64,000 bases of DNA, taken from IMG/VR virus record IMGVR_UViG_3300036770_003657, positions 335,797 to 399,796 of that record; one strand, written 5' to 3'. The notes beneath the pieces are model-generated. The model saw nothing but the letters and a program-made list of their open reading frames with translations, ran no database searches and was not told where the DNA came from. This document shows, piece after piece, positions 1-64,000 of the stretch. How positions within the stretch are numbered: position 1 is the first letter of the stretch; the number at the start of each line of letters is the position of its first letter. The position numbers were made by a program, and so were the translations under genes.

Positions 1-424
1 TAATGTCACCATCAAGATAAGTCAGTGTGTAGTCTGTGCTATCGCCAGTAAAGGTATATGTGTCAATGTCTAATTCATCACCTTCAACATCAACTAGGAT
101 GTCAATAACCCCATCACCTTTACGACCAGTACCTACAGTACCAAAGGTAGCAATTTTGCCACCCAAACCAACTGTGCCAACTGTTACGATTAAGTTGTTG
201 TCTGGTGCTACTCCACCTAAATTTGTACCAGCGATAGTAATAGTATCACCTGCTACATAATCAGAGCCTTGACTGGCAGTATCCAATGTAACTGCATATG
301 CCCCGTTAGTTTTAATAACATCAAACTCGGCACCTGTTCCAGCACCGCCACCACCAATCACTCCTGATACATTTTGGTAGGTTTCATTTATTGCTTTATC
401 TGTCACTGTAATTCTTACTGTCAT
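1..424 (-). CDS. Partial gene running off the window edge; Gly/Thr/Asp-rich virion or adhesin-like protein
   Basis: Not in the ORF track. ATG at 424 with AGGA upstream; open for 141 codons: MTVRITVTDKAINETYQNVSGVIGGGGAGTGAEFDV... The GxGAxFxV motif resembles one in the giant fibre (GTGARADL). Confidence 0.7.
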   Translation of the reverse strand, partial: MTVRITVTDKAINETYQNVSGVIGGGGAGTGAEFDVIKTNGAYAVTLDTASQGSDYVAGDTITIAGTNLGGVAPDNNLIVTVGTVGLGGKIATFGTVGTGRKGDGVIDILVDVEGDELDIDTYTFTGDSTDYTLTYLDGDI

Positions 425-525
425 ATTATTTTCCTTTCTGTGGGCTGTTACGCCTCTCTGTGTTTAATATATAGCAAACTAGGATAAAAAAGCAAGTAAA
501 ATGGCTAGATTTTAGTCATTAACTG

Positions 526-1143
526 CTAGTTTATTAGGCTATTCTTAATATCTTCAACGGTCCACAACGCCATACTCTTATCGTATGCGTCGCCCACTAA
601 ACCCTCATTTATAATGAATAATGGCTTAGGCAAGTTAAATGGCTCCGCCTCAAGATTCAATGCTCGCCACTTTCCCATTTCTATATCATTATTATTTACA
701 TGGTCTGGGAATGTGGTCATCAATACGTATTTACAATCGCTAAGACATATATTGTATAGGCTTTTGAATACTAGATCATTGGGGAAATGTACTAAACAAT
801 CCCTTATTAATACTAGGTCAGCATATGGTAGTTCACTATCTATTAAGTCTAATTCAATGAATTCTTTTTCTGGATATTTTATACGATTGTCCTTAATAAT
901 CTCAGTGACTAAATCGGCTCCAGTATAATCTATACCTGCAAGGTCAACAATCTTCATCCAATTAAAATCACCGCATGGTATATCCAATACACTGGTAATA
1001 TTAAATTGTTTGAAAAGTACAGGTAGTTGATCGGCCAGTTTACGTGTTTTTACTATGCTAGATCCTGTACCGCTACGACTTTCCTGATCACGCCAATAAT
1101 TTGTATTGTAGATATCTAAAAATATATCTGTATAATTCTTCAT
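526..1143 (-). CDS. Class I SAM-dependent methyltransferase
   Basis: ESRSGTGS, SVLDIPCGDFNWM (motif I) and ADLVLIRDCLVHF motifs. Confidence 0.8.
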   Translation of the reverse strand: MKNYTDIFLDIYNTNYWRDQESRSGTGSSIVKTRKLADQLPVLFKQFNITSVLDIPCGDFNWMKIVDLAGIDYTGADLVTEIIKDNRIKYPEKEFIELDLIDSELPYADLVLIRDCLVHFPNDLVFKSLYNICLSDCKYVLMTTFPDHVNNNDIEMGKWRALNLEAEPFNLPKPLFIINEGLVGDAYDKSMALWTVEDIKNSLIN

Positions 1144-1279
1144 AAAATTACTTATACTAGTTCTAACCTGTTACAATCTTTTTTAACACACCAAAAATAA
1201 TACCGATCATTGGTATGATCAATAGACTGAATCCAAATAATGCAATTAATCCTAATAAATATTTCATAAATAATTATAC

Positions 1280-1846
1280 ATGATTCTACAGATATTCACA
1301 CAGATTAATCGGCCCAATTTAGCCGATTCTTATAGTATTTGGATACCTTGCTTACGCACTGAGCCTGTAGAAATTTGTCCTATACAAACCACAAACATAT
1401 TTATTACTCATATTAATGCTGTAGAATACTGTAATCAAGACCTACACGACTATAAAATATATTGTATCGGACCCATTACTGAAGGTAGACTACGTGACAG
1501 AGGATATAATGTACATAGACTAGCAGATAAGGCCAGTGATGTAGCACTACCCGATGAACCTATAACTTGGCTACACGGGGATACTTATAGTAGAGATTTT
1601 AGCAGCAATCATAATGTGACTAGTCTACAGGATTACACTACCGTAGTGGATGAGGAAGCTATAGATAGATTAATATATTTAGAGTATAAATTTTTACACA
1701 TTTACAGCCCTAAAGTATTACGTGCCTACGAGAGCAGAAATCCTGAGCGTAAAATTCATTTATACTATACAGATAGCTGCATACCTAATCCAGACTTATA
1801 TGCTAGTATTACACGCTTTTATCCGGGTACTGATAAATACACTTAA
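1280..1846 (+). CDS. hemD: Divergent uroporphyrinogen-III synthase (HemD)-like protein
   Basis: HemD-like motifs in the expected order: WIPCLRTEP, IFITHINAVEY (cf. FTSxNAV), IYCIGPITEGRLRDRG (cf. vGxxTaxaLxxxG), ITWLHGD, VTSLQDYTT, HIYSPKVL (cf. ftSpsav). TAAATA at 1267-1272. Confidence 0.6.
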   Translation: MILQIFTQINRPNLADSYSIWIPCLRTEPVEICPIQTTNIFITHINAVEYCNQDLHDYKIYCIGPITEGRLRDRGYNVHRLADKASDVALPDEPITWLHGDTYSRDFSSNHNVTSLQDYTTVVDEEAIDRLIYLEYKFLHIYSPKVLRAYESRNPERKIHLYYTDSCIPNPDLYASITRFYPGTDKYT

Positions 1847-1849
1847 CAT

Positions 1850-1930
1850 ACCCTAGGACCGTTAGGGTTATGTGGCTTACCCCAAGCCTCAGTAAAGGAC
1901 TCGCTACCCTTTTACTGTAAATGGGGCCTA
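1850..1930 (+). promoter_or_regulatory. Candidate structured 5' leader RNA with three hairpins
   Basis: Stems ACCCTA/TAGGGT (1850-1868), GGCTT/AAGCC (1874-1888) and CAGTAAAGG/CTTTTACTG (1890-1917), lying between TAAATA (1834-1839) and the AGGAG RBS. Confidence 0.4.
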
Positions 1931-1942
1931 CAAGGAGCACAA

Positions 1943-2251
1943 ATGAAAATACTACTAGCGGCCCTACTCTTGATACCCGCAGTGGTATCTGCTCAACAGA
2001 TCAAGCCGGTCAATAAAGTTGTTAACTGTGGCGATGCAAAATTAATAATTGGTGAACTACGCAAGGTAAAAGAAGATCCTGTATGGGTTGGTGACGTAGA
2101 TGACAATACCAACAGTCGTATGAGTCTATGGATTAGTAAAGAAAATAATACTTGGACTTTACTACAGAATAATGACAAAATAGCCTGTGTTATAGACTAT
2201 GGTAATAAGAATGTGTTTAGTTCAGAGTTGTTTGGCGGCAAAGGGGTTTAG
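1943..2251 (+). CDS. Exported hypothetical protein
   Basis: Signal peptide MKILLAALLLIPAVVSA; AGGAG RBS; two Cys. Confidence 0.75.
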   Translation: MKILLAALLLIPAVVSAQQIKPVNKVVNCGDAKLIIGELRKVKEDPVWVGDVDDNTNSRMSLWISKENNTWTLLQNNDKIACVIDYGNKNVFSSELFGGKGV

Positions 2252-2338
2252 TATAGTCACTACTAATACCCATTATTAAAAATGGAAAAAACCATAGCAG
2301 TATAAAATTTTTAACTATTTCATCAAACATTGTAATCA

Positions 2339-3880
2339 TTATACTGCTCCTTGAGGTTGTGTTGTAGTAATAGGTTGTGGAGCTACTGGTTGTGGAGCTA
2401 TAGGTTGATTTGAAGTTACAGATCCAGGAATTCTAGTGCTTTGACCTTTTGTTAATTTTGGTTTAAGTTGAGGAATACGTCTTTCTAATTCATCTATTAT
2501 GTCTTTTGTAGGAAGTTTTTCAACAATAATAAGTTTCATTGTTGTGTCAATAATCTTATGTAAAATCCTTTCATTATTGATATTCCTTAATTTAGCTAAC
2601 TTTTGAGCCCAAGGAATAAGTTTTTCTACAAAATCGTCACTCTGTATATCTTTTGGCTTCTTAGCAAACTTACCTAATTCTTTGGCACTAACTTCACCGC
2701 CGAATGTTGTCGGCTGTACATAGATTTGTGGATACGCGGTTCTACCAGGATCATTTACCCCAGTCAAATAGATACTGTCTGCATGGAATCTTAATCCTTG
2801 GCTTATTAGATCTTCTGCACTATTATACCAAATTAAATTCCTATCATAAAGGTTGACAAATAGTACACCATCATCATGTTTAAGTGCCATATAGTTGTTA
2901 AAACTGGCCTGTGAATAGGCTTGTTTAGCTGCCCCTAGATCTCCATCTTGTATGGTCAATAAAATTTCTTTTATATTTCTTTTTAATCTAGCAGTATATT
3001 CTTTTCTTTCTGTTTGAGCGTTACCAAATATTTTTTCAACAACACTTTTTAATTTCTGCATAAAAGTACTTTGAATTTCACCAGTAACATTTTGATGAAA
3101 CTCTATAGCCTGTGTAAGACTTAGCCCTGATTTAGTTAATTGAAGTTTAAAACCTTTTCTATTTTTATAAGGTCCAGTACCTCGTACAAAGTCATTTAAA
3201 TCACGAGCAGCAGGATCCCAACCTTCAATTGGCCTAACTTCCTGATCTCCAAAACGAGCTGATGCTTTACTGGATTTTTCCTTGCCAGTTTCAGGATCTA
3301 CAGTGGTGGTCATACTGGCTGTTTTTACTTCAACTTGCCACATCCTACCATTCCATTCTGCTTTAAGGTCACCCTTACCATCATTAGGTTTGTTTATAGT
3401 TTTACTAAAAACATTTAGGGCAAATTCGCCTTTACCATGTCCCAATGTAGCTACATTCATTAGAGTATCCACTAACTCAGTGGTGATTGGGTTAGATCCG
3501 TAAGTATTAAAAACTTCTTCAAAGGAAACAGACTCACCTGAAAATAAAGCGTCTTTGTTTACAATTTTATCCTGTTTCCATAAACTAAACAGTTGATTAC
3601 GTTCTTCAGGAGTGCCATCTATGCTAAGAATATATCTTGTCAGATCTTTTTGTACTGCATTGACTGCAGGGTCATTAATACTTTGTAGGTCCTTTGCAAT
3701 TAAGCCTTTTCTTCCACCAGCATTTACATCACGTAATAAATCCTCAATCTCTCTTAAGGTTTTAATAGTGGCATCATCAGAAGGAAGGATTTTGATTTGG
3801 CTCGCAATCTTCTCCTTCCAATTATCCACAGCATCAGCTGCCATTTCAGCCAATAGTAATCTAAATTCTTTATATCGCAT
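2339..3880 (-). CDS. Putative head-associated protein with a PD-(D/E)XK nuclease-like motif
   Basis: 513 aa; N-terminus MRYKEFRLLLAE; GKGE...GD...EVK spacing; TAAATA at 3888-3893. Confidence 0.5.
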   Translation of the reverse strand: MRYKEFRLLLAEMAADAVDNWKEKIASQIKILPSDDATIKTLREIEDLLRDVNAGGRKGLIAKDLQSINDPAVNAVQKDLTRYILSIDGTPEERNQLFSLWKQDKIVNKDALFSGESVSFEEVFNTYGSNPITTELVDTLMNVATLGHGKGEFALNVFSKTINKPNDGKGDLKAEWNGRMWQVEVKTASMTTTVDPETGKEKSSKASARFGDQEVRPIEGWDPAARDLNDFVRGTGPYKNRKGFKLQLTKSGLSLTQAIEFHQNVTGEIQSTFMQKLKSVVEKIFGNAQTERKEYTARLKRNIKEILLTIQDGDLGAAKQAYSQASFNNYMALKHDDGVLFVNLYDRNLIWYNSAEDLISQGLRFHADSIYLTGVNDPGRTAYPQIYVQPTTFGGEVSAKELGKFAKKPKDIQSDDFVEKLIPWAQKLAKLRNINNERILHKIIDTTMKLIIVEKLPTKDIIDELERRIPQLKPKLTKGQSTRIPGSVTSNQPIAPQPVAPQPITTTQPQGAV

Positions 3881-3890
3881 AGTTAAGTAT

Positions 3891-4574
3891 TTACCTTAAC
3901 TCTGGAAACAAACACTCCTGTATGAATATACGTACATCTTCCTCATTCAATCCCAAACTGGTCATTACCTTAGGCGTATGTGGGTTCATCTTTTGGTTCT
4001 GTGCGTAAAAATTCTGTTGTTCGCTAGTATTAAGTACAGTGTTATTAGTTTCACCTACTGTGCTTAAGTAATGATCTACACCCTTGCGAGCCATTTCAAA
4101 GATTTGATCTAGTTCGTGTTCGTCCTGTACATTACCTGCTGCCACCATGCTCTTGCTGAATATACGGGTAGCCCAATCTGGTAGTGCTCTTTCCTTACGC
4201 CATTCCATCTTACTTACTTCGTTGGCAAACCATTCACACATAGGATGATTAGCATCCCCTGTAGGACTATAATCATAAAAACAGCCGGTAATTTTATTCT
4301 TACCGGCTATAACATCAAATCCAAAGATTGGGGCAGGGTTGTGTGTATGTGGAAATACGCAACAATGCATCATCCACAATCCCTTTTTCTCTCTAGCATC
4401 TACAACATCTACGTGAGCCCTACGATATGCTTCACTGGTCCAAACACGGTTTACCCATCCTGGTTGATTAAACCTATCCATACCTGGTTCAAATGCTTCA
4501 GTACCAGTGCGTTCAAAACTTTGCTCTAATAGGTGTTGTACATTAATTAGAGCGTCCCAAACTTTACTCTCCAT
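3891..4574 (-). CDS. pcyX: Ferredoxin-dependent bilin reductase, PcyX/PcyA type
   Basis: RRAHVDVVDAR, LWMMHCCVFP, PIFGFDVIAG and NQKMNPHT motifs; directly downstream of and overlapping heme oxygenase. Confidence 0.88.
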   Translation of the reverse strand: MESKVWDALINVQHLLEQSFERTGTEAFEPGMDRFNQPGWVNRVWTSEAYRRAHVDVVDAREKKGLWMMHCCVFPHTHNPAPIFGFDVIAGKNKITGCFYDYSPTGDANHPMCEWFANEVSKMEWRKERALPDWATRIFSKSMVAAGNVQDEHELDQIFEMARKGVDHYLSTVGETNNTVLNTSEQQNFYAQNQKMNPHTPKVMTSLGLNEEDVRIFIQECLFPELR

Positions 4575-5112
4575 TGTACAAATCCCTCATCATCTTAATG
4601 GCCCATTCAAAGGCCACACGAGCCTCATCACCTAACTCATCTGTGAGTTCGGCTCTGATTGCTACTTTAAGTTGATCAGGATTAGTAAACTCATAGAACT
4701 TGCCACTGCTAATGTGTGCTACTTGTTTCTTAATAATTAAGCCACCATTTAGGTCACCCATATGACGACAATACAAATGTGCCTTAAGTAAATGTCTACG
4801 TTCTAGGTCATTGGTTAGCTGGACCAAATAGTCATGATAGGCTAGGGTCTGTGGTAGCCAAACAAACTTGTGCTCTGGCCCAGCTAATTCCATAAAATCT
4901 TGATATATTGCTGGTAAACGCTCAATACCCTGTATGTTAGCAAAGTGTCCTAACATACGATTACCAAATTCAATTGGTCCGTATATGGGCAATAATTGGT
5001 ATAGATAATTTGCGTAATCTTCCTTACTAATTTTACCACTTAGTAATAGTTTAGCAAATTTAGTTGTTTCCGCCTCGTGATGTAAATCCTTAGTAATCTC
5101 TCTTAAACTCAT
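4564..5112 (-). CDS. hemO: Heme oxygenase
   Basis: TKDLHHEAE (proximal His) and HLYCRHMGDLNGG (distal helix). Confidence 0.92.
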   Translation of the reverse strand: MSLREITKDLHHEAETTKFAKLLLSGKISKEDYANYLYQLLPIYGPIEFGNRMLGHFANIQGIERLPAIYQDFMELAGPEHKFVWLPQTLAYHDYLVQLTNDLERRHLLKAHLYCRHMGDLNGGLIIKKQVAHISSGKFYEFTNPDQLKVAIRAELTDELGDEARVAFEWAIKMMRDLYNGE

Positions 5113-5438
5113 TCTTCCTCCATCTTCACTTGTAAGGGAAATCCGTTAGCCCTAGCCAAGCTAAATGTTTCACTTGATTTGACTTCTGCGATTTCATAAG
5201 TATATGTACCTGCAATACCACTTCCAGACTCGTGAATTTGAAGCGTAATATCTTTAGCTGTTTCGGGAGTATGTTTAAAAATTTCAATTAATATACTAAT
5301 TACAAACTCCATAGGAGTATGATTATCATTAAGGAAAACTACATGATATCGTTTGGGCTCAGACACCCTAATTTTAACTTTTTCATCTAGCACTACATCT
5401 GAGGTTACTTCTGTATCTACAGCCATTATTGACTCCAT
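5109..5438 (-). CDS. clpS: ATP-dependent Clp protease adaptor ClpS
   Basis: YHVVFLNDNHTPMEFV...IHESG...AEVK...ARANGFPL. Confidence 0.93.
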   Translation of the reverse strand: MESIMAVDTEVTSDVVLDEKVKIRVSEPKRYHVVFLNDNHTPMEFVISILIEIFKHTPETAKDITLQIHESGSGIAGTYTYEIAEVKSSETFSLARANGFPLQVKMEEE

Positions 5439-5444
5439 ATAAGT

Positions 5445-5462
5445 GGGGGAGTTTCCTCCCCC
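5445..5462 (-). other. GC-rich hairpin with GAAA loop between hsp20 and clpS (stabiliser or weak terminator)
   Basis: GGGGGAG-GAAA-CTCCCCC on the minus strand; no clear U-tract. Confidence 0.5.
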
Positions 5463-5468
5463 TGTTGA

Positions 5469-5906
5469 TCAAGCTACGTTGACTTGAATCTTCCTTGGCA
5501 ATAATGCTTCTGGAACGATTCGTTCGATTACTACAGTAAGTAATCCATTTTTAAGATCAGCACTCTTAACTTCCATATGTTCTGAAAGAGCAAATGTTCT
5601 ATCAAAACTACGATATGCTAGGCCCCTGTGAAGATATTCAATTTCTCCATCAGTTTCTACTGGCTTCTTTTCACCAGTAATGATTAACTGGTCCTGATCA
5701 ATACTTACATCAATTTCATCTCTACTAAAACCTGCTACTGCTAGGGTAATAGTGTAGATATCACCTTTGCGTTCTAGGTTATAGGGAGGATAGTTGTTAT
5801 TGGCCATACTGTTCCCCCAACTACGTTCCATAGTGTTAAAAATACGATCAAAACCAATCAGCGCTCTATTCAAAGCCGCTGTATCCATTCTAGCTAATTG
5901 TGTCAT
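5469..5906 (-). CDS. ibpA: Small heat shock protein (Hsp20/IbpA family)
   Basis: NYPPYNL, LAVAGF, YLHRGLAYRSFDRTFAL, A.LKNGLL. Confidence 0.93.
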   Translation of the reverse strand: MTQLARMDTAALNRALIGFDRIFNTMERSWGNSMANNNYPPYNLERKGDIYTITLAVAGFSRDEIDVSIDQDQLIITGEKKPVETDGEIEYLHRGLAYRSFDRTFALSEHMEVKSADLKNGLLTVVIERIVPEALLPRKIQVNVA

Positions 5907-5910
5907 AAAA

Positions 5911-5970
5911 TTTCTCCTTTATTAAGCAAGATGCGTGTAGCCTCACCTGAGCACTACACGACTATTTATA
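5911..5970 (-). promoter_or_regulatory. Late promoter TATAAATA plus ROSE-like RNA thermometer for hsp20
   Basis: TATAAATA at 5963-5970; 5' hairpin CGTGTAG/CTACACG; 3' hairpin UCUUGCUU-AAUA-AAGGAGA sequestering the SD. Confidence 0.7.
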
Positions 5971-5975
5971 AGGCA

Positions 5976-7853
5976 TTAGGCTGCGTTTTTAACTTCTGTA
6001 AAATCTACATCCGTAATGTCCTTATCCTGTTGTTGAGGCTGTGCGTTTTTAGCAGTGTAAATAACCTGTGCCGCAGCAGCTAGGTCACTCATCTTCTGTG
6101 TTATTGATTCCTTAGTACCTGTAGCAATCTCAGTTAATAGTGCTGTGATACTAGTTTCAATCTTATCTTTATCATCACTGCTAATCTTATCCTCAACTTC
6201 CTTCAAATCCTTACGAATTTGATGGACTTGTCCGTCTACGCTATTCCTTAAATCAACAATCTCACGCTGTTTGCGATCTTCCTCAGCGTTGGCTTCAGCT
6301 TCACGGATCATTTTTTCAATTTGATCCTTACTTAAACCACCATCTGATTTAATAGTGATCTTGTTTTCTTTGCCTGTAGTCTTATCCTTGGCACTAATTT
6401 TCATAATACCATTAGCATCTACATCAAAGGTTACTTCAATTTGAGGCATACCTCTGGGCTGTGGCATAATACCTTCTAGGTTAAACTCGCCTAGTAGTTT
6501 ATTATCCTTTACAAACTCACGTTCACCTTGGAATACCTTAATAGTGACAGCAGGTTGATTGTCATCTGCTGTGCTAAATGTTTGACTAGCCTTTGTGGGA
6601 ATAGTAGTATTCTTTTGAATGATCTTGGTCATTACTCCACCAAGTGTTTCAATACCAAGACTCAATGGTGTAACATCTAATAACAATACGTCATTGCGTT
6701 CGCCGCTTAGTACAGCACCTTGTACAGCAGCACCCACTGCCACTGCTTCATCTGGGTTAACATCCTTACGTGGCGCTTTACCAAATAACTTTTCTACAGC
6801 GTCCTGTACCTTGGGCATACGTGTCATACCACCAACTAAAATAATTTCATCAATATCTGCTGGTGTAACTCCTGCGTCTTTCATAGCAGTACGACAGGGA
6901 GCAATGCTACGTTCAATTAAATCTTCAACCAATGCTTCTAATTTAGCACGAGTAAGTTTTAGATTCATATGTTTTGGCCCGCTAGCATCAGCAGTAACAT
7001 ATGGTAGATTAATATCTGTTTGTTGGCTGCTACTTAATTCAATTTTAGCCTTTTCCGCTGCCTCTTTAAGACGTTGTAGAGCTAATACATCTTTAGTCAA
7101 GTCAATACCTTGATCCATCTTAAAAGTATCAACTAAGTAATCCATAATACGTTGGTCGAAGTCTTCACCACCTAAGAAAGTATCACCATTAGTGCTTAGT
7201 ACTTCAATTTGTTTGTCATTACCCAAGTTAGCAATTTCAATAATGCTAATATCAAAAGTGCCACCGCCCAAGTCATATACTGCTACCTTACGATCTTTTT
7301 TATCCGTCTTATCAACGCCGTAAGCCAACGCGGCAGCAGTCGGTTCATTAATGATGCGAAGAACTTCCAAGCCAGCAATACGGCCAGCATCTTTAGTAGC
7401 TTGACGCTGACTATCATTAAAATAGGCCGGAACAGTAATAACAGCTTGGGTAACATCATAACCTAAATAATCTTCAGCAGTCTTTTTCATTTTACGCAAT
7501 ACTTCTGCGCTGATTTGAGGAGGTGCTAACTCCTTGCCCTGTGCCTTAACCCAAGCATCACCACTTGAGTTTTCAATGATTTCATAGGGCATTAGATCTA
7601 AATCTTTTTGTACAGCCTCTTCTTTAAACTTACGTCCAATTAAGCGTTTGGCTGCGTATACTGTATTCTTTGGATTAGTAACAGCTTGTCTTTTAGCACT
7701 GGCACCTACAAGAATTTCTTCATCTGTATAGGCTACTATACTGGGAGTAGTACGTGCTCCTTCGCTGTTTTCAATTACTTTGGGATTGCCGCCTTCTATA
7801 ATGGCGACGCAACTGTTAGTAGTACCGAGATCGATACCGATTACCTTACTCAT
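5976..7853 (-). CDS. dnaK: Chaperone DnaK (Hsp70)
   Basis: [35 protein letters not shown]; 625 aa; betaproteobacterial-like segments ([25 protein letters not shown]). Confidence 0.98.
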
Positions 7854-7858
7854 ATGTA

Positions 7859-7913
7859 TCTCCTTAAATTAAGCAAGAATTAAATGGTCTTAGTTAAGCA
7901 CCATTATTATTTA
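7859..7913 (-). promoter_or_regulatory. Late promoter TAAATA plus ROSE-like RNA thermometer for dnaK
   Basis: TAAATA at 7908-7913; 5' hairpin AATGGT/ACCATT; 3' hairpin UCUUGCUU-AAUUU-AAGGAGA. Confidence 0.65.
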
Positions 7914-7915
7914 TT

Positions 7916-8446
7916 TCAATCAAATTTTCTACCCAGCTTTTTAAACATAGTTTGAACACCAATGACCTGCCTCAGAGCATCTTCAAGAGCATGATGCTTA
8001 TTGGCCTGAGGCATTTCAGGATCCATACCCAAATCAAATAGTGTGCGAGTATCTCTTACTTCCCAAAATTTCCAAGGATATGGTTTATTGACTTGTCTAA
8101 AATAGTGTTCTAATATGATAATATCAAATGTACTACCATGACTCCAAAATTTACTAGAGCCCATACAGAACTTGTAGAATTCGTCTAACATCCAACGAAC
8201 GTCTACTCTATCATTGGGATCGAATGCTTCCTCTTGAGCAGCAGGGTCTTGTTTACTCCACCACTCAATAGTATTATCATCAATAAAGCTATCCAATCCT
8301 TCAAAACTTTCTAATTCAATTTTGTAGTAGAAAGTATCGTAGACTTTGGAACTATTGGGGTCAAATGTAGCCGCTCCAATGCTCAATATAGTGGCATTAG
8401 GAGTGGTGGCTAAAGTTTCTAAATCTACCATCAGATGTTTTGTCAT
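7916..8446 (-). CDS. DEDDh 3'-5' exonuclease (Rv2179c / exonuclease VIII-like)
   Basis: HLMVDLETL, WSHGSTFD, RDTRT and HHALEDA motifs. Confidence 0.85.
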   Translation of the reverse strand: MTKHLMVDLETLATTPNATILSIGAATFDPNSSKVYDTFYYKIELESFEGLDSFIDDNTIEWWSKQDPAAQEEAFDPNDRVDVRWMLDEFYKFCMGSSKFWSHGSTFDIIILEHYFRQVNKPYPWKFWEVRDTRTLFDLGMDPEMPQANKHHALEDALRQVIGVQTMFKKLGRKFD

Positions 8447-8474
8447 AATAGTGATTATACAACTAATTTAAGAT

Positions 8475-8702
8475 TTAGTAAAGCTTTGTTGGTAATCTTT
8501 CTTTTTCTAATTTCTTTTTGTACCTATTAACAGCAGCACCATGACGACGTTTGCGTTCGGTAGTTGGTTTTTCAAAAAATTCACGTTTACGTAATTCGTC
8601 TAAAATACCACTATCTTCTACTTTATTTTTAAACTTGCGTAGAGCACGGTTGATATCTTCACCGTCTCTTAATTCCACTTTACGACCATTAAAATTATTC
8701 AT
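8475..8702 (-). CDS. rpsU: Ribosomal protein bS21
   Basis: GEDINRALRKFKNKV...ELRKREFFEKPTTERKR; start moved to the ATG at 8702 overlapping the upstream stop. Confidence 0.9.
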   Translation of the reverse strand: MNNFNGRKVELRDGEDINRALRKFKNKVEDSGILDELRKREFFEKPTTERKRRHGAAVNRYKKKLEKERLPTKLY

Positions 8703-9102
8703 CTTCACCTTCTTGTGTATCATCTACTCTCTTAAAAAATGGTATGCTATCTAAATCATAGATTCTGTTTTTACTTATCAGATGCCACGGAGTTATCTCA
8801 TCTTTAGTGATATAGTAAGAATCAGTCTGTGCTATCATAAATGTAACAAAACTCCTAGTAATTACATCACAATTGTCTATATCAATTATAGTAACATCTG
8901 CATAGCTATGTACACTTAATAACCAATCTAAATCCATTTCATTTTCGTCAAATACAAATACATTGAGTTCTTCAATAATTTCACAAATGTATTTTTGAAA
9001 AGCTTCTTTTACCTCGTTTGTTGGTTTAACCAAAAGTATACTAGGATTTTGATTAAACAACTTATCAGGTGGTGTAATTACGTTAATTTTTCCCAGATTC
9101 AT
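8695..9102 (-). CDS. Hypothetical protein
   Basis: 135-aa ORF tightly packed in the operon. Confidence 0.7.
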   Translation of the reverse strand: MNLGKINVITPPDKLFNQNPSILLVKPTNEVKEAFQKYICEIIEELNVFVFDENEMDLDWLLSVHSYADVTIIDIDNCDVITRSFVTFMIAQTDSYYITKDEITPWHLISKNRIYDLDSIPFFKRVDDTQEGEDE

Positions 9103-10603
9103 CTCTAGCTCTTATTCTTTCTAATTCATCTATTTGCCAAGGTAATCTATCTACTAAACCCATTTTTTTAAGTTTAATTTGTTGTTTGATAGTATCATTT
9201 GGATTAGAGTCTTTCCATGCTTTCATTAAATCTTTTTCACGTTGCTTTAGTTCATTTATATATCTTGTTTCATCATCTTCAACTAAAATAACACGATCTT
9301 CATCATCAGTAGCTACTCTTTTTTTTTCCGTATCGGTATCAGTCTCAGGCTTAGGTTCTGGAGCAGTAGCTACTGGAACAGGACTCAAATATGGTTTTTC
9401 TGTTTCTATTTTAATTTCAGTAGTATCTACAGTAATAATAGGTTGCTCTACTACTGGAACTATTTCTGGTTGTAAAACAATTGGTTCCTCTGTCTTAACT
9501 TCTATAATTGGTTCTGGGGGAACGATTATAGGCTCTTCTACTTTAATCTCCACAACTGGCGCTGGCTCGACGACGGGCTCTTCAATTTTAACTTCTTTGG
9601 CGGGTGCGGTTTCTTCATTAGGTGCTGGACGCCATTTAAAAAATACACCAGGTTTATCAAGATAACTTAATATTTTACTAGGTTCTGCTGGCTTAGGTGC
9701 AGTTTCCTTAATTTGTTCTATGACTTCTTCAGGTAAAGGCCCATCGTCCTTTTCGTACTTAGGTTCTTCAGGAGCGGGCTCATCCTTGCCCTTGGGACGC
9801 ATTTCTTCCTTGACCTTATCCCATAAACTGGCTTTTTCCTTACGTTCTTGGAAAGCCCATTGAAAACTCATTTGACTGGCTAGTAATAATAACACTGCCA
9901 AAGGATCAAATACAAATACAATGGTAAGAATTACCCAGACTACTGCTTTTTCTAGTAAATTAGTGTCAGGGTTATCACCATAGATTAAGGCTGCTATATA
10001 TTTGATTGGGCCAACTTCTGCTTCTACAGCACGAACTTCGGCACGTATTGGAGCAGCTTGTTCATTTAATTTTTGAATAACGCCCTGTTCAGTTTCAATC
10101 TCTTTTAATAGTCTTGCTCTATCTCTAGCCTGACTACGACGTATTTGATCTGACCTAGCAGCACCTTGTTCATTGGTACTACGGCTCATTACTTGATCTA
10201 CTGCTGCATCCAATTGTTTTAATTGATTTCTAGCAGATTCAATATTTTCTCTACTTATTTTGATCTTTTCGTCAATAAGGCTTATCTTGGCCTGTACGTC
10301 ACCACTGACTAGGCTTTGGTCACTATGTGCTTTACTAAGATAGCCAAAAATACCCATGCTAGTTATGAGCATTAGGGTAATGACTGCTATAGTAAGGTAG
10401 CCTTTTAAACTCCATGGAGTTCGATACCAATTAGCCTTAAGCCACCATGCTGTGACCAATTTACTAATTTCCAATACAGTGCCCATAATGATGACACTAA
10501 GGGCGGCGGCACTGAATATGCTAGCCAGCCCTAGAACCGAATAATATATAGCTATTGTTGAAATAGCTATACCTGTAAAGAATGTTAAAAATGCGAGAAC
10601 CAT
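9083..10603 (-). CDS. Membrane protein with coiled coil and Pro/Glu-rich tail
   Basis: Three N-terminal TM segments, a coiled coil, a further TM (VVWVILTIVFVFDPLAVLLLLA) and an EP-rich region; TAAATA upstream. Confidence 0.75.
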   Translation of the reverse strand: MVLAFLTFFTGIAISTIAIYYSVLGLASIFSAAALSVIIMGTVLEISKLVTAWWLKANWYRTPWSLKGYLTIAVITLMLITSMGIFGYLSKAHSDQSLVSGDVQAKISLIDEKIKISRENIESARNQLKQLDAAVDQVMSRSTNEQGAARSDQIRRSQARDRARLLKEIETEQGVIQKLNEQAAPIRAEVRAVEAEVGPIKYIAALIYGDNPDTNLLEKAVVWVILTIVFVFDPLAVLLLLASQMSFQWAFQERKEKASLWDKVKEEMRPKGKDEPAPEEPKYEKDDGPLPEEVIEQIKETAPKPAEPSKILSYLDKPGVFFKWRPAPNEETAPAKEVKIEEPVVEPAPVVEIKVEEPIIVPPEPIIEVKTEEPIVLQPEIVPVVEQPIITVDTTEIKIETEKPYLSPVPVATAPEPKPETDTDTEKKRVATDDEDRVILVEDDETRYINELKQREKDLMKAWKDSNPNDTIKQQIKLKKMGLVDRLPWQIDELERIRARDESGKN

Positions 10604-10612
10604 ATCAAATAT

Positions 10613-11074
10613 TTATTTGAAAAAGCTCCACATCCTTGTACTTTCATCTAGACAGGCCCAGTGTTCTTCTGTGTTACGACTACTGGTAGTTCGTATTTCA
10701 CTATATACTCTACGACATAGTCTACCGCTTAGACGTTGAGTCATAATAATTTCAATAATGCCGTGATTGTAACTGTCATCGCTATACCAACGTATGACCT
10801 CACCATTGTCCAAATTACCAAGAGCGGTAAACATTGCCTGTTGATGCTTTCTACGATCATCTTCATTTAGTCCATCCAACATTCTGATTACACTATTTTT
10901 AATAGACCAAATGCTCTCAGGTAAACGAATTGTAACCTGTGCATTAGCCTGTGTGCTAGCGATTAATGCCGCGGCCGTCAATAACTTCCCAACTACCATC
11001 ACGCTTTTGGCAAGCATAGTTAATTCCTTCAATAATACGCCCATTGGGCAATTGTTGTTTATAGGGATGTTCAA
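10613..11074 (-). CDS. Exported protein resembling the 17-kDa surface antigen (RT0821/Lpp0805) C-terminal domain
   Basis: Signal peptide, then ALGNLDNGEVIRW...LCRRV...WAC; start uncertain. Confidence 0.5.
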   Translation of the reverse strand: MNIPINNNCPMGVLLKELTMLAKSVMVVGKLLTAAALIASTQANAQVTIRLPESIWSIKNSVIRMLDGLNEDDRRKHQQAMFTALGNLDNGEVIRWYSDDSYNHGIIEIIMTQRLSGRLCRRVYSEIRTTSSRNTEEHWACLDESTRMWSFFK

Positions 11075-11288
11075 AGCACTTTGGGGCTACTCCCATTCTT
11101 TTAATAGGGATGGCTTCAATGGGATCGTCTGTACATCGCATAATGGTTTGACTGGCTACAGACTTACCATCTACTATAGTAACATCTTTAGTACCATAAC
11201 AAGCCGGTTTAGCCGGCTGGTGAATTTGTCTAGGAACAGAACCACAGCCAGCTAAAATCACTACTAAAGGTATTAGAATTACTTTCAT
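10956..11288 (-). CDS. Lipoprotein
   Basis: Lipobox LAGC; several Cys. Confidence 0.7.
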   Translation of the reverse strand: MKVILIPLVVILAGCGSVPRQIHQPAKPACYGTKDVTIVDGKSVASQTIMRCTDDPIEAIPIKRMGVAPKCFEHPYKQQLPNGRIIEGINYACQKRDGSWEVIDGRGINR

Positions 11289-11294
11289 TATAAA

Positions 11295-12056
11295 TCAACG
11301 AATAGTTGTATTCATTACTACAGCATTTGGATCCTTTAATACTTCGGCTACTCTTGCCTTTACTTTTTCATCTGTAATAGAATTAGTAATCATTCTACTT
11401 CGATCTAAACTTGCAACTGGAGTTACTATAATTCCATTAGAATTTTCCTTTTCATTTTTAGAAACTTCTTTAGGTTTTATCTCAGGTGTTTTTACTGGTT
11501 TTTTGTCTAATTCATTAAAAGCCTCTGTTTCAGCATCAACTTCTTTAACGGGCTCTTTAACTTCGACTTTTTGTTCATCTAATTTAATAGCCATAAGAAC
11601 AAATGCTCTATAAACATTAGTGCTTTCTAGTACGACTTTTGTATCTACAAGCTCTACACCAGTAAGACTTACGTTCTCAACTTTTTTTCTAGTAGCACTT
11701 TGATAACTTCCTACATAAGAGCCGTTTTTGTCTGCCTGGAACATTTTAGTTTGTTTATCAATTTTAGAATCCAATGTTTCTGCAATTTTAGATTGAGCAA
11801 GTGTTCTTGCTTTTTCCACAGCCATAGAATAATCTTGACTACGAGCACTTGCACTAGAATATAAAATACCTGGAGTCTTAGGCAACTTGTGCATCCATTC
11901 TGGAGAACTATCTATGGTTACGTTGGATGGATGTTTGTAGATTACTTTTTCAACTACTCTTTCAGTAACTTGTGGGACAGGAGTCTCTTTTTTAGTAACA
12001 AAAGTTTCACAACCTGCAAGAGCAACTACAATTGGCAAAATAACAAATTTTTTCAT
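11295..12056 (-). CDS. Lipoprotein, LPP20-like
   Basis: Lipobox LAGC; SPEW...SASARSQDYSMAVEKARTLAQSKIA. Confidence 0.6.
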   Translation of the reverse strand: MKKFVILPIVVALAGCETFVTKKETPVPQVTERVVEKVIYKHPSNVTIDSSPEWMHKLPKTPGILYSSASARSQDYSMAVEKARTLAQSKIAETLDSKIDKQTKMFQADKNGSYVGSYQSATRKKVENVSLTGVELVDTKVVLESTNVYRAFVLMAIKLDEQKVEVKEPVKEVDAETEAFNELDKKPVKTPEIKPKEVSKNEKENSNGIIVTPVASLDRSRMITNSITDEKVKARVAEVLKDPNAVVMNTTIR

Positions 12057-12178
12057 TTTGAAGCTTCCTGTAAAGTTGTCCCTGCCTTTTGGCTAATATT
12101 ATCTGTAAGTTTAAGTAAACCTGATATGTCTAATTTACCTACAACGAATCCAATTAGAAATACTGCAATATAACGCAT
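12053..12178 (-). CDS. Small membrane protein (41 aa)
   Basis: Not in the track. MRYIAVFLIGFVVGKLDISG...; ATGA overlap with the next gene; GAGGA RBS. Confidence 0.6.
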   Translation of the reverse strand: MRYIAVFLIGFVVGKLDISGLLKLTDNISQKAGTTLQEASK

Positions 12179-12259
12179 ATGATCCTCTATATCTGTGGGT
12201 TAATGTTTTACTACAAGTCAAATTATACAATCGTTCCTATATCTTGTCATTAATTTTGG

Positions 12260-12589
12260 TTATTTAAAAATGATCAATCCCATAAGTGTTGCTTGAACAA
12301 AGAAACCAAACCCAATTGTAATAATATTGAGTAAGTCCCTAGCAATTACACTACGGAGAAAGAACATAAACAGACCTAGCCAAACCAATCCAACCAAATC
12401 TACAGGTGGCATCTTTTCTGTTAATCCTGTTAATATGGCTATTAGTGTAGGAATAGTGGCCATATGTATTAGAATTACAGCTATCCAGTTCAATGTTTCT
12501 GCACTGATATGTCCAATATTTTCTACTAGATTATTTGCCATTTCCTTAAAATTGAACAATTCAAGTACTTTATCCCATTGTATTTTCAT
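12260..12589 (-). CDS. Membrane protein
   Basis: Three to four hydrophobic segments; GGAG RBS. Confidence 0.7.
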   Translation of the reverse strand: MKIQWDKVLELFNFKEMANNLVENIGHISAETLNWIAVILIHMATIPTLIAILTGLTEKMPPVDLVGLVWLGLFMFFLRSVIARDLLNIITIGFGFFVQATLMGLIIFK

Positions 12590-12597
12590 GTTTACTC

Positions 12598-13137
12598 CTA
12601 TTTGTAAAAAATATGTTGACCTATTACTGCTACTCGTTTACGATTCCACCGTGGATTCACATATTTGGCATGAAAGTACATGGCATCTTCCAAACTGGGT
12701 AATCTAAATCCTTCAAGTAAAACCATTTTGGCTACTTTTTCACTTTCCCTATATGTTTGCTCATGTTTAGGAATACGCTTAGAAGGATGTGTACAATACC
12801 AACTAAATTGGCAAAGCACTTTTTCATATACTACGTTCTTTTGGTAAACTACTTGACACAGGTCTGCTGGAAATTGTCCACTGTTGGCTCTATTCAATGT
12901 TACCTGTGCTACTGCTACCTTACCCTCAAATGGTTCTGTGCCTGCTTCATAATATACATTACGTGCCAAACACTCTAGTTGTCTACTCATTGACTCAGCT
13001 GGTATATGTTTAAAGGAACTCATTTTGATATTGATTTCCTTATTCTCATCCAACTTGAACATAACAACTTTATAACCTACCCACCCTAAACCAATTGCGG
13101 CAATAAGGATGGCTAGCATTTTAACAATGCGTATCAT
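12598..13137 (-). CDS. Cell wall hydrolase, SleB/Hydrolase_2 family, membrane-anchored
   Basis: CLARNVYYEAGTE...AVAQVTLNR...CQVVYQ...QFSW...YFHA...IGQHIFY. Confidence 0.9.
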   Translation of the reverse strand: MIRIVKMLAILIAAIGLGWVGYKVVMFKLDENKEINIKMSSFKHIPAESMSRQLECLARNVYYEAGTEPFEGKVAVAQVTLNRANSGQFPADLCQVVYQKNVVYEKVLCQFSWYCTHPSKRIPKHEQTYRESEKVAKMVLLEGFRLPSLEDAMYFHAKYVNPRWNRKRVAVIGQHIFYK

Positions 13138-13167
13138 TTTTATCTCCTTTACGCTGGATAATTAAGG

Positions 13168-13563
13168 CTATCTACGCATACTAGCAATGTCTTTAGCCTC
13201 ATCATCTGTAAAGATGGGCACAGCATTACTCTTATGCATGGTTCCAATACCCTTAATTTTAGTGCCGGTATAGAGCTTGGGTGCTGCCTTAGTAGCGGCG
13301 GCACTGTCTATACCTTTATTTAGGCTGGGAATACGTGGAGCATCCATTCCACGATATGTCAGTTTTGGTGGCTGATATACAGTACGATCCATGGCGGCAC
13401 GTTGTTTACGTTGCTCCTGTTCAATACCATATTTCTTTTGAAGCGCATGCCAATCCGCTTCAAGTTCCCTTGCCTTCCGTGCTTCATCGGCGTTGCGGAA
13501 TTTAGTTTTACCCTTACGCTTGCCTGTAGTACTGAGCCACGGACCTTCAAGATGCATACTCAT
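13168..13563 (-). CDS. Conserved phage hypothetical protein
   Basis: C-terminal YTGTKIKGIGTMHKSNAVP motif, recalled from T4-like phage hypotheticals. Confidence 0.7.
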   Translation of the reverse strand: MSMHLEGPWLSTTGKRKGKTKFRNADEARKARELEADWHALQKKYGIEQEQRKQRAAMDRTVYQPPKLTYRGMDAPRIPSLNKGIDSAAATKAAPKLYTGTKIKGIGTMHKSNAVPIFTDDEAKDIASMRR

Positions 13564-13709
13564 TAGTCTTCCCTTGTATAGTTTAACACATTGCCAACAC
13601 CATATTGTGCTTCTCCTAGCATTTTGGCAGCATAGTCATTCTCTGCGTATACAATGGTATTCACTGTTTGATATTCATTGATACGAACCCAAAGTTTGTA
13701 CTTGTACAT
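13563..13709 (-). CDS. Small hypothetical protein (48 aa)
   Basis: Not in the track. MYKYKLWVRINEYQTVNTIVYAENDYAAKMLGEAQYG...; GGAGG RBS; TTGACA-17-TACAAT promoter at 13734-13762. Confidence 0.7.
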   Translation of the reverse strand: MYKYKLWVRINEYQTVNTIVYAENDYAAKMLGEAQYGVGNVLNYTRED

Positions 13710-13772
13710 GGTACCTCCTATAGTAATTTATTTATTGTAGTAGAACTGTAATCAAATGTCAACTAAAAGCGA

Positions 13773-14108
13773 TTAAATGGCTGGCATTTGTTTACTTACT
13801 AGATTTAGTAAGTCCTGTAGGTCAAAATCCGCTAATTTCGCCCCTAATTCTACTGGTGAGTCAGGCAAATCTTCCCAATCTTTAATACAAAGTATTTCAA
13901 ATATTTCCCTACGACTTATAGGTTCTTCTCGCATATAACTTACCCATAAAACTGTAAGAAAACTCAGTGTGAATACTGTTTCATTGTTTATAATGTCGTT
14001 ATCTTCACAGTATTTTACAGTTTGGTTTAGGTAATAATCTATATCTTCAATACGATTTTCTAATTGATTAATCCAAAGTTTAGTATCGTATATATTCCAA
14101 TGTTTCAT
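13773..14108 (-). CDS. Hypothetical protein
   Basis: 111-aa ORF coupled to the upstream gene. Confidence 0.7.
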   Translation of the reverse strand: MKHWNIYDTKLWINQLENRIEDIDYYLNQTVKYCEDNDIINNETVFTLSFLTVLWVSYMREEPISRREIFEILCIKDWEDLPDSPVELGAKLADFDLQDLLNLVSKQMPAI

Positions 14109-14281
14109 TTTTGGTTATTCACATTTTGATATACATTACCTGCTATATAAGCACTGATGGCGGCCACTGCCACAACTGAATAGACTCCTGGATCTATTTT
14201 TCCAAACCATACCAGTAATTGGTTTCCAAGAATGGCCAACACGGCTACAATAAACTTGCGTTGTCCTATTAATTTATCCAT
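14105..14281 (-). CDS. Small two-TM protein, holin-like (58 aa)
   Basis: Not in the track. [50 protein letters not shown]...; overlaps both neighbours. Confidence 0.55.
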   Translation of the reverse strand: MDKLIGQRKFIVAVLAILGNQLLVWFGKIDPGVYSVVAVAAISAYIAGNVYQNVNNQK

Positions 14282-14607
14282 TAAACATTAAAACTTTCGC
14301 CACAACCACATTTGGCTTTTTCATTTGGATTGTTAAATTCAAAACCTTCGTTTAGGCCTTGTTTAACCCAATCCATTTCTAAACCATCTACATAGACTAG
14401 GCTACGTCCATCTACATATACTTTGACACCATAGTTATCATAGACAAATTGATCTCGTGTTACAGTCGGATTATCTACATATTCTAACACATAGGCTAGT
14501 CCACTACACCCTGTGGTTTTTACTCCAATACGTATACCAATACCTTTACCTCTACGTTCTAAATTATTTTTAACTTTTTCAGCGGCACGTTCAGTCAGTG
14601 TAATCAT
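14281..14607 (-). CDS. iscA: Iron-sulfur cluster assembly protein IscA
   Basis: [12 protein letters not shown]...EGF.F.NPN...CGCGESF; TATAAATA at 14613-14620. Confidence 0.95.
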
Positions 14608-14621
14608 AAAAATATTTATAT

Positions 14622-14642
14622 AAAAAAAGGGCCCTAAGGCCC
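14622..14642 (-). terminator. Rho-independent terminator
   Basis: GGGCC-TTAG-GGCCC followed by a T7 run on the minus strand. Confidence 0.75.
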
Positions 14643-14660
14643 AATTTGTAAAAGGCTAAA

Positions 14661-14789
14661 TTATTTTTTAGCTTCTTTTTTCTCTTCTTTCTTATCTACC
14701 TTCTTGTCATCCTTCTTAGCATCTGCTGCATAAGCGGTACCTACGGTTAAAGCAAAAAGAGCTGTCATCATTGCTGCAACGATTTTCAT
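14661..14789 (-). CDS. Small exported Lys/Asp/Glu-rich protein (42 aa)
   Basis: Not in the track. MKIVAAMMTALFALTVGTAYA then ADAKKDDKKVDKKEEKKEAKK; AGGA RBS. Confidence 0.65.
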   Translation of the reverse strand: MKIVAAMMTALFALTVGTAYAADAKKDDKKVDKKEEKKEAKK

Positions 14790-14854
14790 ACATGTTCCTT
14801 TCTAGTTAGTATGTATATATATTAACGCCTGTGTGTGTAAATGTGCTGACTTAT

Positions 14855-15250
14855 TTATTGAGCAGTTTGCTCAATCATATGTTTTTGTTTGTAGTCTGTT
14901 ATTGCGGCCTTAATGGCATCCTCTGCCAAAATGCTACAGTGAATTTTTACAGGTGGCAGAGCCAATTCTTCGGCTATATGCGTGTTTCTAATTTCCCCTG
15001 CTTGTTCAAGACTGCGTCCTTTGACCCATTCTGTAACAAGACTACTACTGGCTATGGCACTACCACATCCATATGTCTTAAACTTTGCGTCGGTAATAAT
15101 GCCATCTTCCACCTTGATTTGTAATTTCATTACATCACCACAAGCAGGTGCTCCCACCATGCCTGTTCCTATGCCAGATTCGTCTTTGGCAAAACTGCCT
15201 ACATTACGTGGGTTTTCGTAGTGGTCTAATACTTTTGTTGAATATGCCAT
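14855..15250 (-). CDS. iscU: Fe-S cluster scaffold IscU
   Basis: VLDHYENPRNVG, GAPACGDVMKLQ, YGCGSAIASSS, LPPVKIHCS. Confidence 0.97.
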   Translation of the reverse strand: MAYSTKVLDHYENPRNVGSFAKDESGIGTGMVGAPACGDVMKLQIKVEDGIITDAKFKTYGCGSAIASSSLVTEWVKGRSLEQAGEIRNTHIAEELALPPVKIHCSILAEDAIKAAITDYKQKHMIEQTAQ

Positions 15251-15373
15251 CTATAACTTTCTCCTCAATGTGTTTATGTGTTTTAGGGGTAGGTGGCAAT
15301 TTTAAATTCTCAAACTTCTTTAGAAACAATAACCAAGCCTCATCATCTTTCGAATCAGCATCAATTTTTGGAT

Positions 15374-15724
15374 CTATTGACATGAAAATACGGATCCGTA
15401 TATGGGACGACCGTGTTGGTCTTTAAACCAACCTTTTTCCTCTCTGAGCATGGTTCCTAATGGACAAGTCAATGTAGGAACAGCATTCATATCATAGATT
15501 ACACTAGGTTTAGGGTTCTCATTCATAATTATTGTTTGTGTATCGTTACGCTGATTGGCTATTACAGCACCAGCAATACCACCAATAATTAATGGGGCTA
15601 CCCAATGATGTGCGGGTGGACTATTCCAATGTCTATGGTGATGATGTCTGTGTCCATGATAAGGACCCGCATCTACACCAGTACTAAAAATTGTTAAAGC
15701 CAAACCTAGTATAATCTTTTTCAT
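15374..15724 (-). CDS. Exported His-rich hypothetical protein
   Basis: Signal peptide, HGHRHHHHRH, WVAPLIIGGIAGAVIA. Confidence 0.65.
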   Translation of the reverse strand: MKKIILGLALTIFSTGVDAGPYHGHRHHHHRHWNSPPAHHWVAPLIIGGIAGAVIANQRNDTQTIIMNENPKPSVIYDMNAVPTLTCPLGTMLREEKGWFKDQHGRPIYGSVFSCQ

Positions 15725-15749
15725 AATCTACCCCTTAAAGGTTGTAAAA

Positions 15750-15950
15750 TTATTTATCCTTGCTTTCTTTACGTGAGTTTTTGACTTCTGTAACGTGGTT
15801 TCTAACTTCTTTACATAATTTGGCTAATTCTTGAAGGTGTTTACGCACACGAGTTCCAGCGGCATTATTGCCTTTATTGTAAAACTTTTCAAAATCGTCC
15901 TGCATACCTTCCATTAAGGTCTTAAACTCATTAAATCTACTTGAATCCAT
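15750..15950 (-). CDS. Histone H1-like protein (Hc1 N-terminal family)
   Basis: FEKFYNKGNNAAGTRVRKHLQEL (cf. KGNKAAxxRxR); start moved to the ATG at 15950 after GGAG. Confidence 0.7.
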   Translation of the reverse strand: MDSSRFNEFKTLMEGMQDDFEKFYNKGNNAAGTRVRKHLQELAKLCKEVRNHVTEVKNSRKESKDK

Positions 15951-16006
15951 ATAAATCTCCTTGTACATAATTTAGCATAATCTATACTATAGTCAAAGAA
16001 AAACGA

Positions 16007-17482
16007 CTATTCCGCATCAAAAAAGAACATATGCCATAATCTACAATTGTCCTTGTTATAGCCAAAATATTCTTTAGCTGCGTGTATCAACCCACCATCA
16101 TAGATCACAAGTCGATTATATACATTGCCTACTACATCAACGTCTTCAAATCCAGTACCATCTAAAAATGTAATTTGATTAAAACAATCCATAATCCTAG
16201 GATCACTACAATGACGTACACGATTAGTTTTGTAAGCACTCATTCTTGTGCCTGCACTATAGGGAGCGTTTGGTGTAAGATATATTAGACCAGCAAACTT
16301 TTGAAAATCAGTGTGCCAAGTTATAGCTTCACCTGCTACATTATGTTGAAATCTGCCATTCATTCCATGGCTTTCCCAATTGGTTATACGCATACCCATA
16401 ACCTGTTCAAACTTTTCTTTCATTCCTGGAAAGAAAAACTGCTGTCTAGTACGTTTACCTATAAAACCAGGATCATCAAAGTAATGTTGATTTAAAGCGA
16501 ATTCACGCACACTATCGGGATCATCATAAAAATCCTCTACAATCCATAACCTAGGCTTTTTGTTAGCTCCCATAGTTACTCCACCCATCTGTGGGAAACT
16601 CCATACCAAGGATTGATGAGCGCCTTCTAATGTAGGTAAAAAGAACTCATTATTTCTAACAACTTCAGGTAACTTATCTGTATTGTAGGGTTTAAGATGA
16701 TGATCACGTACTGCTACAGGATCTTGACCATTGTCCGTAGGAACAAATGTGTTCATATAACTTTTACGTAATTCGTGCCCTAATGCGCTATGTTCACTGT
16801 AAAAGTGGCTATCTTCGTACATCTTCCACTTAAGTTCACGATTTCCCATCCATTGGAATTTCCAGCCTGCGTCCTGTATTTCGTTATTGTCTTGTAGGTA
16901 CATTCCAGGGAAGTCTACCCAAGTCCATTTACCGTCTCTAGTCTTTTCTCTACGAAAGTCGCTTAAACTATATATGGTAAAGTGTTCACTGCGACAAACA
17001 TAACCCTGACGATTTTGTACCATCTCTCCACTTTCTGCCTGTAATTGCCAAGCACTATGTCCGCTTAGATGTGCTAATGGTAATCTAATATTATGTACTG
17101 GACTATTATAGCTTATACTACGATAATAATCAACAAACCCATAATTAGGTATTTCATCTTCGTAGTTTACAAATACTATGCTATTTTGTGGTATGTGTTT
17201 ACGCATACAATCAAACAGCCAATCGCTGCGTTCTTCTACGCTATGTCCAAACTTTGGTAAATCGTTACGTTTAACTTGAACAATTTGAATTTTATCTGTT
17301 GGTAATCCAAGGTCAACTATATCTTGTTCTAGGGTAAAAGGTTTATCTTTCCCTGATAGTGCATAATCGGCTTCTGCTATAATAAACAAATCAAAGCGAT
17401 CATACAAGTATTCAATTCTTAATTTCAATAATTCCTTAACGCCAGTATAAACTGAGCAATTTACAACTGGTTTATCGTACAT
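16007..17482 (-). CDS. Fusion of a GT17-like glycosyltransferase N-domain and a DUF6445 / 2OG-Fe(II) oxygenase-like C-domain
   Basis: ELLKLRIEYLYDRFDLFIIAEA...SG..KP; IVEDFYDDPDSVREFAL...G.RT, HTD, NRLVIYDG..IH. Confidence 0.6.
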   Translation of the reverse strand: MYDKPVVNCSVYTGVKELLKLRIEYLYDRFDLFIIAEADYALSGKDKPFTLEQDIVDLGLPTDKIQIVQVKRNDLPKFGHSVEERSDWLFDCMRKHIPQNSIVFVNYEDEIPNYGFVDYYRSISYNSPVHNIRLPLAHLSGHSAWQLQAESGEMVQNRQGYVCRSEHFTIYSLSDFRREKTRDGKWTWVDFPGMYLQDNNEIQDAGWKFQWMGNRELKWKMYEDSHFYSEHSALGHELRKSYMNTFVPTDNGQDPVAVRDHHLKPYNTDKLPEVVRNNEFFLPTLEGAHQSLVWSFPQMGGVTMGANKKPRLWIVEDFYDDPDSVREFALNQHYFDDPGFIGKRTRQQFFFPGMKEKFEQVMGMRITNWESHGMNGRFQHNVAGEAITWHTDFQKFAGLIYLTPNAPYSAGTRMSAYKTNRVRHCSDPRIMDCFNQITFLDGTGFEDVDVVGNVYNRLVIYDGGLIHAAKEYFGYNKDNCRLWHMFFFDAE

Positions 17483-17523
17483 AGTAGTCCTTTAGTAGTA
17501 TAAGCTATTTACTATTCTATGCT

Positions 17524-17820
17524 TTAGTCACCTGCATAAACGTTAGGACTGCCCTGTGCTGACGCACTTCCACAAGCCACAGGGTCACCTACTCTACAAA
17601 CATCCAAATAATTGGCAAATACTGTTCCACTACCTTTAGCTAAATTACTAGAATGACAACTTGATCCGCAGCAGTGTACAATCCAGTGATCAGTTCTTCT
17701 ATGTACATTTAAAAAATTTGCATAAACATTAGGACTACCTTGACTATTTGGTCTTGGAGGCCAACATCCATGTCCCGTACAAACGTCGCCTAATCTTGTA
17801 ACATTTTTACTATTAGCCAT
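17524..17820 (-). CDS. PAAR-repeat spike tip protein (T4 gp5.4-like)
   Basis: TRLGDVCTGHGCWPPRP...GSPNVYAN...RVGDPVACGS...GSPNVYAG. Confidence 0.9.
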   Translation of the reverse strand: MANSKNVTRLGDVCTGHGCWPPRPNSQGSPNVYANFLNVHRRTDHWIVHCCGSSCHSSNLAKGSGTVFANYLDVCRVGDPVACGSASAQGSPNVYAGD

Positions 17821-17821
17821 T

Positions 17822-18706
17822 TTACCATGTAGTAGTATTTTTACCACTATCTCCTATTATTTGTCCAATACTATATGCAGCAGGAGCAGCTACAAATTCC
17901 ACTGGATTATTATGATGTTGTGTTACCCAATCTCTTATTCTAGTCCAGTCTTGAAATAAGCTTTGTGTAGTTGTATATGTTCTTTTAGTACCTTTATTAG
18001 TCGTTAATTCGTAGCTATATGTAATTGTGTAAGTTAAATCATTGGTCCAATAATATATTTCAGATTCAGGTCTTGTTGGACATTCAGTTATATCATACTC
18101 TGTTAAAATTCTAGGAGTAGTGTGTGGAGCAGAGTCAGAAGTAGTAGCACTTGATAAATGATCAACATATTTCATTGTTCCAGTCGGTATCATATCATAA
18201 AATCCACTGGCTTCACAATTATCTGCATTGATAGTCAATGTAATATGATCTAAAAATCTTGGGCGTCTTGGCATACTAATATCAGTACATTGTACTTCAA
18301 TAATTTCTTCATCTTCTTCATCATTATACCATAAGTAAGGTATAGGATCATAATCTGGATTTGGTACTTCTCCTGCATAATTGCCATCACCATCATATGC
18401 AGCTATAGTTTGGGGTAAAAAATGTGCTGGGTTAGGGATATGTGGTGGTTTTACTATTGATGCTCCAACTGTAAAACTAAAATTAGCATAAATTTCTACA
18501 CTGCCTCCAGAACCAGACCAATTAAAAGTATTTCTATAGTCATAGCTATAACTAACACTGTCTCCAGGTTTATCATTACTAGAAGGAGTAAATGTTTCTG
18601 GAGCACGCCACTCTGCTCCATTTTTAAATGGAAAAATAAATGGAAAATCTGTATTAGGTGGAGGAGGTGACTGTATCAGTGTATAGCCATCTATTATCAC
18701 ACTCAT
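17822..18706 (-). CDS. Hypothetical protein, probably baseplate/tail-associated
   Basis: 294 aa, coupled between the giant fibre and PAAR genes. Confidence 0.6.
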   Translation of the reverse strand: MSVIIDGYTLIQSPPPPNTDFPFIFPFKNGAEWRAPETFTPSSNDKPGDSVSYSYDYRNTFNWSGSGGSVEIYANFSFTVGASIVKPPHIPNPAHFLPQTIAAYDGDGNYAGEVPNPDYDPIPYLWYNDEEDEEIIEVQCTDISMPRRPRFLDHITLTINADNCEASGFYDMIPTGTMKYVDHLSSATTSDSAPHTTPRILTEYDITECPTRPESEIYYWTNDLTYTITYSYELTTNKGTKRTYTTTQSLFQDWTRIRDWVTQHHNNPVEFVAAPAAYSIGQIIGDSGKNTTTW

Positions 18707-21700
18707 TATAGTCTCCCTACAACTACTTCAATAACGCCTTCATCACCATCAAAATCTTCTAGTGCTTTACCTATTACCATACCCATACGTGGATCATCAT
18801 GTGCCTTGGCATAGCCATCTCCTGCACTGACCAACATATCACCTTTGCTTATCTTACCACGTACCTTAACTGGTACACGACCTTGTAGAGCAACTGCTAC
18901 AACGTGTTCACCTTCTAGTTCACTGTTCATTAAGTGTGCTGGGTTCTTACTAACTACACCTACTACTTTACGTGTTAAATCTGTACCTATGGTAACTTCA
19001 TTTACTCCACCAATCATTAGAACTGTGCCTTCTTCGTATTTTGCATCAGCAAGATAGTTCTCTGCCAAGTCAGCATATTTTGCTTGTGTAGCTACACCAT
19101 TGAATACAGAAGCATATAATGTATCAGTAGCAGGATTACAGTATATACCACCTGTTCCATAAACACTGTTACCGCTACCCCATAGCATTTGGTATGTAGA
19201 ATTACTATCGTTATTGTAATTGATAGTAACTTGCGAGGAAGTGGAAGCTGAAGCAGCATTACCTGTACAGCTTCCTGAACTTCCACTTACATTACCTGTT
19301 ACATTTCCTGTTAGATTACCAGAAAATGTGGCAGTTATAGTACCTGCACTGAAATTACCACTTGCATCACGTTTGACTAATGTACTTGCTGTATTTGCTG
19401 TAGCACTTGATACATTAAAGGTAGTTCCACTTAATGAAAGATCGGTTCCGGCACTGTAAGTAGTATTAGTATCTGGATTAGCTGGCATAGTCAATGTTAT
19501 TGAACTAGTTCCTGTGATGTGTCCGTTTGCATCATAAGTAACACTAGGTATTTTAAATGTACCACCAAATGCCAGTGTTCTTGTTGCTCCTCCATCACTT
19601 ATTGTACCAGCTGTTACTGAATTACTATGATTAAACGTAGTTCCACTTAGAGATAATCCAGTTCCAGCACTATAGGTAGTATTAGTATCTGGATTAGCTG
19701 GCATAGTCAATGTAATAGTATTGGTACCAGTAATATGTCCATATGCATCATAAGTAACACTAGGTATTTTAAATGTACCACCAAATGCCAGTGTTCTTGT
19801 TGCTCCACCATCACTTACTGTACCAGCTGTTATTGCACTATTGGCATGCCCTAAAGTTATTGTACCTGCTGTACTTTGATTAGCAGTAAACGTACCGGTA
19901 CCAGTTAATCCATTATTACCCTGTACAGTAAGTGTACCATTGCCTATACTGACTGTAGCTGTAGCTACACTAGCAGCAGTAACGTGACCATAACCATCAA
20001 ACTCAAAACTAATATCTTGTATAAATGTATTATCACTGTTATCACTGCTTAAATTACCTACACTGCTAGTGTCAGCATGACTTAGTGTAATAGTACCTGC
20101 TGTACTTTGATTAGCTGTAAATGTACCACTACCAGTTAATCCATTGTTACCCTGTACAGTAAGTGTACCGTTACCTATACTAACTGTGGCAGTAGCTACA
20201 CTAGCACTAGTAACGTGTCCAAATCCATCAAAATCAAAACTAATATCTTGTATAAATGTATTACCACTATTATCACTGCTTAAATTACCTACACTGCTAG
20301 TGTCAGCATGAGAAATATTAACAGTGACACCTTCACCACTTCCTGAAATAGTTAACCCACTAGTTCCAGTTTGACTACCTGGAGTTCCAGAACTTACTGC
20401 TGCTATATAATTACCAGTAGTATCAGTTCCTAGTGCTACACTATCAATTCCAATAGTTGTAGTCATGCTAACATTGTTAGATCCATCAAATGTCACACTA
20501 CCACTAACATCACCAGTTAAGGCAATAGTTCTGGCTGTAGCTAATTTTGTAGCAGTGTCAGCGTTCCCACTCAATCCACCACTTACACTACCTTGGAAAG
20601 TTCCTGCGATAACAGTTGACCCTGCTCCAAATGTCCATTTATCAACACTTTCATCCCATAATAAACTTACGTTGGTATCAGTACCTCTTTCTATTTCTAT
20701 ACCAGCATTTTGTGTTGGTTCAGCAGTTTCGTTACTATTCAGTACAATGATATTATCAGCTAACTCAATAGTTTCAGTATTGATTGTAGTAGTTGTGCCA
20801 CTTACTGTTAGATTACCACCAATAACAGTATTACCTGTAACGTTAAAGTTTCCACCAACATTAAGGTTTTCAGTTACCGCTACTCCACCAGTAACAATTA
20901 AAGTACCAGTTGACGTATTTGTACTGGATATATTACCTGCCATTTCAATACGGCCAGTCCCAAATACCTTAAACTTATCTGCACTGGCTAAATTAGTAGG
21001 TCCACCATAAGTAAAGGCTATGTAGCTGGTAGTATCAGTTACCGTAATAACCTTATCTATAGCCCAATGACTCTTTAGGTTATTATCCTTTACAAACGCA
21101 CTACCATTCCAATTTAAATTAGTTAACCAACTAAATCTATTGGTTGTTCCTACACTAGTAAATCTAGTTTTAAAATCTGTAGTATAAGCACTTTGTAAAG
21201 TAACACTAGTTAATGCCCCACTGCCATTGTAGGTAATATTAAAAGTTGGATCATCTATAGTAGGTGCTGCTTTATAAATCACCTGTCCACCAGTAGTAAA
21301 GTTAATAGTGCTACCATCAGTGGCTTGGAACGTCATGGTGTTACTTGCTGTTAATGTCTTAGCATTAGCCAATGTAAATGTACCTGTGCTGTTGGAAATA
21401 GTCATTCCATTTACAGTCTTATTGGTCAATGCTTCTGTACCTGCCAATGTAGCCAATGTACCTGTCGTTGGGAAGGTTACACTGGTTGCAGCAGTCATAG
21501 TAAATGTGCTGGCATATGCTCCTGATGTAGTTAAGTTACCTCCTAAGGTTATAGTCTTTGTACCATTGTTAACACCAGTGCCACCATATGTTGGGCTAAT
21601 TATGCTGGCTTGCCAAGTACCTGTACTAATAGTGCCTACTCCAGTTAGACTACTATTGACAACACCTGAACCTAATGTTGTACTACTCAATACATCTACA

Positions 21701-24700
21701 CCGTTGATCTTATAAGTTTTACCTGTGGCAAGATCCATGTTCTCACTACTGGTCCAGCTACTTGTAGATTGTATCCAACGGAAAAGTTTATCAGTGGTGC
21801 CTTTTATTGTTATACCACCTCCAGCTGCTGTAGCATCAGTAATTCCACCAGTGTTGAAAACTACAGCCACTCCATTTGGACTAATTTGATCTGGTGGTGT
21901 ATCAGCTGTAAACGTAAACAAATTAGCACCATTAATAGCAGTTACTCTTGGATTGGCACCTAATTGACCACCACTTACTCTACTCAATGTCATCCCAGGA
22001 ATCATTCCTGCTGTACTAGCAGTAATTGTAGTTGTCAGTGCTCCAATAGCGGTAAAGTTAATATTGCCACTACGACTTGATATTGGTTCTACTGAGCCTA
22101 ATTCAATATTGTTATCATCCATTTGGATGTCATATGCATTAAGAGTGCTGGCAGCACCGGTAATATTAACATTACCATTTACAGTGAGCCCGTTTAAGGT
22201 TATGCTGTCGGTCCAAACTGGACGTTTATTAGCACTGCCTAAACTCACTGGCTGAACATTTAACACAGAATTAGTATCACCTATAGGTAATTTTTGTATT
22301 ATGGTGGAGCCACTGGCATATAACATGTCCCCGACAGTATAACTGGCAATATTAGTACCACCCTTATCTACAGGAACTTGACCAATAATATTACTTGGTG
22401 TTAGATAATATAATCCATCTTGTCCATCTAGAGTACCTGCATCTACTACACCTGATTTAATACCAACAGCACCCTGACTACCTCCGGTACCTACTTCAAA
22501 TTGACTCTTATTAAATGACGCTACACCTAAGTTTGTATGGCCAGGGATATTTGCATTTTCCTGTCCTCCACTGACTACATCCACACCAACAGTAACTTCA
22601 TTGTAGAATTCTTGTATGCCTCCAGGTCCTGGATCAAAGAATGGGCCAGTTATAGTAATAGCACTATCAACACTTGGTTTTTTGATCTTTTGTACGGCCT
22701 TGGCCCATGTACTATCGCCTCTTAAAAAGGTGTTACTATTAGCAGTACCAATAGCTAATCTAGTAGTGCTCATTATACCACTAACAATATTAGTTGTATC
22801 TATATTACTGGCGCTTAGACTACTCCAGTTTTCTGCCAGTATACTAGCATTATCTACAACACCAATAATTTTAATGCTTTGCTTTCTAAAACTAGCAACC
22901 CCAGTACCAGTATTAGTAAAATTAAATGCACCAATAGTAAGACCTAATGTACTGGCCACTGCATCAGCTCTACCTTCATGTATAGTAAAGGTGTTAGTAG
23001 TCACACTTCCTACAAAGAATATGCTGTTAGTTAGTATACCGTATGGTGGATCTGCTGCAATAATTTTTACTGCATCACCAGTAGCAAATCCATGATCTGG
23101 AATATAAACTGTATCTTTGGTGATATCTAATATAGATAATGTTAAAGTTTGATTACCTGCACCAGAGTTAACAATTGTTAACTTGGTTGATAGACTATAA
23201 GTTGTATAAAGTTCAATAGTATCAGCATCAATACTTTTCACATAATAGATGCTATTATTAACAATCCCACCTAATGGTGTTCCAAATCCTGCATTATATT
23301 GTACAGCATCACCATCATCAAATGGGTGACCAACGATAGTTATACGACTTAGCGCAGTATTAACATTGCCTCCTGAACCTGTACTAGCAGCATTAAATGT
23401 AGCAACTACAGTACTGTCTAATTGATCAGTTGTTTTCGTTACAACATTTGCATCTTCTGTAAATTCTGGGGCTATACTATTTGCATTAAACTTCAATGCG
23501 CCAACAATATCAACATACACACGATTTTGTATTTGGCTAACCTTAACACTAAATGCGCTTCCACCTGTACGTCCATTCAAATTTGCATCATTTGCACTGA
23601 GTCTATCTACTGTGGTATACCCACTTCCACCGGCAGTTAGTACTACATTAGTAACGACTCCACCACTTAGGAACAGGTCTGCCCTAGCTCCAGTTCCTGA
23701 TCCTCCTGTTAAAGGCACATCAGTATAAAATCCTGAAGGTGGTTGAGTATATCCACTACCCCCTGCTAATCCTGTTACTGGATCATTGCTATTATCTAGT
23801 GCATTAGCAACACCTTCTACAATATATTCTATAGTGCCTTGTGCTTGACTATTACTACCTGTTACACTAGTTACTCCTGTAAAATCATAAGTTTGAGTTG
23901 GGTCTAATAGTAATATCTGTTTACTATCTAATTCACTTAAAATGTAATTGGTATTTTGATCTGGAATAATACCTCCTACTAGGGTAGGTGTTAATCCAGT
24001 GCTTGCACCATTAAGAGTTATTTCTCCTACAGTATCAAATGTATCGTCAAAAAATTCACCTAAACTTCCAATGACTACAGTAGTAGAATTATTGCCACCG
24101 ACTACTCGACCAGTTGCTCCAGAACTGGCTTGTAGGATTAAGTCACCATCAACGGCCACTAATACACCATCTAGAGTCAACGATACTCCACTATATGTTT
24201 CAATGGCTAAATCACCATTTAAAATACTAGTAGGAGGTACTGTATTGACCAAGTTTAGTCTACTACGATATCCATTACTTCTATATACTAAGAAGTTTCT
24301 TAATGGTGGTATCTGATCAGCACTTAATTTTCCTAGTGCATTTAACTGAGGGATACCACCTGGTTGAGTAGTAGTTGTAAGTTCTTTGTCAATAAAGTCT
24401 CCTAGTCTATTTTCTAAGAAACTTCTAACAGCCAACTGTGTGCTTAATCTATTATGACTTGGTCCGCCTACTTCATTATCACCGAGATCAATATCAGCAC
24501 TAAATTCTTCAATAGTAATATTACCAACAGCCAACTTCAACGCATCTAAAGCAGCAATACTAACAGTGTTTGTAAATTGTACATTACCTGTTTTGTTTTC
24601 AGCTTTAATAAAATCACCAACTTTAAAGTCACCAAGTTCATTGGTTCCTGAACTATATACACGCCCTGGTAATTCACTGACTTGTTCATATTCAACTCTA

Positions 24701-27700
24701 GTACGTCCACCGTTTTGTGGTAATGCATTATAGTCAGTTCCGCTACCTGCATATTCCCAAGTGTGGCTACTGCTGTTAACAATACTAGGTCTATGCAACC
24801 ATATCTGTTTACTTGGCAGTGTTTCTAAATTGATTAGTTCATTACCACTGGTAGTGGCCAATATCTTAAATGTTGCCGTGTATAAGTTATCTACGTTTTG
24901 GACATCAGTTACATCAATATTTAAAATAGCAGGGCTACCATTGTCATATTGAATAACAGTATCTAAGGTAAAGTTATTTCTAATAAAATTTTCCCCAACT
25001 AATACTTTTTCTACGCTAACAACTAGGCTTCGTGTTGTTGGATCCCAACTGAATATATATGCTCTATTTGGTGTTATACCACTGGTTGTACCTTCGATTA
25101 CTCTACCTGGAATAAATGTATAACTTTGTCCTATAGGAGGAGGTTCTACTTGTAATTTTTGATATACAACGTGACTTTCAGTGAGATCATCAATAAAAAA
25201 TTCTTTAATATTCTTTAATAAAAGATGTTCACCTGTTGGTAGTGGAGCAGTAAATTTTGCCTTTATTTCAAAACCATCGTCCAAATATAATTCAAATTGA
25301 TTGGCATTTAAAATTTTAATTACATAAGTTTGTTCGTCATAAAGACCTTTAATTAAACTATTTCCATTAGCTCTATAAACTATTTTCTCTGTATTTTGAA
25401 AACCGTGAGCAGGAATTGTTATGACATTAGTATTGACATTTATAACTGGTTCGATTTGTGCAGGACTAGTTCCTGGAATGGTGACATTATTACTTGGTGT
25501 AAAAGGTACCTGATCATCCACCTGTTTGTAACTATTAGTTACATCTCCAATATTACTATAGTCAACTATTTCTGGAACATTAATGATACTGTCAATAATA
25601 TCTATAATGATATCAAATAAATCACCAACTCTACTCTGTGCATCAGGATGTACTAGCGCAATAGTTAACGATTTTAGTTCTTGGAAGGCAGCAATATTTT
25701 GAGTTCTTTGATTTATTAGAGCTGCCACAGTGCTTGTAGAATAGGCTACACCAGCTTCAACGCTTTTACTATTGCCTCCTGTTAGTACATCATATGCTAC
25801 TGCCTCTAATACTAGTAAAGTATCTCTTCTACAAGTATCTTGATCATATGTAAATCCTGTATAATATGGCGCTGTGTTGGCAGTTACTTGGCTGTCAATC
25901 CAAGTTATTAGTGCATCTCTTAATTCTTCTTTGTTATTTAAAATTGTACTATATGTTTCTCTATATACAGGATTTCTAAATCTTATTACATAGTGCTGTA
26001 CTGGTAGGTCCCCAAAACCAATAGCAGTAATAGTTTGTTGTGCTCCTGCGCTGCCTGTAGCAACTACAATACCTTTATTAAAATCAAAAGCATTAGGACT
26101 ATAACCATTGGCCCTTAAAGCAAATTGACCAAAGTTAGTAGCACTATTGGTAATACTTAGATATCCACCGCTTTGACAATAACTACCATTTAAACAGAAG
26201 ATCTGGAAACAGCTAACAATCTGTGCATATGCATCATTAATAACACGATATCCTGTACCCCCAAAGCTCAACATAGTAAATGCATTACCTACCATTGATT
26301 TACCTTGTTGCGGAGCAGGTCCTTCTACTGGGTTCTCTGCTTCAATTTGATTAACAGGTATATTTGGTGTACGTACTTTACTACCATCAACCAATACACC
26401 ATTACCACCTAAGAAGCTGATTATACTACAGTTCTGCACATATGGGCTAATACTAATAACTGGTTTATTATTTGGTAGTCTAGTATATCCTACACGACTA
26501 CATTCTGGATCAGCTGGATCATCAAACGCCACTGCATAGTCAAATGTAAAGCTAGGTATATTGTTTACATCCAGTGCATCTCTGAAAGTTATCTCTGTAA
26601 AATAACAGCCATTACGTACACGTAGCATATCCTTACCAGCATTAAGTGGTCTAATATTACAGGCACGTAGACCAGCTCCTACTACACTAACGTTATCTGG
26701 AATAATAATTGGATTATCTTCGTAATAGTCTCCACTAGCAACTGCTATAACAATACGCTTTTCGTTTGGAATGTAGTCAGCAACAAAAGCTACAGTTTCG
26801 GTTTGAATGATTTCCTTGTCTGCTAGTAATGCTGCTCTAGCATCACTCTTAGTTGGACTTATTGGTGTAGCATTAGGATATTCTGTATTTGGTGCTTGAC
26901 TGGGTCCTTGATCTATAATTGTTACTACATATCCTAAAAGTTCCTGAGCTTTATCTATGGCAGCACTGCTGGCTGGATCTCCTACACCAAATGCGTTGAG
27001 ATCATTTTCTAATACTAAATTGATTATTTCTTCTTTCAAATATCTATATGTTATTGCACTGGCTTGTCTATCATTGAATATAGGTAATCCCATTCCATAA
27101 CTAAAATATTTTTTAGCAGCATCTATAGTTTGACTATTGCCACCATACATTAGGTCATAGGCTAAACTGTAGACTAGATATCTTATATCACGAGCGCACT
27201 TTTCTTCATTATAAGTAAAGTTATTAAACTCAACAGTAATAAATTGACTTACTCCAGTAATAATAGCAGCTTTGTTTTCCTGTATCAGTCCAAAATTAAG
27301 TTGCGTTGTTGGATTAGCCGAACTAATGTCTGGAAATACTTTATTGTTTAAAGAACTAGTATTTTCATCTGTAATAACATCAATGATTATATCAACTAAA
27401 TCTTGGCATTTGATAGTTTGTTCAGAATTAGTAGCAGGATATAATGAAGTATCTTGTGTAAGAAGATTGGTACTAGATTTAGTAATTGGTACTGCGTTAA
27501 CAATATCACCAATAATCTCTTGTAGTCTTGTATATGCTGCTAGTGTTTGTGCCTTCTCACCAGCACCTAATTGTAGCACGGCTCCAAATATATAAGCTTC
27601 TGCATTAGAATAGGTTGCACTATTACCGCCATATAATACATCGTATGTTATAGCATCAACTATAAATTCTACATCACGTCTACATTTATCTATTATACTT

Positions 27701-30700
27701 CCTGGGGTGCTGGCATATGATGGATAAGTATCAATTAACCAAGCAATGACTTCCTCTCTAATAAATGCTTTATTTGTTTGTAATTGATTTTTAGCATTTA
27801 AAACTGCAACTTCTGCATTACTGGGATCAGTGAAAGACACTGCATCAATAGCAGGATAACCTTCCTCAAGAAAATCAATTATTTCCTGTACTTTATTTTT
27901 ATAGCTTAAGAAGAATGTGCCACTGGTTACATATTGTTCACTTTCTCTGTATAATTGTTTTAATGCTGCTGCTGTCTGTATCTTTTGATTATAGAAAGTG
28001 CCTAATTGATTCTGTCTATCATAACTATATTGATTTTGTCTAGTATTTAAGTTAGTTCCCAGTACTATGTCATATATAGCTCCTTCAATGACTAGACTCA
28101 TATCTCTTTCACATTTGGTTACTGTGGGGCCAGTATAACTAAATCCTAAAAATGTATTATTGACATAGTTAGTACCTTGATCAACTATATATTCAATATT
28201 ATCTAATAATAAGTCTTTGGCATTGACATAACCTACTGGCAATCCTGCAGGAGTTGGCATAGTAATTGCAGGTAATATTGTAGGTATTTTAGCAATACCA
28301 TCTCCAGTACCAGGTACAGCGGCTACAAAGGTATCTCCTACTGTATAAGATTCACCAGTAGTACCAGCTACAGCGTTCCAATCAGTGCTTCCTAATACTT
28401 CAATTTCATACGTAATACCCGCAACTAAATCTGTTACAGGATATGATACATCAACTACGTTGATTAAGTCACCAGCATATGTATTCGCCAGTATGTTTGT
28501 AATACTTTGAATACTGGCAGCTACTTCAGTTGCCTCAGTTCCACTTTGAGTATCTACAGCCTTTAACAATAGATAGTTTAAAGCTCTAATGGTAATATCT
28601 TTTTGACTAATTAGTACTGCACTGGCTGTGGCATTGCTATAGGTAAATCCTGCCTTTACGCTTTGCCAATTACTGCCATAGATAAGATCATATCCAATAG
28701 CATCAATAATTAAACCAACATCTCTAAAACAAGTTTGATCATTAAATTCATTTCTTTGTTTATAGACTAAATTACTGGCTATTTGTAGGGCACGTTTAAT
28801 AGTTTTTACTGGTTTATTAATGCCATCAAAATTATCATCACCATTAGTTGCACTAACAGCTACTTGTCCACCACCAAATAAATCAGCACTAACAAATTCT
28901 AATTTATTTCCATCTCGATTAAGTGATAATATTGATCCATCTACACCTAAAACTCTTGGAAATGTTAATGTATAACTGTTTACAAACTCTTCCGGTGTTG
29001 TTCCTGCTGGGGCACGTAATCCTACATAGTTATTGCCGTTTGAAGTTAACTCTTTTAATCTAATCTCGCCTTGATTATTAACATTAAGACCGTCAGTGTT
29101 GATTAAGGTAGATCTTATTGTAGATGGAGTTGTCTCACCTATCCTAGTATTATCAATAGTTCCACTGTTGATATCTACGTTGGCTAATGTGCTAGTGCCA
29201 TCTACAGTAAGATCTTCAGCAATATACACATTGTTGTTTACTGTAATATTATTTACTGTAATATCATCTAATAACAAACTGCCTAAAGTTGCTTGGCCAG
29301 TAACATCGAGGTCACCACCAATATTAACATTACCAGTAGTATCAAGTGTATTGGCATCAATGTTATCAGCATTTATATCATTACTTGTTATTGTGCCTGT
29401 GAAATTACTAGTACCAGTAACATCTAGATTGCCACCTACATGTAAGTTTTCGCTTATTCCTACACCACCTGTTACTACGACGGTTCCAGTAGTTGTATCG
29501 GTAGAACCTATATTAGCCTTTGCATATACCTGTCCATCTAAATTAGTCTCTAAATTAACTGTTAAGTTTTCAATAGTAGCATTATCAAGTACATCTAATA
29601 TATCAGTTTCTATATTAGTGGCATCAACGTCACCAGTCAAATCACCTGTAACATCACCTGTAACATTACCAGTATACATAGCATCGGTACCTGTAGTACC
29701 TCTATCCAATATTACAGTTTCAGTGACTACACCACCAGTGTCCTTATAAAGAATAATATCTGTGTATGCTTTTGCATCAAACCCATTAGTACCATTTTCA
29801 AAAACTTTTACACTTACATTTTCAGCAAATATATCACCAGTGCTTGGTCCAATAATAGTACCTTCAAACTCACCAATAAATCTTTCAGTGGCTTCGATTA
29901 TTGTTCCTGTTATGGCTCTAGGTTCTTCTGCTCCAATTACAGTGGCATCAATATTCCCACCATTTATATCAACTTGATCTAACCTACTAAGCCCATAACT
30001 GGTTATATTACCACTTACCTTACCGATAAACTCAGCTTCTACATAACCTGAATCTAAGGGTGCTCCACCTGTACCATTCTCCAATACTTTTGTAATACCA
30101 TCTTCAGCATAGATATCACCAGCAAAATTTCCGCTTATGCTACCTTCAACATTACCATAGAATACAGGTGGTTGATAACTTAATACATTTGTTGGGCCAC
30201 CTGTTCCATTATCTAATATTTTAGTAGTGCCATCAGCAGCATATAAATCACCAACTACATTACCTTCTAGTTTACCAACAAATTTTACACTGGCAGTAAT
30301 TACAGTTCCTGTGATTAAGGTAGGACCGCTATTACCAATTATAGTGCTGTTAATAAATCCACCGTTTAATAACAAACTACTTATTTGACTGGTTCCAGTA
30401 GTTTGAGTTATTCGACCTAACAATTCACCTGTAAAAGTTGCATCTGTTCCATTGGTGCCATTCTCTAAAACTTTTACTCCACTATCGCTATAAATATCAC
30501 CAAAAACATCACCAAACAAGTTACCAGTAATATTGCCTTGAATGTTAGCTAGAATTTCTTCTTCTACATTTATACTATTGGCTACTATATCGCCAGCTAC
30601 ATTAAGATCGCCTCCAATACCTACTCCACCAGATACAATCAATGTTCCTGTATATGGGTCTAAACTAGGCGTATTATCAGAAAGTATTGTTTTAACATTA

Positions 30701-31035
30701 ACAGTAATTATTTCTGGATCAGCTACTAGGGTTTCTACAGTATTGTTTGTCATGACAATACTATTGATTCTATCTTCAGGGCCAATGCTTAGAAAAGTAT
30801 AGGGATTGAATTCGGAAACAACTTCACCTAAAGTAACAATATAGGATAAGTTGTTCCACCTAGTAAAACCATCACCTATTTTAAAGTTTTTTTGATCTAG
30901 GTCAACCCCAATCTCGCCCTGTGCAAGAATCGGGTTAATATCTATCCAGTTTTGTCTTGAATCTCTTCTTAATTGAATCCTTTTGGCCATTATTGTCTCC
31001 AACTGTAGTTTGGAGATAGCCTCCAAACCGCCCAT
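18706..31035 (-). CDS. Giant tail fibre / receptor-binding protein (4,109 aa; alternative start at 30990)
   Basis: Mtd_N-like RIQLRRD...W...NPILAQGEIG...KIGDG; G/T/N-rich beta repeats; pectin-lyase-like beta-helix; C-terminal ADLAENY...VALQGRVP fibre tail; TAAATA at 31041-31046. Confidence 0.9.
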   Translation of the reverse strand: MGGLEAISKLQLETIMAKRIQLRRDSRQNWIDINPILAQGEIGVDLDQKNFKIGDGFTRWNNLSYIVTLGEVVSEFNPYTFLSIGPEDRINSIVMTNNTVETLVADPEIITVNVKTILSDNTPSLDPYTGTLIVSGGVGIGGDLNVAGDIVANSINVEEEILANIQGNITGNLFGDVFGDIYSDSGVKVLENGTNGTDATFTGELLGRITQTTGTSQISSLLLNGGFINSTIIGNSGPTLITGTVITASVKFVGKLEGNVVGDLYAADGTTKILDNGTGGPTNVLSYQPPVFYGNVEGSISGNFAGDIYAEDGITKVLENGTGGAPLDSGYVEAEFIGKVSGNITSYGLSRLDQVDINGGNIDATVIGAEEPRAITGTIIEATERFIGEFEGTIIGPSTGDIFAENVSVKVFENGTNGFDAKAYTDIILYKDTGGVVTETVILDRGTTGTDAMYTGNVTGDVTGDLTGDVDATNIETDILDVLDNATIENLTVNLETNLDGQVYAKANIGSTDTTTGTVVVTGGVGISENLHVGGNLDVTGTSNFTGTITSNDINADNIDANTLDTTGNVNIGGDLDVTGQATLGSLLLDDITVNNITVNNNVYIAEDLTVDGTSTLANVDINSGTIDNTRIGETTPSTIRSTLINTDGLNVNNQGEIRLKELTSNGNNYVGLRAPAGTTPEEFVNSYTLTFPRVLGVDGSILSLNRDGNKLEFVSADLFGGGQVAVSATNGDDNFDGINKPVKTIKRALQIASNLVYKQRNEFNDQTCFRDVGLIIDAIGYDLIYGSNWQSVKAGFTYSNATASAVLISQKDITIRALNYLLLKAVDTQSGTEATEVAASIQSITNILANTYAGDLINVVDVSYPVTDLVAGITYEIEVLGSTDWNAVAGTTGESYTVGDTFVAAVPGTGDGIAKIPTILPAITMPTPAGLPVGYVNAKDLLLDNIEYIVDQGTNYVNNTFLGFSYTGPTVTKCERDMSLVIEGAIYDIVLGTNLNTRQNQYSYDRQNQLGTFYNQKIQTAAALKQLYRESEQYVTSGTFFLSYKNKVQEIIDFLEEGYPAIDAVSFTDPSNAEVAVLNAKNQLQTNKAFIREEVIAWLIDTYPSYASTPGSIIDKCRRDVEFIVDAITYDVLYGGNSATYSNAEAYIFGAVLQLGAGEKAQTLAAYTRLQEIIGDIVNAVPITKSSTNLLTQDTSLYPATNSEQTIKCQDLVDIIIDVITDENTSSLNNKVFPDISSANPTTQLNFGLIQENKAAIITGVSQFITVEFNNFTYNEEKCARDIRYLVYSLAYDLMYGGNSQTIDAAKKYFSYGMGLPIFNDRQASAITYRYLKEEIINLVLENDLNAFGVGDPASSAAIDKAQELLGYVVTIIDQGPSQAPNTEYPNATPISPTKSDARAALLADKEIIQTETVAFVADYIPNEKRIVIAVASGDYYEDNPIIIPDNVSVVGAGLRACNIRPLNAGKDMLRVRNGCYFTEITFRDALDVNNIPSFTFDYAVAFDDPADPECSRVGYTRLPNNKPVISISPYVQNCSIISFLGGNGVLVDGSKVRTPNIPVNQIEAENPVEGPAPQQGKSMVGNAFTMLSFGGTGYRVINDAYAQIVSCFQIFCLNGSYCQSGGYLSITNSATNFGQFALRANGYSPNAFDFNKGIVVATGSAGAQQTITAIGFGDLPVQHYVIRFRNPVYRETYSTILNNKEELRDALITWIDSQVTANTAPYYTGFTYDQDTCRRDTLLVLEAVAYDVLTGGNSKSVEAGVAYSTSTVAALINQRTQNIAAFQELKSLTIALVHPDAQSRVGDLFDIIIDIIDSIINVPEIVDYSNIGDVTNSYKQVDDQVPFTPSNNVTIPGTSPAQIEPVINVNTNVITIPAHGFQNTEKIVYRANGNSLIKGLYDEQTYVIKILNANQFELYLDDGFEIKAKFTAPLPTGEHLLLKNIKEFFIDDLTESHVVYQKLQVEPPPIGQSYTFIPGRVIEGTTSGITPNRAYIFSWDPTTRSLVVSVEKVLVGENFIRNNFTLDTVIQYDNGSPAILNIDVTDVQNVDNLYTATFKILATTSGNELINLETLPSKQIWLHRPSIVNSSSHTWEYAGSGTDYNALPQNGGRTRVEYEQVSELPGRVYSSGTNELGDFKVGDFIKAENKTGNVQFTNTVSIAALDALKLAVGNITIEEFSADIDLGDNEVGGPSHNRLSTQLAVRSFLENRLGDFIDKELTTTTQPGGIPQLNALGKLSADQIPPLRNFLVYRSNGYRSRLNLVNTVPPTSILNGDLAIETYSGVSLTLDGVLVAVDGDLILQASSGATGRVVGGNNSTTVVIGSLGEFFDDTFDTVGEITLNGASTGLTPTLVGGIIPDQNTNYILSELDSKQILLLDPTQTYDFTGVTSVTGSNSQAQGTIEYIVEGVANALDNSNDPVTGLAGGSGYTQPPSGFYTDVPLTGGSGTGARADLFLSGGVVTNVVLTAGGSGYTTVDRLSANDANLNGRTGGSAFSVKVSQIQNRVYVDIVGALKFNANSIAPEFTEDANVVTKTTDQLDSTVVATFNAASTGSGGNVNTALSRITIVGHPFDDGDAVQYNAGFGTPLGGIVNNSIYYVKSIDADTIELYTTYSLSTKLTIVNSGAGNQTLTLSILDITKDTVYIPDHGFATGDAVKIIAADPPYGILTNSIFFVGSVTTNTFTIHEGRADAVASTLGLTIGAFNFTNTGTGVASFRKQSIKIIGVVDNASILAENWSSLSASNIDTTNIVSGIMSTTRLAIGTANSNTFLRGDSTWAKAVQKIKKPSVDSAITITGPFFDPGPGGIQEFYNEVTVGVDVVSGGQENANIPGHTNLGVASFNKSQFEVGTGGSQGAVGIKSGVVDAGTLDGQDGLYYLTPSNIIGQVPVDKGGTNIASYTVGDMLYASGSTIIQKLPIGDTNSVLNVQPVSLGSANKRPVWTDSITLNGLTVNGNVNITGAASTLNAYDIQMDDNNIELGSVEPISSRSGNINFTAIGALTTTITASTAGMIPGMTLSRVSGGQLGANPRVTAINGANLFTFTADTPPDQISPNGVAVVFNTGGITDATAAGGGITIKGTTDKLFRWIQSTSSWTSSENMDLATGKTYKINGVDVLSSTTLGSGVVNSSLTGVGTISTGTWQASIISPTYGGTGVNNGTKTITLGGNLTTSGAYASTFTMTAATSVTFPTTGTLATLAGTEALTNKTVNGMTISNSTGTFTLANAKTLTASNTMTFQATDGSTINFTTGGQVIYKAAPTIDDPTFNITYNGSGALTSVTLQSAYTTDFKTRFTSVGTTNRFSWLTNLNWNGSAFVKDNNLKSHWAIDKVITVTDTTSYIAFTYGGPTNLASADKFKVFGTGRIEMAGNISSTNTSTGTLIVTGGVAVTENLNVGGNFNVTGNTVIGGNLTVSGTTTTINTETIELADNIIVLNSNETAEPTQNAGIEIERGTDTNVSLLWDESVDKWTFGAGSTVIAGTFQGSVSGGLSGNADTATKLATARTIALTGDVSGSVTFDGSNNVSMTTTIGIDSVALGTDTTGNYIAAVSSGTPGSQTGTSGLTISGSGEGVTVNISHADTSSVGNLSSDNSGNTFIQDISFDFDGFGHVTSASVATATVSIGNGTLTVQGNNGLTGSGTFTANQSTAGTITLSHADTSSVGNLSSDNSDNTFIQDISFEFDGYGHVTAASVATATVSIGNGTLTVQGNNGLTGTGTFTANQSTAGTITLGHANSAITAGTVSDGGATRTLAFGGTFKIPSVTYDAYGHITGTNTITLTMPANPDTNTTYSAGTGLSLSGTTFNHSNSVTAGTISDGGATRTLAFGGTFKIPSVTYDANGHITGTSSITLTMPANPDTNTTYSAGTDLSLSGTTFNVSSATANTASTLVKRDASGNFSAGTITATFSGNLTGNVTGNVSGSSGSCTGNAASASTSSQVTINYNNDSNSTYQMLWGSGNSVYGTGGIYCNPATDTLYASVFNGVATQAKYADLAENYLADAKYEEGTVLMIGGVNEVTIGTDLTRKVVGVVSKNPAHLMNSELEGEHVVAVALQGRVPVKVRGKISKGDMLVSAGDGYAKAHDDPRMGMVIGKALEDFDGDEGVIEVVVGRL
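19420..20313 (-). repeat. Two in-frame tandem duplications in the fibre gene (2x231 nt and 2x216 nt)
   Basis: cactgctagt at 20061 and 20292 (231 apart); atctggattagctggcatagtcaatgt at 19471 and 19687 (216 apart). Confidence 0.9.
25580..28780 (-). repeat. Five phycobiliprotein-like helical repeats within the fibre
   Basis: Cys codons of the C-x-R-D motifs at 28729, 28111, 27682, 27196 and 25831; each followed by I/L..A/S..YD...G[GST]N. Confidence 0.75.
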
Positions 31036-31074
31036 AATAGTATTTATTAGGAACGATTTGGATAGTAAACTAGT

Positions 31075-31365
31075 TTAATTCAATGCGATTCCTGAGGTTT
31101 TACTTAGATATTGCTTGGCAATCTCTGTGTCTGTTATAGCATGTGTGATAATTCCACTTTTATTAATTGCATATTCATCATCTGGATTTACTGTAAACAT
31201 AAAAGGAACCATGCCCATTCCTTGTTGATTCATCATTAATACACTGGGTTTAGTTATGTACATTGTAGTGTCATCCTCACGTACAAACCTACCTAATATT
31301 TCTTCACCGCTGCTTAATTTAAAGCTTACTACGTCATTATCTTTGTATTTTTTTGCTAATAGCAT
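31075..31365 (-). CDS. Conserved phage protein, possibly Sm-like fold
   Basis: VVSFKLSSGEEILGRF...YITKP. Confidence 0.55.
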   Translation of the reverse strand: MLLAKKYKDNDVVSFKLSSGEEILGRFVREDDTTMYITKPSVLMMNQQGMGMVPFMFTVNPDDEYAINKSGIITHAITDTEIAKQYLSKTSGIALN

Positions 31366-31595
31366 TATGCCGCCTTTTGAAAGTATTTTGCTAGTTCATT
31401 ATAACCACCAATATGTTGTTCATCTAAAAATATTTGTGGTACCGTACGAGCTGTTGGTACTGCTTCTAATAACTCTTCCTTAGTCCATCCATCACCAATT
31501 TTACGTTCTTCAAACTCAATGCCTTTTAATTCTAATAGGCTCTTGGCCTGATCACAATAGGGGCAATGATACTTACTCCAGATAATAGCCTTCAT
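31365..31595 (-). CDS. nrdC: Glutaredoxin
   Basis: CPYC active site, TVPQIF, IGGY; downstream of nrdB. Confidence 0.92.
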   Translation of the reverse strand: MKAIIWSKYHCPYCDQAKSLLELKGIEFEERKIGDGWTKEELLEAVPTARTVPQIFLDEQHIGGYNELAKYFQKAA

Positions 31596-31607
31596 CTTAG
31601 TTCCTTT

Positions 31608-32705
31608 CTAGAATTGAGGAAGTTCATCATAGTTAATAGCATCACTCATGACACCAATAACATAGTTAGTTGATTCGTTTTCCTGTAATGCTGTTTGTTT
31701 CTTACTAGTATCGCTATGTTTGTTAAACCACGGAATAGGATTGGTCTTGATGTGTGTAGCATATTTTAATCCTATTTCCTTTAGTGCTGATACTGCTGTA
31801 TAATCAACAAAATCCTTTAGAATGTTAGCATTAAGTCCAATAACAGGTCCACGCTTAAACAAGTAGTCAGCCCAAGCCTTTTCTTCTCGTATAACATCCA
31901 TATATAAGGCATAGACTTCTGCTTCACATTCTACTTTGGCCTGTGCGAACCTTGGATCTTCCTTGACCACTTGATTGATCAACCAGCCTGTCCATCCCTT
32001 GTGTAATAATTCATCCTGTAGGATAAGACTGATAATGTTGCCATTTCCAATAAAGATCTTGTTCTCTACCATGGCTAGGCTAGTAGCAAAACTTACCATA
32101 AATCGTAGTGCCTCAAGAGCATAACTGGCATTAAGTGCTAGCCAAATTGCTTTGATATGATGGTCTACAGCGACTTCTGTACCTGTTTCTTTGAAGCAAT
32201 TTAATTGATGTAACTGCTCATAGTATCGACCTACACTAGCAGCCATATCCACAATCTCTTGTGTGTCATGTATGGTGTTAAACACATCTTTAGGTACATT
32301 ATAAATGTTACGAATGATATGACTGTAGCTACGACTATGTATATTAGTCTCGAAGAATGTCCAGTTGTACACTAATGCTTCTAGTTCAGGTAAACTTACT
32401 ACTGGAGTAAAGATTTGACTGGGCCCACGTCCTTGTAAACTATCCAATGCTGTTTGACGCAATAAGTTACTAGTGAAAATATGTTTTACTGCTTCACTGG
32501 CTTCTTTAAAATCCTGAGCATCTTTAACTAGGCTGATCTCCTCTGGTACCCAAAAGAAACCACGTGCTGTTTTTTCAAAGTCTGCTATTTTATTATATTT
32601 GACTTCTTCAAATCGTTGTATTGTCACTGGACCTGCTGGGTCAAGGAACATTTTACGATGTAGGTAGTCTGTCTTTGTGTGTAAGTTATATTGTTGTTTG
32701 CTCAT
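31608..32705 (-). CDS. nrdB: Ribonucleotide reductase class Ia beta subunit
   Basis: FFWVPEE, D/E/H iron ligands (ETNIHSRSY, EALRF, QDELLH), ENESTNY. Confidence 0.97.
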   Translation of the reverse strand: MSKQQYNLHTKTDYLHRKMFLDPAGPVTIQRFEEVKYNKIADFEKTARGFFWVPEEISLVKDAQDFKEASEAVKHIFTSNLLRQTALDSLQGRGPSQIFTPVVSLPELEALVYNWTFFETNIHSRSYSHIIRNIYNVPKDVFNTIHDTQEIVDMAASVGRYYEQLHQLNCFKETGTEVAVDHHIKAIWLALNASYALEALRFMVSFATSLAMVENKIFIGNGNIISLILQDELLHKGWTGWLINQVVKEDPRFAQAKVECEAEVYALYMDVIREEKAWADYLFKRGPVIGLNANILKDFVDYTAVSALKEIGLKYATHIKTNPIPWFNKHSDTSKKQTALQENESTNYVIGVMSDAINYDELPQF

Positions 32706-35035
32706 AATACGCAGGAATCGCAGTCCTCCTCCATTTCTATCTCTGTGTAATCCATTTTACTTTCTATACTAGCACCATTGGTATACTTAATATCTGCCTT
32801 GGCGCCTTGTTTATCTATTAGGCTGTAATAGAATGTTTTGATTCCCCAAATATGTGCCTGCATAAGGTTTTTCGCTATCAATGTACTAGGTACTTTACGA
32901 TCAGGAAAATGTTTGGGACTATAAAATGTGTTTGTACTAATGCTTTGATCCACATAGGCTGCTAGAACTGCTGCTGTTTTAATATAGCCAACGCAGTCTG
33001 TTTGTTCCCACATTAGTTGATACTTGTTTTTAAGTTTGTGGTATTCTGGAACTACCTGTGTAAAACTACCTGCCTTACTTTCCTTAGTACTAATAAGGCT
33101 CATGGGTAATTCTATACCATTAGTGCTGTTGATTACTACACTGCTAGATTCAACAGGAGCAATAGCCATTAAGGTAGCATTACGCACACCATACTGTATC
33201 ATATTTTGTCTAAGTGGTTCCCAGTCTAGTTCTGGAGTAAAGTCTGCTAGTTCATTAACACCCTTGGCTCTACGCTCCCACGGAAAGACTCCTTTGCCAT
33301 AGTGGGTTAGTCTACTATCCTTGCATGGACCACGTTCTTTGGCTAATTCAACTGTGGCTTCTGTTAGATAAAATGCTTGATGTTCCATCCAACTTTTAAC
33401 TTCTGCTAGAGCATCCTTATCACCATACTTTAGGCCACGTTTGGCATGCCAGTAGGCCAAATTAGTAACACCAATACCTAATGGCTGTATTTCATCATTG
33501 CTTAATTTGCTCTGTATGCTTAAGTAATCTTGGTAATCAAGAATGTTACAAAGGCTACGCTGGAGTATACGGCAAGCACGACGCATATCCTCAGGGTTGC
33601 GGAAGCAGCCCCAGTTAATTGACCCCAAGGTGCATAAAGCGATGCGGCCTTCTTGATCATCAAGTCTTTTGAATGTGCGTGTAGGAAGCAGGATTTCACA
33701 GCATAAGTTACTTTGGTATATGGGATGATGCAGGGGATCAAATGGTCCTTGGTTCAATACGTTATCTATGAACACAAGGTATATGCGTCCTGTATCAGTT
33801 CGTTCCTTAAGTATGCCTCCCTTAAATACTTCCTCGGCACTCATAGTCTTTTTGCGTAGACCTGGTGTCTTCTCGTATTTAACATACAATTCTTCAAATA
33901 GTTCAACATCTCTATAAAATGCTTCATAGAGATCTGGAACTTCATTGGGGTCAAAAAATGTTATGTCTTTTTGTTCTCTGAATCTTCGCCAGAAGAAACT
34001 CGAAAGCACAACCCCATAATCCATATGTCGTACCCTGGTTTCCTCTGTTCCTTGGTTGTTTTTGAGAACAATGAGATCATCAAACTGATGATGCCAAATA
34101 GGATAAAACACAGTGGCACTAGCATTGCGTATTCCACCTTGACTGCAACTCCTTAAATCGCCGAACCACTTTTTGAGGAAAGGTAGCATGCCTGTATGCA
34201 TGATCTCTCCACCCCTAATCGGACTACCTAATGGTCTGAGGCGTCCTATTTCCAAACCTATACCAGCACGTTTGCTGGCATATTTAGCCATCATTTCGCC
34301 GCTAGCAAATATACTGTCAAGATCATCGTCACTGCGGATAAGCACACAGCTAGAAAACTGTTTGGTAGGAGTACCAAGACCAGCAAGCACAGGAGTGGCA
34401 AGAGTAAAGAGCCCATCAGAGGCAGCATTGTAATATTCCCTTATGTAACGCATACGAGCAGTGTTAGGTTCTTCCTTATGAAATATAGTGGCAGCGGCTA
34501 CCATATAACGTACTTGTGGAGTTTCGTAGGTTTCTTTTGTACTACGATTCTTTACAAGATACTTTTCAATAAGTTGTTCAATAGCAGCATAGCTATATTG
34601 GAAGTCTTTGTCGTGATCAATCATATCATTCATACGATTCCAATCAGCTTCAGTATACCACTCTAGTAGTTCTTTAGTATACAGACCAGTAGCTATGTTG
34701 CGTTTAATGATTTCATAAAGATGAGGTATTTCGCTACTACCATATACATCTTTACGTAGCATATGGTATCGTTGACGACCTGCTACATATTGATAGTTAG
34801 TGTTACCAATGTCTGGATTTGACTCCACATCAATAAGATCAACAATAGCACGTAAGGTAATTTCATCTATCTCTCTAGTAGTAATACCATCATAGAAATG
34901 AGGGTTACTACGTATTTCAATCATACTTTGGCTTACATCAGCAATGCCATTACATATTCTTGATACTTGGGCTTGCCATTTTGTGAGATCTAAAGGCTCT
35001 CGGCTACCATTACGTTTTACTACAGTTATATTCAT
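32702..35035 (-). CDS. nrdA: Ribonucleotide reductase class Ia alpha subunit
   Basis: ATP-cone VVKRNG, QFSSCVL, QSNLCCEI, C-terminal CDSC. Confidence 0.97.
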   Translation of the reverse strand: MNITVVKRNGSREPLDLTKWQAQVSRICNGIADVSQSMIEIRSNPHFYDGITTREIDEITLRAIVDLIDVESNPDIGNTNYQYVAGRQRYHMLRKDVYGSSEIPHLYEIIKRNIATGLYTKELLEWYTEADWNRMNDMIDHDKDFQYSYAAIEQLIEKYLVKNRSTKETYETPQVRYMVAAATIFHKEEPNTARMRYIREYYNAASDGLFTLATPVLAGLGTPTKQFSSCVLIRSDDDLDSIFASGEMMAKYASKRAGIGLEIGRLRPLGSPIRGGEIMHTGMLPFLKKWFGDLRSCSQGGIRNASATVFYPIWHHQFDDLIVLKNNQGTEETRVRHMDYGVVLSSFFWRRFREQKDITFFDPNEVPDLYEAFYRDVELFEELYVKYEKTPGLRKKTMSAEEVFKGGILKERTDTGRIYLVFIDNVLNQGPFDPLHHPIYQSNLCCEILLPTRTFKRLDDQEGRIALCTLGSINWGCFRNPEDMRRACRILQRSLCNILDYQDYLSIQSKLSNDEIQPLGIGVTNLAYWHAKRGLKYGDKDALAEVKSWMEHQAFYLTEATVELAKERGPCKDSRLTHYGKGVFPWERRAKGVNELADFTPELDWEPLRQNMIQYGVRNATLMAIAPVESSSVVINSTNGIELPMSLISTKESKAGSFTQVVPEYHKLKNKYQLMWEQTDCVGYIKTAAVLAAYVDQSISTNTFYSPKHFPDRKVPSTLIAKNLMQAHIWGIKTFYYSLIDKQGAKADIKYTNGASIESKMDYTEIEMEEDCDSCVL

Positions 35036-35076
35036 AATTTATTTTAACAACTTTACTAGTATAATACAAGAACAAA

Positions 35077-36816
35077 TTAAGTCAAAACCTTATATGTATA
35101 GGTCAATGTGCCTTCTTCAAAAGGTTGTTGATCAACACTAAGTGATTGATGTTGGTATGTCAATACAATTTCCTTTTGGTTCTGTATTGAATTTATCTGT
35201 TCTACAGCCCTAAAGATTAATTTTTCATCCTCAGGAGTAATATTTCCAGTAGCGTTAGTAGTTAATCCATACCCTATATATTCATAATCATCGTATAAAT
35301 TAATAATAGGAAGCGTCAAAGTGTTAGCTCTAAAATCTACAATTACTGTAAGAGTTCCTTTTCTTATTCTTCTTGATTTTTCATATATTGCAGGACTACC
35401 TGATGTGGTGTCAAAAGTTTTACTTTGATACAAATAATCTATTTCTATACTCATAGATTCTGGACCAATACCAGTGGTATTGCTCAAAGGAATAGGAAAT
35501 CTTACAAAATTAACAGGATTAGTAGAATAGGTAATCTTTTTTGTTTGGGTAATAAAGTTTTGATTTAATCCATAGCCAGTAAATTCACTAACATATGGTC
35601 TAGTACTTAGACTGTTGGCTCCGTATTTTGATAATTCTTTATGTCTTAAACTGCTATAATCTAAATTAATATTTCCTGGTACGTCAAATTCAATTTGTCC
35701 GTAAGCAGCATTTTGTATTCCACCATATATATTTCCCACACTTAGAAGATTATTGCTAGAACACATATTACTATATCCTTGTCTAATCTTCACAGCCTGT
35801 TTTTCAATATTGTCAAAGAAGCATGATTTTATTAAATTATGTCTAGGACCTTCATTTGAATTTGCAGATCCTAAAACAACACCTTGACTTAGCGTGATAA
35901 ATCGACTTTCTGATATTGAATTTTTATTGATTGGTCTTGAAGCATAAAACCCAATTTTAAAATTTTTAAATGTTACATTATTTATAGAGCATAAATTAGT
36001 ATAGGTAAAAGGTGATAGATCATTTACGTTTCCATTTCTAGGTTCATCAACTCGAAAAGCTATACTATCTATAGCATCTGGAACTACTGCACTTGTTACT
36101 AACGGCCCAATCAGTTCTAGATTACTAAATTCACATTTGGTTACACCGTAAAGATCAAATATTACTGATGGAGTATCAAGATACGATTGAGTTATTGGGT
36201 TTGGTCTAACAATTTCAATAGTTAAATTTGAAATACTTAAATTTCTACATTGATTTACTATCTCAATAGCATTGTTATCATCATGTATACTTTCAAATAC
36301 ATTTCCTGAACCTATGTATTTTAATATAGTATTTCCTTTTCCTGCACCTTGAATTCTAGTAAAGCTTGGTAATTGTACTGTACTATCAAATATAAAAATA
36401 CCTGGACCAATATCTATAACATTTTTACTATCATTTGATGTACCTATGTATAATTTTTCCATTAAAGCATTTAATACATCAGTATTTCTTGATGCATAAC
36501 TTAGGTTATCTCCTTCTAATAATCCAAAGTCATTGGCACTTACTCTATCTTCTAGTCTATCAGTAAAACTTCTAAAGATTCCATTATTTTTATAGGTATA
36601 TCTTCCTAGGCTAAAGATATCACTATTCTCTGTTAAAATTTCAACATTTTCTAATTGACTAGCACTTCCAATAATGGAAGATCCTATATATAACTGTTTG
36701 GTATCTATACACCAAGCGAACTCACCGTTGCTTAACTTGATAGGAAGATCACTACTAGGGCTAGCATCTTTAATATCTCTACGTATTTGTATTTTACTTA
36801 TTTGAACTACGGCCAT
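35077..36816 (-). CDS. Virion structural protein with a beta-helix domain
   Basis: MAVVQISKIQIRR...GEFAWCIDTKQLYIG; RLEDRVSANDFG; TAAATA at 36836-36841. Confidence 0.7.
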   Translation of the reverse strand: MAVVQISKIQIRRDIKDASPSSDLPIKLSNGEFAWCIDTKQLYIGSSIIGSASQLENVEILTENSDIFSLGRYTYKNNGIFRSFTDRLEDRVSANDFGLLEGDNLSYASRNTDVLNALMEKLYIGTSNDSKNVIDIGPGIFIFDSTVQLPSFTRIQGAGKGNTILKYIGSGNVFESIHDDNNAIEIVNQCRNLSISNLTIEIVRPNPITQSYLDTPSVIFDLYGVTKCEFSNLELIGPLVTSAVVPDAIDSIAFRVDEPRNGNVNDLSPFTYTNLCSINNVTFKNFKIGFYASRPINKNSISESRFITLSQGVVLGSANSNEGPRHNLIKSCFFDNIEKQAVKIRQGYSNMCSSNNLLSVGNIYGGIQNAAYGQIEFDVPGNINLDYSSLRHKELSKYGANSLSTRPYVSEFTGYGLNQNFITQTKKITYSTNPVNFVRFPIPLSNTTGIGPESMSIEIDYLYQSKTFDTTSGSPAIYEKSRRIRKGTLTVIVDFRANTLTLPIINLYDDYEYIGYGLTTNATGNITPEDEKLIFRAVEQINSIQNQKEIVLTYQHQSLSVDQQPFEEGTLTYTYKVLT

Positions 36817-36841
36817 TGACTTTCCCCTTATCGGGTATTTA

Positions 36842-37558
36842 TCATAGGCTGGTGTAGTATTGCTCTACCCTATCAAACCAACGATGGCTCCAATAATCAA
36901 AGTCCTTAGCCCCTAGTATAAACTGTTGATATACAGGCTCACCCCATTGTCCAGGACTTGTTTCAGGGGGTCTAACACACATCATAATAACACCTTTACG
37001 TATATCAGTACCATATACAGCATTATGAGCCAGTGCGTAGGCAGTGATCTGTAGGTAATAATCCTCAATCCATTCTAGCTTTTTAGGCTTATTGGTCTGC
37101 TTGAAGTCTAATATACTAGGCTCACCATCATGTAATCCTACGCAATCTGTAGTACCTGCATACATTTCAGGATAGTATAAGGGAACTTCATTGCCCCATA
37201 TTTCATTAATGGCACCAAATCCTTCATCAATTACCTTACGTGCCATTAATAGGCTTTGTTGAGCATATGGGTTACTCACACTGTCCTTGATGCCTTCACC
37301 CTTAATGTAGCGTTCTAGGAAGGTGTGCATCCTTGTGCCACGAGCAGCGGCTTCTGTAGTAATGGCCTGTGCCTGTGCATGTCCCACACGATTACGCCAT
37401 TCCTTCAATGCCTGTTTGGCTTCTTCTGGTTTGGTACGATCAAGTATAGTAGTTACACTGGGTACACGATGTCCATCTGGTGTGGCGTATAAGCGTTTGC
37501 CTGATGATTCATCTCTGGTTAAGTTTTTATATTGGAATTTTTCTATTAGTAGTGTCAT
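36842..37558 (-). CDS. PD-(D/E)XK exonuclease (Cas4/MGME1-like)
   Basis: RLYATPDG..VPSVTTIL, RGT.MH, YAGTTDC, ILDFKQT, QITAYA; TTGACA-16-TATAAT at 37565-37592. Confidence 0.88.
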   Translation of the reverse strand: MTLLIEKFQYKNLTRDESSGKRLYATPDGHRVPSVTTILDRTKPEEAKQALKEWRNRVGHAQAQAITTEAAARGTRMHTFLERYIKGEGIKDSVSNPYAQQSLLMARKVIDEGFGAINEIWGNEVPLYYPEMYAGTTDCVGLHDGEPSILDFKQTNKPKKLEWIEDYYLQITAYALAHNAVYGTDIRKGVIMMCVRPPETSPGQWGEPVYQQFILGAKDFDYWSHRWFDRVEQYYTSL

Positions 37559-37588
37559 TAAGGAATTATAGCAGAAATTTTTATAATG

Positions 37589-37912
37589 TCAACGTCTTCG
37601 GTTAAGTGCGCTCTTTGCCATACTTTTTGTAAGATTGCCTTTTCCAGGATCACCACCTGACTGTTGTGGTTCTTCACTGGCTCTTGTCTTAAGACGTACA
37701 CCTTGTGGGTCAAAGCTACAAATTTCAGCAAAGCTTGGATTGGCTTCAAAGCGTGGACCAAATTTGCTAGGGCTGTCTATACGTTGCCCTAGCACATTTT
37801 GTGTTATATCTCCAAAAGCGGCCCAGTTAATAACTTCTGGGTTGTCTGCACTATCAGCAGAGTTACGCTTGGCTACTAGTAAATCAAATAACTTATCTTG
37901 GTTTTCAGTTAC
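37589..37912 (-). CDS. 107-codon C-terminal extension of the upstream gene, probably reached by -1 frameshift
   Basis: Open -1 frame begins at the A9 run, has two TAG stops just upstream and no ATG/GTG/TTG for its first 39 codons. Confidence 0.65.
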   Translation of the reverse strand, partial: VTENQDKLFDLLVAKRNSADSADNPEVINWAAFGDITQNVLGQRIDSPSKFGPRFEANPSFAEICSFDPQGVRLKTRASEEPQQSGGDPGKGNLTKSMAKSALNRRR

Positions 37913-38853
37913 TTTTTTTTTGTAAGTATGGCAGCAAGTCTACGGCTATAAGCAGCAGTTTCTCTCATAGCACGACCTGCTGGTTCCGCTGCCCCTGCTG
38001 CACCAAGTTCATCTTCCATACCTGCTGCTGCTTCTGGAGCACCTACTTCTGGAGCACCCATACCACCCATACCCATGCCTGCGCCACCTGGAGCTTCTGT
38101 GCCTGTTAATACTGCTACTGCCTGTGCTAGTGCTTGACGATTTTTCTCTAAGGCCAAATATATTTCATCTAGAGCAGGACGAACTGTTTGTTCAAAACTG
38201 CTACTAATATCGGTGCCCATCTCATCTCTTATAGAGTCTAATAAGTCTAACATGGCTTCGGACTTCATGCTTGCTACATCCTCTAGCCAGCCTGTGATAC
38301 GATCTGTCATGTCCTTAGCGGCCATGATTAACTCTGCCTTTTCTTCTTCGCCTTCTGTTAACATAAGGTCACGTACTACACCTTTAGCACTGGTCTCATC
38401 TAGGTCGTAACGAATGATTAGTTCACTAATGATTTCCTCGCCAGCATCACGTTCCATCATAAGACGTTGACGAGCATTGGTAGTCCATTGTTGTGGTAGT
38501 TTATGACTGCGTAGTCTACGCTGTGCCATATGATATTCTTTTAAGTTCTTTGCCTTGCGCTCTTTCTTTGCCTTCTTGTCTTTATCTTCTTCGCCTTTCA
38601 TTTCACGCTCAGCAATTTCTTGATTAATTACATCAAGCATTCTTTGATTCTTTTGGTATCTGTGATCACCTAATACACTGTCATAACTGTTGCTACTTTC
38701 AAATTGGCTTTGACTAGTACGTAGTTTATTACGAGCATCATGTAGTTGCTCCATTGTAAACTTTTCTAAGACTAGTTTATATCCAAACTGTTTACCTAGG
38801 TTTTCGTTTAATTTACGACTTGTAATGGGTTTTTGAAGATCATTGATATTCAT
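37909..38853 (-). CDS. Acidic helical protein, possibly prohead core / scaffold-like
   Basis: 314 aa; several L/I-x-E sites; Gly/Ala/Met-rich tail; ends ACA AAA AAA AAG TAA; TAAATA upstream. Confidence 0.6.
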   Translation of the reverse strand: MNINDLQKPITSRKLNENLGKQFGYKLVLEKFTMEQLHDARNKLRTSQSQFESSNSYDSVLGDHRYQKNQRMLDVINQEIAEREMKGEEDKDKKAKKERKAKNLKEYHMAQRRLRSHKLPQQWTTNARQRLMMERDAGEEIISELIIRYDLDETSAKGVVRDLMLTEGEEEKAELIMAAKDMTDRITGWLEDVASMKSEAMLDLLDSIRDEMGTDISSSFEQTVRPALDEIYLALEKNRQALAQAVAVLTGTEAPGGAGMGMGGMGAPEVGAPEAAAGMEDELGAAGAAEPAGRAMRETAAYSRRLAAILTKKK

Positions 38854-38878
38854 ACCGAGTTCCTAATATTTAAGATAT

Positions 38879-39346
38879 TTATCTAAATGAGTGATTAAAC
38901 GCCTGCGTTATTTCGTTGCGATACCACTGGCTTCTGTCTCTGGATTGCTCATATCTCCATAAGAACACATCCCTTTTAACTTCATCTTTGGTCTTGCCAA
39001 ATAATTCTTTAAAATGTACGCTGTCTGTATAACTACTCCAATAACGTTGATCTAGGTCTTTGGTTCTACTTAGTTCCATTATTCTATTATGTTTGTGCTG
39101 TTTAGCCGCTATTAATGCGCTGCTTTTTAAGTAGAAGGTGTATATGCTGTTCTTATAGCGTTTACCGTGTTGTATAAGATCCCATTGGCCATTACGATTT
39201 TTTCTTATTACATAGTTATAATAGCCTACACTGCCATCACTTAGTACCACTGTGGGCATAATGTTTTTAACTTCACCAAGTAATCGTTCAAACCTTTTAA
39301 CTGCTTTATCTATTGACATTGGCCACAACCTTTGGATTAACCTCAC
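38879..39346 (-). CDS. Hypothetical protein
   Basis: 155-aa ORF in a late operon; start uncertain. Confidence 0.65.
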   Translation of the reverse strand: MRLIQRLWPMSIDKAVKRFERLLGEVKNIMPTVVLSDGSVGYYNYVIRKNRNGQWDLIQHGKRYKNSIYTFYLKSSALIAAKQHKHNRIMELSRTKDLDQRYWSSYTDSVHFKELFGKTKDEVKRDVFLWRYEQSRDRSQWYRNEITQAFNHSFR

Positions 39347-39509
39347 CTATCTTGATCAGTAGGCTTTTACGTATTAGGCCTTCTGCTACTTGCTGATCTC
39401 GCTCAGGTAACATACTTAGCAGAGTAGGCCTAGTCAGCTTGGTCAATAAGGCACGCTCCTCATTAGTTGTCCAAATTTCAAAACTACGTACTAGTTCGTT
39501 TATTTTCAT
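39306..39509 (-). CDS. Hypothetical protein with MKINEL N-terminus
   Basis: 67 aa; ATGA overlap. Confidence 0.7.
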   Translation of the reverse strand: MKINELVRSFEIWTTNEERALLTKLTRPTLLSMLPERDQQVAEGLIRKSLLIKIGEVNPKVVANVNR

Positions 39510-40390
39510 AGTCCAGCTAATTTTTTAAGGTTGATAACATCCTGGCTTTGATTAGTATTGGCCTTTGGCTGTATGTTAGATACTCTGCGGGCTAGTGCGA
39601 CTATATCATTGGTCTCGCCGACAAATTTTTTGTCCTGTGTAATCTGTTGCATGGCCTTACGCATCATGGCCTTCTCTCTATTCTTATCGTTATAGCCTGT
39701 AGGCACATAATCTTCACGAGGTAAGCCCTGTTGGAATTTAGCAAAGGCTCTTGGATCAACTCCCATACGTTGAGCACTGGCATCTGTGCCCATTAAATGT
39801 GCTATATCATCTGGATCAGCTGCTTGTCCAACCATTTTAGTAATTCCCTTTTGACCGTTATTAAAAGGAGTATCTGTAGATATAGATGCGTTTTTGTTTA
39901 CTCTATAAGTACCACCGGTGTGTACAGGTTGTCCTTGAGCATTTTTAGTCATTGACATATCTATAGGCCCGGCTTGATATCTATCCGTAGTGTTACCTGC
40001 CTTATCAGTCCTTCTACTCAATCCTGCTATTGGTGTAGTTGCTTGGGGCTCATCAAATATTTCCTCTGTTGCTGCTTGATCCTGTGGTTTAGGATTAGGA
40101 GTTAATGGGCTTCCTGGCTGACTGGGAGCATCCGTTCCACCAGCCATGTTTACTTCACTGCCTGGCTGTAATTGCGGCATTGGTGATGGTGCATTTGGAT
40201 CAGCTGTAGGGTTTACCATTACGCCTTGTGGCCCTTGCTGTATAGTGTTAGGATTTTTACTAGGATCAAATGTAGTCTGTGTTTGGGGATTATTAGGATC
40301 CTGTAGTGTTACCTTATTAGGCGTAGCCTGTATTACCTTCATCTTAGTCATTTGCTGAGGTTGTTGCCCAGTTACTTCAAATATTTTCAT
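39506..40390 (-). CDS. Pro/Gln-rich putative internal head protein
   Basis: MKIFEV N-terminus; C-terminal DVINLKKLAGL. Confidence 0.55.
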   Translation of the reverse strand: MKIFEVTGQQPQQMTKMKVIQATPNKVTLQDPNNPQTQTTFDPSKNPNTIQQGPQGVMVNPTADPNAPSPMPQLQPGSEVNMAGGTDAPSQPGSPLTPNPKPQDQAATEEIFDEPQATTPIAGLSRRTDKAGNTTDRYQAGPIDMSMTKNAQGQPVHTGGTYRVNKNASISTDTPFNNGQKGITKMVGQAADPDDIAHLMGTDASAQRMGVDPRAFAKFQQGLPREDYVPTGYNDKNREKAMMRKAMQQITQDKKFVGETNDIVALARRVSNIQPKANTNQSQDVINLKKLAGL

Positions 40391-41087
40391 CGTTCATCTC
40401 CAGGCTTAAACCGCCAGCCTCTAATTTACTTATATGATTTCGTAGCTTTTCAATAAGACCTTTGGCACGTAATACCTTAAATGCTACATTCTCTACACCT
40501 AACTCACCTGTTTGGCTCAGTCCATGTTGACGCATCTTTCTAATATCATCATAGACATTTTGTACAGCATTGATATCTTTACTCTTTAGGGCCAGTTTAA
40601 TTTTACCCTTAAAATGTTTGTACTTTTCACCGACCAGTTGTCTATCTAAATTATCATGCACTGCTTGTGGAGTCTTAAGCCAACGATCATCTAGTATGCT
40701 ATATATTCCTGCACTAGTATGAGGCTGTTCGCTGTCCTGTACATATACTTCTACATCAATACCTTTGACTTGAATATCATAGGTAAAATTGTACAAGTTC
40801 TTCTTAGCATCAAATAGCTGCTTATATACTTCCTTGCGCTCGGGGTCGATGTCAACGATTAGGTGTAGGTCAATATCACTAGCACGACTATAAGTATACC
40901 CTGCATTACTGCCGCTTATGGTTATATCTTGTAAGTTAAGAGGTTTAATATCTATAAAGTTAATAAAGTTACGAGCTATTTTTAGTAATAGATATCTTAC
41001 TTCTGGCTTGAGTTTACCTTTACGCCATAGTTTACTGTTAAGTCTATTATGAAATATGACTGCTGTACTGACCAGGTCTTCGTGCAT
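40377..41087 (-). CDS. Nucleotidyltransferase (Pol beta superfamily)
   Basis: ITISGSNAGYTYSRASDIDLHL (GS...DxD) and DVEVYVQD. Confidence 0.75.
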   Translation of the reverse strand: MHEDLVSTAVIFHNRLNSKLWRKGKLKPEVRYLLLKIARNFINFIDIKPLNLQDITISGSNAGYTYSRASDIDLHLIVDIDPERKEVYKQLFDAKKNLYNFTYDIQVKGIDVEVYVQDSEQPHTSAGIYSILDDRWLKTPQAVHDNLDRQLVGEKYKHFKGKIKLALKSKDINAVQNVYDDIRKMRQHGLSQTGELGVENVAFKVLRAKGLIEKLRNHISKLEAGGLSLEMNDENI

Positions 41088-41094
41088 TCCATAT

Positions 41095-41490
41095 TTATCT
41101 TAACATTTCAAAACTAATGTTGACACCAGGCATCCATAAAGCTGGTGTACAATCAACTGTTTCTGTAAGGTTAGGTATATAAGGAACTAGTTTAAAGTCC
41201 TTTTTAAGCAGAGCGACATCATCATGTTCTTCTAAGAATACAAACTCCATTTCAACACGCCATTCAAATAGCCAAATATTGCTAAGTTTTTTTCCTACCA
41301 TACCGTATGTTTCAGGTATACCAATAATCACTTTAGGATCATGATCAAATTGGATGTTCGATCTCATTCCAATGGTATTGAGTAATGTGTCAAAGTTTTG
41401 TTGTTGGCTTCGAGCCTGTTCTTTGCCTTCTTCGTTACGATATTGTTTTGTATGGCTAATGTCTACAGTGGTATAAAGTCTATATTGCAT
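41095..41490 (-). CDS. Hypothetical protein
   Basis: 131 aa; TAAATA upstream. Confidence 0.7.
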   Translation of the reverse strand: MQYRLYTTVDISHTKQYRNEEGKEQARSQQQNFDTLLNTIGMRSNIQFDHDPKVIIGIPETYGMVGKKLSNIWLFEWRVEMEFVFLEEHDDVALLKKDFKLVPYIPNLTETVDCTPALWMPGVNISFEMLR

Positions 41491-41509
41491 CCACTATTTA
41501 CTACGTAGA

Positions 41510-41875
41510 TTATTTTCCCATTATCATCTTGATTATATTGTCACCATGAGCACCTACCCAACCAATAACAATAGCAGCGCCGCTTATAATGTATACCCAC
41601 TTCATCTTAAATTGTTCTAGGCTACTGATCTTTTTACTTAGAGCACGATCTGCTTCATCCTGTTCAAGTTTACGCTGGTCCAATTTTTGATAAAAGGCAT
41701 TACGATTAACTTCGTACTTTTCTTCCATGTCATCAAGCTTCTTCATCATGGTCTCATGATTATCCTTGATACTAGTTTTAGTATCTTTTACGTCCTGCTT
41801 GATGTCATCTACTTTTTCATTTAAGTGTTCGACTTTCGTCTCCACAACACCCATTCTTTCTTCCATGGTAGGCAT
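41510..41875 (-). CDS. Coiled-coil protein with C-terminal TM
   Basis: Heptad region, then WVYIISGAAIVIGWVGA; GAGG RBS; TATAAATA upstream. Confidence 0.7.
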   Translation of the reverse strand: MPTMEERMGVVETKVEHLNEKVDDIKQDVKDTKTSIKDNHETMMKKLDDMEEKYEVNRNAFYQKLDQRKLEQDEADRALSKKISSLEQFKMKWVYIISGAAIVIGWVGAHGDNIIKMIMGK

Positions 41876-41956
41876 ATGGTAACCTCTTTAATTGTTCTCC
41901 AAATATTTATAATGGTGATAGACAAAAGTTTTATACGCATAAAAGTTTTTTAAACA

Positions 41957-41981
41957 AATAAAAAGGGCTCCGAAGAGCCCT
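41957..41981 (-). terminator. Rho-independent terminator with a C(UUCG)G tetraloop
   Basis: AGGGCTC-TTCG-GAGCCCT-TTTATTT on the minus strand. Confidence 0.85.
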
Positions 41982-42015
41982 AGTTTCCCATCCCGAATGA
42001 GAATTTTAAATCTTA

Positions 42016-42489
42016 TTATACACCTAGTAGAGTTGTTAGTCTAGCTACAGTTAGTGTACCGTCTACAACTGTGACTTCATCACCAACGATTCCATCTACA
42101 CCACCACCAGCACCACTGCTGTAACCATCATCAATATAGTCATCTAACTCACCTGTGCCACCTAATGCTCTATTGGCACGACGTGCAATAATGTTTGCAT
42201 CTAATGCGTGTGCATCACCAACAAAGATCATTTGAGTTGATGTTACTGGACTACCAATACGCTTGAATTCAAGCAATGCGCCTGTAGTACCAAACTCTTG
42301 AGCTAGTTTTTCTAAATTACTAGCAATACCGCCTGTGCCTAGATCACCGTTATATGTGATTAACCATGGGCGAATTTGTAAATGATCATATAGTGTACCT
42401 GGTACTTGACCAATACCATTTTGTCTACCTGTTACTAGGCCGGGTGTTCCTGGAAATCCTTCCTCGGCCCACATTTTCATTTCTGGCAT
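42016..42489 (-). CDS. Probable abundant virion (head decoration-like) protein
   Basis: Own TAAATA, 5' hairpin (CCCGT/ACGGG), strong GAGGAG RBS and UUCG terminator; Gly-rich. Confidence 0.5.
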   Translation of the reverse strand: MPEMKMWAEEGFPGTPGLVTGRQNGIGQVPGTLYDHLQIRPWLITYNGDLGTGGIASNLEKLAQEFGTTGALLEFKRIGSPVTSTQMIFVGDAHALDANIIARRANRALGGTGELDDYIDDGYSSGAGGGVDGIVGDEVTVVDGTLTVARLTTLLGV

Positions 42490-42589
42490 AATATTCTCCT
42501 CGTTGCCTTTGCCCGTTAACTCTACGGGACTTGTAAATTTATTTATCGAATTTTGGAAAAACTAACCAGATAGGGTAGATTTTGGTAGT

Positions 42590-42850
42590 TTAAGATTTTA
42601 CCTTACGGCTCTCGTGTACTTTACCCATACCACGTTTGAACTTATCACTGTCACCACTACGTATAGCGTTGATAAAGCGTCTTTCTAATTCAGTAGCAGT
42701 TTCTAAATCATAGTTTTCACGTATGAGTTTGAGAAGATTGATAGCACTGGCTACTAGGTTTACACCTTTAGTCTCTATAAGGTGGTCCTTATTTCTTATT
42801 AAACTAATTTCGTTAAGCTCTTCTAAGATACTTCTAGTGCTTTTTTTCAT
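42590..42850 (-). CDS. Conserved phage hypothetical protein
   Basis: MKKSTRSILEELNE...ERRFINAIR; TATAAATA upstream. Confidence 0.7.
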   Translation of the reverse strand: MKKSTRSILEELNEISLIRNKDHLIETKGVNLVASAINLLKLIRENYDLETATELERRFINAIRSGDSDKFKRGMGKVHESRKVKS

Positions 42851-42881
42851 AGCATCCTCTCACCTTTTATTTATAGTTGAC

Positions 42882-42911
42882 TTGACACCCATACTAATAG
42901 TTTATTATAAT
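42882..42911 (+). promoter_or_regulatory. Sigma70-type promoter
   Basis: TTGACA (42882) -18- TATAAT (42906). Confidence 0.7.
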
Positions 42912-42963
42912 GCTGCATTGCCACATAAATACACATATAGACATATACACATGGAGAATAACA

Positions 42964-43137
42964 ATGACTATTTCCTCTTTCATGCTCAATATCCTTGAGC
43001 GTCTGGTAGAAATGTTTCCAAAGGATGGTTACCAAAGTCGTTTGGAACGTTATCTTAGTACCAAAAGCATTACCGATGCTGCAACTCTTGACACATACAT
43101 CAAAGAGTTTGAATATAAATCTCACAAGGACAATTAA
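42964..43137 (+). CDS. Small protein, DUF3563-like
   Basis: MTISSFMLNILERLVEMFP...QSRLERYLS.KSITDAATLD; GGAG RBS. Confidence 0.5.
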   Translation: MTISSFMLNILERLVEMFPKDGYQSRLERYLSTKSITDAATLDTYIKEFEYKSHKDN

Positions 43138-43138
43138 A

Positions 43139-43249
43139 ATGATCTCAATTATTACATCAATCGCATATCGTATTTTTAAGGCATTAGAGCAGAGTGGGCA
43201 AGCTCGTGCTCGTAGATACCTCAGTTTACATAAAGGAACTTGGCAATGA
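43139..43249 (+). CDS. Small hypothetical protein (36 aa)
   Basis: MISIITSIAYRIFKALEQSGQARARRYL...; AAGGA upstream. Confidence 0.55.
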   Translation: MISIITSIAYRIFKALEQSGQARARRYLSLHKGTWQ

Positions 43250-43353
43250 AAATTATTAACTTACTAAGAGAAGTCTTATGCCAGGCCTTACTAGCTAGCC
43301 ATCTTACTCGTAGAGGACGTTGGCAAAGTGCTGTTCGTCTAATGGGGAAATAA
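43246..43353 (+). CDS. Small hypothetical protein (35 aa)
   Basis: Not in the track. ATGA overlap; MKIINLLREVLCQALLASHLTRRGRWQSAVRLMGK. Confidence 0.55.
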   Translation: MKIINLLREVLCQALLASHLTRRGRWQSAVRLMGK

Positions 43354-43354
43354 T

Positions 43355-43489
43355 ATGATATTCTCTTTTTTAACTTTAAGTCTACTGGCTTTTGCTGCTT
43401 GGCTGGATGAACGATTGGAACACAAAGTTAATCCAGCATTAGGAGAAGAATGGGATTTCACTCATCCAGTTATTAAGAAAAAGCATTGA
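43355..43489 (+). CDS. Small hypothetical membrane protein (44 aa)
   Basis: Not in the track. MIFSFLTLSLLAFAAWLDERLE... Confidence 0.4.
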   Translation: MIFSFLTLSLLAFAAWLDERLEHKVNPALGEEWDFTHPVIKKKH

Positions 43490-43513
43490 CATAATTAAAT
43501 AATACTATATAAT
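43486..43513 (+). promoter_or_regulatory. Sigma70-type promoter
   Basis: TTGACA (43486) -16- TATAAT (43508). Confidence 0.65.
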
Positions 43514-43535
43514 ACACACACAGGGAGGAGTAGTA

Positions 43536-43814
43536 ATGATTTTATTTGGTCCAGATACAGTAATTGATGCTGTACAGAATATGAAACGCATGGTAGTAAA
43601 TCAGTTTATCACTGATGAAGTCGTGCGTACGGCTGCTCATAACTACATTGACAGTCAAACACAATTTGCCAGGATGTTGGTCAAGAATACATTTGATCTT
43701 GCTGCCAACACTCTAGGCCAATGCGGGACTTTGTTCCCAGAAGTAAAGGTATCCAAGGTGGATGCCGCCAATAATGACACACACTCAGAGGAGAATGAAA
43801 ATGTCAGAATTTAA
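43536..43814 (+). CDS. Phasin-like protein
   Basis: Amphipathic helical IDAVQNMKRMVVNQF...YIDSQTQFARMLVK, recalled from phage phasin-like proteins; GGAGG RBS. Confidence 0.5.
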   Translation: MILFGPDTVIDAVQNMKRMVVNQFITDEVVRTAAHNYIDSQTQFARMLVKNTFDLAANTLGQCGTLFPEVKVSKVDAANNDTHSEENENVRI

Positions 43815-44082
43815 CGGTTTACAACAAAAAATCAGCATGCCAGAAGTTAAGTTTAATAAAAATGGATATGAGATCCGCACAGAGATCTTAGGTATGGCCA
43901 AACAACTTGCCGAGTTTGAATACAGTGCTAAATTCCAAGGTTGGGAAATGAGCGCTACTCGTGATGAGAAGACAGGTCAAATCGTAACTACGGTAGGGAT
44001 GCCGCAGGTTCCAGGTTTGGAGCAGATTCTAACCACTGCACAGAAGATGTATGAATTTGTTAATCAGGGTACTAAACGATAA
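43801..44082 (+). CDS. Conserved phage hypothetical protein
   Basis: KNGYEIRTEILGMAK...ILTTAQKMYEFV; GAGGAG RBS. Confidence 0.7.
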   Translation: MSEFNGLQQKISMPEVKFNKNGYEIRTEILGMAKQLAEFEYSAKFQGWEMSATRDEKTGQIVTTVGMPQVPGLEQILTTAQKMYEFVNQGTKR

Positions 44083-44113
44083 AACAACTGCATAGCAGAT
44101 AAAATAATAATAC

Positions 44114-44135
44114 GGGGCCCTTGTGCCCCTTTTTT
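44114..44135 (+). terminator. Rho-independent terminator
   Basis: GGGGC-CCTTGT-GCCCC-TTTTTT. Confidence 0.8.
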
Positions 44136-44763
44136 ATTCGTAACTTACAGTGTTAGTATCACCCAATGCCCACTTAGGATTAGTTTCAACCCTATACACT
44201 TTGGTACATACCTTAAAGTCTGGAAACTTAAGTTCTTTTGGATTGCTGGCAGCGTCTAAAAATATACAACGATTGTTAGGCTGTGCCGCATATTGTCCGT
44301 TATCCAATTCTATAAAATTATAACTCTTGTGATCTTCTGGCCATTCACTATATGTAGTATCGATTACATTAGGATCAGCGTGTGCTTGATCCACTGTGAA
44401 CATATATGATCCACTATAGAATTGTTTATCCTTAGCATAGAACTTACAACTTAGATTTTTTAAAAAACTTTTTTGTATAACAGTCATATCGTAACTAAAG
44501 CAGTCCCATATCTGTAAAGTGTCTAATTCAAGTTGTGCGCCTAAGTTGTCTGTTCTACTTACAAATGCATTGATGGGCAACTTGTCATACAGTGCTCCAT
44601 AATTAGGCAAGTAAGCTTCTATCCTAAATGCCTGTCCTCTTATACTTTTAAGACTTACCCATATACAAGGCTCATAATCTCCTTGACCCTGTTCAAAATC
44701 ATATAAGAATTCACGTTTGATATAGCAGTGTATTGGAGGTATGTTGGCAACTAGAAAACTCAT
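44134..44763 (-). CDS. Conserved phage hypothetical protein
   Basis: 209 aa; LYDKLPINAF, LQIWDCFSY and QPNNRC motifs. Confidence 0.75.
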   Translation of the reverse strand: MSFLVANIPPIHCYIKREFLYDFEQGQGDYEPCIWVSLKSIRGQAFRIEAYLPNYGALYDKLPINAFVSRTDNLGAQLELDTLQIWDCFSYDMTVIQKSFLKNLSCKFYAKDKQFYSGSYMFTVDQAHADPNVIDTTYSEWPEDHKSYNFIELDNGQYAAQPNNRCIFLDAASNPKELKFPDFKVCTKVYRVETNPKWALGDTNTVSYE

Positions 44764-45461
44764 CTTAGTTTGGCCAAACCTAATAGCATTAGCATTTTAA
44801 GATATACATAGCCTATGTCTATTTCCCACCACTTTTCGCTGAGCTTGACACTGCTGGGCTTGTTATGGTGGTTGTTGTGGAGTTCCTCTCCTCCGATAAT
44901 GAATCCAAACGGTATAATATTTCTACTGCGATCAGAAGTTGAACTATTGCGATAGCCCCAATAATGCCCAATACCATTGATAACGCCCGCTGCCCAAAAT
45001 GGTATCCACGCCATCTGAATAAGCCAAATAAGAATACCCCAGCCATTAAAACATAAAGTGTTGATGATAAGAAGTGATAGTATGCCATGACAAGTATATT
45101 TACTATAAATGTTGCGTTCTACCCAATCATCAGGAGTACCTACTCCATATTGATCTATCATTGTACGATCTCTACTGGCTATATCATATAACCAAGCACC
45201 TTTAAACAGTACATTGCATATACCGTATACATGTGGACTATGTGGATCATTAAACTGATCTGTGAACCTATGATGCTTACGATGTATGGCTACCCATTCC
45301 TTAGTATTCATACCTGTTGTAAACCATAACCAAAAACGCATAAAGTGACTGACCACAGGATTGAACACTATACCCTTATGTGCCTGTCCACGATGTAAAA
45401 ATAATGTTACACATACTATAGTAATATGTGTAGCCGTTAAAAGATATAATAGTTCAATCAT
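44760..45461 (-). CDS. desA: Fatty acid (acyl-CoA delta-9-like) desaturase
   Basis: His boxes HRGQAH, HRKHH and HNNHH; TM segments. Confidence 0.92.
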   Translation of the reverse strand: MIELLYLLTATHITIVCVTLFLHRGQAHKGIVFNPVVSHFMRFWLWFTTGMNTKEWVAIHRKHHRFTDQFNDPHSPHVYGICNVLFKGAWLYDIASRDRTMIDQYGVGTPDDWVERNIYSKYTCHGILSLLIINTLCFNGWGILIWLIQMAWIPFWAAGVINGIGHYWGYRNSSTSDRSRNIIPFGFIIGGEELHNNHHNKPSSVKLSEKWWEIDIGYVYLKMLMLLGLAKLR

Positions 45462-46351
45462 AAGTGGTGTTTCACTCCAAGCTTGGCACCTAACATGTTC
45501 AAACTCATTAGGTATTTCTTTTGACTACTAGCAGCACGCTCTGGATCCCAACTGCTTTTATCTCCAGTATAGTTTTCATAATTGTCAGCATACTTAACCA
45601 TCATGGCTAATGGATTACCACTGTTAATTATAGCTTCTATATTTTGTCTATAGGTTAGGCTCTTGTTCTTTGTTAGTAGGCCCACTGCCTGTATGACCTG
45701 TGGTGTAAATTCTAACTTGGCCAGCTCATCTATACCAATATGTGTATCTTCTACCACATCGTGTAGGAAGGCTGTTTTCACTGCATCACTGTTAAACCTA
45801 CTGCCAAATATCTTCTTACCAGTTAAGGCCACTGCTCTAGGATGACGCCAATATGGTAGACTACCATATAGTTGATCACCGTGTGCTTGTTTAATAAACT
45901 TAAGAGTTTGTGCTACATTGAGTTCGTTAAGAGGTTCTATACTTTCAGCAAGTAGAGCAGCATGTTGAAATAGCTCTGGGTTCATCTTACCCCATAGTCT
46001 CATTATTACAGCAGCCTTAGCATTAGCTTCATTCTCATGTTCACTACCATCCTCTCCACTATCTGGAGTGAGCACTCCCATACTATCTTGTTTATAGTGG
46101 ACTAGTTCATGTGCTAGAGTTCTAAGTACATCCATAATGTGTCTATTTCCCACATTAAGCTCTATACGTCCACCCATATAGCCACCAAAGCTACGACGAC
46201 TACTGGCCAGTTTGGGATCACTATATAATTTAATCTTAGGTAGGTCGTTCAATTTTATGTGTTTACTAGCGAACCTTAAAAAGTTTTGAATAATAGACTT
46301 GGTTTCATCATCTACCCTAGGTGGTTTTTCTTTTAGCTCTTTAAAGTTCAT
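45458..46351 (-). CDS. Two-domain protein: HExxH zincin-like domain plus RelA/SpoT-type HD hydrolase
   Basis: TLAHELVHYKQ; PYWRHPRAVA...AFLHDVVEDT...VKYADNYEN. Confidence 0.75.
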   Translation of the reverse strand: MNFKELKEKPPRVDDETKSIIQNFLRFASKHIKLNDLPKIKLYSDPKLASSRRSFGGYMGGRIELNVGNRHIMDVLRTLAHELVHYKQDSMGVLTPDSGEDGSEHENEANAKAAVIMRLWGKMNPELFQHAALLAESIEPLNELNVAQTLKFIKQAHGDQLYGSLPYWRHPRAVALTGKKIFGSRFNSDAVKTAFLHDVVEDTHIGIDELAKLEFTPQVIQAVGLLTKNKSLTYRQNIEAIINSGNPLAMMVKYADNYENYTGDKSSWDPERAASSQKKYLMSLNMLGAKLGVKHHL

Positions 46352-46560
46352 ATGAATCTTTTATTCTTATTTTGTTCTATAAATGCCTGGTGCTTTATTG
46401 CTCTACAATTATCACAATCACATTCTTTACACTCACATTCTACACATTGTTCTTTACTACAATGATGTGCGTGTCCGCAAGTATGACATGGAGTAAACAA
46501 TCTCTGAGTATTTCCATCTAATGCATCTAATATAGTAAACATGCTCATTTTTAACTCCAA
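46348..46560 (-). CDS. Small Cys/His-rich metal-binding protein
   Basis: CHTCGHAHHCSKEQCVECECKECDCDNC (9 Cys, 4 His). Confidence 0.55.
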   Translation of the reverse strand: MELKMSMFTILDALDGNTQRLFTPCHTCGHAHHCSKEQCVECECKECDCDNCRAIKHQAFIEQNKNKRFI

Positions 46561-46751
46561 GGCCTCCCTTGTTCTAATCCTCCTATATTAGGATTATCTA
46601 CTATATCATTACCATCGTATTGTGTGGGCAATTTAGTTATATCATAAGTGCTAGGTCTGTCTGTTGCTGCTCTTTTTATTGCTGCTAGATCTAGTTTAGC
46701 TTTTTGACGTAGCTCTTTGGTAGCTAGTGTACTGATTCCATTTTGCGCCAT
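46551..46751 (-). CDS. Small hypothetical protein
   Basis: MAQNGISTLATKELRQKAKLDLA...GRPW; GGAG RBS. Confidence 0.65.
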   Translation of the reverse strand: MAQNGISTLATKELRQKAKLDLAAIKRAATDRPSTYDITKLPTQYDGNDIVDNPNIGGLEQGRPWS

Positions 46752-46768
46752 AGCAACTCCATTTTGAA

Positions 46769-46784
46769 TATTTATCAATAAATA
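46769..46784. promoter_or_regulatory. Back-to-back late promoter cores
   Basis: TAAATA on minus (46769-46774) and on plus (46779-46784, 8 nt before the hemA ATG). Confidence 0.65.
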
Positions 46785-46792
46785 CTAGTACT

Positions 46793-47989
46793 ATGATAGA
46801 TAAAATCCACTTCAAACGCTTAATCGGCGACTTAAAAGATTCGGGCAAATATCGTGTGTTCAACAATATAGTCCGTGAAAAAGGTAAATTTCCAAACTCA
46901 ATATGGTACGGTCCATACGCAATCAAGAACATCGTTAACTGGTGCTCTAACGATTACCTCGGAATGGGTCAGCACAAAGTTGTCATAGACGCAATGCACA
47001 CTGCACTAGATCAAACTGGTTCAGGGTCAGGTGGTACTAGAAACATCGGCGGGACCAGTACTTATCACGTTGCTTTGGAAACAGAACTAGCATTCTTACA
47101 TCGTAAGGATCGTGCTTTATTATTCAGCAGTGCTTATGTGGCTAATGAATGGAGTCTTATAGCACTGAGTAAAATTGTACCTAATATACACTTTGTGAGC
47201 GATAGTAAAAATCACAATAGTCTAATAGTAGGTATCAGTCATAGTAAGGCTCCGAAAACCGTGTTCACACACAACGATATGGAAAACCTTGAAAGCATAC
47301 TTAAAGCAGTTAGAGATGCTGGAGAGACTCCTTGCGTAGTGTTTGAAAGCGTATACAGTATGGATGGCGATGTTAGCACGATGACTGAAATATGTGACCT
47401 TGCTGACAAATACGAAGCCATTACCTATATTGATGAAGTACACGCAGTAGGCCTATATGGTGAACGTGGTGCAGGTAAGTTGGAAGAACTTAAACTACAA
47501 CATCGTGTGGACATTGTAAATGGTACATTAGGTAAAGCATATGGTGTACAAGGCGGATATATAGCGGCAGATAGTGAAGTGGTAGATGCTATACGCAGTG
47601 TAAGTCATGGCTTTATCTTTACTACAAGTATGAGCCCTGTTAGTTGTGCTGGTGCATTATCAGCAGTTAAATTTCTTAAAGAACATAATGAAATAAGAGA
47701 AAAGCATCAGGAGCGTGCCAATAGACTAAAAACATTATTGAAACAAAATGATCTTCCACTTATGAATACTAGTACACATATTGTGCCAGTGCTTGTAGGC
47801 AATGCTGTTCGTGCTAAGGCAATGAGCGATGCCCTACTAGAAGATCATAACATATATGTTCAACCTATAAATTATCCTACAGTGGCAGTAGGCACAGAGA
47901 GACTACGTTTTGCTCCAACTCCATATCATGATGATGGTATGATGGAGAAGTTAATTGTGGGATTGAAGGATATTTTTAGTCGGATTTAA
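46793..47989 (+). CDS. hemA: 5-aminolevulinate synthase (C4/Shemin pathway)
   Basis: [56 protein letters not shown] (PLP Lys), [15 protein letters not shown]. Confidence 0.93.
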
Positions 47990-48416
47990 GACTAGCACGT
48001 AACATCCATCCGTGTTTGTTATGTGCATCAATCCTACCAGCAATGAAGTCACTAAAGCCATATTCATTATGGCTTTCACTTGCTTGAAATACTAATTTCA
48101 ATAATTTTATAATTCTTAAATTATCTTCTAATAGAGTAGCCACCATTTGCTCTTTGGGCAATATACTGACTTCATCCTCTATTTGGGTTAACATACTAAA
48201 TCTGCTAAAACTAGCTGGTACGTATGTGCCTAATCCTCTGATCTGTTCGGCAAAAACATCTATACTTTCAAATACTTCCTCGTATATATCCCCAAACAAT
48301 TGATGATATTGAGCAAAATCAGGACCTTCTACATTCCAATGAAAGTTATGTGCCTTTAGGTAAAAGGCAAATGTAGTACTAAAAGCTACTTTGGCTGCTT
48401 TGTGTAGTTCGTCCAT
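47976..48416 (-). CDS. dps: Dps / ferritin-like protein
   Basis: [24 protein letters not shown]...D..AEQIR. Confidence 0.92.
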
Positions 48417-48848
48417 TTAGCACCAACTCTGCTTGGCCTCACCGTAATACTCACGGGCAAATCCGTTTTTAATTAATTGACTGCGTAGGCTTACACCATT
48501 TAGTACGATATCACCTAGTACACGACCACCATATTTGTCCCAACCATATAGTATGACTTGGTGCTTTTGCGTACTGGCCACAGCATTTTGTGTAAACTTG
48601 CTGGCTGCTTGTCCACGTTGATCTTCACTGGCACATTGTGCTCTATGTCCTTTCTCTGGAGTATCTACTCCAAATATACGCACACTTAATTGTGGCTTTA
48701 GGGGAGCGGGTAAGAAAGGTGCTTCAATGACCACTGTGTCACCATCAGTGACTTTTAATATTTTGGCATCGTAGGTTACGCCATTAGGCATCTTTTGTGC
48801 CATGGCCATTAAGGGTAAAAAGAATAGGGCTATTAGTAATTTTTTCAT
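48417..48848 (-). CDS. Exported thermonuclease (SNase family)
   Basis: Signal peptide; VTDGDT, VRIFGVDTPE, DKYGGRVLG. Confidence 0.9.
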   Translation of the reverse strand: MKKLLIALFFLPLMAMAQKMPNGVTYDAKILKVTDGDTVVIEAPFLPAPLKPQLSVRIFGVDTPEKGHRAQCASEDQRGQAASKFTQNAVASTQKHQVILYGWDKYGGRVLGDIVLNGVSLRSQLIKNGFAREYYGEAKQSWC

Positions 48849-48859
48849 AGTAATATTTA

Positions 48860-49279
48860 TTAAAAACTGTTATTGAACCATCCAACTTTGCGTCCTTCTG
48901 CTATACGGCGATCATGCTCTTCTGGTGTACTAGGATAACGCCAGGCCCATACAGCCACACAGAGCATAAACACACTAGTATATATTATGCCGCGTATGGG
49001 CACTCCTCCTGTGTACATAAGTACTAGGCTCAACGTCATACTGGCCAGCATAAAGAATTTTAACTTTAAGGGAAACACACGTTTAGTATTCCAGTCTGTT
49101 AGAAACTTACCAAATATACGATGATTCATAATCCAAGCATGTAAGCGTGGACTGGATCTAGCAAAGCAATAAGCAGCACCTACTACGAATGGACTATATG
49201 GTAATCCTGGAGTAATGACTCCTATATAGGCCATGCCTACGCTAATAAATCCCAAACACATCCATAGATACTTTTTCAT
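48860..49279 (-). CDS. ybaN: YbaN/DUF454 inner membrane protein
   Basis: GVITPGLPYSPF..AAYCFARSSPRLHAWIMNHRIFG. Confidence 0.88.
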   Translation of the reverse strand: MKKYLWMCLGFISVGMAYIGVITPGLPYSPFVVGAAYCFARSSPRLHAWIMNHRIFGKFLTDWNTKRVFPLKLKFFMLASMTLSLVLMYTGGVPIRGIIYTSVFMLCVAVWAWRYPSTPEEHDRRIAEGRKVGWFNNSF

Positions 49280-50145
49280 AATCTTCCCCAACTATTTTCG
49301 CTCTTGCGTGCCTGTAGATCAAAGCCATTTGAACATAAACGTCGCTGACACATTATAGGATCTGTAGGCCAGTTTATATTGTCCATATATAAATTACCTA
49401 TTGATCCACCTTGCTCACACCATCCTCGGTACACGTCACCAAACTTATCTATTACAAATTGTTCAACTCCGGCCCAACACATATGTCCGTGATACTCGTT
49501 TAATCTATGTAACTTTTTATACTCAATTTGATCAACTATTTGTTCTTCACCTACATCTTTATCTCTGTAATAAAAATTTAATTGTTGTTCGCTGTACTGA
49601 TAATAGTCATTATTACCTTTAGTAAAATTTTTATACAATAATTGTATTTCAGGTGTATATCCTCTGACTTCTAGTAAGTCTTTTATCTTTATGATGTCAT
49701 TCCAATATTTGGGAGTAATCGGTAGTTTCACTGTAACATCTACATTTTTCTCTTTAAGTTTTTCTAATACAAAGATCAAGTGTTCAACTGGTAGGAAGTG
49801 TAGATGATAACTTATGTTTACTCTATTGAAAAATTTACCATACTGATCCCACCAACTAATTTCTCTACTTCCGTTGGTTTCTAAAACAATTCGTTTATTT
49901 GGATTTGGTATAGAATTATTTAATGCCCATTCTAGTCCTCTGAACACTGTGGGCTCACCACCTATTAGGCTTAATTCAAAACTATCAAAATGGTCATAGA
50001 CTTTGGCAAAGCCTCTGACAAATACTAAGGGATCTGGTAGGCCAATACTGCCAGACTTTAGTATGTCTGGACAGTATTCGCAGTTGAAATTACAATGATT
50101 GGTAAAGTTCCACTGTATTCTTATTGGTTGATATATGCCAGCCAA
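49276..50145 (-). CDS. Radical SAM protein with SPASM/twitch-like C-terminus
   Basis: CNFNCEYC, GGEPT, CWAG...GDVYRGWC...C....C. Confidence 0.88.
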   Translation of the reverse strand: MAGIYQPIRIQWNFTNHCNFNCEYCPDILKSGSIGLPDPLVFVRGFAKVYDHFDSFELSLIGGEPTVFRGLEWALNNSIPNPNKRIVLETNGSREISWWDQYGKFFNRVNISYHLHFLPVEHLIFVLEKLKEKNVDVTVKLPITPKYWNDIIKIKDLLEVRGYTPEIQLLYKNFTKGNNDYYQYSEQQLNFYYRDKDVGEEQIVDQIEYKKLHRLNEYHGHMCWAGVEQFVIDKFGDVYRGWCEQGGSIGNLYMDNINWPTDPIMCQRRLCSNGFDLQARKSENSWGRL

Positions 50146-50633
50146 GAGTCCTGCCTTACATTGAATGGTATTGCTCTACGCTTATTTACCAATTCAAAGT
50201 ATGCTGGCTTGTAGGGCTTGACCTTAGGCTTCATCCTAGTATCACTGCCCTTGGCTGCATTGCAGGGTCCACAGGCTGTGACAGTGTTATCGAACACAGT
50301 CTTGCCACCTTGGCTCACAGGCTTAACATGATCCAATGTACAGTCTTTTTTCTGTAGGTGTTTGTCACAGTATAGGCAAGTATAATTGTCTCTTAGGAAC
50401 ACATTGCTCTTACTGAATCTTACATAGCTTTTTGGCTTAGTATATTCTCTGAGCATGATAATACTGGGCACAAAGGTTTCCCAATTAACACTGCGTACAA
50501 TCCAATTCTCATACCATTCAATCACAGAAGCCTTATCCAATACCATATAGCGGATTGACTCTTGCCAATTAATTGTGCTAAGAGGAAGATAGTTTAAAGG
50601 TTGTCCGTCTGCGTTAAGAACTAGTGTGTCCAT
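50121..50633 (-). CDS. HNH endonuclease
   Basis: RDNYTCLYC, TLDHVKP..QGG, TACGPCNAAKG; TTGACT-17-TATAAT at 50656-50684. Confidence 0.92.
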   Translation of the reverse strand: MDTLVLNADGQPLNYLPLSTINWQESIRYMVLDKASVIEWYENWIVRSVNWETFVPSIIMLREYTKPKSYVRFSKSNVFLRDNYTCLYCDKHLQKKDCTLDHVKPVSQGGKTVFDNTVTACGPCNAAKGSDTRMKPKVKPYKPAYFELVNKRRAIPFNVRQDSWLAYINQ

Positions 50634-50676
50634 AATTTACTACTCAAAAAATTGTATTATACTACCGGTCCTGTGT

Positions 50677-51225
50677 TTAGTCAAATATTGATTGGACGAA
50701 ATCGTTGCTACTACGTTCTAAACTTTGGAGCCATTGATCCTTAAGGTCGTGATGAAATACCAAATCATAATTAGCACTGCTTATTAACCAACTAGCATTA
50801 CGATCTCTAGGTGGAGCACCATCATATTCTTCTTGTAGTTGTTCTGGGCTCCAACCACATAGGCCTAAGAATAACCTAAAGTGTTTAGGAGCATCACCTT
50901 CACCCAATCTTGGCAATAGGTCATCACTGCTACTGATACTAAACTCTTTATTAATACGCATGGTATTAGATCCTGCCCATTCACTGCTATGCAACATGGT
51001 AAGTGCCTTAATATTAACAGGACCGCCCACATATATATAACCTGGTATGTTTAATCTTTCACCTATTTGCTCTGTAAACTCAGCAGTACTAACGCTACTG
51101 CGTTTGTTCAAAAGTAAACCCATACTGCCGTTTACGTGATCTTCTGTGACAAAAATAACACTTTTATACCAAAATCCTGTTTTCATTTTTGGTGGGGCAA
51201 TTAATAATTTTCCGGTAAAATCCAT
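50677..51225 (-). CDS. yqgE: YqgE/AlgH (DUF179) family protein
   Basis: LLIAPP, SVIF..E..GSMGLLLNK, GGPV, LGLCGWSPEQLQEE. Confidence 0.88.
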   Translation of the reverse strand: MDFTGKLLIAPPKMKTGFWYKSVIFVTEDHVNGSMGLLLNKRSSVSTAEFTEQIGERLNIPGYIYVGGPVNIKALTMLHSSEWAGSNTMRINKEFSISSSDDLLPRLGEGDAPKHFRLFLGLCGWSPEQLQEEYDGAPPRDRNASWLISSANYDLVFHHDLKDQWLQSLERSSNDFVQSIFD

Positions 51226-51227
51226 TG

Positions 51228-52049
51228 TTATCCTATATCACTTATATTAGAAATAAGAGCTTGAGCAAAGGCTATTCTTTGATTTTTATGTAATCCTGCA
51301 CTTCTTTCATAATGTTTATCAAAAATAATTGCTGCTTCCTCTGCTGTCCTAGCTGTACTTAGCATTGATGCTGCTTTCTTTTCAGTATTTTCTAATTCCC
51401 ATTGTACAAATGCTAATTGCTCGCCTAAACTACTCTGTCTAATATCCTTACCAAATGCTTTTCTAAATAGCTGTTGCCTATCTGGATGCCACTGAGCAAT
51501 CCCGTATGCTCTACCTTTATCACCTACAGCATCAATTTGTAAATCCCTTCCGCTCTCTGCCTGTAGATTACCCACTATACCTGCTGCTTGTTCTGGACTC
51601 CATCCTTTACTGATAAAATATTTTACTGCATCTTTAGTATTTTTTGCAGAGTCTAATGATGCCACACTGGCCTTGGCACGTGCTCTAGTATCTTTATCTA
51701 TTCTACTATTTGGACCTTGTTTTACTTGGCTAACAACCTTTCCTGGTTTGACATCTGCTTCAGTACTTTTGACAAAACTAATCTTTTGATCTTTTAATTT
51801 TTTATTAATTAAGTCAATCATGGCCTTGTCTGGACTACCATCTTGAGTAAGAGCATTATCCTTTTCAAATTGTTTTATAGCATTATTAGTTTCTGGACCC
51901 CTGAACCCATCTACTCCATGTATAGGCAACTTATATCCTAGGGCCAATAATGCCTTTTGTAAATCTGCCACTGCTGGACCGCGTGTTCCTCTTGGTACCA
52001 TAATTTGTGAAGTTGATTGTACAAAATCAACAAACTCTTTTAACCTCAT
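51228..52049 (-). CDS. Peptidoglycan-binding domain plus phage tail lysozyme domain
   Basis: VADLQKALLALGY...VDG..GPET..AIKQF; AAGIVGNLQAESG, YGIAQW...R. Confidence 0.88.
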   Translation of the reverse strand: MRLKEFVDFVQSTSQIMVPRGTRGPAVADLQKALLALGYKLPIHGVDGFRGPETNNAIKQFEKDNALTQDGSPDKAMIDLINKKLKDQKISFVKSTEADVKPGKVVSQVKQGPNSRIDKDTRARAKASVASLDSAKNTKDAVKYFISKGWSPEQAAGIVGNLQAESGRDLQIDAVGDKGRAYGIAQWHPDRQQLFRKAFGKDIRQSSLGEQLAFVQWELENTEKKAASMLSTARTAEEAAIIFDKHYERSAGLHKNQRIAFAQALISNISDIG

Positions 52050-52288
52050 TCCCCATTACCTTTCCAAACTGGCAATGGACCTCCATAATTGCCACCTTTG
52101 ACTTTTTTACCTTTAATGCTTTTACGCTTTTTGTTTATGGTAAATTGTTTTTCCGTATCCCTAGCACGAAACCCTTGGCTCTTACAGCTACTTAGTTGGC
52201 TGGCACCTAACTCACTATCAGGCTTAGTACTCTTACATAAGGTTCTGCTGGCTTTACCACTTTCTGTAATAATTTCATCTATTTTCAT
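52046..52288 (-). CDS. Basic hypothetical protein with MKIDEIITE N-terminus
   Basis: Start moved to the ATGA overlap at 52288. Confidence 0.65.
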   Translation of the reverse strand: MKIDEIITESGKASRTLCKSTKPDSELGASQLSSCKSQGFRARDTEKQFTINKKRKSIKGKKVKGGNYGGPLPVWKGNGE

Positions 52289-52581
52289 TCGCAATTCCAA
52301 CGGCGTAAAGCTTTGTTAATTGGGCTATTTGGATCTCTTTTAGTTTTAGCACTAGCATGGGCTTTTTTCATACCTCCCATTCTAGCACAAAAACTACTTC
52401 TACGTTTATCACTTTTACTACCTTTCTTAATCTTACTTGGCTTTGTTGTCACTGCTGTTTTTAACTTACTACCTGGATTTTCCCTACGGTACGCTTTTAC
52501 AGCCTTATTACTCATACCATCAGTATTGTCATTCTTATTGACTTTTTGCCAATCTTCGTTTAAGATTTCGTAGATTTTCAT
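52285..52581 (-). CDS. Basic conserved T4-like hypothetical protein
   Basis: MKIYEILNE; SFCARMGGMKK...SPINKALRRWNC; TAAATA at 52587-52592. Confidence 0.7.
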   Translation of the reverse strand: MKIYEILNEDWQKVNKNDNTDGMSNKAVKAYRRENPGSKLKTAVTTKPSKIKKGSKSDKRRSSFCARMGGMKKAHASAKTKRDPNSPINKALRRWNCE

Positions 52582-52585
52582 AACA

Positions 52586-53407
52586 TTATTTATCGTAGTC
52601 TAACCATTCGTATAGATTCAGCCAACTACGACGACCTATAGTTTCTTTAAGGTGTTTTAGATCAGCCTGTGCATTATCTCTATAAAAGGGGCGTAATTCA
52701 GCATCTACGTCGTTATATTCTAAAGTGGCTCCTTCTTGTTCGGCTATGTATTCCGCTATGTCCATGTAACTATGATTGAGTCCAGTGCCTACATTCCATA
52801 TACCACTGCCCTTTACAGTATTGATAAAGTCCCAATGTAGTCGTACAACATCACCTACCCATACCCAATCACGTTTGATCTTATCTGCCCCACGCCATAC
52901 TGTGATCTTGCCTTCTTTACGAGCCTGTTGACGCCATTTGTGTAGGGCATTAGGGTCACTCTTAACATTTTGCCATTTACCATATACAGTGAAATACCTA
53001 AAACCCTGTACAAAACTACTATGACTTCGACTAAAAGCGTATCTATCAAACAAGTATTTGCTCCAAGCATAGGGTCCTTGTGGCACACAGGCAGCACCTT
53101 CTTCAAAGTTATTAGTATTGCCATATACTTTATGTGAACTAGCATATTGAAGATTAACTCCATGATGCTGACATTCATCTAATAGCCAATGACTAAAATC
53201 ATAGTTCTGTGCTAGTACAGTTTCAACATCAAGGGTATGCGTATCTGTTATGGCACCCAAATGTATGACCCAATCATAATGTCTAACTATAGGTCTGTTA
53301 ATAGGATCCCATTCATATCCATCTACATGTACACCTTCTTGTTTATGGAGAAAGGCACACATATTACGTCCTATAAAACCAAGATGCCCGGTGACCAATA
53401 TACGCAT
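52586..53407 (-). CDS. hldD: NAD-dependent epimerase, ADP-L-glycero-D-manno-heptose 6-epimerase-like
   Basis: LVTGHLGFIG, YASS, YAWSK (YxxxK), RYFTVYG, KRDWVWVGD; start moved to 53407. Confidence 0.7.
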   Translation of the reverse strand: MRILVTGHLGFIGRNMCAFLHKQEGVHVDGYEWDPINRPIVRHYDWVIHLGAITDTHTLDVETVLAQNYDFSHWLLDECQHHGVNLQYASSHKVYGNTNNFEEGAACVPQGPYAWSKYLFDRYAFSRSHSSFVQGFRYFTVYGKWQNVKSDPNALHKWRQQARKEGKITVWRGADKIKRDWVWVGDVVRLHWDFINTVKGSGIWNVGTGLNHSYMDIAEYIAEQEGATLEYNDVDAELRPFYRDNAQADLKHLKETIGRRSWLNLYEWLDYDK

Positions 53408-53424
53408 TTTACACCTCCTTGGTG

Positions 53425-53453
53425 TTGACATATACTTTAATATATAGTAGTAT
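53425..53453 (+). promoter_or_regulatory. Sigma70-type promoter at the strand switch
   Basis: TTGACA -17- TAGTAT. Confidence 0.55.
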
Positions 53454-53460
53454 TTACAAC

Positions 53461-53943
53461 ATGGACAAATATAAAGACTTTCCAGAAAAGCCAAGGCGTA
53501 TGACCGACGCTGAGGGTGAGGAATACTTCGGTCGAATTGTTAGGGCTATTGAACACTTTAATCCCACAATGATCGTGGGTGTGGCACGTACTGGTTTGAT
53601 ATATGCTACTTGGGTAAGCCAGGTATTAGCAATACGTGATATAGGTATCTACTACCCAGGTAAGGATAAATTATTAATGCCAAATATGAATCCAGAACGT
53701 GTGGCCTTTGTGGATGATAACACGGTCACTGGAGGTAGTTATCTCAAGTGTAAACAGTTAATGGCACGTGATTATCCACAAACTGAATTTGTTTGGGCAG
53801 TATTGTATACAGATTGGAATACTCCTGAACACATAAGAAATGAATTAATACAAGGGACTAGGCTTCCTTATTTTGCCGAGGAACCTTTTTGGGGTAGTAA
53901 GAAAATAAGCAAAGACTATGGAGTAAGATTTAGAGATGAGTAA
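53461..53943 (+). CDS. Type I phosphoribosyltransferase
   Basis: IVGVARTGL; VAFVDDNTVTGGS (PRPP loop). Confidence 0.8.
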   Translation: MDKYKDFPEKPRRMTDAEGEEYFGRIVRAIEHFNPTMIVGVARTGLIYATWVSQVLAIRDIGIYYPGKDKLLMPNMNPERVAFVDDNTVTGGSYLKCKQLMARDYPQTEFVWAVLYTDWNTPEHIRNELIQGTRLPYFAEEPFWGSKKISKDYGVRFRDE

Positions 53944-54370
53944 AGGCAGCAATTTAACAGCATTTGATTTGGATGGAGTATTCATTCCTGATTGTGACCA
54001 AATTCCAGATTTAGGTGATCACGAAGCCTATTTGAATTTGACTATGTATATGCAACCCGTATTCAAACCAGTAGGTGAATGGATCCTACTAACAGGTAGA
54101 CCAGCAGAATATGAGCACGTTACCAAAAGTTGGTTGCTCAAATATTTTACTAATCAACCCAAAATGATCCTTCATCAAAGAGATGCTGAAAAGGAAACTA
54201 ACGAAGAATACAAATTGCGTATGATTAAGGAACATGATATTGATGTCTATATAGAAAGTGATAAAAAAATCGTGGATCACTTAAAAGGTAATTTGGATGT
54301 GGATAAAAAGACTATACAGCATTTCAGCGAGTTCTGTGAGTTGTATTTGAACTACAACGCAGGAGCTTGA
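53936..54370 (+). CDS. HAD-superfamily phosphatase-like protein
   Basis: AFDLDGV, LLTGRP, K...IDVYIESD. Confidence 0.78.
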   Translation: MSKGSNLTAFDLDGVFIPDCDQIPDLGDHEAYLNLTMYMQPVFKPVGEWILLTGRPAEYEHVTKSWLLKYFTNQPKMILHQRDAEKETNEEYKLRMIKEHDIDVYIESDKKIVDHLKGNLDVDKKTIQHFSEFCELYLNYNAGA

Positions 54371-54395
54371 CAATATCTAAGTTTTCGCATATAAT
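54367..54395 (+). promoter_or_regulatory. Consensus sigma70 early promoter
   Basis: TTGACA (54367) -17- TATAAT (54390). Confidence 0.85.
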
Positions 54396-54423
54396 AGACT
54401 ATGGTTAACAAATAGGTGATTGT

Positions 54424-54675
54424 ATGCGAAAACTTGCCGCTTTTTTACTATCAATGAGCATTACTGGATGCTCTAGTATCCAATTTAAAGAGCCATTATG
54501 TCCTGGCACTAGAAGCTATGATGTACAACTCTGTAGGGGTGAAAAACCTTATATCATTCCTAATCCACCTGGATTCGCTTTTCAACAAGAAGCCAAATGC
54601 AACAAGTGTATAGACATAGATCAAAACTGTGTCTGGGGTGTACCACAACATTGTAAACCCAAATGGAGACAATGA
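54424..54675 (+). CDS. Cys-rich lipoprotein-like protein
   Basis: Lipobox-like ITGC; several Cys. Confidence 0.55.
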   Translation: MRKLAAFLLSMSITGCSSIQFKEPLCPGTRSYDVQLCRGEKPYIIPNPPGFAFQQEAKCNKCIDIDQNCVWGVPQHCKPKWRQ

Positions 54676-55043
54676 TGAAAATTACTGTGCGTAATCCATT
54701 ATATCCTATTCGTGATCGTTATTTCTTTGACATACCAGAGTTTAGGGAATATGAAGGTGTGGAAACTACGCTCAAACACATTGACAGCGTACAATACCTA
54801 TGCCTCACTACAGGCATAAAAGATTTTCCCGTTCGTGTAATTGATAGGAGTACGATAGTGAATAGCGAAAAACAACCACTTTTCGCCCTTGATGAATTTT
54901 TTGGTGTCACCGAACGTCTTAAGGTGGAAGGTAGTAAAGGTGCTGTATACGAACTAACTAAGACCAATGGCAAATGGGCCTGTACCTGTCCTGGTTTTGA
55001 ATACCGTAAGGATTGTAAGCATGTTAGAAACGCCGGAACATAA
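54672..55043 (+). CDS. SWIM zinc-finger protein
   Basis: VEGSKGAVY...WACTCPGF...CKHV. Confidence 0.8.
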   Translation: MMKITVRNPLYPIRDRYFFDIPEFREYEGVETTLKHIDSVQYLCLTTGIKDFPVRVIDRSTIVNSEKQPLFALDEFFGVTERLKVEGSKGAVYELTKTNGKWACTCPGFEYRKDCKHVRNAGT

Positions 55044-55269
55044 AGACCTATTGGGTCGTAAGGTTGGGGTTGGATCATTTGTGGCCTTTACCCAAAACAA
55101 TAGACTGTTCGTTGGTCGTGTAATAAAATTAAACAGACAAATGCTGCGTATTGAACGTATTAAACATACCAAATGGATGGCTGATCAGACCAATAAGTAT
55201 TCATATGATTGTGTGGTCATTCCAGATAAGGATGTGGACTTTTATATACTGAGGAATATTACAAAATGA
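55021..55269 (+). CDS. Hypothetical protein (SH3/KOW-like)
   Basis: DLLGRKVGVGSFVAF...GRVIK. Confidence 0.6.
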   Translation: MLETPEHKDLLGRKVGVGSFVAFTQNNRLFVGRVIKLNRQMLRIERIKHTKWMADQTNKYSYDCVVIPDKDVDFYILRNITK

Positions 55270-55466
55270 AAATGAGTAGCGTGGAAGTTGGCCTATTCAA
55301 ACTGCCTGGTGTAGTATTTGAGCGTGATGTTCTCACTCCAGAGAAAGTAGAACAGATCAATGCTTGGTGTGCGGAAAATAACTGCGGCAAGCAAATGACT
55401 GACCTACTTTGGAGTTTTAAAAAGCCCACACAGCGTGACATGTTCATACTACGGTGGAGTGAATAA
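55266..55466 (+). CDS. WFxLRW-family small protein
   Basis: Central AWC; ends RDMFILRWSE. Confidence 0.75.
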   Translation: MKMSSVEVGLFKLPGVVFERDVLTPEKVEQINAWCAENNCGKQMTDLLWSFKKPTQRDMFILRWSE

Positions 55467-55654
55467 TGTATACGATTAAGTCTGAGCACATCTTACTTCG
55501 TGCATCAACACACTATTATTCAGAAGTATGGCAGGGTGGTAAGTTAGGAATGCTAGATTGGCTTGATAAGGAGTTTGGTGCTAGAACAAATGACGGTGTT
55601 ATTTATTTTAAAACAGAAGCCAAGCGTAATTGGTTTGCTCTAAGATTCTCATGA
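55466..55654 (+). CDS. WFxLRW-family small protein
   Basis: Ends RNWFALRFS. Confidence 0.75.
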   Translation: MYTIKSEHILLRASTHYYSEVWQGGKLGMLDWLDKEFGARTNDGVIYFKTEAKRNWFALRFS

Positions 55655-55941
55655 GCGGATCCAGTTTAAAAAAAGTTGTGGATGACCTTTATCGTATACT
55701 TAATCGTAAGGCAAGATATTATTGGAGTGAATCTGGGCTAGAATTGAAACTAATTGCCGAAATGGATTGGGAAGATGGAACTGGTATCCACGCACCAGAT
55801 CAGCACGTAGTTGAACGTATAGCAGAATGGTGTTATAAGAATCGTTGTGGACGTCGTACTAGTTATGATACATTTAAGTTTCGTAATCGTAAACAAATTA
55901 CTTTGTTCCTACTACGTTGGGGTGAAGTAAAGGATGAGTAA
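55651..55941 (+). CDS. WFxLRW-family small protein
   Basis: EWC; ITLFLLRWG; ATGA start. Confidence 0.75.
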   Translation: MSGSSLKKVVDDLYRILNRKARYYWSESGLELKLIAEMDWEDGTGIHAPDQHVVERIAEWCYKNRCGRRTSYDTFKFRNRKQITLFLLRWGEVKDE

Positions 55942-56134
55942 GGATTGGCAGGGTTGGGAAATAGTTAGTATACAACAACCCGCTAATAGTCTAGTTGGCT
56001 GGAGTGAATGCTTGGCTTGGTGTGACCATACCCTAAAGCCTCATACCTATTACTATATGGGCGAGGGTGTGTTTACTTTTAAAAATGAATGTGATGCTAC
56101 ATGGTTTAAACTAAGGTGGGATAATGGAAATTAA
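55934..56134 (+). CDS. WFxLRW-family small protein
   Basis: AWC; DATWFKLRW. Confidence 0.75.
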   Translation: MSKDWQGWEIVSIQQPANSLVGWSECLAWCDHTLKPHTYYYMGEGVFTFKNECDATWFKLRWDNGN

Positions 56135-56285
56135 AAGACTAATGATTCCTTTGGATGATGATAGAATTGCCAGTTTGCTATTTAGGCGAGTCAACGATGG
56201 CAATGATTGGGTATGTGTGATGAACGATGAGTTTATGACAGATCTATCTGATTTATTGGAAGTAGAAGAACATACACTACAATGA
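56124..56285 (+). CDS. Small hypothetical protein (53 aa)
   Basis: Not in the track. MEIKRLMIPLDDDRIASLL...; coupled at both ends. Confidence 0.6.
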   Translation: MEIKRLMIPLDDDRIASLLFRRVNDGNDWVCVMNDEFMTDLSDLLEVEEHTLQ

Positions 56286-56542
56286 ACTACGACGACGTTA
56301 AATTCAATAACAAATTAGATGAGATGATAGAGCGAGCAGGTGGTCGTCTATATCTTGCTCACTTGGATCGTCCAGCACTAGAACGCTTTGTTAGAATAAT
56401 GCTGGAGGATATTGAAGAAGATATTAAAGGTTGGCGTGATAGTAAGGATGATAGTATGTATGGTGACTACTGGGAAGGCTATGCTCAAGGCTGTGCGGAT
56501 AGTATAGTAGCGGTGAGACTATGGGCACAAGACATAACCTAG
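56282..56542 (+). CDS. Hypothetical protein
   Basis: 86 aa; ATGA overlap. Confidence 0.7.
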   Translation: MNYDDVKFNNKLDEMIERAGGRLYLAHLDRPALERFVRIMLEDIEEDIKGWRDSKDDSMYGDYWEGYAQGCADSIVAVRLWAQDIT

Positions 56543-56796
56543 ATCACTTGCCCAGACAGGGGCAATATGAATTATTCATCAGTGCCAATCATATCTATTG
56601 TTTTGATGATCTTGATCATGTTAAATGGCCTAATAACGAGCAAACTCAGAGTTGGCTAGCCAAGCAAAATAGTGTACTATGTAGAGCATACATAACTCAA
56701 GATAATAACAAGCCCAGTGCTTATTATTTGGATCCTAAATTATATTTTATGTGGAAATTGGCTTGGAGTGAATATGCGAAACCGATCCGGATATAG
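56521..56796 (+). CDS. Diverged WFxLRW-family protein
   Basis: SWL; YFMWKLAWS; start uncertain. Confidence 0.55.
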   Translation: MGTRHNLDHLPRQGQYELFISANHIYCFDDLDHVKWPNNEQTQSWLAKQNSVLCRAYITQDNNKPSAYYLDPKLYFMWKLAWSEYAKPIRI

Positions 56797-56974
56797 TCTT
56801 CCTGATTATGCCTTATATCGTTATAAGTGGCAGTATAACGGCATAGCACCATTTGAGGAAATAAGCGATTGGTGTAGGAATAATCTTAAAGGCCATACTT
56901 ATATACCATATGAAACTATTTGGTTCAGTAATGAGCGGGACTATCATTGGTTTTTATTACGGTGGAGTTCATGA
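56774..56974 (+). CDS. WFxLRW-family small protein
   Basis: DWC; YHWFLLRWSS. Confidence 0.75.
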   Translation: MRNRSGYSLPDYALYRYKWQYNGIAPFEEISDWCRNNLKGHTYIPYETIWFSNERDYHWFLLRWSS

Positions 56975-57228
56975 AATATATAGAAGATCCTGACATCTGG
57001 TACAATCTACAGACACACTTTTCAAATAATTTTATTCCCCGCTTGGAGAATGATGATAAGGTTTGGGCAATGGCATTTAAACGGTGGCTAAAAGATCAAG
57101 GTGCTGACATTGAAATGAAATTGGGTTATAGATTAATTCGTAATAGTTTGGGCATAGCACCTCACTATGATCGATTGGTCTTTGAAGATGATCGAGATGC
57201 CACAATGTTTATATTGAGGTGGTCATGA
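56971..57228 (+). CDS. WFxLRW-family small protein
   Basis: RWL; DATMFILRWS. Confidence 0.78.
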   Translation: MKYIEDPDIWYNLQTHFSNNFIPRLENDDKVWAMAFKRWLKDQGADIEMKLGYRLIRNSLGIAPHYDRLVFEDDRDATMFILRWS

Positions 57229-57476
57229 AGCCAAGTGAATTACTGGCCATAGCAGAAAAATACTGGCTCACGGAGTATGATTTTAACAAGCCCGTAGCAC
57301 CGGATACGCCCTTTGTCACAGGTGACGGCCGCTATGATGCTATATTATATGACATGCTCGTTCAACATGGTGTAGAATTGATATTGAAACAGAGTAGACA
57401 TAGAAATTGGAAATTGGAAGATTACCGTGTGGTTGATAACAAAAAGTTTATGTGGTTTTTGATGAGGTGGTCATGA
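57225..57476 (+). CDS. WFxLRW-family small protein
   Basis: FMWFLMRWS. Confidence 0.78.
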   Translation: MKPSELLAIAEKYWLTEYDFNKPVAPDTPFVTGDGRYDAILYDMLVQHGVELILKQSRHRNWKLEDYRVVDNKKFMWFLMRWS

Positions 57477-57679
57477 AATTCCGTATGATCGATATGGGCT
57501 ATCGTCAGAGTCCCGACTATCCTTATAACTATAGGATTGAACTCTTTGATTATGGTTTCGAAGAACGCCGGCAGTTAAGTCTGTGGTTAAATGATCTTAA
57601 AATTCCCCATACCACAACTGGCAGTGTGATATACTTGGGCGAGAAATATGCTAATTGGTTTGCTTTGAGGTGGTCATGA
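57473..57679 (+). CDS. WFxLRW-family small protein
   Basis: LWL; ANWFALRWS. Confidence 0.78.
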   Translation: MKFRMIDMGYRQSPDYPYNYRIELFDYGFEERRQLSLWLNDLKIPHTTTGSVIYLGEKYANWFALRWS

Positions 57680-57894
57680 GTGAAAGAATTGATCATGTCA
57701 TTGACAAAAGAGGGTATGTGCTTATGGGAGATAGTAGGGGCATAGTCACACCATATGAACTAAGACAAGAGATTTATGAATGGGCTCAAAAGAATAACAT
57801 AGAAATAGAATACCATGGCAGTCTTGATAGAAAAGATCTATGGTATGTAAAAAACGATCAGCATCGTAATTGGTTTACTTTGAGGTGGTCATGA
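57676..57894 (+). CDS. WFxLRW-family small protein
   Basis: EWA; RNWFTLRWS. Confidence 0.78.
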   Translation: MSERIDHVIDKRGYVLMGDSRGIVTPYELRQEIYEWAQKNNIEIEYHGSLDRKDLWYVKNDQHRNWFTLRWS

Positions 57895-58232
57895 AAATAC
57901 AGGGAATAAAAAAACTTAGGGATGATCAAAAGATTTTTGTGTTGGGCAAGATTACTCCGCATGCGTTTCGTCAATATATGGATCGCTACTCAGATTTTGG
58001 TTGGGCTATGGAAACGAGAGCACATCATGCTATTAAACGTTTAATAAAACATGAGCATATGGAATTATACCAATGGTTGTTGAGTCAAAATTGTCAAACA
58101 ACCAATTGGATTGATGATGAAATATTTTCACTTCCATATCAATTCCGTAATCAGGTAGATTATTTTGATTGGGGTATAGGGTTTAAGTTTAATGATCCTG
58201 CAGAAACTTGGTTTACTTTGAGGTGGTCATGA
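57891..58232 (+). CDS. WFxLRW-family small protein
   Basis: QWL; ETWFTLRWS. Confidence 0.78.
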   Translation: MKIQGIKKLRDDQKIFVLGKITPHAFRQYMDRYSDFGWAMETRAHHAIKRLIKHEHMELYQWLLSQNCQTTNWIDDEIFSLPYQFRNQVDYFDWGIGFKFNDPAETWFTLRWS

Positions 58233-58462
58233 TGACTAGGTTAGTTTGTTTGCCTGCTCACGAAGGACCTGTGCTAAATGCTGCTATTTGGTTGAGACAG
58301 CACTTAAACATACCCCAGTATGAAACTATGGAAAGTCAGTTTGAAGAATATTTTAATTGTCGGGTGGTAAGAGAGCCACCACACGATTTGGTCTATGGTA
58401 AAATATTTGCTGTGTTTGACTGTGAGCGGGATGCTAATTGGTTCGTATTGAGGTGGTCGTGA
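58229..58462 (+). CDS. WFxLRW-family small protein
   Basis: IWL; DANWFVLRWS. Confidence 0.78.
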   Translation: MMTRLVCLPAHEGPVLNAAIWLRQHLNIPQYETMESQFEEYFNCRVVREPPHDLVYGKIFAVFDCERDANWFVLRWS

Positions 58463-58662
58463 GACAATTGAAGAAAGAACTATGGCCCTGTAGTGTTAGA
58501 GTAAACTTGCCACCCGAGGATATAACACCTGTTGAACTATGGTTAGCCCTACAGTTTGGTGCATTAAAGGATAGATGGAATGTGATTTATAGATTCAATC
58601 ATACAGAGTACTATTTTCGTAATCAAAAAGACGCTAATTGGTTCGCATTGAGGTGGGCGTAA
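58459..58662 (+). CDS. WFxLRW-family small protein (GTG start)
   Basis: LWL; DANWFALRWA; GTGA overlap. Confidence 0.75.
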   Translation: MRQLKKELWPCSVRVNLPPEDITPVELWLALQFGALKDRWNVIYRFNHTEYYFRNQKDANWFALRWA

Positions 58663-58925
58663 TGGCAGAAACTATACGCAAGTTCGCTGAACAAAGGAAA
58701 GTAAAGAACTGGGACCACACCACTGCCAAAAATGTACAAGAAGAATACCAAGCCTCTGGCTACTATCCTGTGCAGTTAGGCATGCTGGGCCTAGTGGGTG
58801 AATGGCAGGAATGCCATCGGTGGTGTCGTGACTATATAGGTGAGGATCACTATAGTTGGACAGGATCAACATTTTGGTTTGAAACAGAGCAAGCGGCTAT
58901 GTGGTTCGCATTGAGGTGGGCATGA
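58662..58925 (+). CDS. WFxLRW-family small protein
   Basis: RWC; AAMWFALRWA. Confidence 0.78.
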   Translation: MAETIRKFAEQRKVKNWDHTTAKNVQEEYQASGYYPVQLGMLGLVGEWQECHRWCRDYIGEDHYSWTGSTFWFETEQAAMWFALRWA

Positions 58926-59128
58926 GTAAAAGAGATTGGTGTAATATCGCTGTTAGTGTGCCTTGGCGTAGCCCTGGACAATGGCGTGACCTGCGTATTT
59001 GGCTACAGGAAAATGTCAACGATATGGACTACGATGCTGCCGGTGTAGATTTACAGCGTTACGATCAAAGAGTATTTTATTTTGCTAGACCGAAGGATGC
59101 AATGTGGTTCGCACTGAGATGGAGTTAA
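58922..59128 (+). CDS. WFxLRW-family small protein
   Basis: IWL; DAMWFALRWS. Confidence 0.78.
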   Translation: MSKRDWCNIAVSVPWRSPGQWRDLRIWLQENVNDMDYDAAGVDLQRYDQRVFYFARPKDAMWFALRWS

Positions 59129-59129
59129 T

Positions 59130-59519
59130 ATGATTGATAAAACAGTAGAAGAGTTCTGTAAGAGATATGAAGCAAGAATAGTACGCACCGGCCAGTATCA
59201 TCGTAGGGCAGAACCGAGTCCTTGGCGTATACCTGGCTATTATGAAACAAGTACCATAAAAAATGTCGACTTCTTCAATATTACTGAAGTGCCTATAACA
59301 AGTATTACCCTGCCAGAAGATCGGCTTGGTGCATTGGTAGAACACGAACAGCGTGTATCTGATTTTGTAGAACCTTTCCACCGAGGCCATGTTGGCAAAT
59401 ATCAACACATAGAAGCCCATATAGCAGAACAAGAAATTGAATGTCGCCTGCGTCATACTAATCCTGCACTGAAGAAGGCCTGGGACAATTATCAAATGCT
59501 ATTGAGGCTGGTAAGATGA
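59130..59519 (+). CDS. Hypothetical protein
   Basis: 129 aa; ends NPALKKAWDNYQMLLRL. Confidence 0.7.
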   Translation: MIDKTVEEFCKRYEARIVRTGQYHRRAEPSPWRIPGYYETSTIKNVDFFNITEVPITSITLPEDRLGALVEHEQRVSDFVEPFHRGHVGKYQHIEAHIAEQEIECRLRHTNPALKKAWDNYQMLLRLVR

Positions 59520-59746
59520 AGTGTGGCTGTTATGAGTGTGTAAAGAATGATTTACTTCTAGTTATGAGCACTATTATAGTGTGTGGTACCTGTGGTAATA
59601 AACGCTGTCCACATGCTACTAATCATTTACTGCCCTGTACCAATAGCAATGAGCCAGGACAATTAGGATCAAGGTATGGCACTTGGCCACATCCTGATCT
59701 GCCTTTTTATGAATTCATATCTAAAGGTCAAAAGGATAAAATCTAA
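59516..59746 (+). CDS. Cys-rich zinc-binding phage protein
   Basis: CGCYEC...CGTCGNKRCPHATNH...CTNSNEPGQ. Confidence 0.7.
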   Translation: MKCGCYECVKNDLLLVMSTIIVCGTCGNKRCPHATNHLLPCTNSNEPGQLGSRYGTWPHPDLPFYEFISKGQKDKI

Positions 59747-59756
59747 TATATAGTGT

Positions 59757-59975
59757 ATGAGCATACAAGTCACTGTGCCTAATCAACATACTGGTCAACT
59801 CATAGACATGGTAAGAGAATTAAAAAAACAGGGACTAGAACAAGGGCGGGATTTCGATTTTAGGTTTATGCCTGCTGTATATGATTTTGCTAACAATCAT
59901 AGTGAGCCAAGGCATGCGGTATTTGTTTTCTACGAGGAAAAATGGGCAACTTGGTTCACACTAAAATGGCTTTGA
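59757..59975 (+). CDS. WFxLRW-family small protein
   Basis: WATWFTLKWL. Confidence 0.75.
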   Translation: MSIQVTVPNQHTGQLIDMVRELKKQGLEQGRDFDFRFMPAVYDFANNHSEPRHAVFVFYEEKWATWFTLKWL

Positions 59976-60181
59976 ACAATTTAGGCTATCCTGATATATA
60001 TCCTGGTTGGCATTACTTACATAAGAAGTATAACATAAATCCTAAAGAAACAGACATTTATGAAATGTTTGCTTGGTGTGATGATAACATTGGTGAGTTT
60101 GGTGTAGACTGGGATTGGCACATTGATACCTTTTGCTTTCGTAGAGCCAAGGATGCTACAATATTTGGACTGAGGTGGTAA
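59972..60181 (+). CDS. WFxLRW-family small protein
   Basis: AWC; DATIFGLRW; TTGA overlap start (alternative ATG at 59966). Confidence 0.72.
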   Translation: MNNLGYPDIYPGWHYLHKKYNINPKETDIYEMFAWCDDNIGEFGVDWDWHIDTFCFRRAKDATIFGLRW

Positions 60182-60182
60182 T

Positions 60183-60485
60183 ATGGCTGGATTTAAAAGT
60201 AAACGAGCATTGTCATCAAGTAAGATGTTTAATATGCCTATGGTCATGGCTGACCCCAGTGTAAACATATTATATCGTACACCGGATGGTTGGTACACTG
60301 TGGCCTTTAACAAGGAAACTATAGACTGGTTCCGTAAAACCTATGATGACAAACAAGGAATAACCTGGCGTGAGACAGATGATGACAGTTATATCATATA
60401 TCGTCGTAGGTTAGAACTAACTGAAGAAATGGTCACTCTACTAAAACTAAAATACAGTGACACGCTGGATAATACAGATATATAA
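60183..60485 (+). CDS. Diverged WFxLRW-family protein
   Basis: DWF; VTLLKLKYS. Confidence 0.55.
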   Translation: MAGFKSKRALSSSKMFNMPMVMADPSVNILYRTPDGWYTVAFNKETIDWFRKTYDDKQGITWRETDDDSYIIYRRRLELTEEMVTLLKLKYSDTLDNTDI

Positions 60486-60491
60486 TACATC

Positions 60492-60776
60492 ATGTTAAAC
60501 AAAGTTAAAGCCTTTTGGCACCATAGTTATACCACAGATCGTAAGGCCTTCTATTTAGAAATGATGGCCAGTATATGTGTAGTAAGCACTACATTTGCCA
60601 TTGCTTGGATGGCCTATCATCCACCAATGCACTATATCTATCCTGTAAGTTTTGTAGGTGCTGTATTCAGTATCCTAGCATATTGGCGTAGACAATTGGC
60701 CTGGCCATTTTTACTTACTTGTTATTTTGCCTGTATTCATGTATTTGGATTTGGGCGTGCATTGGGGTATTGGTAA
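60492..60776 (+). CDS. Three-TM membrane protein
   Basis: Three hydrophobic segments. Confidence 0.7.
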   Translation: MLNKVKAFWHHSYTTDRKAFYLEMMASICVVSTTFAIAWMAYHPPMHYIYPVSFVGAVFSILAYWRRQLAWPFLLTCYFACIHVFGFGRALGYW

Positions 60777-61591
60777 TGCCTATAGCCATACAATTACCTG
60801 AAGTATTGAGTCGTGAGGAATTCGTTAATATGATTCCTAAAACAGCTCGCACTTTGGAAATAGGACCATATAACAACCCTACTCTTAAGCGTAGTGAATT
60901 TCCCAATGTCAAATATATGGATATGTTCACCGCAGAACAAATACTAGAGGATAAAGAACGTTATACTAATATAGGTGAGATGCCAGATCAAATAGATATT
61001 TTAGTTGATCCTGAACAGCGTCCTACATTTACTACTGATCTTAAGTTTGATTTTATCTACAGTGCTCATAACATTGAACATCATCCTGATATAGTATACC
61101 ATTTAAATGAAATAGCTAGCCTAGCACAAGGCATGCACAGTAGATACTTTCTCACTGTCCCAGATAAAAGATATTGTTTTGATTATTATCAACATGCTAG
61201 TGAATATACTGATATGATTGAAGCATATTTAGAACAGCGTCGCACTCATAGTTTTGGCAGCTATCTACGTCATACTGTATATGCTACACATAATAACATA
61301 TATGAGCATTGGATGGGTAGTCATGGATTGGATCCTAGAAGTATAGAAATTAATATTAATCATGCTACCACAATAAGACATAAAATTGATAATGCCAGAG
61401 ATGAACGTCATCGTAAGTTTGCTGACATACATGCTTGGTATTTTACCAATGAAAGTTTTATGTACACAATTAATATGTTGAATCAACTAGGCCTACAGCC
61501 TTGGAGGGTAGATGCTGTGACTCCTCCACAACATATGACACCAGAGTTCCACGCCGTTATGAGTCTAACACGCTATGTCAACAGAAGTTGA
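60776..61591 (+). CDS. Class I SAM-dependent methyltransferase-like protein
   Basis: LEIGPYNNP, YMD, FDFIYSAHNIEH, LTVPDKRYCFD; start moved to the TAATG overlap. Confidence 0.7.
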   Translation: MPIAIQLPEVLSREEFVNMIPKTARTLEIGPYNNPTLKRSEFPNVKYMDMFTAEQILEDKERYTNIGEMPDQIDILVDPEQRPTFTTDLKFDFIYSAHNIEHHPDIVYHLNEIASLAQGMHSRYFLTVPDKRYCFDYYQHASEYTDMIEAYLEQRRTHSFGSYLRHTVYATHNNIYEHWMGSHGLDPRSIEININHATTIRHKIDNARDERHRKFADIHAWYFTNESFMYTINMLNQLGLQPWRVDAVTPPQHMTPEFHAVMSLTRYVNRS

Positions 61592-61880
61592 AATTAAACT
61601 AACAGAAGGCATCACCCCTATGTATAAACTCATAGAGGGTGAATGCTATGACTGGATTGTATTGGCCCGTGTACCAATTGGTAATGAAGATCCAACCTAC
61701 TTTGCCCAAGTCTATTTAGAAAGCTTTAAAAAAAGTGACTATGGACGCTGGTGCATAAAACATATCAAAGATATAGAATATAAGTACAAACCAGGCAGTA
61801 AAAGTATATTTGACTTTGAGCTATTTGGTTATATCAAACCAATTAAGCTAACTGAAATGCGTATAAGATTCCAGCAGTGA
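61575..61880 (+). CDS. Hypothetical protein (possibly diverged array family)
   Basis: GRWC; LTEMRIRFQ. Confidence 0.6.
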   Translation: MSTEVEIKLTEGITPMYKLIEGECYDWIVLARVPIGNEDPTYFAQVYLESFKKSDYGRWCIKHIKDIEYKYKPGSKSIFDFELFGYIKPIKLTEMRIRFQQ

Positions 61881-62131
61881 AACGTCACTATAATTTCTTT
61901 TTTACAATGCTTAAGGCATTTGCGGATTATAAAAAAGAATATGACATTAAAGAAGGTGCTATGACAGCAAAATTCTTTACATATATGGAAGAACGTTATG
62001 GCATTGAAATATTATTAGAAGCACATACTGGTTATATGCGAGCTGCATATAATATCAAAGACCTTGCTAAACACAGCCTGTTTATATTAAAATACGGTGA
62101 TTATTTACAGGACACATATTATAATGATTAA
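61877..62131 (+). CDS. Diverged WFxLRW-family protein
   Basis: HSLFILKYG. Confidence 0.55.
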   Translation: MKRHYNFFFTMLKAFADYKKEYDIKEGAMTAKFFTYMEERYGIEILLEAHTGYMRAAYNIKDLAKHSLFILKYGDYLQDTYYND

Positions 62132-62486
62132 AACTATTAACTCAGGAAAATATATTACCGTACAACAAGCATATACTAGTCAACCATATATTAGCCCAGG
62201 ATCATCAGGCGCTGGTATGATACGGTGGAATCCCAATATGCAGTGTTTTGAAGTTAATGATGGTGCAGTATGGCAACAATATACAATGGCCAGCCCTACT
62301 ATTGAATTGAATACGGAAGCACAAGAACTGTTGGACTATGTTAGAAAACTACGTGATAGACAAAGACTAGTAGAACAAAATCCTAGTTTAGAAAAGGCTC
62401 TAGAGGCTATTACTCGTGCTGAGGATAACTTTGATACTTTGGCCAAACTAGTTGATACCAAACCAATAGATTATCATCATGTCTAA
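62124..62486 (+). CDS. Hypothetical protein
   Basis: GAGMIRWNPNMQCFEVNDGAVW; C-terminal helices. Confidence 0.7.
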   Translation: MIKTINSGKYITVQQAYTSQPYISPGSSGAGMIRWNPNMQCFEVNDGAVWQQYTMASPTIELNTEAQELLDYVRKLRDRQRLVEQNPSLEKALEAITRAEDNFDTLAKLVDTKPIDYHHV

Positions 62487-62799
62487 TTATTGGGTAAAAA
62501 TAGAAGGCGATGAAGCTGTAGAATATCGTAAAGTACACGTTCATACAATCACTATGGGTGATGTAGAAGATCCTGAAATATATATAGCAGGACCCATATT
62601 AGAATGGCAACAAAGTGAAGTGGGTCGTTGGATAATGGAACATAGTGCTGAACAGCCTGTATTTCATAGATGGGCTGATCCTCACCATTATGGCTATACC
62701 TATAAAATCACTGCTGTACTACGAGGCAGGGATTATACTTATTGGACATTGAAGTGGGGCAAGGCGACCAATCACAAAGATATCTTGAAGAGTATTTAG
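62479..62799 (+). CDS. Diverged WFxLRW-family protein
   Basis: GRWI; YTYWTLKWG. Confidence 0.6.
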   Translation: MSNYWVKIEGDEAVEYRKVHVHTITMGDVEDPEIYIAGPILEWQQSEVGRWIMEHSAEQPVFHRWADPHHYGYTYKITAVLRGRDYTYWTLKWGKATNHKDILKSI

Positions 62800-63023
62800 G
62801 AGCCTTCCACATATATCACGTGGATGACGACAGTGCTGAACGCATTAGTCTATGGTTGGCTCAGCAGGGTAGACAATATAGAGATTGGATAGTCATACAC
62901 GGTAGGATGTATGAAAGCAACACTTTTGTTCATATCAAAAGCCATAAGGTATGTTTGTTGTTCGAACTAGCATTTAGTCAATCAATAATACGCAGATTTG
63001 TTGACAGGAAAACAATGCCGTAG
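62742..63023 (+). CDS. Diverged WFxLRW-family protein
   Basis: LWL; CLLFELAFS; start uncertain. Confidence 0.45.
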   Translation: MDIEVGQGDQSQRYLEEYLGAFHIYHVDDDSAERISLWLAQQGRQYRDWIVIHGRMYESNTFVHIKSHKVCLLFELAFSQSIIRRFVDRKTMP

Positions 63024-63029
63024 TATACT
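63001..63029 (+). promoter_or_regulatory. Sigma70-type promoter
   Basis: TTGACA -17- TATACT. Confidence 0.7.
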
Positions 63030-63038
63030 TGCTGTATT

Positions 63039-63455
63039 ATGAATACACGAGAACCTTTATTCAGCGTGACCGCACGTGACTGTGAATGGTCTTATACCAG
63101 AGGTACAGGAGCAGGTGGTCAAAAACGAAACAAGACATCCAGTGCTGTGCATTGTAGTCATCGTCCGTCAGGTGCTCACGGATATAGTGAAGCCAGTCGT
63201 AGCCAATTGGACAATCGTCGTGATGCCTTTCGTAAAATGGGAGAGAGTGCTAAATTCCAAACTTGGGCTAAGATGGAAATGATGCGGCGTACTGGTGAAG
63301 CCTTGGAGATTGAGCGTTGGCTGGAAAATGAAATGCGTAAGGTTAAAATAGAGATTAAGGTGGATGGTCGTTGGCGTGAAGTTAAACCTCATATGCTGGT
63401 GGATGATCCAGATGATTTTAGAATTGAATACTTAGCGGAGATGGGCGATGAATAA
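63039..63455 (+). CDS. Class I peptide release factor GGQ-domain protein (ArfB/PrfH-like)
   Basis: YTRGTGAGGQKRNKTSSAVHCSHRPSG...SRSQLDNRRDAFRKM. Confidence 0.88.
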   Translation: MNTREPLFSVTARDCEWSYTRGTGAGGQKRNKTSSAVHCSHRPSGAHGYSEASRSQLDNRRDAFRKMGESAKFQTWAKMEMMRRTGEALEIERWLENEMRKVKIEIKVDGRWREVKPHMLVDDPDDFRIEYLAEMGDE

Positions 63456-63669
63456 TGAAAGTCAAGCAAGATGGTATGCTATAAGGTTAATCTTAGTATA
63501 CCTCAGCATCATATCAATCTTTGCTGTTATAGCATATATTGATCTATTTTGGTTGTTGGTTGTACTTGTGTCTATGTTTGTGTTTATGGTAACAGGTGCC
63601 ATATATAGTGAAGCATATGATCGTAAACTTATGGAGTTAGAAAGAAATGACCAATCAAGAACTAATTAA
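63448..63669 (+). CDS. Two-TM membrane protein
   Basis: Two hydrophobic segments. Confidence 0.65.
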   Translation: MNNESQARWYAIRLILVYLSIISIFAVIAYIDLFWLLVVLVSMFVFMVTGAIYSEAYDRKLMELERNDQSRTN

Positions 63670-63784
63670 TACTCTGCGTAAGGCCAGTGCGAGCCAAGAT
63701 AACATAGCATTGAAGATGTTATTGATTTATGCTGCTGAAAGAATGGAAAGACTACACCTTGCTCTATATGGAGATACAGAATGA
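63647..63784 (+). CDS. Small hypothetical protein (45 aa)
   Basis: Not in the track. MTNQELINTLRKAS...; ATGA overlap with the next gene. Confidence 0.5.
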   Translation: MTNQELINTLRKASASQDNIALKMLLIYAAERMERLHLALYGDTE

Positions 63785-63969
63785 ACGAACGAATTAAAGA
63801 ACTTGCTGAACAGGCTGAACAGTGGGCAGATAATCAAAACTTTTATGCTAGCGATTACCAAGATTATATGATGGAAAAGTTCGCCGAGTTGATTGTCAGG
63901 GAATGTGCCAGCAAGGTCACCCGCAATGAAGCATTGAATATCTTTGAACATTTCGGAGTTGAAGAATGA
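63781..63969 (+). CDS. Conserved phage hypothetical protein
   Basis: MNERIKELAEQA...EKFAELIVREC...HFGVEE. Confidence 0.75.
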   Translation: MNERIKELAEQAEQWADNQNFYASDYQDYMMEKFAELIVRECASKVTRNEALNIFEHFGVEE

Positions 63970-64000
63970 CAACGATTAAAAATCCATTTCCCGGTGTTAC

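Follow-up and report, generated by a model that had tools for sequence, protein, structure and literature searches.

Does the run of nine A's at the end of a late gene of a 400-kb freshwater phage bring a second, out-of-frame coding region into the same protein, or is it merely a sequencing error? The region analysed (the window) is a stretch of 64,000 nucleotides forming the last 64 kb of the single-contig IMG/VR virus record IMGVR_UViG_3300036770_003657. A first-pass annotation made from the sequence alone had proposed a programmed -1 frameshift on A_AAA_AAG at the stop of a late structural gene, giving products of 314 and about 421 aa, and had named transcriptional slippage on the A9 run and a homopolymer sequencing error as alternatives.

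RESULTS

The A9 run and the offset reading frame

The observation made in the first-pass annotation is correct in every element. The gene encoding the 314-aa protein, here called X, ends CTT ACA AAA AAA AAG TAA on the minus strand. Translation of the three frames showed that the -1 frame reads L-stop-P-stop-TCCHTYKKKVTENQDK...ALNRRR-stop, being closed by TAG at 37948-37946 and TAG at 37942-37940 and then open from the run to the TGA at 37591-37589. This is 107 codons counted from GTA at 37912, and this extension is here called Y. The other two frames are full of stops. The first ATG, GTG or TTG in the extension frame is the GTG at 37795, codon 40, in agreement with the claim that there is no start in the first 39 codons. 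The features of the locus are as follows.

38876-38883, minus strand: GATAAATA, a T4-late-promoter-like motif (NATAAATA) overlapping the stop of the upstream 155-aa gene, 30 nt before the ATG; its promoter role is inferred from T4.
38861-38865, minus strand: TAGGA, a Shine-Dalgarno-like motif 8-12 nt before the ATG at 38853.
37909-38853, minus strand: gene X, the 314-aa zero-frame product.
37923-37909, minus strand: the codons ACA AAA AAA AAG TAA.
37913-37921, minus strand: the A9 run, which holds the heptamer A_AAA_AAG (37918-37912, G at 37912) and is long enough for RNA polymerase slippage.
37909-37911, minus strand: the zero-frame stop TAA, directly after the slippery codon.
37589-37912, minus strand: extension Y in the -1 frame, 107 codons (VTENQDK...NRRR) plus TGA.
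37851-37882, minus strand: the weak copy, in the window, of a clade-specific hairpin 30 nt after the G of AAG.

At 36.6% G+C about 0.069 of random codons are stops, so that 107 open codons would be expected by chance with a probability near 5e-4. The 399,796-bp genome holds only four A/T runs of 9 or more, and the other three lie in frame inside ORFs. The comparative data given below put the arrangement far beyond chance.

The genome has a CheckV completeness of 100%, a T4-type Gp23 major capsid gene (E 1e-98) about 280 kb away and 27 tRNAs. Among the tRNAs of the phage itself, those of its unknown host aside, there is a tRNA-Lys(UUU) and no tRNA-Lys(CUU). The gene order on the minus strand is a 155-aa gene, X, Y, a PD-(D/E)XK exonuclease, a 579-aa fibre-like protein (Mtd_N/pectate-lyase-like), nrdA and nrdB, and a 4109-aa fibre-like protein.

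Conservation of the run and of the extension

X has more than 1000 homologues, of which the best 120 are all 240-324 aa and nearly all end in KKK. From metagenomes and IMG/VR, 159 loci were fetched, of which 109 were distinct and 104 had a complete extension. They span 100% down to 40% protein identity and come from many samples. Of these 104, 81 have the pattern NCA AAA AAA AAG TAA, 102 have a run of at least 9 A's and 95 carry the extension in the -1 frame. The heptamer or a close variant (AAA, AAC) is present in all -1-register relatives, and the stop is TAA in almost all relatives and TAG in a few. Elsewhere in the same ORFs, Lys codons are 60% AAA and 40% AAG, and the codon preceding the run is four-fold degenerate yet almost always ends in A. 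This conservation is therefore at the nucleic acid level. It was set beforehand as a check that homologues should end in KKK-stop with the same offset ORF, and this was found.

The extension peptides align from their very first codon (V-x-E). They are 103-119 residues long and share conserved W, F/D and G positions and a C-terminal MAKRAAxK motif. Pairwise dN/dS is 0.15 overall and 0.29 for the first ~30 codons, indicating purifying selection from the slip site onward. No start codon is conserved, the first start-type codon falling anywhere from codon 2 to codon 96. An exhaustive HMMER scan of 1.84 billion protein representatives with Y found only short fragments, together with one 463-aa protein with Y at its N-terminus and one spurious TSP1-repeat hit of 1300 aa. 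No in-frame X-Y fusion was found.

These results exclude a sequencing or assembly error or a recent inactivating mutation. Homopolymers are error-prone, one relative (locus L010) has A8 next to A9 sisters, and Logan DNA contigs of two runs break at the A run, although such breaks could reflect heterogeneity or merely low complexity and are uninterpretable. However, the same out-of-frame arrangement appears in more than 100 independently assembled contigs from many samples and studies, no in-frame version was found in the searches above, and Y is under purifying selection. The out-of-frame arrangement itself is what selection maintains. Stop codon readthrough was also rejected since the extension is in the wrong frame.

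Metatranscriptome-library contigs of a relative, compared at 80% likeness, cross the exonuclease start, Y, the run and the 3' part of X with no indel listed at the run. The dominant RNA form thus has the genomic length, although DNA may be present in such libraries and contigs drop minor variants, making this weak evidence against slippage by the polymerase.

RNA structures after the slip site

Two different hairpins occur, each confined to part of the protein tree. In the clades at 40-50% identity a stem of about 11 bp (class I) starts mostly 4-7 nt after AAG, in a few cases 10-14 nt. In twelve diverse examples the MFE is -15 to -21 kcal/mol, z is -3.9 to -6.6 and none of 200 shuffles folds as well. 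RNAalifold on the MAFFT alignment of these distant clades predicted nothing because indels shift the register, and the named structure was counted instead. On the alignment, 76.8% of cells pair against 35-43% in slid controls, 74 cells have changes on both sides against 15-28 in the controls, and 9 of 11 pairs show compensatory change. The encoded peptides differ between subclades while complementarity is kept, so the selection is on the RNA. This is the dnaX-type layout.

In the clade at 59-100% identity, which contains the window, no nearby structure exists. Instead a 12-bp hairpin (class II) lies 30 nt after the G. It too is supported by covariation at synonymous third positions, with 93.8% of cells paired and three to four pairs switching between GC and AU. 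In the window itself this hairpin is degraded to 9 pairs with mismatches, and the 77 nt after the run fold no better than shuffles (z 0.13). Thirty nucleotides is too far for a classical stimulator. A structure is common but not obligatory for A_AAA_AAG. No relevant Rfam match was found at E up to 1 in five representative loci, including to any frameshift element.

A subclade in the opposite register

A monophyletic subclade (support 100/99), sister to the subclade of the window, has A10 or A11 followed by the same GTAAC. There the zero frame reads KKKSNRSH-stop and the intact, conserved Y lies in the +1 register. The singleton L010, with A8, has the same register. A simple tandem -1 tRNA slip cannot serve this subclade. 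It could be served by loss of one A or gain of two during transcription, or by a +1/-2 movement of the ribosome on the long run.

The X and Y proteins

AlphaFold2 with a 40-row alignment predicts X as long helices (64-116, 169-212, 214-250), a disordered Gly/Ala/Pro linker (253-292) and a C-terminal helix ending in KKK, with mean pLDDT 73. Y is predicted as a compact alpha/beta domain (residues 5-80, pLDDT 80-92) followed by a disordered basic tail. Y matched no Pfam, PHROG or NCBIfam family and no PDB sequence. Foldseek against PDB and BFVD gave nothing significant, the best hits being winged-helix-like at E above 1, and Y is thus not called a winged helix. For X there was no PDB match and the Atlas neighbours are all viral hypotheticals.

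Searches by blastn and tblastn of 50,697 phage records found no close relative of X, only a weak hit to Atu_ph07, and none of Y. X matches phrog_14154 'virion structural protein' at E 1.8e-12, a family built around Atu_ph07 gp044, which was also the tblastn hit. The homology covers the conserved helical core (TEGEEEKAELIMA...DSIRDEMG region). By hhalign X matches PA5oct gp247 at 96.2% probability (E 2.3e-9) and XaC1_379 at 95.9%. The PA5oct record marks gp247 as a virion protein and cites ESI-MS/MS, and the Atu_ph07 and XaC1 homologues are annotated as virion structural proteins.

The NATAAATA motif, the T4 late promoter consensus with a free first base, is conserved 31-36 nt upstream of the X start in all 85 distinct upstream regions while the flanks vary, and TAGGA/AGGA is conserved at its position in nearly all relatives. 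The heptamer ATAAATA is depleted genome-wide (90 copies), and half of the copies lie within 60 nt upstream of ORFs. The label 'late structural gene', a guess in the first-pass annotation, is therefore reasonable and indirectly supported, but rests on inference.

Distant relatives with two genes

Synteny from the 131-aa gene through X, Y, the exonuclease and the fibre-like gene is conserved across the family. In three more distant metagenomic relatives (loci L161, L162 and L163) the X orthologue is 460-504 aa with a DUF3008 insert and ends RILAGS or RILSGR with no A run. This indicates that KKK is not a requirement of the protein. Y is there a separate gene whose ATG overlaps the X stop (ATGA) or follows it by one base, with AGGA upstream. 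Homology of Y is established for L161 and L163. The overlap is in the same -1 register as G-TAA in the window, suggesting that the frameshift arrangement arose from a translationally coupled pair by loss of the start codon and gain of the run. PA5oct (gp246/245 after gp247) and XaC1 (XaC1_380 after XaC1_379) also have small genes with their own starts between the X homologue and the exonuclease, and probably show the same two-gene arrangement, although comparison did not establish homology of these small genes to Y. The synteny in these two-gene phages is the same, with X followed by Y or a small gene, the PD-(D/E)XK exonuclease, a fibre-like protein and RNR. Across them Y or the small gene has its own ATG/GTG and Shine-Dalgarno sequence, and X lacks KKK and the A run and is longer (the DUF3008 insert) or shorter.

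A second ORF with its own ribosome binding site and start, which would have counted against the frameshift, thus occurs only in much more distant relatives that also lack the A run. This shows an alternative arrangement and does not refute the inference. It does raise the possibility that Y is made in the window as a separate protein by termination-reinitiation at the X stop, with no fusion protein. This is very unlikely. In the A-run family there is no ATG, GTG or TTG at or near the junction, the -1 frame between the upstream TAGs and the run reads TCCHTYKKK, the first Y codon is GTA and conservation of Y begins exactly at the run. Reinitiation would also give no role to the A9G conserved at the nucleotide level or to the hairpin 6 nt downstream.

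DISCUSSION

The interpretation in the first-pass annotation, a programmed frame change at the A9G run giving 314-aa and roughly 421-aa products, is supported. Recoding of some kind is very likely. The comparative analysis demonstrates the conservation of the signal, of the offset coding frame and of the hairpins, whereas the existence of the long form, its proportion, the share of each route to it and the virion or assembly role are inferred.

The explanation favoured is programmed recoding at the 3' end of a late gene of a T4-like jumbo phage, with ribosomal -1 slippage as a major route being somewhat more likely than not. Most ribosomes would decode Thr-Lys-Lys-Lys and stop at UAA to give the helical protein X. 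A minority would change to the -1 register, read GUA (Val) and continue for 106 more codons to give a 421-aa protein comprising X plus the small predicted alpha/beta domain with its basic tail. The ancestral and main route would be re-pairing of tRNA-Lys(UUU) from AAA-AAG to AAA-AAA on A_AAA_AAG, stimulated in many relatives by the hairpin about 6 nt downstream. RNA polymerase slippage on the run, with one extra A in the mRNA, would add to this and may dominate in the clade of the window, where there is no nearby hairpin.

Transcriptional slippage as the sole or main route, with the ribosome playing no special part at least in the clade of the window, is possible but less likely. In its favour, the heptamer needs only six A's and a G yet the run is 9 or more almost everywhere, and such runs are otherwise rare in this genome. 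Nine A/T is the length at which bacterial RNA polymerase slippage becomes efficient, as in Thermus dnaX (PMC5009743), although the polymerase of the unknown host may be a different case. The G is replaced by A in about seven lineages (runs of A10-A11) without loss of the arrangement, the +1-register subclade is easily served by loss of one A or gain of two, and the window and its clade lack a nearby hairpin. Polymerase slippage must therefore be considered a serious contributor. Against this, the strong covarying hairpins 4-7 nt after AAG in most of the distant clades point to the ribosome, since a structure not yet transcribed cannot act on the polymerase, and the terminal G is kept in 81 of 104 relatives. 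Both routes yield the identical 421-aa protein and they cannot be separated on the present evidence.

A more speculative and rather doubtful possibility is a dual-mode switch in which both kinds of slippage feed the long product and lineages retune the balance by changing the run length (A9 to A11, flipping the register) and by moving the hairpin. The hairpin 30 nt downstream would then act at one ribosome footprint distance, for example through queueing of a trailing ribosome on the A run, and the arrangement would have evolved from an ATGA-overlapped, coupled gene pair by loss of the start codon in the same register.

The site may be compared with known systems. It shares its heptamer with the E. 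coli dnaX cassette (A_AAA_AAG, 6-nt spacer, stem-loop), the relatives at 40-50% identity have a stable stem-loop about 6 nt after it, and the stop directly after the shift site resembles the 'reversed' dnaX arrangement described in PMC5009743. Here, however, the shift would lengthen rather than truncate the product, no upstream Shine-Dalgarno-like stimulator was seen, the run is A9 and not A6, the window itself has no nearby hairpin and the protein is unrelated. With programmed transcriptional slippage on A9/T9 runs (Thermus thermophilus dnaX, IS elements, Shigella spa13/mxiE) it shares a homopolymer of nine and stops in two of the three registers, so that only one register yields the long product, and the register differs between related lineages (A9 in -1, A11 in +1). 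Many relatives carry a downstream hairpin, which has no known role in polymerase slippage, the known stimulatory hairpins lying upstream in the nascent RNA. With phage structural gene frameshifts that add a C-terminal part (lambda G/GT tail chaperone, T7 gene 10A/10B, Lactobacillus phage A2 major head protein) it shares a late phage gene, a shift near the 3' end and inferred short and long forms with a common N-terminal body, presumably in a fixed ratio. A capsid 10A/10B-type identity was rejected as X is not a major capsid protein, Gp23 being 280 kb away. A G/GT identity was rejected because X, at 314 aa, is not a tail chaperone by size, sequence or position, no Pfam, PHROG or NCBIfam match of that kind was found, and the neighbours are an exonuclease, a fibre-like protein and RNR. 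The slippery run with an adjacent stop and the clade-specific hairpins are particular to this site.

The site works like the dnaX and IS cassettes and the 3'-end frameshifts of phage structural genes, if the inference is correct, but belongs to none of those gene families. Literature searches, in a collection that was incomplete, found no description of it. In a large, globally distributed clade of uncultured freshwater jumbo phages, gene callers miss or truncate a 107-residue domain. The public protein sets hold only fragments of 48-137 aa that start at internal codons, and the 421-aa form is never predicted. The natural variation in register, run length and hairpin position makes the family a series that could separate ribosomal from polymerase slippage, since the same protein pair would be expressed in four ways: as two coupled genes, by A9G with a nearby hairpin, by A9G with a distant hairpin and by A10-A11 in the opposite register. 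For the biology of these phages, the finding points to a virion or assembly protein whose two forms are probably needed in a fixed ratio.

Hairpin downstream of the slip site, and run length

A 12-bp hairpin lies 30 nt downstream of the slip site, at window 37851-37882 on the minus strand, corresponding to columns 43-74 of the alignment (A5) in the related loci L001-L044, L082, L085 and L091. The hairpin is conserved through covariation at synonymous codon positions, with Leu/Val/Ala codons pairing with Ala/Asp/Ser codons. It is too far away for a classical frameshift stimulator. A monophyletic subclade, observed in loci L013, L014, L016, L017, L018, L021, L091 and L149 (e.g. L016:3946-3975), has A10-A11 in place of A9, and the extension lies in the +1 register. 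The zero-frame product of this subclade ends KKKSNRSH.

Logan DNA contigs from two independent metagenomes, runs X7 and X8, end or begin at the A run (window 37898-37921). This may reflect run-length heterogeneity in the reads, or only a break at low complexity. The only other A/T runs of 9 or more in the genome (record G000, contig C1) are at 286662-286671, 327522-327530 and 345115-345123, the last being window 9319-9327. These lie in frame inside long ORFs, where they encode KKK or KK, and while they are possible sites of incidental slippage, no offset ORF follows them. The whole record holds 27 tRNA genes, mostly clustered at 317-322 kb, and among them is a single tRNA-Lys with anticodon UUU and none with CUU.

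Upstream motif and distant relatives

A T4-late-promoter-like motif, NATAAATA, is conserved 31-36 nt before the start of the 314-aa gene (X) in the window, at 38876-38883, and in the upstream regions of all related loci. ATAAATA is depleted genome-wide, with 90 copies in 400 kb, and half of the copies lie within 60 nt upstream of ORFs.

Distant relatives (L161:1490-3339 and L163:1617-4392) encode the extension domain (Y) as a separate gene, whose ATG overlaps or abuts the stop of a longer X orthologue that carries a DUF3008 insert. In L163 the Y domain heads a 463-aa protein.

Other genes in the window

18706-31035, minus strand: a 4109-aa ORF.
35077-36816: its 579-aa neighbour.
44760-45461, minus strand: a fatty-acid desaturase gene.
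45458-46351: the gene next to the desaturase.

The 4109-aa ORF begins with a fibre-type N-terminus, judged Mtd_N-like by eye only, and contains many repeats. It is probably a giant tail fibre or adhesin. The 579-aa neighbour shows weak Mtd_N and pectate-lyase-like matches. The gene at 45458-46351 has an HD-like HDVVEDT motif by eye but gave no Pfam match. In the gene next to it the phage encodes a fatty-acid desaturase (PF00487, E 2.8e-12), which is probably an auxiliary metabolic gene.

What the first reader, a model, noticed from the sequence alone, without database searches (positions are those of the whole stretch)
46769..47989. C4-pathway ALA synthase in a phage whose other host-like genes look betaproteobacterial
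Seen in sequence: a full-length PLP-dependent ALAS with TAAATA 8 nt before its ATG, while DnaK, IscU and IscA resemble betaproteobacterial orthologues (judged by eye). Established knowledge: ALAS (glycine + succinyl-CoA) is typical of Alphaproteobacteria and mitochondria, whereas most other bacteria use the glutamyl-tRNA-dependent C5 route. Inference: the phage may import a tRNA-independent entry to tetrapyrrole synthesis. That would uncouple pigment/heme supply from tRNA-Glu competition or tRNA cleavage late in infection. Caveat: some phototrophic Betaproteobacteria carry ALAS.
Basis: partly seen in the sequence, partly recalled or inferred. Interest (0 to 1): 0.7.

Follow-up and report, generated by a model that had tools for sequence, protein, structure and literature searches.

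The report
Phage ALA synthase heading a heme pathway
The gene is a genuine 5-aminolevulinate synthase of a viral type described in 2024, but this 400-kb freshwater phage also carries six of the seven further enzymes needed to make heme, which I found reported nowhere for a virus.

Summary
Window 46793..47989 (+) encodes a full-length 398-aa ALA synthase: NCBIfam equivalog 558 bits against a cut-off of 339, with all catalytic residues kept. TAAATA lies 8 nt before the ATG. DnaK, IscU, HemB, HemE and HemH are all closest to Burkholderiales (betaproteobacterial) proteins and clearly further from alphaproteobacterial ones.

Viral ALA synthase (vAlaS) was described by Wegner et al. 2024 (PMC11480375), who showed one homologue to be active and proposed the tRNA-Glu-sparing idea. 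This protein sits inside that viral clade and lacks the heme-feedback residues.

- The same window holds heme oxygenase, a bilin reductase and a divergent HemD.
- The rest of the 399,796-bp genome holds HemB, HemC, HemE, HemF and HemH, all above equivalog cut-offs.
- Only protoporphyrinogen oxidase was not found, and there is no C5 entry enzyme.

The phage therefore carries a chimeric route: a viral C4 entry joined to a Burkholderiales-like core, running from glycine plus succinyl-CoA to heme and on to bilin. TAAATA is a real, conserved promoter-like element. Metatranscriptome contigs fit a monocistronic, nearly leaderless ALAS mRNA. The ALAS itself is a new member of a known kind; the pathway is a new variant.

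The parts
46793..47989 (+). Viral 5-aminolevulinate synthase (vAlaS), 398 aa. It is the only + strand gene in a long run of - strand genes.
   Evidence: TIGR01821 557.9 bits vs cut-off 338.55. 2bwn E 4.6e-127, with R21, N54, T83, H142, S189, D214, H217, T245, K248, T365 and R374 conserved; His342 is Arg340 and there is no C-terminal Cys (alignment). It sits in a 100%-supported viral clade. Strand pattern.
46778..46784 (+). ATAAATA promoter-like box (T4-late-like), 8 nt before the ALAS ATG, with no Shine-Dalgarno sequence between.
   Evidence: Sequence. ATAAATA lies within 40 nt upstream of 45 of 456 ORFs against 1.7 expected. TAAATA-N5-8-ATG is conserved in about 60 of 78 vAlaS loci. An RNA-library contig begins at 46789.
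46769..46775 (-). Inverted ATAAATA box facing the divergent 66-75-aa gene, whose likely ATG is at 46751 with a GGAG before it.
   Evidence: Sequence. The paired TATTTA..TAAATA arrangement is conserved across the loci.
46551..46778 (-). Small conserved gene of unknown function, divergent from ALAS.
   Evidence: Found within 1.5 kb of ALAS in 57 of 91 viral loci.
47976..48416 (-). Dps/ferritin-like protein, convergent with ALAS and overlapping it by 14 nt.
   Evidence: PF00210 E 1.1e-17. Weak Dps equivalog matches, below cut-off.
48860..49291 (-). DUF454 (YbaN-like) membrane protein, repeatedly linked to viral alaS.
   Evidence: PF04304 E 1e-30. Within 1.5 kb of ALAS in 18 of 91 loci, and directly downstream on the same strand in L081-L088.
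1280..1846 (+). Divergent short uroporphyrinogen III synthase (HemD-like), 188 aa, with two TAAATA boxes upstream.
   Evidence: PF02602 at only 20.9 bits, but 8 of 17 homologues match PF02602, best E 8.4e-49. AF2 model pLDDT 93.4. The top 13 PDB fold matches are all uroporphyrinogen III synthases, E 2.5e-5 to 5.9e-4, and the next hit is at E 0.05. ESM Atlas lead. Upstream motifs.
4564..5112 (-). Heme oxygenase (HemO).
   Evidence: PF01126 E 5.5e-21.
3891..4574 (-). Ferredoxin-dependent bilin reductase (PcyA/PcyX-like), overlapping hemO by 11 nt.
   Evidence: PF05996 E 1.2e-15. The PcyA equivalog scores 83.6 bits, below its cut-off of 206.
5976..7853 (-). DnaK, Burkholderiales-like.
   Evidence: PF00012 E 1.7e-260. 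Identity comparisons.
14855..15250 (-). IscU Fe-S scaffold, Burkholderiales-like.
   Evidence: PF01592 E 2.9e-51. 76-85% identical to Burkholderiales against 56-78% to Alphaproteobacteria.
14281..14607 (-). IscA-type Fe-S carrier, with TAAATA 5 nt before its ATG.
   Evidence: PF01521 E 5e-19. Upstream sequence.

Best explanation
[quoted passage not shown] It belongs to the vAlaS clade already described in aquatic phages. It is transcribed on its own from a conserved TAAATA (T4-late-like) box as a nearly leaderless mRNA.

In this 400-kb T4-like jumbo phage it is the first step of a largely phage-encoded route. The steps are AlaS, HemB, HemC, a HemD-like protein, HemE, HemF, an oxidase that the phage does not encode (the host's enzyme or spontaneous oxidation), then HemH to heme. 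HemO and a bilin reductase then convert heme to biliverdin or bilin and release iron. Dps-like, IscU and IscA proteins are at hand to handle that iron.

The core enzymes are closest to those of Burkholerdiales-type freshwater betaproteobacteria, that is Burkholderiales, so the host is probably one of them, and such bacteria normally use the C5 route. The phage has thus replaced the two-enzyme, tRNA-Glu-dependent, feedback-controlled entry with a single enzyme that lacks the heme-feedback residues. This would make tetrapyrrole flux in the infected cell independent of host control.

Shown here: the identity of the genes, their phylogenetic placement, conservation of the motif, and the presence of RNA. 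Inferred: enzyme activities, the host, expression timing, and the physiological purpose.
For: ALAS identity:
- Searches give the HMM score, the match to 2bwn and the catalytic residues. His342 is replaced by Arg and there is no Cys400.
- In the tree it lies in a clade of 40 viral or misbinned contigs (SH-aLRT 100), next to alphaproteobacterial ALAS and far from KBL/BioF.
- A homologue from this clade was shown to be active by Wegner et al. 2024 (PMC11480375).

Rest of the pathway, score vs equivalog cut-off:
- HemB 447 vs 297, HemC 339 vs 164, HemE 435 vs 303, HemF 412 vs 297, HemH 308 vs 125.
- HemD-like evidence is; HemO and the bilin reductase.
- No GluTR was found.

Origin of the core enzymes:
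- HemH is 60-64% identical to Oxalobacteraceae and Burkholderiaceae proteins.
- HemB is 61-63% identical to Polynucleobacter, Betaproteobacteria and Paraburkholderia proteins, against 51-55% for alphaproteobacterial HemB.
- HemE is 54-64% identical to Burkholderiales and 34-46% to Alphaproteobacteria.
- DnaK and IscU point the same way.
- ALAS is over cut-off in only 3 of 151 Burkholderiales genomes, and none of those is the source of the phage gene.

Not an assembly artefact:
- The HemH context recurs in independent assemblies.
- ALAS synteny recurs in dozens of contigs.
- GC and GC3 of the hem genes match the phage genome.

Expression:
- The motif is enriched upstream of ORFs and conserved before ALAS in relatives.
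- TAAATA-N7/8-ATG also precedes HemF and the HemD-like gene, and TAAATA plus a Shine-Dalgarno sequence precedes HemB.
- RNA-library contigs span exactly 46789..48031, with nothing laid on the flanks.
Against: - No protoporphyrinogen oxidase of any known type was found: HemJ, HemY and HemG were all negative. The route is therefore not self-sufficient.
- The HemD-like protein is short (188 aa) and passes no sequence cut-off on its own.
- The host is inferred only from 60-85% protein identities. No CRISPR spacer, Hi-C or isolate links it to a bacterium. The similarity is old rather than recent, and a non-Burkholderiales host remains possible.
- The RNA contigs come from 92-96%-identical relatives and are assembler contigs without strand information. 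Their ends are only suggestive of a transcription start. Flanks may also fail to map because they diverge faster than ALAS.
- The hem genes are scattered over the genome (8 kb, 22 kb, 272-274 kb, 293 kb, 337-341 kb and 383 kb), not arranged in an operon.
- Five other large vAlaS phage contigs lack HemB and HemH, so ALAS clearly also works without them.
- The phage's own tRNA-Glu(UUC) weakens the argument that tRNA-Glu is limiting.
Confidence: 0.72

Rival explanations
1. Heme is only an intermediate. The real products are bilin (through HemO and the bilin reductase) and/or mobilised iron for phage-encoded iron enzymes such as RNR, the desaturase, the radical SAM protein and Fe-S assembly. ALAS then drives a flux whose end is a bilin signal or chromophore, or iron handling, rather than respiratory heme.
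For: The hemO and bilin-reductase genes overlap in the same window. A Dps-like gene is convergent with ALAS. IscU and IscA, class I RNR, a fatty-acid desaturase and a radical SAM protein are all nearby. Wegner et al. found alaS together with a hemO and pcyA/X cassette in many phage contigs and showed that the CB_2 enzymes are active. Relatives' RNA covers the hemO and bilin-reductase region.
Against: No bilin-binding client was found. The 513-aa ORF downstream of the bilin reductase is a common phage protein of unknown function. Making heme only to break it down yields no net iron. A Burkholderiales host has no phycobiliproteins (general knowledge).
Confidence: 0.3
2. This is the ordinary single-gene metabolic helper described for other phages: ALAS simply boosts the host's own pathway. 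The other hem genes are independent, possibly inactive, acquisitions with no functional link to it.
For: Five other large vAlaS phage contigs show no HemB or HemH. The hem genes are dispersed across the genome. Close relatives of HemH were not found in IMG/VR with the single-sequence scan.
Against: All five core enzymes are full length and well above equivalog cut-offs. Their base composition matches the phage genome. HemB and HemH each have a small set of 69-93%-identical relatives on other, mostly unnamed metagenome contigs; the HemH ones are shown to be syntenic with this phage. Several share the TAAATA box with ALAS. Other vAlaS contigs carry HemF, HemC or HemE next to alaS (L009, L011, L065, L066, L070, L073, L074).
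Confidence: 0.15
3. The host is an alphaproteobacterium, and the phage ALAS merely supplements a host ALAS. The Burkholderiales-like genes would then be leftovers from earlier hosts.
For: The viral ALAS clade sits next to alphaproteobacterial ALAS. Wegner et al. place their marine contigs with pelagiphages and cite a Methylocystis host for phage CB_2.
Against: Five independent host-like proteins (DnaK, IscU, HemB, HemE, HemH) are all closer to Burkholderiales than to Alphaproteobacteria. The phage ALAS is only 47-62% identical to cellular ALAS, so it is not a recent capture from a host.
Confidence: 0.12
4. The protein is another alpha-oxoamine synthase (KBL, AONS or SPT), or the locus is cellular contamination or a chimeric assembly.
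For: The family is large and its members are similar. The KBL and BioF models score 308-316 bits.
Against: Those scores are below their cut-offs of 460 and 426, while the ALAS model is 219 bits above its own. The tree separates the groups with 100% support. The ALAS-specific substrate residues are kept. The same gene order recurs in many independent assemblies.
Confidence: 0.02

Closest known systems
Viral AlaS (vAlaS) of aquatic phages, e.g. freshwater phage CB_2 (Wegner et al. 2024, Nat Commun, PMC11480375; large freshwater phages of Chen et al. 2020)
   Same: It is a phage-encoded ALAS in a clade apart from bacterial ALAS. The catalytic residues are kept and the heme-feedback residues His342 and Cys400 are missing. 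It occurs with a hemO and bilin-reductase pair as a 'broken cassette'. The source is freshwater. The same hypothesis applies: tRNA-Glu sparing in non-alphaproteobacterial hosts.
   Different: Here the genome also encodes HemB, HemC, a HemD-like protein, HemE, HemF and HemH, none of which that paper mentions. alaS lies about 42 kb from hemO and the bilin reductase. A conserved TAAATA box and the alaS-DUF454 linkage are described here. This particular protein has not been assayed.
Rhodobacter capsulatus ALAS (PDB 2bwn)
   Same: The length and fold family match. The two align over residues 9-391 at E 4.6e-127, with the PLP lysine K248 and the glycine and succinyl-CoA contact residues identical.
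   Different: Sequence identity is only moderate. His342 is replaced by Arg and there is no Cys400, so heme feedback is probably lost. It is encoded by a virus.
Cyanophage and pelagiphage hemO with pebS/pcyA/pcyX cassettes
   Same: An overlapping heme oxygenase and ferredoxin-dependent bilin reductase pair sits in a T4-like phage genome.
   Different: Those phages depend on host heme. This one also encodes most of the heme synthesis steps. Its probable host is a heterotrophic betaproteobacterium without phycobilisomes.
Bradyrhizobium sp. ORS278 hemO-pcyA-alaS island (cited in PMC11480375)
   Same: It also combines alaS with hemO and a bilin reductase.
   Different: That island is cellular and lies beside a phytochrome gene. 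No phytochrome or other bilin-binding client was identified in the phage.
Bacterial C5 entry (glutamyl-tRNA reductase GtrR/HemA plus GSA aminomutase HemL)
   Same: It yields the same product, 5-aminolevulinate, feeding the same HemB-to-HemH core.
   Different: The chemistry and fold are unrelated. It needs two enzymes and charged tRNA-Glu, and it is feedback-regulated. No GluTR is present in the phage.

Membership tests
5-aminolevulinate synthase (EC 2.3.1.37, TIGR01821) | Scores above the curated equivalog cut-off and above the sister alpha-oxoamine synthase models | tested here: met
   557.9 bits vs cut-off 338.55. KBL scores 316 (cut-off 460) and BioF 308 (cut-off 426).
5-aminolevulinate synthase (EC 2.3.1.37, TIGR01821) | PLP-binding Lys248 with Asp214, His217 and Thr245, plus substrate residues Arg21, Asn54, Thr83, His142, Ser189, Thr365 and Arg374 (R. 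capsulatus numbering) | tested here: met
   All are identical in the HMMER alignment to 2bwn, read column by column.
5-aminolevulinate synthase (EC 2.3.1.37, TIGR01821) | Groups with ALAS and not with KBL or AONS in a phylogeny | tested here: met
   The ALAS side and the KBL/BioF outgroup are split with SH-aLRT 100 by a long branch.
5-aminolevulinate synthase (EC 2.3.1.37, TIGR01821) | [quoted passage not shown] | not testable with these tools
   Shown only for a clade relative, CB_2 vAlaS, in PMC11480375.
Viral AlaS clade (vAlaS, Wegner et al. 2024) | Encoded on a phage genome | tested here: met
   Virus record with CheckV completeness 100, a Gp23 capsid gene at E 1.1e-98, 27 tRNAs and a phage tail lysozyme.
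Viral AlaS clade (vAlaS, Wegner et al. 2024) | Clusters with phage sequences, apart from bacterial ALAS | tested here: met
   A clade of 40 sequences, all from viral contigs or MAG contigs that share phage genes, SH-aLRT 100.
Viral AlaS clade (vAlaS, Wegner et al. 2024) | Lacks one or both heme-feedback residues His342 and Cys400 | tested here: met
   Arg340 aligns with His342. The last residues are ...DIFSRI, with no Cys.
Viral AlaS clade (vAlaS, Wegner et al. 2024) | Accompanied by a hemO and pcyA/X cassette, complete or broken | tested here: met
   hemO is at 4564..5112 and the bilin reductase at 3891..4574, about 42 kb from alaS.
Complete protoporphyrin-dependent heme pathway | HemB, HemC, HemE, HemF and HemH present | tested here: met
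   All five are above their NCBIfam equivalog cut-offs and full length.
Complete protoporphyrin-dependent heme pathway | Uroporphyrinogen III synthase (HemD) | tested here: inconclusive
   The sequence match is below cut-off (20.9 bits vs 27.5). Against that, 8 of 17 homologues are clear PF02602 members, and the fold matches only HemD structures in the PDB at E below 1e-3. Catalytic competence is unknown.
Complete protoporphyrin-dependent heme pathway | Protoporphyrinogen oxidase (HemY/PgoX, HemG/PgdH1 or HemJ/PgdH2) | tested here: not met
   PF01593, PF12724 and PF03653 gave no match at E up to 0.1 in the genome, while the controls matched.
T4-type late promoter | TATAAATA-like box upstream of genes, enriched over chance | tested here: met
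   AATAAATA lies before ALAS. ATAAATA lies upstream of 45 of 456 ORFs against 1.7 expected, and 52 of its 90 copies fall in the 4.5% of the genome that is non-coding.
T4-type late promoter | Recognised by a gp55-type late sigma factor, with late timing | not tested
   I had no family accession for gp55 or gp33 to search with. Timing needs an infection time course.

The most novel reading that the evidence does not exclude
This phage lineage makes heme essentially de novo in the infected cell. It uses a chimeric pathway, a virus-type C4 entry enzyme joined to a Burkholderiales-derived core, with 7 of the 8 steps phage-encoded. Part of it appears to be co-regulated from TAAATA promoters as leaderless mRNAs. 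It would be the first virus known to carry a near-complete heme biosynthesis pathway. It would then feed a phage heme oxygenase and bilin reductase. The alaS-linked DUF454 membrane protein may supply the missing oxidase or a porphyrin-handling step.
Probability: 0.45. Interest if true: 0.8.

Novelty: new variant of a known kind. Interest (0 to 1): 0.62.

Why it matters
Phage metabolic helper genes usually patch single bottleneck steps. Tetrapyrrole genes reported in phages so far are heme oxygenase, bilin reductases, cobalamin-related genes and, since 2024, ALA synthase.

A phage carrying nearly the whole route from central metabolites to heme would differ in three ways:
- It would show that a virus can take over a complete cofactor pathway, not just its control point.
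- It would be a natural example of pathway engineering, with a C4 entry swapped onto a C5-type organism's core.
- It would make the open question of why heterotroph-infecting phages carry heme oxygenase and a bilin reductase directly testable, because every gene can be expressed and assayed in E. coli.

The ALAS alone is a well-supported but already described kind of gene.

Tried and rejected
- Isolated phages. tblastn of the ALAS against 50,697 phage records gave only KBL/BioF-like hits of 35% identity or less, and megablast of 20 kb found nothing. There is no cultured relative.
- pmoC, to see whether this is one of the Chen et al. pmoC-phages. There was no match, but the control genomes did not match either, so this is uninformative.
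- HemN_C, HemJ, HemY and HemG gave no match. GluTR gave none either.
- A single-sequence scan of IMG/VR with HemH found no relatives. The larger protein database did: 9 clusters at 69-93% identity.
- A P450 gene lying near HemH in a related contig (L192) is not in this genome by tblastn.
- The 513-aa ORF downstream of the bilin reductase was considered as a possible bilin client. It is only a widespread phage protein of unknown function.
- The window holds no tRNAs. The 27 tRNAs lie elsewhere in the genome.
- The genome search gives no taxon names for genomes reached this way. I therefore compared samples drawn from the order of a named Polynucleobacter MAG and from the class of Sphingomonas alba. 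No rooted DnaK, IscU or Hem trees with named taxa were built.
- The alphaproteobacterial sample includes one unpublished genome (G480).
- Literature searches for phage together with ferrochelatase, uroporphyrinogen decarboxylase, hemB/C/E/H or 'heme biosynthesis' found no description of such a pathway in a virus. The library holds open-access papers only.
Full report
**1. The observation**

The ORF listing gives one long ORF at 46793..47989 (+), 398 aa, with an ATG start. In the sequence, TAAATA occupies 46779-46784, followed by CTAGTACT and the ATG, so the '8 nt' statement is exact. The fuller motif is ATAAATA (46778-46784). A perfect inverted copy sits at 46769-46775 on the other strand, two bases away, and faces the divergent small gene. 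That gene's likely ATG is at 46751, preceded by GGAG.

ALAS is the only + strand gene between a run of 31 and a run of 7 minus-strand ORFs. It overlaps the convergent Dps-like gene by 14 nt.

**2. What the protein is**

- NCBIfam TIGR01821 (5-aminolevulinate synthase, equivalog) scores 557.9 bits against a cut-off of 338.55. The sister enzymes KBL (316 vs 460), BioF (308 vs 426) and serine palmitoyltransferases all fall below their cut-offs.
- The best solved structures are the R. capsulatus ALAS 2bwn (E 4.6e-127) and other ALAS entries. KBL starts at E 5e-60.
- Reading that alignment, Arg21, Asn54, Thr83, His142, Ser189, Asp214, His217, Thr245, the PLP lysine Lys248, Thr365 and Arg374 are all conserved.
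- His342 aligns with Arg340, and the C-terminus has no cysteine. These are the two heme-feedback residues that Wegner et al. report as missing from many viral enzymes.

**3. The genome**

The window is the last 64 kb of a single 399,796-bp contig at 36.6% GC. It is held as an IMG/VR virus record with CheckV completeness 100. It has a T4-type Gp23 capsid gene (E 1.1e-98) and 27 tRNAs, including tRNA-Glu(UUC). It also has class I ribonucleotide reductase and a phage tail lysozyme. No isolated phage is close.

**4. Relatives of the ALAS**

The protein database holds about 14 clusters at 92-98% identity and hundreds at 76-80%. IMG/VR holds 298 contigs with a relative.

The 76-80% group lies on phage-like contigs with the same local layout. 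ALAS is a lone + strand gene, with small divergent ORFs upstream and SNase, HNH, AlgH, ClpP and DNA ligase nearby.

In species-representative genomes the best matches (62-69%) are short contigs binned into unrelated taxa: Crocinitomicaceae, Vibrio, Flavobacteriales, Polynucleobacter, Saprospiraceae and Rhodobacteraceae Water_Bin34. All but the 1.3-kb L083 share further phage genes with this genome, so these are misbinned phage contigs. Genuine alphaproteobacteria are at 46-55%.

A maximum-likelihood tree puts the query in a clade of 40 such viral or misbinned sequences (SH-aLRT 100). That clade is adjacent to Caulobacterales/Maricaulales ALAS and far from KBL/BioF.

**5. What is already published**

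Wegner et al. 2024 (PMC11480375) did the following:
- described viral alaS in marine and freshwater phage contigs, alone or with a hemO and pcyA/X cassette;
- showed that the CB_2 phage enzyme complements an E. coli ALA auxotroph;
- noted the loss of His342 and Cys400;
- proposed that in non-alphaproteobacterial hosts vAlaS frees tRNA-Glu for translation.

Chen et al. 2020 listed ALAS among the genes of large freshwater phages.

**6.

In the window:
- Heme oxygenase (4564..5112 -) overlaps a ferredoxin-dependent bilin reductase (3891..4574 -).
- ORF 1280..1846 (+) is a divergent HemD. Its own Pfam match is weak (20.9 bits). However, 8 of its 17 database homologues are clear PF02602 members (best E 8.4e-49). 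The AlphaFold model is confident (pLDDT 93.4). Its 13 best PDB fold matches are all uroporphyrinogen III synthases (E 2.5e-5 to 5.9e-4), with the next hit at E 0.05.

Elsewhere in the genome (genome coordinates):
- HemB at 7980-8981
- HemF at 21812-22684
- HemE at 272081-273184
- HemC at 273181-274194
- HemH at 293247-294329

All five are full length and above their NCBIfam equivalog cut-offs.

Not found: any protoporphyrinogen oxidase type, HemN and glutamyl-tRNA reductase.

So 7 of the 8 steps from glycine plus succinyl-CoA to heme are phage-encoded, together with the heme-to-bilin branch. Iron-handling genes are also present: a Dps-like gene next to ALAS, IscU and IscA. Neither the vAlaS paper, a 2026 review of heme biosynthesis, nor my searches describe this in a virus.

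**7. Is it real and is it phage?**

- The HemH neighbourhood recurs in independent assemblies and aligns with this genome at 75-86% nucleotide identity over several segments.
- HemB and HemH each have a small set of 69-93% relatives on other metagenome contigs, below which named cellular proteins begin at about 60-64%.
- GC (36-43%) and GC3 (23-38%) of the hem genes match the phage's own distribution of 35.8 +/- 4.8 and 24.8 +/- 7.3.
- Some other vAlaS contigs carry HemF, or HemC, HemE and HemF, beside alaS (L009, L011, L065, L066, L070, L073, L074).
- Five other large vAlaS contigs (23-79% complete) have neither HemB nor HemH. The full set is therefore a lineage-specific elaboration.

**8. 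Origin and host**

| Protein | Burkholderiales | Alphaproteobacteria or other |
|---|---|---|
| HemH | 60-64% (named Noviherbaspirillum, Herbaspirillum, Undibacterium, Pseudoduganella, Burkholderiaceae) | not compared |
| HemB | 61-63% (named Polynucleobacter, Betaproteobacteria, Paraburkholderia) | 51-55% |
| HemE | 54-64% (40 genomes) | 34-46% (27 genomes) |
| IscU | 76-85% | 56-78% |
| DnaK | 66-73% | about 62-67% typical of Pseudomonadota |

For DnaK, at least 9 of the 14 best hits in a phylum-wide draw, including the best at 75%, belong to the Burkholderiales sample.

ALAS is above cut-off in only 3 of 151 Burkholderiales genomes. One is the misbinned phage contig. The other two are 44-47% identical to the phage enzyme and nearer to alphaproteobacterial ALAS.

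The pathway is therefore chimeric: an entry enzyme of viral and alphaproteobacterial type on a Burkholderiales-type core. A freshwater Burkholderiales host is the best guess. The phage or close relatives occur in many lake and freshwater metagenomes. This remains inference from protein similarity alone.

**9. Expression signals**

- ATAAATA occurs within 40 nt upstream of 45 of 456 ORFs, against 1.7 expected. Of its 90 copies, 52 lie in the 4.5% of the genome that is non-coding.
- The copies fall into two classes. In one, the motif lies 15-25 nt from the ATG with a Shine-Dalgarno sequence between. In the other, it lies 4-8 nt from the ATG with none.
- ALAS (N8), HemF (N7), the HemD-like gene (N7) and IscA (N5) are of the second class. 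HemB is of the first.
- Across vAlaS loci of 71-97% protein identity, TAAATA-N5-8-ATG is kept in about 60 of 78, paired with the inverted box for the divergent gene.
- In one freshwater metatranscriptome, three overlapping contigs from a 92-96%-identical relative map over their whole length to 46789..48031. None runs on into unlike sequence, and nothing is laid on the flanks.

That fits a monocistronic mRNA starting about 5 nt after the box, with a 4-nt leader. These are assembler contigs, so the ends are only suggestive. Relatives' RNA also covers the bilin reductase, hemO, clpS and hsp20.

**10. Verdict**

The ORF is a bona fide member of the described viral AlaS family. The new content is the near-complete, chimeric, phage-encoded heme pathway that this ALAS heads, and the conserved promoter architecture. 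Its purpose is open: respiratory heme supply, bilin production or iron handling.

Noticed in passing
window 48860..49291 (-); L081, L082, L084, L085, L086, L088: A DUF454 (YbaN-like) membrane protein is repeatedly linked to viral alaS. It lies within 1.5 kb in 18 of 91 loci. In the most divergent lineage it lies directly downstream on the same strand, like an alaS-DUF454 operon. Because no protoporphyrinogen oxidase was found in the phage, it is a candidate for a porphyrin-related membrane step.
   Followed up: partly
L088 (Rhodobacteraceae bacterium Water_Bin34, FZLS01000020.1) and L081-L086: MAG contigs labelled Rhodobacteraceae, Crocinitomicaceae, Vibrio, Flavobacteriales, Polynucleobacter and Saprospiraceae carry viral-clade ALAS plus several homologues of this phage's genes. 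They are probably misbinned phage contigs. A Rhodobacter-like bin is the one 'bacterial' exception noted in the published vAlaS tree.
   Followed up: partly
whole genome; e.g. window 18706..31035 (-), 14281..14607 (-), 1280..1846 (+): At least 16 ORFs have ATAAATA only 4-5 nt before the start codon with no Shine-Dalgarno sequence. This suggests a class of leaderless mRNAs made from T4-late-like promoters.
   Followed up: partly
window 45458..46351 (-): This 297-aa ORF has no Pfam hit. By eye it shows an HExxH motif (HELVH) in its N-terminal half and an HDxxED motif (HDVVEDT) in its C-terminal half. The second motif is reminiscent of RelA/SpoT-type (p)ppGpp hydrolase domains.
   Followed up: no
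window 18706..31035 (-): A single 4109-aa ORF preceded by ATAAATA 5 nt before its ATG. Function not examined.
   Followed up: no
window 44760..45461 (-), 49276..50145 (-), 31608..35035 (-), 5109..5906 (-), 50677..51225 (-): The window is rich in host-like auxiliary genes. Several need iron: a fatty-acid desaturase, a radical SAM protein (STM4011/viperin-like, weak match) and class I ribonucleotide reductase NrdA/NrdB. Also present are ClpS, HSP20 and an AlgH-like protein.
   Followed up: no
genome 322042-322116 (outside the window): The phage encodes its own tRNA-Glu(UUC) among 27 tRNAs. This bears on the argument that ALAS spares host tRNA-Glu.
   Followed up: no
L192:1359-2510 (relative's contig, ENA ERZ27235367): A 93%-HemH relative of this phage carries a cytochrome P450 gene, a heme-dependent enzyme, about 8.5 kb from its ferrochelatase. 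That gene is not found in this genome.
   Followed up: partly
L070, L073, L074, L065, L066, L009, L011: Other IMG/VR contigs with viral alaS carry divergent HemF, HemC and/or HemE (28-54% identical to this phage's) within about 10 kb of alaS. Multi-gene heme clusters may therefore have arisen more than once in these phages.
   Followed up: partly

What the first reader, a model, noticed from the sequence alone, without database searches (positions are those of the whole stretch)
55266..63023. Array of small paralogous genes whose 3' end encodes both a conserved peptide and the next gene's RBS
Seen in sequence: 16 clear and about 5 diverged ORFs of ~60-115 aa have unrelated-looking bodies but share a central W-[CL] and a C-terminal F-x4-5-(D)A-x-W-F-x-L-[RK]-W-S/A. 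Ten are consecutive (56774-59128). The L-R-W-S-stop codons read TTGAGGTGGTCATGA. This contains the Shine-Dalgarno-like GAGGTG and the overlapping ATGA stop/start, with only 3 nt between GAGGTG and ATG. A consensus sigma70 promoter (54367-54395) lies upstream. Inference: each gene is a plug-in cassette that supplies translational coupling for whatever follows and a ~25-nt homology for recombination. This would make an integrase-free expandable array of early effectors (host takeover or anti-defence) sharing one small fold with variable surfaces.
Basis: partly seen in the sequence, partly recalled or inferred. Interest (0 to 1): 0.85.

Follow-up and report, generated by a model that had tools for sequence, protein, structure and literature searches.

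The report
Shuffling array of small phage genes
A roughly 400-kb uncultured freshwater phage carries a one-promoter string of small related genes whose shared last codons also form the ribosome-binding site and start codon of the next gene, and related phages carry the same genes in different orders and numbers.

Summary
Sixteen genes between 55266 and 60181 belong to one family of 62-113-aa proteins, and two or three more are probable diverged members. Ten members are consecutive (56774-59128). All end in ...WFxLRW(S).

The family is unnamed: Pfam, PHROGs, NCBIfam and PDB give no match. It is large, with 943 clusters at 50% identity, all from uncultured phages.

The dual-coding claim holds. 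At the motif, Arg is AGG in 92% of members when a start codon follows within -1 to +6 nt. It is 42% otherwise, against a 13% background. This AGG creates GAGG 5 nt upstream of an ATG that overlaps the TGA stop.

The cassette claim also holds. Orthologues with 75-97% amino-acid identity occur in other phages in permuted order. Homology blocks are cassette-sized and start and end in the junction. Close relatives differ by whole-cassette indels flanked by a perfect 21-nt junction repeat.

Three points are not shown:
- that the motif causes the recombination;
- that the genes are expressed early;
- that they act in host takeover or anti-defence.

The bodies are not unrelated. They share a predicted beta-alpha-beta-beta-alpha core. 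The closest known parallel is PeSL-mediated modular shuffling in T4-type phages, so this is a new variant of a known kind.

The parts
54367..54395 (+). Perfect sigma70-type promoter (TTGACA-17-TATAAT) heading the polycistronic block
   Evidence: 12/12; the next + strand sites scoring 11/12 or better are at 60457-60486 and 63001-63029; one search shows the sequence
54424..55269 (+). Three leading non-family small genes (54424-54675; 54663-55043 with a SWIM zinc finger; 55021-55269)
   Evidence: conserved in the syntenic relatives L166/L169
55266..55466 (+). Family member, 66 aa (...MFILRWSE)
   Evidence: hhalign 98.0%; 88% identical orthologue in L166-L173
55466..55654 (+). Family member, 62 aa (...WFALRFS)
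   Evidence: 97.8%
55651..55941 (+). Family member, 96 aa (...LFLLRWGEVKDE)
   Evidence: 98.9%
55934..56134 (+). Family member, 66 aa (...WFKLRWDNGN)
   Evidence: 99.2%
56124..56542 (+). Two non-family genes embedded in the array (56124-56285, 56282-56542)
   Evidence: no match; the orthologue of 56282 sits at a different array position in L182
56521..56796 (+). Probable diverged member, 91 aa (...MWKLAWSEYAKPIRI)
   Evidence: hhalign 82% when its orthologues are added; 6% as a single sequence
56774..56974 (+). Family member A, 66 aa; first of ten consecutive
   Evidence: 99.0%
56971..57228 (+). Family member B, 85 aa
   Evidence: 96.7%
57225..57476 (+). Family member C, 83 aa; the most divergent clear member
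   Evidence: 86.6% over the last 20 residues; AF2 model has helix, beta-hairpin and C-terminal helix; orthologues of 73-88% identity in many metagenomes
57473..57679 (+). Family member D, 68 aa
   Evidence: 96.9%; absent between C and E in L179, and placed before C in L181
57676..57894 (+). Family member E, 72 aa
   Evidence: 97.6%
57891..58232 (+). Family member F, 113 aa, with an N-terminal extension
   Evidence: 92.8%
58229..58462 (+). Family member G, 77 aa
   Evidence: 97.0%
58459..58662 (+). Family member H, 67 aa, GTG start overlapping the TGA stop
   Evidence: 98.5%; 97% identical orthologue in L179
58662..58925 (+). Family member I, 87 aa; used for the structure model
   Evidence: 99.5%; AF2 pLDDT 84, pTM 0.73, beta-alpha-beta-beta-alpha core
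58922..59128 (+). Family member J, 68 aa; last of ten consecutive
   Evidence: 99.0%; lies before C in L179 and L183
57197..58926 (+). Run of eight junction repeats (33-nt unit ...TGGTTxxxxTTGAGGTGGTCATGA) at the ends of members B to I
   Evidence: family D1
59130..59746 (+). Two non-family genes (129 aa; 76-aa Cys-rich)
59757..59975 (+). Family member, 72 aa (...WFTLKWL)
   Evidence: 96.2%; 87% identical orthologue in L166
59942..60181 (+). Family member, 79 aa (...IFGLRW)
   Evidence: 98.6%
61575..61880 (+). Possible diverged member, 101 aa
   Evidence: 19-41% only
62479..62799 (+). Probable diverged member, 106 aa (...YWTLKWGKATNHKDILKSI)
   Evidence: 67%, E 5e-5; HMM E 0.009
63039..63455 (+). 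RF-1-domain (GGQ) gene; conserved right-hand neighbour of such arrays in related phages
   Evidence: PF00472; 88-93% identical orthologues just downstream of arrays in L179, L180 and L183

Best explanation
The region is a translationally coupled, single-promoter block of small genes in a hypervariable part of a ~400-kb uncultured freshwater phage. Its other genes suggest a cyanophage.

Most genes in the block are paralogues of one very large, unnamed family of 55-115-aa phage proteins. They share a compact predicted beta-alpha-beta-beta-alpha core, and the last helix of that core ends in WFxLRW(S).

The codons for L-R-W-x-stop are held as TTG AGG TGG NNA TGA. The rare AGG codon creates a GAGG(TG) Shine-Dalgarno site. 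The A of the last codon plus the TGA stop creates an overlapping ATG. Each gene therefore ends with the ribosome-binding site and start codon for whatever gene comes next.

The same 13-24 nt closes nearly every cassette. A crossover or template switch between any two junctions therefore removes, duplicates, inserts or reorders whole genes without breaking a reading frame or its translation signal. The array gains, loses and permutes cassettes without a dedicated recombinase.

Status of each step:
- Shown: family membership, nucleotide-level selection on the junction, cassette-sized mosaicism, and indels bounded by the junction.
- Inferred: that the junction homology is the recombination substrate, that the block is one early transcript, and that the proteins are variable-surface binders acting on host targets.
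For: Family.
- A1 profile: 943 representative clusters with E<=1e-3, nearly all 50-116 aa with the motif at the C-terminus.
- 16 clear members in the window.
- AF2 model: pLDDT 84, pTM 0.73.
- The only structural neighbours are uncharacterized proteins of uncultured phages.

Dual coding, in loci that were not retrieved by the DNA motif.
- AGG is 55/60 of Arg codons at the motif when a start lies at -1 to +6 nt, against 5/12 otherwise (Fisher p 3e-4). Background is 13%.
- The larger set gives 78-83% against 23-50%, with a 9% background. TTG is 70% against a 22% background.
- The last codon ends in A in 52/56 ATGA overlaps, while its amino acid takes 10 different values.
- GAGG-N5-ATG matches the spacing used elsewhere in the phage.

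Single transcription unit. There is a perfect promoter at 54367. No comparable + strand promoter lies before 60457, and only one weak terminator-like site lies on that strand (59342, inside a non-family gene).

Shuffling.
- Syntenic relatives have ~400 bp where the window has 3.6 kb, 56119-59763.
- Orthologues of cassettes A, C-H and J (58-97% aa identity) occur in the orders A-J-x-C-E-F-x-G-...-H (L179), D-C-E (L181) and J-E-x-C-x-G (L183).
- Homology blocks of 75-92% nt identity (85-92% to the closest relative, L179) are cassette-sized. They mostly start 2-32 nt (most often 13-23) before the preceding stop and end at their own stop.
- Eight to ten of 23 non-redundant clean indels between relatives with at least 85% identical flanks lie at family junctions. 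Six of them show 16-35 nt of overlapping homology, for example one-cassette indels flanked by the perfect repeat TTTATATTGAGGTGGTCATGA.
- Paralogue pairs with identical 21-nt junctions have bodies as dissimilar as any other pair.
Against: - Any precise whole-cassette indel in such an array must look as if it is flanked by the motif, so breakpoint position alone does not prove motif-mediated recombination.
- Non-family genes in the arrays also move (56282 in L182).
- Clean indels with only 6-13 nt of overlap occur in related loci that lack the family (L145/L149). General microhomology recombination plus selection could therefore produce much of the pattern.
- 13-24 nt is short for homologous recombination.
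- Within-genome homogeneity of free junction positions is modest and is confounded by genome codon bias.
- The second model (57225) has lower confidence (pLDDT 76.5). It did not retrieve the same structural neighbours.
- There are no expression data, no host and no functional evidence.
Confidence: 0.7

Rival explanations
1. This is an ordinary tandem paralogue family in an ordinary coupled operon. The junction is conserved only because the C-terminal helix and the downstream ribosome-binding site are each under selection. Cassette-level mosaicism comes from the general illegitimate or microhomology recombination of hypervariable phage regions, filtered by selection for intact genes. The motif plays no causal part.
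For: - Non-family genes also change position.
- Clean indels with short overlaps occur in loci without the family.
- The S-PM2 ORFanage has the same ATGA-overlapped small-gene architecture without this family.
- ATGA overlaps with an upstream Shine-Dalgarno site are universal in phage operons (established knowledge).
Against: - Six family-junction indels show 16-35 nt of perfect or near-perfect overlap. Indels outside the arrays show no overlap or 6-13 nt, with one exception: a 69-nt overlap ~120 nt from a family junction.
- Blocks of 75-92% nt identity begin inside the preceding junction in nearly every case.
- Identical junctions join bodies that are otherwise unrelated at the nucleotide level.
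Confidence: 0.22
2. The C-terminal WFxLRWS is a peptide signal in its own right (targeting, packaging, degradation or partner docking). This would be analogous to the capsid-targeting sequence shared by the otherwise diverse T-even internal proteins. The array would then be a repertoire of cargo proteins sent to one destination.
For: - The motif is the most conserved part and always lies at the extreme C-terminus.
- T-even internal proteins are a precedent for diverse proteins that share only a short terminal motif (PMC3012670).
- Some relatives fuse a gp23 N-terminal fragment to the domain.
Against: - In the model the motif is the second half of a well-packed helix with pLDDT 90-95. W, F, L and W behave as core residues.
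- Homology extends over the whole ~55-aa domain, not just the tail.
Confidence: 0.07
3. The repeats are a non-coding dispersed DNA element, and the small ORFs are chance reading frames.
For: A 33-nt DNA repeat family is detectable at the nucleotide level.
Against: - All copies lie on one strand, each ending an ORF of 60-115 aa.
- The frame shifts by -1 at each ATGA.
- The profile aligns over the whole domain.
- There are hundreds of diverged homologues with conserved hydrophobic positions.
- Orthologues show 73-97% amino-acid identity across samples.
Confidence: 0.01

Closest known systems
PeSL (promoter-early stem-loop) mediated modular shuffling in T4-type phages (Arbiol et al. 2010, PMC2839356; Comeau et al. 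2014, PMC4122927)
   Same: - Short conserved expression signals flank small genes of unknown function in hyperplastic regions.
- Indels, replacements and reordering between related phages have their breakpoints in the repeated signal.
- Each moved gene brings its own expression signal.
- No dedicated recombinase is needed.
   Different: - PeSLs are intergenic, about 100 bp, and act on transcription (a sigma70-like promoter plus a terminator).
- Here the repeat is 13-33 nt, lies inside the coding sequence (the last helix of the protein) and acts on translation (Shine-Dalgarno site plus overlapping start).
- There are no promoters or terminators between cassettes.
- The cassettes are homologous to one another.
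T-even internal proteins sharing a capsid-targeting sequence (PMC3012670, citing Repoila et al. 1994)
   Same: A polymorphic locus of small, highly diverse phage proteins that share a short conserved terminal coding motif. At least one member is an anti-restriction protein.
   Different: - That motif is N-terminal, is a cleaved targeting peptide, and the bodies are unrelated.
- Here the motif is C-terminal, is part of the fold, and doubles as the next gene's ribosome-binding site.
- That the targeting-sequence DNA serves as a recombination site is my recollection and was not checked here.
'ORFanage' region of cyanophage S-PM2 (Puxty et al. 2015, PMC4503421)
   Same: A ~10-kb run of about 33 small genes of unknown function behind a host-like early promoter. 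Many have ATGA overlaps. The region is dispensable, its relatives are enriched in freshwater metagenomes, and synteny is rarely conserved.
   Different: None of the S-PM2 ORFs matches the family profile or carries the LRW tail. The authors considered PeSL-type shuffling unlikely there.
Integron gene-cassette arrays
   Same: Promoterless cassettes are read from one upstream promoter, and the array grows, shrinks and reorders by whole cassettes.
   Different: No integrase is present and there is no attC-like imperfect inverted repeat at the junctions. The junction is coding sequence, and recombination would be homologous rather than site-specific.
Tandem gene amplification ('accordion') in viruses, e.g. 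tifA amplification in T4 (PMC9391042)
   Same: Copy-number change of small accessory genes by recombination between short repeats, under host-defence pressure.
   Different: Those are recent identical copies of one gene. Here the paralogues are ancient (~20-30% identity) and only the junction is alike. Only the abstract of that paper was seen.

Membership tests
PeSL regulatory cassettes | Each repeat carries a strong sigma70-like early promoter | tested here: not met
   the only + strand sites of 11/12 or better in 53000-64000 are at 54367, 60457 and 63001; none lies at the cassette junctions
PeSL regulatory cassettes | Each repeat carries a stem-loop terminator | tested here: not met
   one weak + strand terminator-like site (59342), inside a non-family gene; no inverted repeats at the junctions
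PeSL regulatory cassettes | Indels and replacements between related phages have breakpoints in the repeat | tested here: met
Integron cassette array | Adjacent tyrosine-recombinase integrase (IntI) | tested here: not met
   no integrase domain among the flanking genes of the window or of the syntenic relatives
Integron cassette array | attC imperfect inverted repeat at each cassette boundary | tested here: not met
   no inverted repeats at the junctions; the junction is a 13-33-nt direct repeat inside coding sequence
Integron cassette array | Promoterless cassettes expressed from a common upstream promoter | tested here: inconclusive
   one search is consistent with this (a single perfect promoter, none internal), but there are no transcript data
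Translationally coupled operon (stop-start overlap) | The start codon of gene n+1 overlaps or abuts the stop of gene n | tested here: met
   ATGA, GTGA or TAATG at the junctions; the start lies at -1 in 56/93 to 489/736 members
Translationally coupled operon (stop-start overlap) | A Shine-Dalgarno site inside the 3' end of gene n at functional spacing | tested here: met
   GAGG lies 5 nt before the ATG, and the AGG codon is enriched only when a start follows
Translationally coupled operon (stop-start overlap) | Translation of gene n+1 depends on translation of gene n | not testable with these tools
   needs reporter assays
T-even internal proteins (CTS family) | A conserved N-terminal capsid-targeting sequence cleaved by the prohead protease | tested here: not met
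   the N-termini are variable and the conserved motif is C-terminal
Any curated protein family (Pfam, PHROGs, NCBIfam, PDB) | A significant profile or structure match | tested here: not met
   nothing at or near threshold
S-PM2 ORFanage ORFs | Sequence homology to the S-PM2 ORF017-050 products | tested here: not met
   best HMM E-value 0.07; no LRW tails

The most novel reading that the evidence does not exclude
The junction is more than a by-product. A coding motif has been co-opted as structural helix, ribosome-binding site and recombination site all at once. This would create a recombinase-free gene-cassette system. With it, large freshwater phages would assemble and exchange a combinatorial repertoire of small binders on one scaffold, aimed at host defence or takeover targets. 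Such a system would be a translational counterpart of integrons and PeSLs.
Probability: 0.3. Interest if true: 0.8.

Novelty: new variant of a known kind. Interest (0 to 1): 0.62.

Why it matters
Most genes of large environmental phages are small and unnamed, and how such gene sets turn over is poorly understood.

This case has four useful features:
- The family is very large. It has at least 943 clusters at 50% identity and forms arrays of up to about 30 genes in 12 kb.
- It can be recognised by a simple tail motif.
- It carries a built-in rule for staying expressed wherever a cassette lands.
- Its cassettes are demonstrably reshuffled between related phages.

Together these give a tractable system for asking how phage accessory repertoires diversify. 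They also give a clean natural example of selection on synonymous sites for a second, non-coding function. Finally, they provide a ready list of hundreds of variants of one small scaffold to screen for host targets.

Tried and rejected
- Serine compensation. I tested whether members lacking AGG compensate with an AGY serine codon after Trp, which would make GGAG. The difference was not significant (29% against 19%, p 0.16).
- Read-through of the TGA stops into a polyprotein. Rejected: each ATGA shifts the frame by -1, so read-through would not enter the next gene. Long ORFs elsewhere read normally in the standard code.
- Homologues in cultured phages. tblastn of two members against 50,697 phage records gave nothing. 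A third query matched only through its gp23-like N-terminus.
- S-PM2 ORFanage. No family members.
- Agrobacterium phage Atu_ph07. It gave one structural hit. Its first 50 kb hold only one weak profile hit (E 4e-4) and no LRW tail. The rest of that genome was not scanned.
- Megablast of the region against phage records. No match.
- The search for related loci with the family alignment. It failed because no 7-10-column stretch was conserved enough, so a DNA pattern was used instead.
- Fold search with the second model (57225).
- Within-genome homogenisation of junctions. Significant in permutation tests, but the effect is small and not separable from genome-specific codon bias. I do not rely on it.

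Full report
1. WHAT IS THERE

On the + strand from 54424 to 63023 lies an almost gap-free run of about 32 small genes. A strict tail pattern, W[FY]x[LM][RK][WF], occurs 12 times in all six frames of the 64-kb window. All 12 are on this strand between 55631 and 59952, and each lies 1-4 codons before a stop.

An 18-sequence alignment shows three shared elements:
- a central W followed by C or L;
- a short F-x-F strand;
- a terminal (D)A-x-W-F-x-L-R-W-S.

Compared with a 124-sequence family profile, 16 genes are clear members with hhalign probability 87-99.5%. Among the diverged candidates:
- 56521 is probable (82% with its orthologues added), and so is 62479 (30-67%);
- 61575 is possible;
- 60183, 61877 and 62742 are not supported;
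- 56124, 56282, 59130 and 59516 are unrelated genes embedded in the array.

The profile aligns over 40-59 columns in most members. The bodies are therefore diverged homologues (about 20-30% identity), not unrelated sequences.

2. THE JUNCTION

The exact string TTGAGGTGGTCATGA occurs at four junctions. Seven junctions match it with at most two mismatches, where shuffles give 0.05. GAGGTGGTCATGA is identical at five consecutive junctions. A 33-nt junction unit has ten copies.

A perfect TTGACA-17-TATAAT promoter lies at 54367-54395. The next + strand sites of 11/12 or better are at 60457 and 63001. There is essentially no terminator-like site in between. The block therefore looks like one transcript, although this is inferred.

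3. WHERE IT COMES FROM

The window is the last 64 kb of a 399,796-bp IMG/VR contig (L121). It has no close relative among 50,697 deposited phage records.

The rest of the window carries these genes:
- Hsp70;
- both ribonucleotide reductase subunits;
- heme oxygenase and a bilin-reductase-like gene;
- a fatty-acid desaturase;
- a 4109-aa ORF that includes a phycobilisome-protein domain.

These point to a large freshwater cyanophage, which is an inference. At least one related contig comes from a sample labelled as a freshwater metagenome. Related arrays contain fragments resembling the N-terminal part of the T4 major capsid protein gp23, which suggests a T4-related lineage. I did not verify this for the window's phage.

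4. SIZE AND STATUS OF THE FAMILY

- The family profile finds 943 representative clusters (50% identity) at E<=1e-3 among 1.84 billion proteins. Nearly all are 50-116 aa and end at the motif.
- All named members are called 'hypothetical protein', apart from one evident mislabel, and all carry viral labels.
- Pfam, PHROGs, NCBIfam and PDB sequence searches give nothing.
In those loci the tail motif is always on one strand and next to a stop, with up to 31 copies in 11.6 kb (L102).
- No member was found in cultured phages, nor in the S-PM2 'ORFanage'.

5. FOLD

AlphaFold2 on member 58662-58922 with the family alignment gives pLDDT 84 and pTM 0.73. The core runs strand 35-38, helix 41-59, strands 64-67 and 70-73, helix 76-86. 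The LRW tail is the end of the last helix and falls in the most confident part of the model. The nearly invariant W, F, F, L and W behave as core residues.

No solved structure matches (best E 0.66). The only neighbours among predicted viral structures are uncharacterized proteins of uncultured phages, plus one weak hit in Agrobacterium phage Atu_ph07.

The most divergent clear member, 57225, gives a weaker model (pLDDT 76.5). It shows the same helix, beta-hairpin and C-terminal helix order. A common fold is well supported for most members and only tentative for this one.

6. IS THE TAIL ALSO THE NEXT GENE'S RIBOSOME-BINDING SITE?

I built a family HMM and scanned all ORFs in the fetched loci.

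Larger set, excluding members ascertained by the DNA pattern:
- Arg is AGG in 78% when the next start overlaps as ATGA.
- Arg is AGG in 83% when the start lies 2-6 nt downstream.
- It is only 23% when the next start lies upstream of the motif, and 50% when no start is near.
- Background in the bodies of the same genes is 9% AGG.
- Leu is TTG in 70%, against a 22% background.

Clean replicate, using only loci retrieved by protein identity or by a neighbouring gene:
- AGG is 55/60 when a start follows and 5/12 otherwise (Fisher p 3e-4). Background is 13%.
- In ATGA overlaps the last codon ends in A in 52/56 cases, while its amino acid takes ten different values. That position is fixed by the start codon, not by the protein.

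Lys variants point the same way: AAG is 47% when coupled and 24% when not.

LRW is kept with other codons where no gene follows, so the peptide is selected in its own right. Both levels of constraint are real.

The spacing is not odd. Counted from the GAGG core it is 5 nt, equivalent to the GGAG-N5-6-ATG seen at other genes of this phage.

7. DO CASSETTES MOVE, AND WHERE ARE THE BREAKPOINTS?

(a) Lineage-specific content. Syntenic relatives (L166-L173, 75-82% nt identity in the flanks) keep the genes on both sides. They have about 400 bp where the window has 3.6 kb (56119-59763), a stretch that includes the ten consecutive members.

(b) Permuted order. Orthologues of those cassettes occur in other phages, again just upstream of an RF-1-domain gene, but in different orders. 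The window has A-B-C-D-E-F-G-H-I-J. The relatives have:
- L179: A-J-x-C-E-F-x-G-(five others)-H;
- L181: D-C-E;
- L182 and L183: J-E-(gp23-like fusion)-C-x-G-H'.
Identities for cassettes C-H and J are mostly 75-97% aa. A is 58-62%, and H' is a more distant copy at about 50%.

(c) Block boundaries. At the DNA level the shared blocks are 75-92% identical (85-92% to the closest relative, L179) and cassette-sized. Of 19 blocks of at least 200 nt, nearly all start 2-32 nt (most often 13-23) before the preceding gene's stop and end within a few nt of their own stop.

(d) Indels between close relatives. Among 23 non-redundant clean indels between relatives with at least 85% identical flanks, eight to ten lie at family junctions. 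Six of these have overlapping homology of 16-35 nt. Examples are one-, three- and six-cassette indels flanked by the perfect 21-nt repeat TTTATATTGAGGTGGTCATGA.

(e) Junctions versus bodies. Paralogue pairs with identical 21-nt junctions have bodies no more alike than other pairs. Identical junctions are therefore not leftovers of recent whole-gene duplication.

None of them is met.

8. LIMITS

- In an array where every cassette ends alike, any precise cassette indel will appear flanked by the motif. Position alone cannot show that the motif is the recombination substrate.
- Non-family genes in the arrays also move (56282 in L182).
- Related loci without the family show clean indels with only 6-13 nt of overlap (L145/L149).
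- The junction homology (13-24 nt, up to 33 nt with mismatches) is short. The PeSL authors note that T4 recombination needs only small (<50 bp) patches (PMC2839356).
- Timing of expression and protein function are not addressed by any result here.

9. COMPARISON WITH WHAT IS KNOWN

The closest described mechanism is PeSL-mediated modular shuffling in T4-type phages. There, ~100-bp intergenic promoter-terminator repeats flank small genes of unknown function and serve as exchange points (PMC2839356, PMC4122927).

The present case shares the logic: a repeated expression signal that travels with each gene and marks safe exchange points. It fails the defining PeSL features. There is no promoter and no stem-loop, and the repeat is not intergenic. 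Instead it is translational and lies inside the coding sequence.

The array resembles an integron only in being a promoterless cassette array. It resembles the T-even internal proteins only in sharing a short terminal motif (PMC3012670). The S-PM2 ORFanage has a similar architecture but is not homologous (PMC4503421).

10. VERDICT

This is an unnamed but very large phage protein family with a demonstrably dual-use junction and demonstrable cassette-level reshuffling. It is a new variant of a known kind of phage genome plasticity.

Noticed in passing
window 3891-5112 (-), 44760-45461 (-), 18706-31035 (-): Cyanophage-type auxiliary genes are present: heme oxygenase, a ferredoxin-dependent bilin-reductase-like gene and a fatty-acid desaturase. 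A 4109-aa ORF has an Mtd_N N-terminus and a phycobilisome-protein domain (aa 1732-1812). Together with Hsp70 and the RNR genes, these suggest a ~400-kb freshwater cyanophage, larger than the T4-like cyanophage isolates I recall (a size comparison from memory).
   Followed up: partly
window 63039-63455 (+); L179 10665-11096; L181 3911-4285; L183 3664-4080: A small RF-1-domain (GGQ peptidyl-tRNA hydrolase type) gene lies immediately downstream of these arrays in several related phages, so it is a conserved anchor next to a hypervariable block. The orthologues in L179, L180 and L183 are 88-93% identical to the window's copy; L181's copy gave no match in that comparison. Its role next to a long series of termination-reinitiation junctions is unexplained.
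   Followed up: partly
P0149; L182 5221-5574; L183 699-1052: A recurrent subfamily of ~115-160 aa has an N-terminal part that matches the start of the T4 gp23 major capsid protein profile (E 8e-11), followed by the family domain. It sits inside arrays, between cassettes E and C. It could be a capsid-gene fragment captured by cassette recombination or a functional fusion.
   Followed up: partly
P0093, P0010: Some homologues carry two family domains, or a duplicated tail motif, in one ORF. This is what loss of a junction stop or an unequal exchange within the motif would give.
   Followed up: no
window 54379-54435: A 24-nt inverted repeat (83% complementary, 9-nt spacer) spans the -10 box of the perfect promoter and the start codon of the first gene. 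It could be an operator or a leader structure.
   Followed up: no
L184 (Synechococcus phage S-PM2, 5786-15450 of AJ630128): The unrelated S-PM2 ORFanage genes also overlap as ATGA. At least ten junctions read ATGACTnAC, that is, a shared Met-Thr-(Asp/Asn/Tyr) start. This may be a different conserved junction in a different small-gene array.
   Followed up: no
window 56774-59128: Because every junction is an ATGA (or GTGA, or TAATG) overlap, the reading frame steps back by one base at most genes and cycles through all three frames along the array.
   Followed up: yes
L178 (Agrobacterium phage Atu_ph07, about 29.3-29.8 kb, - strand): There is one weak family-profile hit (E 4e-4) in the first 50 kb of this cultured 490-kb phage, plus a structural hit to its 60-aa protein A0A2L0UZW8 (probability 0.92). 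This may be a distant cultured relative of the family. The remaining 440 kb were not scanned.
   Followed up: partly
window 50121-50633 (-) and L166-L173: An HNH endonuclease gene overlaps the end of a radical-SAM gene in the conserved left flank. It is truncated in one relative (141 aa against 170 aa in L167).
   Followed up: no
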